From Silvanigrellaceae bacterium (GTDB lineage: Bacteria; Bdellovibrionota_B; Oligoflexia; Silvanigrellales; Silvanigrellaceae), in the NCBI GenBank assembly GCA_049423385.1, contig JBMSQQ010000056.1, positions 1 to 23,478 of the forward strand: a DNA stretch of 23,478 nucleotides, given 5' to 3'. Within the stretch, counting starts at the first letter, position 1; each line of letters begins with the position of its first letter. The notes under the pieces are model-generated. The model was not told the DNA's origin. It did not search any database and was given only the letters and a program-made list of their open reading frames with translations. Below, piece by piece: positions 1-23,478 of this stretch. The translations under genes were made by a program, and so were the position numbers.

Positions 1-2
1 GT

Positions 3-653
3 TTATTCAGATCCAGCCCGCTGCCGTTGCAGATGATTTTGTTGCGTTCGATTGATCATTTGGCATTGATGAACCCCGTGCCCGAAATTGTCATGATCGA
101 CATTCCAATCGGTTTGCCCAATCTAGGACAACGAAGATGCGATGCTGAGGCTCGAAAATTGTTGGGCCCGCGCCGGAGCAGCATTTTTCCGGCCCCCCTC
201 AGACCCGTGCTTTCCGCCAGAAGTTGGAAAGAAGCCTGCGATGTTCGACAGCAGATCGACGGACAAAAGATGAGCCTGCAAGCCTGGAACATCACCCACA
301 AGGTACGTGAAGTCGACGCACTTCTGCAGGCCAAGCTTCCGTTCCAAACGATCCTGCACGAGACGCATCCCGAACTTGCATTTGCTGTTTGGGCCGGTGA
401 GCCATTGGCTCATTCCAAAAAATCAGCAGATGGACGCGCAGAAAGGGCAAAACTGGTTTCGGCTTATTTCGGAGAAGAACAATTCCAATCGGTTCGGCAA
501 AAATTCAGACGCTCGGAAGTCGCTGACGACGACATTCTTGACGCATTTGCCGCGCTCTGGAGTGCAGAGCGACTTGCAGGGAAAAAGGCGCTGCTTCTTC
601 CTCGGGAAGTGGAAAAGGACGACACCGGGGTTGTCATGCAAATCATCATTTGA
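3..653 (+). CDS. DUF429 family protein (predicted RNase H-like nuclease), 5'-truncated by the window edge
   Basis: The frame is open from base 3. Motifs IDIPIGL, R-x-CD-x-EAR-x-LLG-x-R-x-SS-x-F-x-AP, ETHPEL-x-F and DD-x-LDA are characteristic of DUF429. Confidence 0.85.
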   Translation, partial: LFRSSPLPLQMILLRSIDHLALMNPVPEIVMIDIPIGLPNLGQRRCDAEARKLLGPRRSSIFPAPLRPVLSARSWKEACDVRQQIDGQKMSLQAWNITHKVREVDALLQAKLPFQTILHETHPELAFAVWAGEPLAHSKKSADGRAERAKLVSAYFGEEQFQSVRQKFRRSEVADDDILDAFAALWSAERLAGKKALLLPREVEKDDTGVVMQIII

Positions 654-731
654 GGACTCTTACCTATTTTCTCCGGATGCTGCTATCCTTTTTGCAAATC
701 GAATTCACATTTGACATTTGCATCAGGGAGC

Positions 732-1313
732 ATGCCCTTGAAAATCAAAGCCCAGAAATCAAATACACTTTCTGCCGAAGAGCAGAAAAAACTGCTTCAG
801 CTTCTCAAGCAACGATTTGAAAGCAATGTTTTGCGCCACAAGGGAATCCTGTGGACCACTGTTGAATCACGGCTGAAAGATCAACCCGGGAAAGCATGGT
901 CGCTGGCAAAAATGGAAGAATCCGGCGGCGAACCGGATGTTGTCGGCTGCGACTCCAAAACAGGGGAGATTCTGTTTTTCGATTGTTCAGCAGAAACTCC
1001 CTCAGGGCGACGCAGTCTTTGTTACGACCGCAAAGCCCTAGATGCCCGAAAGGAAAACAAGCCGAAATCAAACGCATTTGAAGAAGCGGCAACGATGGGA
1101 ATTGAAATCCTGGATGAAGAACAATACCGCTTCCTCCAGAGTCTTGGAAAATTCGACTCCAAGACCTCAAGCTGGGTGAAAACCCCAAGTTCAATTCGCG
1201 AACTGGGTGGAGCCATTTTTTGTGATTTCAGATTTGGACGCGTCTTCACTTACCACAACGGCGCAGAATCATATTACGCAGGAAGAGGTTTCCGCGGAGT
1301 TTTGCGGGTATGA
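732..1313 (+). CDS. DUF4256 domain-containing protein
   Basis: Motifs RF-x-x-N-x-x-RH, ME-x-SGGEPDVV, DCS-x-E-x-P-x-GRRSLCYD, FD-x-KTSSW, IR-x-LGGA-x-FCD and YHNGAESYY-x-x-RGFRG. The start is uncertain: ATG 732, or TTG 738 with AGGGAG at 725-730. Confidence 0.88.
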   Translation: MPLKIKAQKSNTLSAEEQKKLLQLLKQRFESNVLRHKGILWTTVESRLKDQPGKAWSLAKMEESGGEPDVVGCDSKTGEILFFDCSAETPSGRRSLCYDRKALDARKENKPKSNAFEEAATMGIEILDEEQYRFLQSLGKFDSKTSSWVKTPSSIRELGGAIFCDFRFGRVFTYHNGAESYYAGRGFRGVLRV

Positions 1314-1334
1314 ATAACGAATCTTTGAAAACAG

Positions 1335-1365
1335 TCGAGATTCGCTGGACTCTTCCAGACCTCGA
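1335..1365. terminator. Possible hairpin between convergent genes
   Basis: Outer arms TCGAG (1335-1339) and CTCGA (1361-1365), inner arms CTGGA (1345-1349) and TCCAG (1354-1358). No clear U-tract. Confidence 0.25.
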
Positions 1366-1412
1366 GCCCGCCCAGGGAAAACCAAATTGAAGTGTAATTG
1401 AAAAACGCGTCA

Positions 1413-2270
1413 TCACCTGACTGAATTTTGAGACGAAGCCTCGTTTTCAAGAACTGCCAAGAACCTTTTTGCAGCTGTTCTGCGCACAGAATTTCTCTTG
1501 TTGTAGGTCTTCTCTTCAAGCCTGTCGATTCTGGACTGGTTTCGCGGGTGCTTGCTCAACAGGGTTGCCGTGTTGGGAATTCTTTCAATCACCTTCTGCA
1601 AGGCATTGGGTGCATAACCAGCCCGGATCAGGATTTCAATCGCGGCATCGTCTGCATCCCTTTCCTGTCCTTTGTTGAAGGCGATATCAACTCCGCTCGC
1701 AACGGCTTCAGAAAAAGCTGAAACCATGGCTGAATTCGGGCTGAGACTACCAACGTGCTGAAGGACCGACTTGGCGAATGCCATCTGGTTTGCAGCCTTG
1801 ATGTTTTCTTCATGATGCTTCAAAGCCACATGACCAATTTCATGAGCCAGTATCGCGGCCATCTCGTCCTCGTTCCGAGCCGACTTCATCATCCCGATGG
1901 ACAACAAAACAAACCCACCTGGAGCCGACATTGCGACGGGCAACGAATCGTCTGTCACCACAAACCGATAACCCTTGAAGACCGTCGTTCGCGTCGAATG
2001 TAGAGCCAGATACTGTCCCAATTGATTGATGTAGGTCTGCAAATTTTCCGAATTGTGGGCGGGACGTTCGGTAAGAGCACGCGCCATGATGCTGCGGCCC
2101 AGAAAATATTCCTGTCGTGGGGTCAGGTCTGCAGCAGCCTTCACAAGGGTCTCTGAGCCTAAAGCCTCGCCAACATTGACCGTTGCCCTTTTGATCGACT
2201 GGCAAGAAACAACAATCAGGCAAAGCAGGGGGATTGAAATTGCAAATGTCAACTTATTCGAGAAGATCAC
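1413..2270 (-). CDS. M48 family zinc metallopeptidase (BepA/LoiP-like), predicted lipoprotein
   Basis: Lipobox-like LIVVSC. A-x-S-x-PGG-x-V, E-x-AA-x-LAHEIGH (HExxH), QE-x-x-AD third zinc ligand, AGY-x-P, and HP-x4-R motifs. GTG start overlaps the upstream SH3 gene. Confidence 0.9.
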   Translation of the reverse strand: MIFSNKLTFAISIPLLCLIVVSCQSIKRATVNVGEALGSETLVKAAADLTPRQEYFLGRSIMARALTERPAHNSENLQTYINQLGQYLALHSTRTTVFKGYRFVVTDDSLPVAMSAPGGFVLLSIGMMKSARNEDEMAAILAHEIGHVALKHHEENIKAANQMAFAKSVLQHVGSLSPNSAMVSAFSEAVASGVDIAFNKGQERDADDAAIEILIRAGYAPNALQKVIERIPNTATLLSKHPRNQSRIDRLEEKTYNKRNSVRRTAAKRFLAVLENEASSQNSVR

Positions 2271-2772
2271 TGCTAACCCTCACTTTTCGAGCAAATTTGA
2301 ACAATTCAATCTCCTTGAATGCAAGTTTCTCCATATCATCAACCGCGGAGTAGTTCAGTTTGCCATTCGATTCCTTCATCATCGCCTCATACTCTGGCGA
2401 GAAACCCTTGCCTGCAGTCACAACGTCATTCTTGTACGTCTCCATTGTGGCTTTTTTTCCACGGCCCAAATCCTTGAGCACGTATTCCGAATCCTGCAAT
2501 GCAGACTTCTGAACCCACCCGATTTTTTTGCCCGCCATGATCTTCAGCCAACCCCTGTCGTGCTCGAGGATTTGCACGATTGTGCCGTAAGGAAACTTGC
2601 CCACGGCTTTGGAGAGAAATCCCGGCGACTCACGCAACACTGCCTCAGCCACTGCGATGGCTTGCCTTTCCTCGCTGGCAATTCCATTTTTCGAAACGGA
2701 AAAAACCAATGCCAAGAAGAGAAAACAAAGGCACCATCTTTTTTTACTTCGTATCAAATTGCCAGGCACCAT
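2254..2772 (-). CDS. Secreted SH3b domain-containing protein
   Basis: Signal peptide, then LRE-x-P...G-x-x-V-x-ILE...W-x-KI...GWV (bacterial SH3). C-terminal helical region AGKGFSPEYE...YSAVDDME. Confidence 0.8.
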   Translation of the reverse strand: MVPGNLIRSKKRWCLCFLFLALVFSVSKNGIASEERQAIAVAEAVLRESPGFLSKAVGKFPYGTIVQILEHDRGWLKIMAGKKIGWVQKSALQDSEYVLKDLGRGKKATMETYKNDVVTAGKGFSPEYEAMMKESNGKLNYSAVDDMEKLAFKEIELFKFARKVRVSSDLLE

Positions 2773-4690
2773 TCTTCCATTCCTTCAATTCACCCATTTC
2801 AACTGCAAGCCGACTTCTCTCTTTCAGCACCGCAGCTGGTGGAAAAACAACGCTTTCAAGATGGCTCAGTGCACCTTGCCAGTCGCCACGATAATAACAA
2901 TCGCGACCGTTCGTGAAAGACTTCAACTGCTGTCGATCTGACGGCGCGGCATACGTGTAGACACGGGTTGCGTTTGACTTTCCCTTGACGATCACCTTGT
3001 CGATTTCAACGATACCCGGCATGTCGAGCGCCGCAGCCGCCAAAATGCATTCTTCGCTCACGATAAGCGAAACTCCGTATGCCTTGCAAAGACCTTCCAA
3101 TCGGGCTGAGAGATTTACGGTGTCTCCGACTGCAGTATAATTGTGCCTGTGCCTCGCTCCTATGTTGCCAACAATCGCTGGCCCTGAATGCAAACCGACG
3201 CGTGTTCCCAAAGGCTTCAAGTCTGGACGACTTCTTTCCAGCTTTTCGTTGAAACGCTCCGCTGCCTTGTGGAAATTGATTGCCGTGGTCAGCGCGAGAT
3301 ATGCATGATTCGGCTGCTGCAGAGGCGCTCCCCAGATCGCCATCACGGCGTCGCCGATGAATTTGTCAACATAACCCGAGCCTGTGGTGACAAGATTCAC
3401 TACTTCATCGAAATATCCGTTGAGCACTTCCACCAGCTCGGTTGGTGTCAATCGTTCCGATAGTTCGGTGAAACCCACCAGGTCTGAAAACAAAACGCTG
3501 ACAATCCGGTTTTCCCCGAATCGCGAGACCTCAACCTCTCCGCGCCGGATGAGTTCCACCATCTCCGGTGACATGGAATGCTTGACCATCCCAGCCAATC
3601 TCAACTGATCTCGCCAGACAATTCGAAATACAAAAAAGAACTCACTACCGCCTGCCACAAGGGATGAAATCGCCAAGGGTATGGGAGAAAGCCACAAGTT
3701 GAACTTCCAAAACAGAAGGCTGACAAGCGAGCACAAACCAAGACTTAAAAAAACCAAGCCCCCCATGGCCCACGAACGAACACGTCTGGCCAGGATGATG
3801 ACCACGCTGAGCAATGCAAAGAGGAAACAGAGGCCAACACCCACAATCTTGTTGACGTCGCGCAGTCCCTCTCCCTGCAGGATGTTGGCAACTGCAGTTG
3901 CAGGAATGACCATTCCAGGCGCCTGCCTATCGACCGGAATGGGTTTGAGATCGTAGAGGCCAGGTGCAGTGTATCCCACAAACCAGACCTTGTTTTTAAA
4001 ATTCGAGAAATCGAAAGTCGTGGGTATCCCCTCTTCAATCTCGTTGTAGGCCTTGACGACATCGTAAAGTGAGACGTGTGGAAAACTCGTTTCGCGGTAG
4101 TTCCTCAGATAATGAGGTGCTGCAGGAAGGTCATGCGGACGCAACACCTGGTGAACGACATTTGCGAAACTGTTTCCGCCCAGGTAGCGTCGAAAAACAC
4201 CATCGAAATCGTTTTGAGAATTCACGTCGCCAAATCCGGCAGCAACAGATGAAAGCAGCGGGATTGGCCCCTTGGTGTTTCCCGACATGTTTCCGGCAGG
4301 AAAAATCGCGGGAACACCAGATTCCTTCAACATCTGTGAAAACCAAACGTCATCCTGGTGTCCGGATGCCGAAGGTTCGCTGAAGATGATGTCAAAGACA
4401 AGCATTCTTGCCGAGGAGTGGGATGCCACTTTTGCAACCGCACCATAGATTTGCCTCGGAAATGGCCAGGAAATCATTCTTTCCTTGTCCGCAAGAAACC
4501 GGTCTATGGAAGTCTGATCGACGACCACGAATGCAACTTCTTCTTGTTTTTCCAATTGCGTTGCGCGCTGCAGAAAATCGAAAAATGCAAAGGACATCCG
4601 ATTTTCTGCAAAAAACAGCGAACCACCGGCAACAGATCCGAGGAAAACCAGTGCAGCGGAGACCAGGATTTTGCTGTGAAACAGGCTCAA
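2744..4690 (-). CDS. CHASE2 sensor domain class III adenylate cyclase
   Basis: CHASE2 motifs WPFPR, FDIIFSEPS, D-x-DGVFRRY and VG-x-TAPGL-x-D-x3-P. Three TM helices. Cyclase motifs LFSDLVGFT-x-LSE, DKFIGDAVMA, R-x-GLH-x-G-x3-VGNIG and YT-x-x-GD-x-VN-x-x-ARLE. Lys and Thr at the specificity positions point to ATP (class IIIb). Confidence 0.93.
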   Translation of the reverse strand: MSLFHSKILVSAALVFLGSVAGGSLFFAENRMSFAFFDFLQRATQLEKQEEVAFVVVDQTSIDRFLADKERMISWPFPRQIYGAVAKVASHSSARMLVFDIIFSEPSASGHQDDVWFSQMLKESGVPAIFPAGNMSGNTKGPIPLLSSVAAGFGDVNSQNDFDGVFRRYLGGNSFANVVHQVLRPHDLPAAPHYLRNYRETSFPHVSLYDVVKAYNEIEEGIPTTFDFSNFKNKVWFVGYTAPGLYDLKPIPVDRQAPGMVIPATAVANILQGEGLRDVNKIVGVGLCFLFALLSVVIILARRVRSWAMGGLVFLSLGLCSLVSLLFWKFNLWLSPIPLAISSLVAGGSEFFFVFRIVWRDQLRLAGMVKHSMSPEMVELIRRGEVEVSRFGENRIVSVLFSDLVGFTELSERLTPTELVEVLNGYFDEVVNLVTTGSGYVDKFIGDAVMAIWGAPLQQPNHAYLALTTAINFHKAAERFNEKLERSRPDLKPLGTRVGLHSGPAIVGNIGARHRHNYTAVGDTVNLSARLEGLCKAYGVSLIVSEECILAAAALDMPGIVEIDKVIVKGKSNATRVYTYAAPSDRQQLKSFTNGRDCYYRGDWQGALSHLESVVFPPAAVLKERSRLAVEMGELKEWKNGAWQFDTK

Positions 4691-4916
4691 TTTGAATCCA
4701 ATTCATTTTGGCCGAGCTGAATTTCGGAAACCGTTTTCCGCGAACATACCCAGACCCTTTCATTATGAACGAAATTTCTGCAGAGAGACGGCTTCAGGAA
4801 GCGTCAAAACAGTGCCGTATCCATGGATTGACACCGGGTTCTGTCGAAAAATTGAAACGCTATGGCAAAATTGAACAATTGTGCGTTCCTCTTGCGTATC
4901 GATGGGTGGTGGCAGA

Positions 4917-5534
4917 ATGCTGAATCAAAGACGACAACTTAAAAATTTCTGGCTGAATCCGGCTTATCAGGGAAAGTATATCGGCTCGCTGGTTGCATCT
5001 TCCCTGATTGTCATGTTTGCGTTTGGACTCGTATTCAATCTCATCGTCCGCGAGAACATCGAAATCGTTGCAGCAATCACCTCAATGCCAGACGCTTCGC
5101 AAAAAGAAATCTATGCTGAACTCGAGCGGCTTCTGGTTTATCTGGCGATCGCAGGATTTGTGTTTTTGGCCACAGTGGCTGGAATTGGACTTGTCTTCTC
5201 GCATCGGGCTGCAGGTCCGTTATTCAACGTCAAAGCCATTTGTCGGCAAATCGTCAACGGCGATTTGAACGCAAGAATCAACCTTAGACCCGAAGATGAG
5301 TTTCGAGACATTGCTGAATTCATCAACGCCAGTTTCGACAAAATCATGTTTCCAAACTCGAAGTGCTTGCTCCTGACAGAAGATTCCTCTTCTGAGCCAA
5401 TCAGCATCCCGGTGGAGCGATTGAAATCTTCTTTGGATGAAGGACGCCTCAAGCCAACAACGATGGTTAGAGATCCCTCGAATCCGGATGCACCGCCACA
5501 ATCATTGGCTGAAGCACTCAAAAAGTACTCATGA
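4917..5534 (+). CDS. Two-TM HAMP domain membrane protein with a short C-terminal extension
   Basis: N-terminal RR...P-x-YQ motif, two TM helices, and SHR-x-AGP-x-F...GD...I-x-LR-x-x-DEF-x-x-IA-x-x-IN (HAMP). No kinase or MCP domain follows. Confidence 0.8.
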   Translation: MLNQRRQLKNFWLNPAYQGKYIGSLVASSLIVMFAFGLVFNLIVRENIEIVAAITSMPDASQKEIYAELERLLVYLAIAGFVFLATVAGIGLVFSHRAAGPLFNVKAICRQIVNGDLNARINLRPEDEFRDIAEFINASFDKIMFPNSKCLLLTEDSSSEPISIPVERLKSSLDEGRLKPTTMVRDPSNPDAPPQSLAEALKKYS

Positions 5535-5594
5535 ACAAAGAGAACTTAAAAATAATTTGGATACATTTTGAATTTCAAAAAAACGGAGTGGATC

Positions 5595-6704
5595 ATGACA
5601 GAAAAGCAGGACTGGGTTGACGTTGGTAGCGTGGAAGAACTTTCAAAAAAGCCGTTGCAAGCCGTTTATGCCAACAAGACCCGGATAGCGGTCTCGTACA
5701 AGGACGGCGCCTTTGGAGCCATCTCTGGCGTCTGCAATCATGTGGGTGGCCCGCTGGGCGACGGCAAACTCGATGGTGAATTCGTCGAGTGCCCATGGCA
5801 CTTTTGGAAATTCGATCGCCGCACAGGAGTCGGTGAACCCGGTTTCGAACAAGACAAAGTGCCGGCATTCAGCACCAAGGTGGAGAACGGGCGACTGCTT
5901 GTGGATCTGGCCTCCGCGACCAAACGCACAAAGCAACCACATGAGCCACATCCCTTGGCGCGTCCTTTGAAACGTGAGCCCGGACCCATCCGTGTCATTG
6001 GAATCTCGACAACCAACATGACAGAAGGGCATCCACGCTTCTCAACCTCAGATGAATTGCTCGACGAGGCCCTTCAGCACGCCAAGGCATCGGGAATGGA
6101 AACCCGACTTGTGCGACTGCGCGATTTGAAGTTTCGCGCTTGTGAAGGCTTTTATTCGAAGTCGGCGAAAGCATGCACCTGGCCCTGTTCCATCACACAA
6201 ATGGATCCCACGGACGAACTCGACCAAGTCTATGAAGCAATTGTGCACTGGGCCGACATTTACATCATTGCAACGCCCATCCGCTGGGGCGCTGCGAGCA
6301 GCCTCTACTTCAAAATGGTCGAGCGGATGAATTGCATTCAAAACCAAAACACCATCGCGCACAAATCAGTTCTCAAGAACAAGACGGCGGGATTCATCAT
6401 CACCGGCGGCCAAGACAACATCCAGGGCACTGCCGGCCAGATGCTGGGATTCTTCTCGGAACTTGGGGTCCAGTTTCCGCAATACCCCTACGTCGCACAC
6501 TCACGTGGTTGGAATGCCGAAGACATGGAAAACAACATACGCGCCGTGGCCGAAGGAAAGTCGCTGCGTGAAGGCTCGCGGGCACTCGTTGATCGATGTG
6601 CCGAGATGGCAAAGCTGATGGTTGCCGGCACCCTGACCGAACAACCGCTGGTGCTGGGAGGACGCAAGGCACATCGTCCATCGGTAACACCCTCCGAAGA
6701 ATAA
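5595..6704 (+). CDS. Rieske [2Fe-2S] ferredoxin fused to an NADPH-dependent FMN reductase / iron-sulfur flavoprotein-like domain
   Basis: Rieske ligands CNH and CPWH. Flavodoxin-fold motifs ATPIRWG-x-x-SS, ERMN and G-x-IITGG-x-D. Cys motif CEGFYSKSAKACTWPC. RBS GGAG at 5585-5588 precedes ATG 5595. Confidence 0.88.
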   Translation: MTEKQDWVDVGSVEELSKKPLQAVYANKTRIAVSYKDGAFGAISGVCNHVGGPLGDGKLDGEFVECPWHFWKFDRRTGVGEPGFEQDKVPAFSTKVENGRLLVDLASATKRTKQPHEPHPLARPLKREPGPIRVIGISTTNMTEGHPRFSTSDELLDEALQHAKASGMETRLVRLRDLKFRACEGFYSKSAKACTWPCSITQMDPTDELDQVYEAIVHWADIYIIATPIRWGAASSLYFKMVERMNCIQNQNTIAHKSVLKNKTAGFIITGGQDNIQGTAGQMLGFFSELGVQFPQYPYVAHSRGWNAEDMENNIRAVAEGKSLREGSRALVDRCAEMAKLMVAGTLTEQPLVLGGRKAHRPSVTPSEE

Positions 6705-6723
6705 GTCCCAGGGGAGTTTGCCA

Positions 6724-8079
6724 ATGCCGCATATCGCACGATTAGCCTTTGTTCTTTCGCTGGCATGCTCCGCCTGTGTGCCAAGGTCTTTCAACCGATC
6801 TGAAAAAAGTCAGCTCAACGAGGCTTCGCAAGATTTTGCACGATGGTTCGCGGATTTGCCTTCAGGGCCTGTCGCCAACTATGAATTGATGTCGCGGGTG
6901 GTTTTCCACAAAGTTGGTTCAGAACTGCTTCCCGAATTCAACAGCAAGACAATTCCAGAGGCAAAAATTGAAAAGCGAATTGAGGTGACAAACACAGGCG
7001 GCAACAAAGGCAGCGCCGACGGTGGTGTCAGCATGGTCTGGATGCGCGACTATTTTCCCTTTGTCATCAAAAGCTCCGCTCCCGACGCGGGAGGCAAAGC
7101 GCGCTACATTCCTTATCTTTCCATCAATCCAGCGCGCAACAAGTTCTCAGCAAATTTGGGCGCAAATTCCAGCCCAGGACTGCTCAATCCGATTGTTGTT
7201 GCGATTGACAGCGAGTCGATTGGATCAGAGCGCGAAACAGTTTCCAGTTTGCAGATGCCTCTGGTTATTGAGGGAGGAAACCTTGTTGCAACAGGTGATC
7301 ATCTTATCCTGACGGATCATGTTTTCCTTCAAAATTCTCCGGAATACACGAAATACCTGAGTCGATCCGGCAAAAACTTCACGCGGGAAGCACTTGAAAA
7401 GATTTACCAGGACAATGGTTTTTACAAGGAAAACAGTCGCGGCGAGAAATTTGAATTTCGTTCGCCGGAACAGGTGAAAGCCGTGTTGTCGAGCTATCTC
7501 GAGGTCGACCCTTCGAAATTGATTTTTCTTCCTGCTCTTCCAGGAGAGGGCACGCATCACGTCGACCTCTTCGTTCTTGCCGTCGGCAAGAAAAATCTAA
7601 TGGTTCCGGAAATCACCGAAGAGGGAATTGCGACCTTGGCCTTTGAACAGGAAAAGGCACTCGCAAGAACAGCGATGGATTTTCTAAATTCGCAAGCGCG
7701 CCTGTTGAGCTCACAATACGGTTATACGGTCGACAGGCTCCCGATGGTTCCTCCAGTCTGGCAGTCGGAAGTCGGCGGCGAGAAACAGGCCGTATTTTTC
7801 AGCCCGGCGAATTCACTTTTGGCAAACCTTGGCGCAGACCGGAAGAAGATATTTCTGCCGCACTTTGAGGTTCCATCAGATTGGGGCGAGCCTTTCCGCG
7901 CCTACTCGGCCCAGGTTGAACAACAGTGGAAAAAGTATTTTGAAGACAAAGGATGGCAACCCTCATTCGTGACAGCCAACAAGGCAGCTCGTGCCTTTGG
8001 GCTCATTCGTTGTCTTACGGCTGTCGTGCCTTTCATTTCGGAAAGGCAGATGCTTAGGTTTGCCAAATTGGGCTACTGA
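6724..8079 (+). CDS. Agmatine deiminase / peptidylarginine deiminase family (pentein) lipoprotein
   Basis: Lipobox LACSAC. Pentein catalytic motifs W-x-RDY-x-P, EGGN, H-V-D and G-x-I-R-C-L-T (catalytic Cys at 8011-8013). RBS GGGGAG at 6711-6716. Confidence 0.8.
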   Translation: MPHIARLAFVLSLACSACVPRSFNRSEKSQLNEASQDFARWFADLPSGPVANYELMSRVVFHKVGSELLPEFNSKTIPEAKIEKRIEVTNTGGNKGSADGGVSMVWMRDYFPFVIKSSAPDAGGKARYIPYLSINPARNKFSANLGANSSPGLLNPIVVAIDSESIGSERETVSSLQMPLVIEGGNLVATGDHLILTDHVFLQNSPEYTKYLSRSGKNFTREALEKIYQDNGFYKENSRGEKFEFRSPEQVKAVLSSYLEVDPSKLIFLPALPGEGTHHVDLFVLAVGKKNLMVPEITEEGIATLAFEQEKALARTAMDFLNSQARLLSSQYGYTVDRLPMVPPVWQSEVGGEKQAVFFSPANSLLANLGADRKKIFLPHFEVPSDWGEPFRAYSAQVEQQWKKYFEDKGWQPSFVTANKAARAFGLIRCLTAVVPFISERQMLRFAKLGY

Positions 8080-8140
8080 GCAACGCACTGAAGTTCGCAG
8101 TATGCGCGCTAATTCTTATCGCAAACGGGAGTTTTCAAGG

Positions 8141-9973
8141 ATGACTCGCACTGCTTCCCTCATCATTGCAGCCCTTGCCATTTCTGGCTGCGTTCAGCGC
8201 AAATTCAACAACCAGGGTGAACTGAAAGAAGCGATGGGCAATTTCAATTCGGCTGAAAGCCTGGGGCTCTCGCCCGGTGCTTTGGATTGGAATTCCATCC
8301 GTGCCGAGACCAAGGGTGAACGACCGAAAGCATGGTCAGACACCTGGTGGCCACACTATTCAAAGGGAATTGCCGACCGTTATATATTGCGGAGCAGCGG
8401 AAAAAAAAGCGAAAATTTGTCGGGGCGTGGTGCTGTGCCTGGCAAATTCGTCGAGCAGTATCTGGCCGCTGTGGCGAAGGCGGATCCCAAAGAGTTGGCT
8501 TTGCTCTCGCCGGCGGAAAAATACGACTTTCTCATGGCCAGAGAATCCATCCCTGCGGGTCTTGGAGCCAAACTTTCACAGCAATCGCGGGCCTACTCGG
8601 GTTCCACAGCTGAAACGATTCTTCTGGGTCTTGAAGACAAGCTCGAAAAACTCGGTCAGTACGATGAATCCTACAAAACATTGAATGCCGAATATGCTCG
8701 CGAAGCCAACGGCAAGGCAGCAACCTTTCGGCCACTCCTCAAAGAAGGTTCGACCCTCAATGGTGAATTGAAGAGGTTTCTTCCCCTCACCACCCACGAC
8801 TGGACGCTTTGGCTCGACACCTTTTCTTGGGCACATGATGAAGAATGGGCCTGGATGGGAATTTGCAATGGTTGGTCGCCGGCGGCACTGCGTGAGCAGA
8901 AACCTCTACAAAGCGTTTTGGTCAGCAAAGGAAGCAAAAAAGTTCTGTTCACCGAGGGCGACATTCGTGGATTGCTGAGTTGGGTCTGGGGTTGGCAGTT
9001 TCCGGCCCAAACGCTCGGTGCCGGCGTCAGATGCGACGCTGCGGAATCAAGGACACTCGTAAAAAACAAACGAATCATCGACGGACGTCTTTGCGAAGGC
9101 AAAGGTTCGCGCCCTGGCCACTGCGTCGCTGCCAATACCATTTACATTGGCAACGACAATGCTTTTGCGAAAGTACCCGGAAGAACAATCCGGTTTGGCC
9201 TCGATCCGCAAAACAGAAACACTCACGAAGCAACGCTCAAAGCGGCATTGCCCAACGCGTACTACGAGGCAGAAGTCAGTGATTTGAGCAGCGGCGAGAA
9301 GCGAACACTTCTCATACAAATCACCCAAGCTTGCCGCGACATGAATGCCGGTTTGTTCCATGCTGCATTGGTTGATTTGGTGGGACGCAGAAAATCGGGA
9401 TTCGTGGTGGATGCCGACAGATACACCCAGGTGTGGAATCAGCCCGTCTATGCCTACGAGATGACTTACCTGCCAATTCTCAAGACGGATGGTTCAACAG
9501 CTCCTGCGGGAACTCCGGTGGACGTAAAGGATGTGCTCAACGACCCATTTGCCGAGTTCAGGGCAGAAAAGACGAGCGCGATAGTGCAGGTCAGGGCCAA
9601 GGTCATTTACGCATCTGAAAATGGTCCATTTGCAAAATACGATTCAAGCGGCGCACAAGAAACACATGAAGAACTCGTCGCAGACTACACCATCGAAATA
9701 AACAACAAAGGAAAAATCATTGGAGGCGAGTGGGGACTCCTGCCGGGAACTCCTGGTGTGAAGCCGCTCAAAGCCAGCAATTCAACTGCTGCAGTCGCCC
9801 CTGATTTCATTTGGAACTACCCCGAGAATGCAAAGCCTGAGGGCGAGTTGGTCGACTATGCGACACTCAAGAAAATCCATGGCTGTTCTTTGAAGACATC
9901 TTCAAGTGGCCAGTTCGACCTCAGCCCATTTGTTGAAAAGCCCCTGCCCTATGTGGAATGTTCGCTGGACTGA
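8141..9973 (+). CDS. Transglutaminase-elicitor (Phytophthora GP42-like) family lipoprotein
   Basis: Lipobox AISGC. Motifs WSDTWWP, LSPAEKYD, W-x-GICNGW, F-x-x-GDI-x-GL, D-x-NAG-x-FH, QVWNQPVY, IIGGEW and PDFIW. ATG 8141 was chosen from the signal peptide and GGGAG at 8127-8131. Confidence 0.85.
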   Translation: MTRTASLIIAALAISGCVQRKFNNQGELKEAMGNFNSAESLGLSPGALDWNSIRAETKGERPKAWSDTWWPHYSKGIADRYILRSSGKKSENLSGRGAVPGKFVEQYLAAVAKADPKELALLSPAEKYDFLMARESIPAGLGAKLSQQSRAYSGSTAETILLGLEDKLEKLGQYDESYKTLNAEYAREANGKAATFRPLLKEGSTLNGELKRFLPLTTHDWTLWLDTFSWAHDEEWAWMGICNGWSPAALREQKPLQSVLVSKGSKKVLFTEGDIRGLLSWVWGWQFPAQTLGAGVRCDAAESRTLVKNKRIIDGRLCEGKGSRPGHCVAANTIYIGNDNAFAKVPGRTIRFGLDPQNRNTHEATLKAALPNAYYEAEVSDLSSGEKRTLLIQITQACRDMNAGLFHAALVDLVGRRKSGFVVDADRYTQVWNQPVYAYEMTYLPILKTDGSTAPAGTPVDVKDVLNDPFAEFRAEKTSAIVQVRAKVIYASENGPFAKYDSSGAQETHEELVADYTIEINNKGKIIGGEWGLLPGTPGVKPLKASNSTAAVAPDFIWNYPENAKPEGELVDYATLKKIHGCSLKTSSSGQFDLSPFVEKPLPYVECSLD

Positions 9974-10095
9974 GATATTGAATCTTCAAACTTGGGAACA
10001 ACAAGAACGCCCAAATCAACGCCGTTTTAGCCAATGATTCAAATACCCTGGAAAAAGTTCAAGTCCATTCGTCCTGGTTCCGATAACTAGAGGAT

Positions 10096-11475
10096 ATGTC
10101 AAGAACAAGAACACAAATCAATTGTTGGGGTTTTCTTGCGCTGGGTCTTCTGGGTTGCCAAGGCGGCACTCCCAAGGAGCGTTGTTCTGCCACAATGGCA
10201 GTCAGTGATGGAAGCACGGTGAAGACCGAACTTCTGGGAGGCGCTGTTCTGCTGCTGGAAGGCAGTTCCATGGCGCCTGGCAAAGAGGGCACAAAATCGA
10301 CAGCGCAATGCACTGCATTTGTGCGCGTCCTTTCCAATTCGGGAAACACATACAAGGCACAAATCTGGACAGCGCGTCATTGCCTTCCGGATTTTTCCTC
10401 ACGCATACTGAAAGCCGAACTCAGCATGTTTGATGGTCGCAGTGGATACGTCAAGCTGGATGCGACGTTCCCTCTTGCTATCACACGCAATGGTTTTTTT
10501 GATCTCGTTTCCACCAGGATTCCCGAATTCCTCGATGCAGAAAAGAAACAAAAAAATCCAGCCAGAATTGTTCTCGACTACACTTTCCTCGAGGAAGAGG
10601 GAAAAAAGAACTACGGCGCAGACTGCAAACAATCCAGCGATGAAGTCTCTTCGCCAAACCGCTTGTGTTCAGCCTTGCAGGATTTTCGAATGTTGGAGGC
10701 TGAACTCAGCTCGAAATCGAGCATTGGGGAAAATATTCTCGTCGCTCTTCAGGTATCCCAAAAAAATGGAACGAATGGACTAGCGACAGAATGGATCAAA
10801 ACTGTTCAAAGGCAGGCCGAACTGGAGCTCGACATCTCGCGCGGAAGGTTTGTTGATATTTTTCTTCAATGCGGAGAAAGCTCACCTTCAGTCGTCTGCA
10901 ATTACAAGGACACGCTTGAAGCCCTTGCAAGAAAGTGGCGTGCACCGGGTCGTGATTTACTTGCGGAGGCGGCTAGAGATGGTTACACGGCACCTGGCAA
11001 AAGCTATTCTGAATTCAAGAAATCCATTGCCGTTGACCATTTCAGCAAGACACTCCTGCCCCTGTTCCTGAAAGTTCAGGGTGGAATTCAGGGTGGAACA
11101 GTTCCTTTGCTTTTTGCAGGAAACTTTGCAGATTCAACGGGCAAGTTCTTGAGCTTCTCCGCTGCCAGACTCGCCGACTTCTACAAATCATCAGGCTCGA
11201 ATCCGAGTTACAGCTTCTTTTCCCGCGACACCACGCGGGATGCGCTGATGAGGTTCGAGAGTCCCGCCGGAAAATCTCTCATTCTGGACAGCGGGGACAG
11301 CGGCAGCGCACTGATGTTCGACGAATCCACCCCGTTCATGGTGCTGAGTGCAAAGGGAGAAAAATCAATCAGTGGTGGTGCCTCGATTCTTGCCCTGCCC
11401 GAGGCAACGGTCGAAACCAGCGGCAGCGCCGACGCAGCCGGAAACGGAAAAAGGGTTGCGGCGTATTGCAAATAG
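10096..11475 (+). CDS. Trypsin-like (S1/PA clan) serine protease lipoprotein with a large internal insertion
   Basis: Lipobox LLGC. CTAF...WTARHC (His at 10378-10380) and GDSGS (Ser at 11299-11301). Confidence 0.7.
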   Translation: MSRTRTQINCWGFLALGLLGCQGGTPKERCSATMAVSDGSTVKTELLGGAVLLLEGSSMAPGKEGTKSTAQCTAFVRVLSNSGNTYKAQIWTARHCLPDFSSRILKAELSMFDGRSGYVKLDATFPLAITRNGFFDLVSTRIPEFLDAEKKQKNPARIVLDYTFLEEEGKKNYGADCKQSSDEVSSPNRLCSALQDFRMLEAELSSKSSIGENILVALQVSQKNGTNGLATEWIKTVQRQAELELDISRGRFVDIFLQCGESSPSVVCNYKDTLEALARKWRAPGRDLLAEAARDGYTAPGKSYSEFKKSIAVDHFSKTLLPLFLKVQGGIQGGTVPLLFAGNFADSTGKFLSFSAARLADFYKSSGSNPSYSFFSRDTTRDALMRFESPAGKSLILDSGDSGSALMFDESTPFMVLSAKGEKSISGGASILALPEATVETSGSADAAGNGKRVAAYCK

Positions 11476-11516
11476 CCCGCAACCCCTAAATGAATGCCAA
11501 ATCAGATTTCAAAAAA

Positions 11517-12020
11517 TCAACGTGAACGGGTCTGCATCAGTCGAATCAGGTGAATGATGTCGCCAGCAGAATTGTAACCTGCAACATAGCGTGTGCCTGT
11601 TCCGGGAATCAGAATGTAATCCGTGCGGACGATGCCGGGCATTCCACCCATGCTCGCGCCACCCAATGCGTAGGCTGTTGCATCACCTTTGTCATTGGCA
11701 CTCCCAGGCAGCTTGCTCGCGACGCTTGGGAAACTTTCACCCAACGTGGAAAGCTCGCTGCCTGCGCAGGATTTTGAGTTGCGCTTTGCCTGAATGGCTG
11801 CGCGCTCTTCAGAGGCCAGGCTCGTCAATTCAACCTTCTGCAGCGAAGAATACTCAATGGCAGTCGACAAAAGCTTGGCCTGTGACTCGCTCAATTGGCA
11901 GACTTCAGCTTCGGGTGCAGACATGCGGGTCGTTGCGCTCATGGATGAATCACCGGGCTGTTTGCAGCCGAAAGCCAAAATCAAAAGCAATCCTGTTGAG
12001 CAAATTTGAAGGAGTTTCAT
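11517..12020 (-). CDS. Hypothetical lipoprotein
   Basis: MKLL... signal peptide with lipobox LAFGC. GAGAGG lies about 9 nt upstream of ATG 12020. No family recognised. Confidence 0.7.
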   Translation of the reverse strand: MKLLQICSTGLLLILAFGCKQPGDSSMSATTRMSAPEAEVCQLSESQAKLLSTAIEYSSLQKVELTSLASEERAAIQAKRNSKSCAGSELSTLGESFPSVASKLPGSANDKGDATAYALGGASMGGMPGIVRTDYILIPGTGTRYVAGYNSAGDIIHLIRLMQTRSR

Positions 12021-12082
12021 CAGCAACAACCTCTCGTTTAAGCATTCTCTTCGCAACACCCGTTTGATGTTTCAAAGTATGG

Positions 12083-12240
12083 CACATTCAGCAGCAGAGG
12101 AACCGGTAACTAGGGGAAAATTGAACATCAATCGTTTGACTGTTTGGCAAAAGCCGGAGCAATATTTGAATTTCACAAGCCAACCCTGCATGTTTGGCGG
12201 TTTGCTTTCTCAATTGGGAGCCTCCAGAAATGAATATTAA
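12083..12240 (+). repeat. Copy 1 of a duplicated upstream regulatory module (operator palindrome, TTGACT, RBS, first codons)
   Basis: Aligns with 12840-12996. Positions 12114-12145 match 12870-12901 at 30 of 32 bases, and the ATGs at 12230 and 12986 sit at the same 756 bp offset. Confidence 0.88.
12120..12141 (+). promoter_or_regulatory. Palindromic operator ATTGA-N3-TCAAT next to a TTGACT -35-like hexamer, upstream of zrgA
   Basis: ATTGAACATCAAT at 12120-12132 and TTGACT at 12136-12141. Both are conserved in the second copy. Confidence 0.6.
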
Positions 12241-12817
12241 TGCAGCAGAATTTCCACTCCGCCGGGTCACAACCATTTTTTGTTCAGCAGCATTCATGTC
12301 ACCGCTTGCAGCACAGGCGGGCGGAAAAGGACACGCTGCGCACGAACACGGCGTTGCCACGCTCAATGTGATTGCAGAGGGAACCAGCGTCACGGTTCAA
12401 CTCGAAACGCCGGCCGAAAGCATCTATGGTTTTGAGCACGAGGCCAAAAAGCCGGCCGAAGTCAAAAAACGCGATGATGCCGTGAATAAGCTCAGGAACA
12501 ACGCGGAGAAGATGTTTCTGCTCGATACATCCCTCGGGTGCAAGGTTGTGAACGCAGAGGTGAAACCCTTTGTGGTGGAAGGCAATGATTCGGGCTCGAA
12601 GGCCTCGAACGAGCCAAAGAACAAAAAGAAAGGCACCCACAGTGAAGTTCATGCGACGTTCAAATTCGAATGCAGCAAGCCAGTTGCAGGCAGCGCCTTG
12701 AAATTCGCGGCCCGGAGTCAATTCAAGGCACTGTCGACTCTCAAAGTCCAGGTTCTTTCCGGCGACAAGCAGAGTGGCAGCACGATCAAAAACGATGCAG
12801 GAACTGTTGAACTTTAA
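12230..12817 (+). CDS. zrgA: DUF2796 / ZrgA family periplasmic zinc-binding protein
   Basis: Signal peptide and motifs AHEHG-x-A-x-LN, E-x-PA-x-x-I-x-GFEH, C-x-V, HSEV-x-A-x-F-x-FEC and L-x-VQ. RBS GGGAG at 12216-12220. Confidence 0.88.
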   Translation: MNINAAEFPLRRVTTIFCSAAFMSPLAAQAGGKGHAAHEHGVATLNVIAEGTSVTVQLETPAESIYGFEHEAKKPAEVKKRDDAVNKLRNNAEKMFLLDTSLGCKVVNAEVKPFVVEGNDSGSKASNEPKNKKKGTHSEVHATFKFECSKPVAGSALKFAARSQFKALSTLKVQVLSGDKQSGSTIKNDAGTVEL

Positions 12818-12839
12818 ATTTCAAAAATCTAAAGCAAGC

Positions 12840-12996
12840 CACATTCGACAGCTGAGAGCCCGGTCATGCGGGAAAATTGATCATCAATGGTTTGACTGTT
12901 TAGAAAAACTCCGCTGTAAGTCTGAATTTGACGAGCAAACCTCGTTGTTCGACGATTAACTCATTCTTTGGGGAGCTGATACAAAATGAATTTAAA
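12840..12996 (+). repeat. Copy 2 of the duplicated upstream regulatory module
   Basis: CACATTC...CCGGT...GGGAAAATTGATCATCAATGGTTTGACTGTTT...TGAATTT...GGGAGC...AAATGAAT matches copy 1. Confidence 0.88.
12876..12897 (+). promoter_or_regulatory. Palindromic operator ATTGAT-C-ATCAAT next to a TTGACT -35-like hexamer
   Basis: Perfect 6-1-6 inverted repeat at 12876-12888 and TTGACT at 12892-12897. Confidence 0.6.
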
Positions 12997-13435
12997 CCTT
13001 GCCCTCATTGTGTCCTCAATTGCACTTTTTTCTGGCGCAGGATGCAGCGGAAAAGCACAGGGCGACAGCTCAGAGGCATCCCGCGCCAGCACCAGCGAAG
13101 TCAAAGGACAATTTTTCAATGCAAAAATTGTTGGCTGGAGTGTGGGTCCAGAAGTCAGCGGAGATTCCCTGCAGGACATTCGAAACGCATGTGAAATTGA
13201 AATCACCACACCCTCGGGTGAAGTTCCCTCCAGCTTGTCCGTGCAAAAAGTATTTCCATTCATGAAGGTGCACGGACACGGCGCCCCAGACGAACAAATT
13301 GTCACCGAAGTGGTTGGCAACCGAATTAAAGTTTCAAAAATTTCATTCATCATGAGCGGCCCTTGGGAATTGCACGTCCAGGCCACCGTCAACGGCCAAT
13401 CGGGTGAAGTCGAAATTCCGGTGGTGGTTCCGTAA
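12986..13435 (+). CDS. YtkA/FixH-like Ig-fold lipoprotein (putative metal-binding)
   Basis: Lipobox SGAGC. Motifs P-x-M-x-x-HGHG and F-x-M-x-G-x-W-E-L are typical of YtkA-like domains. RBS GGGGAG. Confidence 0.78.
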   Translation: MNLNLALIVSSIALFSGAGCSGKAQGDSSEASRASTSEVKGQFFNAKIVGWSVGPEVSGDSLQDIRNACEIEITTPSGEVPSSLSVQKVFPFMKVHGHGAPDEQIVTEVVGNRIKVSKISFIMSGPWELHVQATVNGQSGEVEIPVVVP

Positions 13436-14353
13436 ATGACACCAATTTTGAAAATAAGATTTTCATTTTTTTCTGCTTCTGTTCTCGCTTTTGTTGTTGT
13501 CGCCATCAGTTTACCTTCACACGCCTGGGCCTGTGCTTCATGCGGAAGTGGGAGTGATGATCCGCTTGTTTTGTGGCCCAACGAAGAATTGAAGACCTAC
13601 GTTGGCGTTTCGACCAGTTCACGCTTTGAAACTGTAGATCCACAAGGAAAATACGGTCAGGAATCAGGTCCGAAGTCACGCGACGCTTTTACATTCGCCG
13701 TCGGTAAGGCTTTGCGCAATGACTTCTTCTTTACGCTCACACTTCCTGTGCAACAAAACAGGCTTGAAGGCTCATCGCTCAGGTCACTGGGCGACCCCAT
13801 GATTGCAGCCCGCTGGTCTTGGTGGATGCCCGATTTCAGCGAACCTCTCCGCCCTCAAATTCAAATGATGACGTCCTATAAACTCGCGCATTCAAAGTCT
13901 CTCCAGGAAACAACCCGTCCGGATTTGCTCGATGCCTTTGGCACTGGAATTCCGGAACTCAAATTGGGCATCGATACGTTTTGGGGAATGGGCACCGTCA
14001 AAGGTGGAGTCGCTCTGGCAGGGCTATTTCCCGAAGAACGAAAACTGGGAAGAACGACGGTTTTTCCTGGAAACGGTCTGCGGGCAACATCAACAGTTGG
14101 GTTTTCCTTGGGTGGAGACAACAAGATGATCGGTGGACTGGTGCGTGAAATGCGTGAAAACCGCCGCAACGACGGTCAACGCGTTGAGAAAAGTGAAGTC
14201 TTATCCCACTCCATCTTCGTGACGCTCGACTGGTCGCCCGCACAGCACAACATGCTACGATTAAGCCTGACCGACAAAGGCCGCGTTCTGGAGAACAGAA
14301 ACATGATTGCCGCCTCGTCGTTGAGTTTTGCATGGTTGGCGACGTGGGAATAA
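13436..14353 (+). CDS. Putative outer-membrane beta-barrel (transporter-like) with an N-terminal CxxC
   Basis: Signal peptide ending AWA, then CASCG. LGD and GTG motifs resemble SphA/MetA-pathway-type barrels. Amphipathic strands and a C-terminal aromatic residue (LSFAWLATWE). Starts directly after the upstream stop (TAAATG). Confidence 0.65.
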   Translation: MTPILKIRFSFFSASVLAFVVVAISLPSHAWACASCGSGSDDPLVLWPNEELKTYVGVSTSSRFETVDPQGKYGQESGPKSRDAFTFAVGKALRNDFFFTLTLPVQQNRLEGSSLRSLGDPMIAARWSWWMPDFSEPLRPQIQMMTSYKLAHSKSLQETTRPDLLDAFGTGIPELKLGIDTFWGMGTVKGGVALAGLFPEERKLGRTTVFPGNGLRATSTVGFSLGGDNKMIGGLVREMRENRRNDGQRVEKSEVLSHSIFVTLDWSPAQHNMLRLSLTDKGRVLENRNMIAASSLSFAWLATWE

Positions 14354-14379
14354 CGCTGCAGAGCATTCGGAATTCAAAA

Positions 14380-14787
14380 ATGACAAAAACGCTTTCGATA
14401 ACGCTGCTTGCTGCAGGAAGCACATGGCTCTTTCCACTCTTCGGAGTCGCATCACATGATGCAGAAAAGCCTGCGGCAAATTGCCCGCCGTTGGACAAAA
14501 AAAAATTGAAGGAAATTGTTGAGGCGAGCGAGGGCAAGAAAGTCGACTTGGTGTTTTTCTCGAGTTGGTGCAGCGACTGTGGCAATCACCTCAAAAAACT
14601 CGAAGGTCCAGGCAAAGTCCTGGTTGGAACATTCGATAAACAGCCGCGCATCGAAAAACTTGTCGCCAAACTCAAACTCCCGAATCGCTGTTTTACAGAC
14701 TCAGGTGTGGCCAAAAAACTCAAAGTCACAACGGTTCCAGCCGAACGCGCTGTGACTCAAGAGACTCTTTCGCTGCTTCAAAACTGA
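14380..14787 (+). CDS. Exported thioredoxin-fold (TlpA/ResA-like) protein
   Basis: Signal peptide, L-x-FF-x-SWCSDC active site, and a cis-Pro loop (V-x-TVP). Confidence 0.78.
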   Translation: MTKTLSITLLAAGSTWLFPLFGVASHDAEKPAANCPPLDKKKLKEIVEASEGKKVDLVFFSSWCSDCGNHLKKLEGPGKVLVGTFDKQPRIEKLVAKLKLPNRCFTDSGVAKKLKVTTVPAERAVTQETLSLLQN

Positions 14788-14883
14788 AACCGTTCAATTC
14801 AACAGCGCAACTTGACTTGACGGTGACTCTTGGATTTTGAAAATGATGTCGGCCCACGCCGCTTTAGTAAGGGAAACAAAAGC

Positions 14884-16389
14884 ATGAACAATGTGCGTGA
14901 AACGGTTGCCAAGCTCTCTGTAAGCTGTGGAGTGGTCTTGGTGTTGACGACCCTCGCCTGTGGGAAATTGAACGACAAGGGCAGTGGCTCTGGCACCAGC
15001 TCTGATGAACAGGTCGTCGAAATCCCGTTCCGTGCCACAGTGGGTGACGAAGACTTCGACTGCAACAAGACCTACGCCCTGGGGACAGACAACGCGTCAG
15101 TGCAGCCCAAAGATTTCCGTTATTTCGTTTCGGATATCAGATTCGTGAAGACTGACGGCAGCAAAGAGAGCCTCAAGCTCGAACAAGACGGTCAATGGCA
15201 AACCGGCAATGTAGCCCTGCTCGATTACGCCAACACCGATGCCAATTGTGCGCAGTCCAGCTCTCCAGATGCATCAACCCGCAAGTTCGTTCGAGGAATC
15301 ATCAAGAAAGGTGACTACGTCGGAATTGAATTCGCGCTTGGCCTTGATGACAAAACCAATCACCTTGATGCAGCAACAGCTCAACCTCCGCTCAACAACC
15401 CCGGGATGTGGTGGTCGTGGAAAGGAGGCTACAAGGAAGTGAGACTTGAACTGACGGTGCTTTCCGATGGCCCTGCCAAAAGCAAAGACTATCTGTTCCA
15501 CCATGGTGCAACGAGTTGCACAGGTTCAACGCCAGAAACGTTTGCCTGTACACACGAAAACAACACAACCATCAGCTTGACAGGGAACCCGTTGCAATCG
15601 GGTGTCAGATTCGACATTGCGAAGCTTTTTGATGGCGAGAAGATTCAAGAAGAACTCACACAGAATTTGTCGTCGACCAAACAAATGGGTGCCGTGGCGA
15701 GTCCTTCATCATGGGGATGCATGGCATTCCCGGGCGACGGCGACTGCGAATATTTGTTCGCCAATATTGGACTTGCATTCAAAGACTCGGTCGCTGGACT
15801 CGTGCCCGCCCAGAAAGTCTTCTCTTTGTTTGCCAACACCTCAACAACCCAATCAGCGGATCCTTCGGGCATCAAGACAGATGCGAGCTTGTGCACAGAC
15901 GCCAAGAAAACAACCACTGGCGACAACTGCTTTGTGCGTGATCCGGCCTTGAATGTTTCGCTGGAAGTGGGCGACAGCGCGCACGCCTCTGGCGCAGCAG
16001 GGTTTGCGAGCCACAACGCTGGTTTGACTTGTGTGACCTGCCACCAAAGCAATGGCCCAGGCAAAGGACTTCATACCTTTTCTGGAACCGTTTACAAAAA
16101 AGACCTCACAACACCCGTAGCGGGTGCAATCGTGAAAATCTTCAACGAAAAGCCACCAGCCTCGGGTGCCGACACTCGAGTTCCATTGAAACAATTCATT
16201 ACCGACAAAAGTGGCAACTTCTACACAACGACCGATTATCTTGCGCAAATCACAAATGCCAACAAAGAATATTGGGTGAGCGTGACCGATGCCGACGGTA
16301 CTGGTGAGAAAAGAATGAACTCCTCAAAAGTCACCGGGCAATGCAGTCAATGCCATGTGGGTGGGCAGAGGATCTGGATAGACAAGTGA
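14884..16389 (+). CDS. mbnP: MbnP family copper-binding lipoprotein (metallo-mystery-pair four-Cys type) fused to a C-terminal di-haem c-type cytochrome domain
   Basis: Lipobox TLAC. Motifs DFRYFVSD, WQ-x-x-NVALLD, F-x-LG...NH, PLN-x-x-GMWWSW-x-x-GYK (WxW at 15412-15420), H-x-G-x-T-x-C and GCM-x-x-PGD-x-DC-x-x-LF-x-x-IGL. Then CVTCH (16030-16044) and CSQCH (16342-16356). Confidence 0.88.
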   Translation: MNNVRETVAKLSVSCGVVLVLTTLACGKLNDKGSGSGTSSDEQVVEIPFRATVGDEDFDCNKTYALGTDNASVQPKDFRYFVSDIRFVKTDGSKESLKLEQDGQWQTGNVALLDYANTDANCAQSSSPDASTRKFVRGIIKKGDYVGIEFALGLDDKTNHLDAATAQPPLNNPGMWWSWKGGYKEVRLELTVLSDGPAKSKDYLFHHGATSCTGSTPETFACTHENNTTISLTGNPLQSGVRFDIAKLFDGEKIQEELTQNLSSTKQMGAVASPSSWGCMAFPGDGDCEYLFANIGLAFKDSVAGLVPAQKVFSLFANTSTTQSADPSGIKTDASLCTDAKKTTTGDNCFVRDPALNVSLEVGDSAHASGAAGFASHNAGLTCVTCHQSNGPGKGLHTFSGTVYKKDLTTPVAGAIVKIFNEKPPASGADTRVPLKQFITDKSGNFYTTTDYLAQITNANKEYWVSVTDADGTGEKRMNSSKVTGQCSQCHVGGQRIWIDK

Positions 16390-17465
16390 GCATTCAACGC
16401 AACTTCACCCCCCTGGGAATCTTCCTTCTTTGCACCTTCCGATCGGTTGCGTTCTGTGGAGTGGATGAAAAAAAAGCGACCTGGGGAAAAGCCCTTTTCT
16501 TCGAACCACGTCTTTCTGCCAACGGAAAAATCTCGTGCGCCACCTGCCACGACCCCCAGCGTGCTTTCACCGAAAACAAAGCCAGCTCTGTAGATATTGA
16601 AGGGCGACCTGTTCATCGGAATTCACCAACCCTCATCAACGCCGCGCACATGGACGTTTTGACCTGGGCCAACCCGGTGCTGCGCAAATTGGAAAACCAA
16701 ATCATCGTTCCTTTGTTTCTCGACACTCCAGGCGAAATGGCATTGATTCGGGTGTGGCCAAAGGTGCGTGCTGAAGTTCTCGAAAAATCGCCACACATTG
16801 ATATGTTCCGCGCGGCTTTTCCGGAAGACAAAGGCTCACCCGACACACGTCACCTGTTCTCGGCATTGGCCGAGTATGTGCGCACGCTTGTGGCATTCGA
16901 CAGCCCCTATGACCTGTTTCTTGCCGGCAACAAAAAAGCAATGTCGGCTGAAGCGCAAAAAGGACGTGAACTGTTCTATTCAAAACGAACCAGCTGTGGC
17001 GAATGCCATTCGGGAGTTCTTTTGAGCAATGCCGCAAAGCCCGAATTCCTCAACAGCAAAGACCCCTTGAGCCTTGCGCCCGCAAAAGACAGGCAGGGTA
17101 AAATACTCCAATTTGCTCACAACGGACTCTACAACTGGGACAAAAAAGGCGGCGCACCGGAAAAAGGCGAAGGTCTTTACGAGTTCACACACAAGCCCGA
17201 AGACCGGGGTGTCTTCCGCATTCCGCCGCTGCGCAACGTGGCCCAAACTCCGCCCTATATGCACGATGGAAGTATTGCCACGCTTGAGGAGGTTGTTGAG
17301 CACTACAGTCGCGGAGGGCTCAACAAATGCGCCGCAGGAATATCTTGTGGTTCCGCTCCGCAAAAGAATTCGCTCATTCGCCCTCTCAAACTGACCAAGC
17401 CTGAAAAGAGAGCGTTGGTGGAATTCCTGCGTTCATTGTCGACATCTGCTCCGAGCGGGAAATAA
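16386..17465 (+). CDS. mbnH: MbnH family di-haem enzyme (MauG / cytochrome c peroxidase superfamily)
   Basis: G-x-x-LFF-x-x-RLS-x-NG-x-x-SCATCH (16536-16550), RNSPTL-x-N, LTWANP, CGECHSG (16995-17009) and FR-x-P-x-LRNV-x-x-T-x-PYMHDGS. The GTG start overlaps the mbnP stop (GTGA). Confidence 0.9.
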   Translation: MSIQRNFTPLGIFLLCTFRSVAFCGVDEKKATWGKALFFEPRLSANGKISCATCHDPQRAFTENKASSVDIEGRPVHRNSPTLINAAHMDVLTWANPVLRKLENQIIVPLFLDTPGEMALIRVWPKVRAEVLEKSPHIDMFRAAFPEDKGSPDTRHLFSALAEYVRTLVAFDSPYDLFLAGNKKAMSAEAQKGRELFYSKRTSCGECHSGVLLSNAAKPEFLNSKDPLSLAPAKDRQGKILQFAHNGLYNWDKKGGAPEKGEGLYEFTHKPEDRGVFRIPPLRNVAQTPPYMHDGSIATLEEVVEHYSRGGLNKCAAGISCGSAPQKNSLIRPLKLTKPEKRALVEFLRSLSTSAPSGK

Positions 17466-17513
17466 TCCGACTCAATCAACTTCAGCGAGTCTTGAGCCAA
17501 GAGTTGTTGTCAC

Positions 17514-19394
17514 TCAAATCTTTAGAATCATCATTCTCGGCGAGAGGCACTTGCGGATGTCTTCCTGGAGCTTGCGGAATTCTGGCGATCTGAGTTCGGC
17601 GATGGAAATATATTGGGTCGCTCGTTCTGTTCGTGTCTCAACAATCAGCGCACCATTGATCAACTCGTATGTTCTGGTCGATGTCATCCACGGAGAAGAA
17701 ACCGTGCAGTTGGATGGTGTGCTGCCAATGAAATTTCCGGCATCAAGACGGGTGCGATGAATAAAGGTTTCAGGTTCGGAAAGATTCAAACCCAACACCA
17801 TGCTTTCGGGTTTGATGTTCAGATATTTTTCGAGATCGCCAGAAATAAGCTTGCCGTATCCCGCAGAGGTCCACGTCAGCTGTTCGAAAACGGACATGTC
17901 AACCGTGAAACGCAGCGGACGGACAACGTCTCCGGAAACATCGGGAAGAAGAACCTTGCTCGACAAGATACGCCGACCTTCGGAAAAAATCTTTTCAAGC
18001 AATTCAACCCTCTGCTTCTCGCTTCGCTTCTTCAAGGTGGGAAAGAGCGAAGCCGAATGAACGTCGGAAAGGTAAAATGTTGCCTTCAAATCCGATTCCG
18101 AAGCTGATCTCACTTTTTGGCTCACATCGAATTCGACTATCCGATCCGATGGCACAATTTTTGGAGTCCGCTCGATGGGGTCCTTCCCGGAGTCACGCAA
18201 CACCATTGCGGGTCTGTCGGCAATATCCGGCCACTTTCCGCCAGAGAATGCAACGCTGTTGGTCGGATCCAGCCAATACACGCTGCCATTTTTGTCTTCC
18301 GCCCGCACGACCATGTGATTGAAATAACTCACAGTGGGAAGTTGCATCGGAACAAATTCCGGATCCCCGCGTTCAATGCCCGCGAGCTCGACCTTGTAGC
18401 CCAGATTCTTCAGCATGATTGCCAAAAGATATGAAAAATCTTTGCAGTCTCCGAACTTGTTCTTGATGATTTCTGCTAGACTCCGTGGATAATATCCGTT
18501 TTCGGTCACACGCCAATCACCCATGTAGCGAAAATCCTGAAGTATGAAGGTATGGAGTACATTCGCCTGTGCGAGGAGTCCGTTTGCCTTTCGAGCCATT
18601 TCCAAAGGCTTTGCCAGTTCCATCGGCAACGGTGCATCCATCAGGCTCTTGATTCGGGGCAACATGCGCTGCACCAATGTGTTCCAGGATTCCTCGCTTG
18701 AGATTTGCACAAGCGGTTGAATCTGGGTCCCGCTCCAGCTTTCGAATGGAGCACGTTCGTCGGTTTCAGAAAAATAGACGTCCCGGTTCAAGGTGAACTC
18801 AAGTCTTTTGCCAGACCGGCGAACGTCAACATGATCCTCAGCACCTGAAATCAAATAGCGTAAGGGAAGCTCGCTGTTCACAACAAGAGTCTGGCCCTTT
18901 TTTGTCATTTGGTAGCCGTAGTACTTTCGAAAAAAGAAGTGGCCTTCCACAGGCCTGTGGACAACGTTTCTCTTTTCCTCGATTGAAAGAACACTTCCCA
19001 CCGAAATCTCGGGAAATGCGATCATCACACGGTGCTCTGAATTGAACCCTGCAGTTCCCGACGACACCGGCTTGTCTTCGATGTATTTTTTATCGACTGC
19101 GATTCGTTTGTCCCCGTTGATGACAAAAGCAGATATTTTTTCAAGCTTCGTTGAATCCGCATCGTAGTTGAAGTCATAGGTCGCATACTGGGAAATTCCA
19201 TTCTTGGTGAGAATGCGGATGTTCCACTTGCGATAATATGTGTAGGTTCCGTCCCTGTGGACATTGATTTCTATTTTTTCGCCAAATGTCTCGGTATCTG
19301 CTTCATCGTGGGTCTTCCAGCGGGCCTCGGCCGAAAATGAACCAAAAGTCACAAGCAAAACGATCAGACTCGCAATGGAAAGCAACGCTTTCAT
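17514..19394 (-). CDS. DUF3857 plus transglutaminase-like domain secreted protein
   Basis: Signal peptide, DUF3857-like N-terminus (I-x-FP-x-x-x-VGS) and triad motifs GDCKD, FNH-x-V and WLDPT. GGGGTGG lies upstream of ATG 19394. Confidence 0.88.
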   Translation of the reverse strand: MKALLSIASLIVLLVTFGSFSAEARWKTHDEADTETFGEKIEINVHRDGTYTYYRKWNIRILTKNGISQYATYDFNYDADSTKLEKISAFVINGDKRIAVDKKYIEDKPVSSGTAGFNSEHRVMIAFPEISVGSVLSIEEKRNVVHRPVEGHFFFRKYYGYQMTKKGQTLVVNSELPLRYLISGAEDHVDVRRSGKRLEFTLNRDVYFSETDERAPFESWSGTQIQPLVQISSEESWNTLVQRMLPRIKSLMDAPLPMELAKPLEMARKANGLLAQANVLHTFILQDFRYMGDWRVTENGYYPRSLAEIIKNKFGDCKDFSYLLAIMLKNLGYKVELAGIERGDPEFVPMQLPTVSYFNHMVVRAEDKNGSVYWLDPTNSVAFSGGKWPDIADRPAMVLRDSGKDPIERTPKIVPSDRIVEFDVSQKVRSASESDLKATFYLSDVHSASLFPTLKKRSEKQRVELLEKIFSEGRRILSSKVLLPDVSGDVVRPLRFTVDMSVFEQLTWTSAGYGKLISGDLEKYLNIKPESMVLGLNLSEPETFIHRTRLDAGNFIGSTPSNCTVSSPWMTSTRTYELINGALIVETRTERATQYISIAELRSPEFRKLQEDIRKCLSPRMMILKI

Positions 19395-19500
19395 TTTCCA
19401 CCCCCAAACAAGCACGTTCCATGATAGGTCCTCAGGCGGTCGGTTGCAGCCTTCATCGGTCGGGAAAACGACGCTTTGTGACGCATGAACATCGGGACTG

Positions 19501-19529
19501 AAAAAAACAGGCCGCAAAATTGCGGCCTG
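19501..19529 (-). terminator. Rho-independent terminator of the 19574-20035 gene
   Basis: 9 bp stem CAGGCCGCA/TGCGGCCTG with a 4 nt loop, followed on the minus strand by T7. Confidence 0.85.
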
Positions 19530-19573
19530 CCGGTGTGTTTTGGGGGCATGGAGTCGTGGGAATGACTCCTGAC

Positions 19574-20035
19574 TCAGCGGGTACGGATCAGAATCTTGCC
19601 AGCCGCGCAGTCAGCAACACTGTCTGTTTTGAGAGTGTTCACAAACCCGTGGATTCTAAAACTTCCGAGGGGCAGGGACGACACGCTGATACTCAGGCTT
19701 CCACTTGCCTCAGCGAGTTCGCCAGAGTCCCACGCAACCGCACCTGACGAGGCATCGACGAGCTTCACCCGATCGCCTTTTGTCATATTGAAGAAGCGGT
19801 AGCCAATCACCACAGAACCGCCCTGGGCCTTGGTATAGGTGAGCTGCGCCGGAGCAATCACCTGACAAGCATCGCGGCCCAATCCGAGTTCGCCATCGGC
19901 CGAGCTTGCGACTGCATCGGTTGCTGAATTTTGGTCTTGCTGGGCAAGGTTTTCGTTGAAAGATTGATTGTCTGTGCCGCAAGCCACGAGAGTCGAAACA
20001 ACCAAGGATGCTGCCAAGAGTGCGATGCTTTTCAT
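19574..20035 (-). CDS. Hypothetical lipoprotein (beta-rich C-terminal domain)
   Basis: MKS... signal peptide with lipobox LVACG, strong RBS AGGAGA, and its own terminator. Confidence 0.8.
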   Translation of the reverse strand: MKSIALLAASLVVSTLVACGTDNQSFNENLAQQDQNSATDAVASSADGELGLGRDACQVIAPAQLTYTKAQGGSVVIGYRFFNMTKGDRVKLVDASSGAVAWDSGELAEASGSLSISVSSLPLGSFRIHGFVNTLKTDSVADCAAGKILIRTR

Positions 20036-20322
20036 TAGAATCTCCTAGTTCCCGGGAGTGCTTCATTGCCTCCCATTATTCTTTTCGTCTTTTTTTTGTG
20101 CAACTTTAGATAAATCAGTAAATTTAATAAATACAGTAGTTTATGTCTTTTATTTGAGATTTTAGTAGTTATTTTTTGCACATGTATTAAGCATGCGTTG
20201 GAATTAGCAGATAGAGTTGGCGTCAGGTCCGTCAAAAGGTGTCGCGACAAGCTGCGAATGATTCCATTGAGGCCCGCTAATCTGCTCCAAGAGCAACGCC
20301 AACCTGCAAAGGAAATCTACTT

Positions 20323-21147
20323 ATGATGGGAGCCGTGTGTGGCGACGTGATTGGTTCGGTGTACGAATTCACCAAACGCAAGGGCAAGGATTTCGAGTTT
20401 TTCCATGCCGCAGCAAAGACAACCGACGACAGCTACCACACCATCGCCATGGCTGAAGCCATCCTCACCGGACAACCGTATGAAAAACTGCTGGTGGATT
20501 TCTTTTGGAAATATCCTGATGGCGGCTACGGCGGACGATTTTGGGATTGGGCCAAACTTGGCGGAGGCGCACCTTACAACAGCTTTGGCAACGGCGCTGC
20601 CATGCGTGTGAGTCCTGCGGCCTGGATCCACGACACACTTGAAGAAACGCTCTCAACTGCGGAAAAATACACCGCGGTGACCCACAATCATCCCGAAGGC
20701 ATCCGTGGAGCAAAGGCCATCGCCACTGCAATCTTTATGGCCCGCAACGGTTCGACTGCAGCCGAGATCCGAAAATTCATTCAAACAGAATACAAATATG
20801 ACTTGTCATTGAGTCTGGACGCAATGCGACCCACCGCCCGCTTTGATGAAACGTGTCAGGTCACGGTGCCACAGGCTCTGACGGCTGCTCTGGAGGCCAC
20901 GGATTTCAACGACGCACTGCGCAATGCCATTTCACTCGGAGCCGACTCCGATACGGTGGCGGCGATTGCGGGATCTGTTGCCGAGCCCCTCTTTGGAGGA
21001 ATTCCAGAAGAGACGTTGGCATTTGTATGGCAGAGGCTGAATGCAGAATTGAAAAAGATAGTTCTTAAGTTCGCAGAAAAATATCGCCTTGAGCATCTCA
21101 AAGCAATTCGAGCACAACCAGTCGATGTGCTTAAAATTCAATTGTGA
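20323..21147 (+). CDS. ADP-ribosylglycohydrolase (ARH/DraG family)
   Basis: Motifs GA-x-x-GD-x-x-GS, TDDS, SFGNGAAMRVSP, THNHP and G-x-DSDT-x-AAIAG. Confidence 0.93.
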   Translation: MMGAVCGDVIGSVYEFTKRKGKDFEFFHAAAKTTDDSYHTIAMAEAILTGQPYEKLLVDFFWKYPDGGYGGRFWDWAKLGGGAPYNSFGNGAAMRVSPAAWIHDTLEETLSTAEKYTAVTHNHPEGIRGAKAIATAIFMARNGSTAAEIRKFIQTEYKYDLSLSLDAMRPTARFDETCQVTVPQALTAALEATDFNDALRNAISLGADSDTVAAIAGSVAEPLFGGIPEETLAFVWQRLNAELKKIVLKFAEKYRLEHLKAIRAQPVDVLKIQL

Positions 21148-21185
21148 GTAAAATGAGCGAAATGGAGAAGTGCTCTGTGAACGGG

Positions 21186-21270
21186 AGCCTCCCCCAGACC
21201 TAAAGGTCAAGGGAGTTGATTGTCTGAGGGAGGCTAATAACGACGGGGCAATTCCAAGGAAGGGCCCCGT
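21186..21270. other. Tandem GC-rich stem-loops between convergent genes (terminator or structured element)
   Basis: Stem 1 pairs 21186-21199 with 21222-21235 (13 of 14 pairs). Stem 2 pairs ACGGGGC (21243-21249) with GCCCCGT (21264-21270). Confidence 0.6.
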
Positions 21271-21288
21271 GAATAGAATACGTTCAAC

Positions 21289-21876
21289 TCAAAGCCGATA
21301 GTTGACTGTAACCGCCGGCCGCAGCGACTGCGACGAAACCCCAGCCGCAAAAAACTCAACCTGTTTTGCAGAGCTCGTGGAGCCGATCAAATTGAGGCTG
21401 TATTCGATTCCCAGATTCATGGACACCGCCGCACCGCCGAAGTTCAATCCGGGCTGAACGGCAATCGTCCAGAACCCGTCGCGTCCCAATGATGCGCTCG
21501 CCTCGGAATAACGCAGCAAGACGTCGCTGTAGGCGCGCAACACCGGCGAATCTTGCGGAGGAACTTCGCTACCGAAAGGGCGGTCGCGAAATGTCAGGCC
21601 CACGGCATAAGCCGTGGTGTGGTAGTCCTTCTCGGCACCGCGTGCGGACGCCGGAACGTTCTGCAGGTCCAGATAAAAGAAACCGCGAAGGTTGCTGCCG
21701 TAGGAAAGGCCAAAAGCTGTGCGGCTTGTGTCGGGCTCGGAAAGCTTCCACAGGATTTCGGTCGATGCAGCTGTGGTGGGTTTGGTTTCATTTGCCTTGT
21801 CTGCATCGGCGGCGAAGGCCTGGGCTGATGCAATGGACGACAATACGAGACTCGAAAGTATGAATTTGCTTTTCAT
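21289..21876 (-). CDS. Secreted protein, probable small outer-membrane beta-barrel
   Basis: Signal peptide ending AFA, alternating amphipathic strands, and a beta-signal-like C-terminus VTVNYRL. Starts 25 nt after the protease stop, with AAGGA upstream. Confidence 0.65.
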   Translation of the reverse strand: MKSKFILSSLVLSSIASAQAFAADADKANETKPTTAASTEILWKLSEPDTSRTAFGLSYGSNLRGFFYLDLQNVPASARGAEKDYHTTAYAVGLTFRDRPFGSEVPPQDSPVLRAYSDVLLRYSEASASLGRDGFWTIAVQPGLNFGGAAVSMNLGIEYSLNLIGSTSSAKQVEFFAAGVSSQSLRPAVTVNYRL

Positions 21877-21901
21877 GATGATGGATTCCTTTGGTTGAAA
21901 A

Positions 21902-22831
21902 TTATTTTGTGCAGGCATAAGCGATTTCGGTGATTTTCGCGATACTGACGCTGCACGCAGCAGCAACCAGAGTAATATTGACTGCGCAGATCCCTCCGGC
22001 GCTCACGGCTGTGCCCACGGTGCAGCCAGCCGGTAACAAATATGCATTTGCAGCGCAAATGGCATAGGCAACTGTGGGAACCGACATGTTCACGCCACAA
22101 ATTGAAATCGTGGATTGTCCGAAGTCCAGAACACCGCCACCACAGAACGGGTTGAGCGTGTGACACTCGGGTGAATAGGGAGTCCTTGTCACGTCTGCAG
22201 ATGGCGCATTCAGAAATGCAACGCCAAAATTGACGTTCTTGGATTCTTTCACTGTCGAGCCCAGATGGATGCCCACAACCTTGTTGTTTTGCAGAATGGG
22301 TGCACCAGAGGAACCTTGAATCGTGTCGTTTGAGTAATTCAACAAGGATGAAGATTCACTCTTTTGAAGATTTTCACCGCGTGCAGTTAAAAGTTTGCGC
22401 CGTTCGATTGAGAATGCGGTCACAGTGGTTTTGGAATTATCGTTGGCCACGGCAGATTCGAAATAGGAATCAATTCCGGTCACGGTGAGTTTTGCAACGT
22501 CTGCCTTGGCGAATTTCTGAATCGCCTGAATGGTTCTCTTTTGGTTGTGAATCGTGATGGTGTATTCGCTGGGCTGCGGTGCATCTGAAAAACAGTGGCC
22601 TGCTGTGGTGAGCTCATTTTTTCCCGAGGCAAAAACAGTACAGATGGGTTGTCCCTTGTAGTCGAGGGAGCCAATTCTGGAAAGAAGGTAAGAGCTGAGT
22701 TCTGTGGTTCTGTCGTCTTTCCCAATGATTGATTTTGAAACTGAATCTGGAGATTGCGGTGGTGTTCCGCAGGCAGACAACGCCAGACCGCCGAACAGTA
22801 TCAAACTCAAAACTTGAAATTTCTTCAGCAT
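21902..22831 (-). CDS. Trypsin-like (glutamyl-endopeptidase-type) serine protease lipoprotein with a Cys-rich hydrophobic C-terminal domain
   Basis: Lipobox LSAC. Motifs IIGKDDR, CT...TAGHC, DVA, DT-x-x-GSSGAP and VVGIH. The last 87 aa contain 8 Cys. Confidence 0.88.
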   Translation of the reverse strand: MLKKFQVLSLILFGGLALSACGTPPQSPDSVSKSIIGKDDRTTELSSYLLSRIGSLDYKGQPICTVFASGKNELTTAGHCFSDAPQPSEYTITIHNQKRTIQAIQKFAKADVAKLTVTGIDSYFESAVANDNSKTTVTAFSIERRKLLTARGENLQKSESSSLLNYSNDTIQGSSGAPILQNNKVVGIHLGSTVKESKNVNFGVAFLNAPSADVTRTPYSPECHTLNPFCGGGVLDFGQSTISICGVNMSVPTVAYAICAANAYLLPAGCTVGTAVSAGGICAVNITLVAAACSVSIAKITEIAYACTK

Positions 22832-22914
22832 GAAAAAGTTTCCTCTGAAAGGTGTTTCAAAAAAGGACACAATTGAAATGCGGATCTCGGAAATTCGATA
22901 TCCGGAGCACCTTT

Positions 22915-22930
22915 AGCAATCGTGATGCCA
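22915..22930 (-). promoter_or_regulatory. Sigma-54 (-24/-12) promoter for the protease operon
   Basis: The minus strand reads TGGCATCACGATTGCT (GG-N10-GC), about 85 bp upstream of ATG 22831. Confidence 0.7.
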
Positions 22931-23201
22931 AGAGTTTTCAGCCCGGAAAAAGTCAAATTTGCGCTATAAAATGTCGAATTTTTGAAAAACTGGCCTCAGG
23001 ACAACCAATCGCTGGCCGAGAATCAGCCAGCGCGGCCGGCGTGCAGTCAATGTGATCTGGCCCTAAAATCTTTCGTCAACCACACCCGATTTCAGGATTT
23101 TCGGGATGGATGCGGCAGATTCTCAACCAACAATCGATTCCAGTTGAATCAAATTTTCCAGATTTAACGAAATCATTTGCAACTCTTTCCAATCGAAACA
23201 C

Positions 23202-23217
23202 TGGCACGGCTGTTGCT
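23202..23217 (+). promoter_or_regulatory. Sigma-54 (-24/-12) promoter, divergent from the previous one
   Basis: TGGCACGGCTGTTGCT matches the consensus TGGCACG-N4-TTGCW. Confidence 0.78.
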
Positions 23218-23276
23218 CTGCGGTAAGTCACAAAAGTCTGTTCCCCAGAAGTCGAATCGAAATGAAGGAGTTCAAT

Positions 23277-23348
23277 ATGCAAAAAAGTTACAAACTCGTC
23301 GGTACATTGAGATTCGTTGTTTTCAAACATCAACACACACGTCATTGA
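23277..23348 (+). CDS. Candidate 23-aa small ORF (MQKSYKLVGTLRFVVFKHQHTRH)
   Basis: Strong RBS GAAGGAG (23264-23270) 6 nt before the ATG, just downstream of the sigma-54 site. No homology evidence. Confidence 0.35.
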   Translation: MQKSYKLVGTLRFVVFKHQHTRH

Positions 23349-23468
23349 CCAGGAATGGAGTGGCAATTCCAAATGCGACTGGTATCAGCCAGACTGCTAG
23401 GCTTGAAAAGAGCTCAACTGCAACACCCCTGTCATCACGATTTGCGGAAGTCACCCGGAGATAGCCTC

Positions 23469-23478
23469 ATGAAACATG
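23469..23478 (+). CDS. Probable start of a CDS running off the window (MKH...)
   Basis: GGAG at 23457-23460 followed by ATG AAA at 23469. Only three codons are visible. Confidence 0.35.

Follow-up and report, generated by a model that had tools for sequence, protein, structure and literature searches.

Polymorphic toxins have been described with several releasing peptidases (HINT, ZU5, PrsW, caspase-like, and PVC-metallopeptidase), and PLA2 and metallopeptidase domains are listed among their domains (Zhang et al. 2012, PMC3482391; this and the other comparisons with published systems refer to portions of the cited texts). The locus described here resembles them in its conserved N-terminal trafficking and peptidase part, its variable C-terminal cargo, which includes PLA2 and metallopeptidase types, and a downstream gene that tracks the cargo. 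It differs in that the releasing enzyme is of the trypsin fold and Glu type on a short lipoprotein, and the downstream gene encodes a predicted outer-membrane barrel. The word "trypsin" was not found in the larger part of the main text of PMC3482391. In the S8-PTS, a secreted serine peptidase likewise processes a polymorphic toxin and frees a membrane-seeking segment (PMC9424270; bioRxiv 10.1101/2025.07.24.666436). However, that system is Gram-positive and is defined by a separate subtilisin-family (S8) peptidase gene and BetaH toxins, whereas here the protease has a chymotrypsin (trypsin) fold, is fused in cis, and belongs to Gram-negative Oligoflexia. We therefore rejected membership in the S8-PTS.

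Halocin C8 is Cys-rich and hydrophobic. It is a small antimicrobial peptide cut from a larger secreted precursor, at whose C terminus it lies as the tail described here does, and it also occurs as a polymorphic-toxin cargo (bioRxiv 10.64898/2026.07.27.741052). Its N-terminal part is an immunity protein and its protease is given as unknown, whereas here the N-terminal part is itself a protease. BSAP-1 of Bacteroides fragilis is a lipoprotein antibacterial that is activated by proteolysis and adjoins a self-resistance beta-barrel OMP variant (bioRxiv 10.64898/2026.08.05.742979). Unlike the present system, it is a MACPF pore former cut in trans, and its neighboring OMP replaces a widespread orthologue, whereas the barrel type found here is present in only 3 of 131 genomes of the class. 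By sequence, the present proteins match neither the halocin C8 nor the BSAP-1 family. The glutamyl endopeptidases V8, Esp, and BIEP and the Spl proteases share the fold and the equivalents of His213 and Thr190; in glutamyl endopeptidases these two form the S1 pair and serve Glu or Gln binding (PMC5508998). The protease described here differs from these enzymes in being lipoprotein anchored and in having a predicted cleavage site of its own, followed by a C-terminal cargo. Its IIGxDDR-type mature start is presumably a further motif likeness to glutamyl endopeptidases. In the literature, supplementary domain lists aside, we found no description of this cassette. By analogy, its mode of action would be that of polymorphic toxins that have a releasing peptidase; for its class of protease, its cargo family, and its type of partner, we found no counterpart.

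The cassette lies in a 23,478-nucleotide stretch of a Silvanigrellaceae genome (GCA_049423385.1, contig JBMSQQ010000056.1), referred to here as the window. Its anatomy could be read directly, and Table 1 gives the features. The protease-cargo gene starts with ATG, preceded by an AGAGGA-type ribosome site, and most full-length homologues of its product (P0001) also have Cys at the lipobox place. The partner gene starts 25 nt past its stop. The remnant at the right end of the window has two large deletions and internal stops, and the first codons of its own partner gene lie at the contig end. The initial annotation had covered the protease and its tail; lipobox Cys, junction Glu, downstream beta-barrel partner, and cargo polymorphism are additions to it.

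Table 1. Features of the protease-cargo cassette and its surroundings (window coordinates)
Feature	Position	Strand	Description or basis
Whole gene, 309 aa (P0001)	21902..22831	-	Lipoprotein signal, V8-like protease, Glu site, and six-Cys cargo
Lipoprotein signal peptide (predicted)	22769..22831	-	Lipobox LSA-C21, read from sequence
Protease domain, residues 35-222, chymotrypsin fold, V8/Spl type	22166..22729	-	Triad H79, D111, S175; S1 T170, H189
Self-cleavage site (predicted), Y-S-P-E222 / C223 (hydrophobic-x-x-Glu)	22166..22177	-	Conservation, motif counts, and P0011 start
Cargo N-terminal segment, variable, residues 223-244, C223-x6-C230	22100..22165	-	Glu-to-first-core-Cys length varies
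Six-Cys core, C245-C307 (13-10-11-10-13)	21911..22099	-	Predicted beta-hairpin and helices, predicted nested disulfides
Partner gene, 195 aa, signal peptide and predicted small outer-membrane beta-barrel	21289..21876	-	Atlas match, synteny
Decayed second cassette, L004 type, divergently transcribed	23262..23478	+	blastn blocks versus L004, tblastn, three-frame reading

The initial annotation had described a serine protease followed by an almost uncharged, Ala/Gly/Val/Ile-rich tail of 87 residues with mirror-spaced Cys. Translation of positions 21905-22165 (minus strand) bore this out: the Cys residues (223, 230, 245, 259, 270, 282, 293, and 307) are separated by exactly 6, 14, 13, 10, 11, 10, and 13 residues, the GTAVSAGG turn sits between C270 and C282 at the center of the mirror, and 4 of 87 residues are charged (2 K, 1 D, and 1 E). 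Hydropathy in 19-residue windows is 1.1-1.8 across most of the core. An exact five-gap palindrome arose in 0.6% of 200,000 tail shuffles, and across a genome scan a palindrome alone is weak, only suggestive evidence. We regard the spacing as real because it is conserved among homologues. It is exact in 47 of 54 sequences, down to ~30% identity, a count that favors exact-spacing matches since the tail HMM was built from five tails with this spacing. Five of the remaining sequences change only the central gap (10, 10, 12, 12, and 14); L021 has a shorter center and an altered second gap, and P0008 carries a different cargo. A later find, L035, has the spacing 14-10-7-10-13. The sequences counted here and below are related to one another, and therefore the counts overstate independence.

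The tail also occurs apart from the protease. Among 1.84 billion representatives, the HMMER tail profile gave 38 matches; after one 1137-aa repeat protein (E 1e-3) was dropped, 37 remained, 16 of them protease fused and 21 without a protease. The initial annotation had asked whether the tail is ever free-standing, and these 21 answer it. By eye, 14 have a plain signal peptide, 5 have a lipoprotein signal and an acidic leader, and 2 are fragments. Among the five close homologues, the tail is 82-91% identical, compared with 53-70% for the protease. Sequence comparison thus supports the tail as an independent, conserved, and mobile domain. In 38 nonredundant cores, the central 35 residues average 0.6 charged residues with a GRAVY of 1.13; the net charge is most often 0. 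The distance from the Glu to the first core Cys is 18-49 residues in homologues, and the segment after the cleavage site is hypervariable. A word-index search for longer fusions matched only the six close homologues. In one subgroup (L012, L013, L014, L015, P0019, P0023, P0026, P0027, P0031, and P0037), the protein ends in CC-x4-C, which probably forms a fourth disulfide.

The protease itself matched Pfam Trypsin (E 6e-7), and its model matched SplB (E 5e-11), exfoliative toxins, V8, Esp, and the Bacillus glutamyl endopeptidase (BIEP) in Foldseek. P0001 has the complete His-Asp-Ser triad and the S1 pocket of glutamyl endopeptidases, H189 and T170 being the equivalents of His213 and Thr190 when placed relative to S175. 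At these S1 positions, 25 of 27 aligned fusions have Thr/Ser and 26 have His. The only residues invariant in all 27 are D169, S175, E222, and the six core Cys. The conservation of the junction Glu is thus a direct observation; it lies 44-52 residues past the catalytic Ser, always with a hydrophobic P4 residue. Independently of alignment, 47 of 50 proteases have hydrophobic-x-x-Glu between Ser+43 and Ser+53, compared with a 10% background in same-size windows elsewhere in the same domains (two sequences in which the Ser motif was not found were skipped). The motif is also present in 20 of 23 sequences added outside alignment A3. The protease-free P0011 is colinear with L004 from the residue after the Glu, and its signal peptide, as judged by eye, ends at that point and is followed by W-G-C-D-S-N-C-K-W-Y-Q. 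Because Glu-selecting S1 residues occur together with a conserved hydrophobic-x-x-Glu site, and because the mature part of P0011 would start just past the Glu, the protease likely releases the tail by cutting itself. The autocatalytic release proposed in the initial annotation is therefore probable, and the product would be a peptide of 87 residues starting at C223. Protease-free lipoprotein forms (L014, P0019, P0026, P0039, and P0040) keep the Glu before the same mature starts, and thus cleavage in trans is possible. Of the 27 aligned fusions, 6 lack the triad Asp, and one His is Ser, so some of these proteases may be weak or dead.

The initial annotation had drawn the tail as a helical hairpin stapled by nested disulfides. 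The AF2 tail model (29 rows, pLDDT 68.5) instead starts with a beta-hairpin around C245-G246, after which come four helical stretches; the full-length model agrees and places the tail beside the protease. The two arms differ in secondary structure, and the numerical mirror is therefore partly a coincidence of a fold-back domain; nor do the arms always change together, as the L035 spacing shows. The nested pairing (C245-C307, C259-C293, and C270-C282) fared better and is weakly supported as a prediction. Length changes in the core concentrate in the central gap and loop, and covariation is enriched at column pairs with i+j near 64, the nested-pair axis (p 0.007-0.014 against permuted columns), in a weak test on 39 sequences uncorrected for kinship.

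Neither the tail nor its homologues matched a known family or fold in Pfam, NCBIfam, and the other family and fold searches. The suggested likeness to halocins and bacteriocins found no backing either: no halocin C8 (TIGR04449) or bacteriocin family matched the tail or its homologues. For TIGR04449, NCBIfam gave no match with E limits of 5 and 1, which are to be read with the HMMER filters, which drop most matches above ~0.1. Fold searches with the tail model, whose pLDDT is 68.5, gave a best VIA Z of 4.5, to unrelated proteins, and no Foldseek match below E 4. A PDB sequence search with the tail alignment returned one match (E 6.2), and an ESM Atlas search with the tail returned no usable match. 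Nested-disulfide helical hairpins and saposin-like folds (thionins, glycocins, twin-Cx9C proteins, and saposins) were the structural classes considered in this comparison.

The six-Cys domain is patchily distributed: it is present in 11 of 131 genomes of the class (Oligoflexia) and, within the genus, in 3 of 12 other genomes. A protease-only profile reached 25 of the 131 genomes, with 52 matches. We read 21 regions from the higher-scoring of these matches that had not been seen before and found there 22 genes with a different cargo: 7 with a second hydrophobic hairpin rich in Cys, 3 with a CxxC-type hairpin (of which one is truncated), 5 with a glycine zipper and coiled coil, 2 with a metallopeptidase (Astacin E 4e-5 and Reprolysin E 0.03), 1 with a PLA2-like domain (E 2e-5), and 4 with other cargos. 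The same protease cassette, with a conserved N-terminal part, thus carries at least eight types of C-terminal cargo. The swapping is directly visible in L012, L196, L198, and L213, in which the junction can be common, down to the first residues of the cargo, and the remainder is exchanged. The six-Cys core and the second hairpin type have no detectable homology (hhalign probability 0.4%). A DNA pattern scan of genome contigs gave at least 119 loci, of which HMM confirmed 7, all already in the class search; it sets no limit on the distribution. A sample of 301 genomes, taken from the phylum to which a Myxococcales record belongs, gave no match, and a related-locus search in metagenomes confirmed none.

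Several of these loci have features of their own. The second Cys-rich hydrophobic cargo family (L196, L198, L207, L208, L209, L212, and L195) ends in C-xx-L-C-x-D-x-x-L-x-D-C and has no family match. L200:1389-4566 contains two tandem protease-cargo-barrel cassettes, one with a PLA2-like cargo, and G060 has 8 protease-cassette matches. Another V8-like protease gene, with no cargo, is convergent with the barrel gene in L002:3-779 (G009). Three glycine-zipper cargos (L199:575-1759, L213:1598-2752, and L214:507-1685) are followed not by a barrel but by a conserved lipoprotein of 385-395 aa without a Pfam family, and the two are possibly a two-component pore former. These lipoproteins look MACPF-like, but Pfam gave no MACPF match, and we set that idea aside.

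The partner of the window gene is a secreted protein whose top ESM Atlas match is an outer-membrane beta-barrel cluster (score 0.96), and it had no match in Pfam, NCBIfam, or PHROGs. It has the predicted hallmarks of a small outer-membrane barrel: a signal peptide, alternating beta-strands, and a C-terminal beta-signal. A crude barrel heuristic was passed by 20 of 27 partner genes, which had been picked by eye as barrel-like, compared with 23 of 2758 genome genes; one partner gene has a weak OMP_b-brl match (E 0.036). The linkage was observed directly. A barrel-like gene lies immediately downstream in 16 of 21 scorable six-Cys loci (12 of 15 from genomes and 4 of 6 from metagenomes, where 2 of 8 loci end at a contig edge and are unscorable). 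The five without one are L015, L017, and L022, which are fragments or truncated genes, and the signal-peptide-only L190 and L193, which have small non-barrel genes downstream. Among loci with other Cys-rich or PLA2 cargos, 12 of 13 have a barrel-like gene. The exception is L195, a Cys-hairpin fusion that appears intact and yet lacks a barrel within 1.2 kb. Barrels score 0.03-0.05 against each other when a similar protease carries a different cargo and 0.18-0.29 when a distant protease carries the same cargo. By these scores, where the histories of protease and cargo part, the barrel tracks the cargo and not the protease. Taken over the full set of 210 pairs, the correlation of barrel similarity is weak with cargo (rho 0.15) as well as with protease (rho 0.25), and barrels beside clearly homologous six-Cys cargos are mostly unalignable to one another. 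A complex prediction with the barrel (residues 30-195) and the tail scored 0.00, with the fold of the partner uncertain, and so counts neither for nor against binding. Promoter and terminator scans stayed at chance level.

Related genomes record losses of the cargo. In G013, sequences matching the flanks of the window at 87-92% identity lack positions 21925-22848, nearly the whole protease-cargo gene, and the barrel is intact, with 24 synonymous and 10 nonsynonymous codon differences. The cassette that is intact in G013 is the one left as a deleted, interrupted copy at the right end of the window. The cargo gene is broken or truncated and the barrel-like gene open in L005, L008, and L204. Of the four six-Cys loci in G001, only one is intact; another is frameshifted, a third has an internal stop, and the fourth is 5' truncated. 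A cargo lost beside a partner that is kept is what would be expected of toxin and immunity genes, although recent deletions would look alike.

The reading that we find somewhat more convincing than its alternatives is that the V8-type protease cuts itself after Glu222, the freed hydrophobic and probably disulfide-stapled peptide injures the envelope of competing bacteria, and the barrel guards the producer. Export and lipid anchoring through C21 are very likely, given the lipobox. The nested disulfides would then probably form in the periplasm, and cleavage after the hydrophobic-x-x-Glu site is, on the comparative evidence, highly likely to follow. The near-neutral hydrophobic core may next partition into a target membrane or a membrane-protein interface and harm the cell, toward which cargo polymorphism and composition tip the balance slightly. 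That the barrel would be a cognate immunity or resistance factor we rate just short of even. Altogether, the sequences suggest a polymorphic-toxin-like system whose cargo is probably membrane active, with a cognate guard as the best reading of the barrel. A wider claim is more tentative: that Oligoflexia have an undescribed class of interbacterial toxin in which a lipoprotein Glu-protease releases interchangeable cargos, the commonest being new stapled hydrophobic peptides that attack the Gram-negative outer membrane, with immunity given by a dedicated, fast-evolving small outer-membrane barrel instead of a soluble or inner-membrane protein. Several observations count against antagonism. No known family or fold lends the core a function. 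Cationic pore formers differ from it, since it is near neutral and predicted to be disulfide locked; L195 has no barrel, L190 and L193 have non-barrel neighbors, and the triad has decayed in some members. Barrels on the six-Cys side change faster than expected with a conserved toxin, which argues against simple immunity, and so does the description of classical immunity proteins as usually intracellular in the portion of PMC9424270 used here.

The linkage of barrel and cargo could also reflect display or export, which we consider unlikely: the barrel would be a cognate partner that keeps the cargo on the outside of the producer or aids passage of the lipoprotein through the outer membrane, and the released peptide would act on contact or as an adhesin or coat. 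This would account for the barrel beside every six-Cys gene with an intact lipoprotein N terminus (the window, L002, L004, L012, L013, L014, L016, L021, L035, L187, and L189), for its absence from the signal-peptide-only forms with context (L190 and L193), and for barrels beside unrelated cargos, such as the PLA2-like one. However, barrels are kept after cargo loss, their variability far exceeds what an export machine should show, and one of ~8 strands is too narrow to pass a folded domain. Cognate, fast-changing pairs of ligand and barrel, a hypervariable segment right after the cleavage site, and a near-neutral core would suit a strain-specific signal or identity tag in place of a toxin, with the barrel as its outer-membrane receptor, as in kin recognition. 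We consider this improbable, as the loci read show no signaling or regulator gene accompanying the pair, sibling cargos include enzymes of the conflict-system type, and loss and decay are frequent. It is more improbable still that the tail stays uncleaved, as an anchor or regulatory domain that tethers or silences a protease that is the working part. Its hydrophobic core and its place beside the protease in the full-length model fit this idea, and the initial annotation had allowed for an anchor. But 21 of 37 representatives have the domain and no protease, the invariant Glu matches the predicted specificity of the enzyme, the tail is better conserved than the protease, a lipid anchor is already present at the N terminus, and the triad has decayed in some members.

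If the preferred reading of self-cleavage and antagonism is true, a trypsin-fold, Glu-specific protease joins the known processing enzymes of polymorphic toxins, together with a library-unmatched family of small disulfide-locked peptides and a beta-barrel cognate partner. From the conserved cleavage rule, the mature peptides to be synthesized and assayed can be read off exactly. The cassette is also a handle for mining: any sequence beyond the Glu is a candidate secreted effector of a group that has been little studied and is related to predatory bacteria. Stable, near-neutral peptides would be attractive antibacterial leads if they act on Gram-negative envelopes.

Other genes in the window also deserve mention. 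An ADP-ribosylglycohydrolase gene (20323-21147, plus strand) is convergent with the barrel gene and is not beside the cassette in L002. A metal-uptake-like cluster (12194-17465, plus strand) comprises ZrgA, a small lipoprotein, an unannotated secreted protein of 305 aa, and, by eye, a thioredoxin-like protein, as well as MbnP fused to a c-type cytochrome-like C terminus and a di-haem MauG/MbnH-type protein. A 459-aa lipoprotein (10096-11475, plus strand) has the serine-protease-like motifs TARHC and GDSGSA and no Pfam match. Two adjoining secreted lipoproteins with N termini alike (6718-9973, plus strand) differ in kind: one is weakly peptidyl-arginine deiminase-like (E 0.005) and the other is transglutaminase-elicitor-like (E 4e-24). 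A CHASE2 adenylate/guanylate cyclase, an SH3 protein, and an M48 peptidase form one run at 1413-4690 (minus strand), and at 5568-6704 (plus strand) a Rieske domain is fused to an NADPH-dependent FMN reductase/flavodoxin domain.
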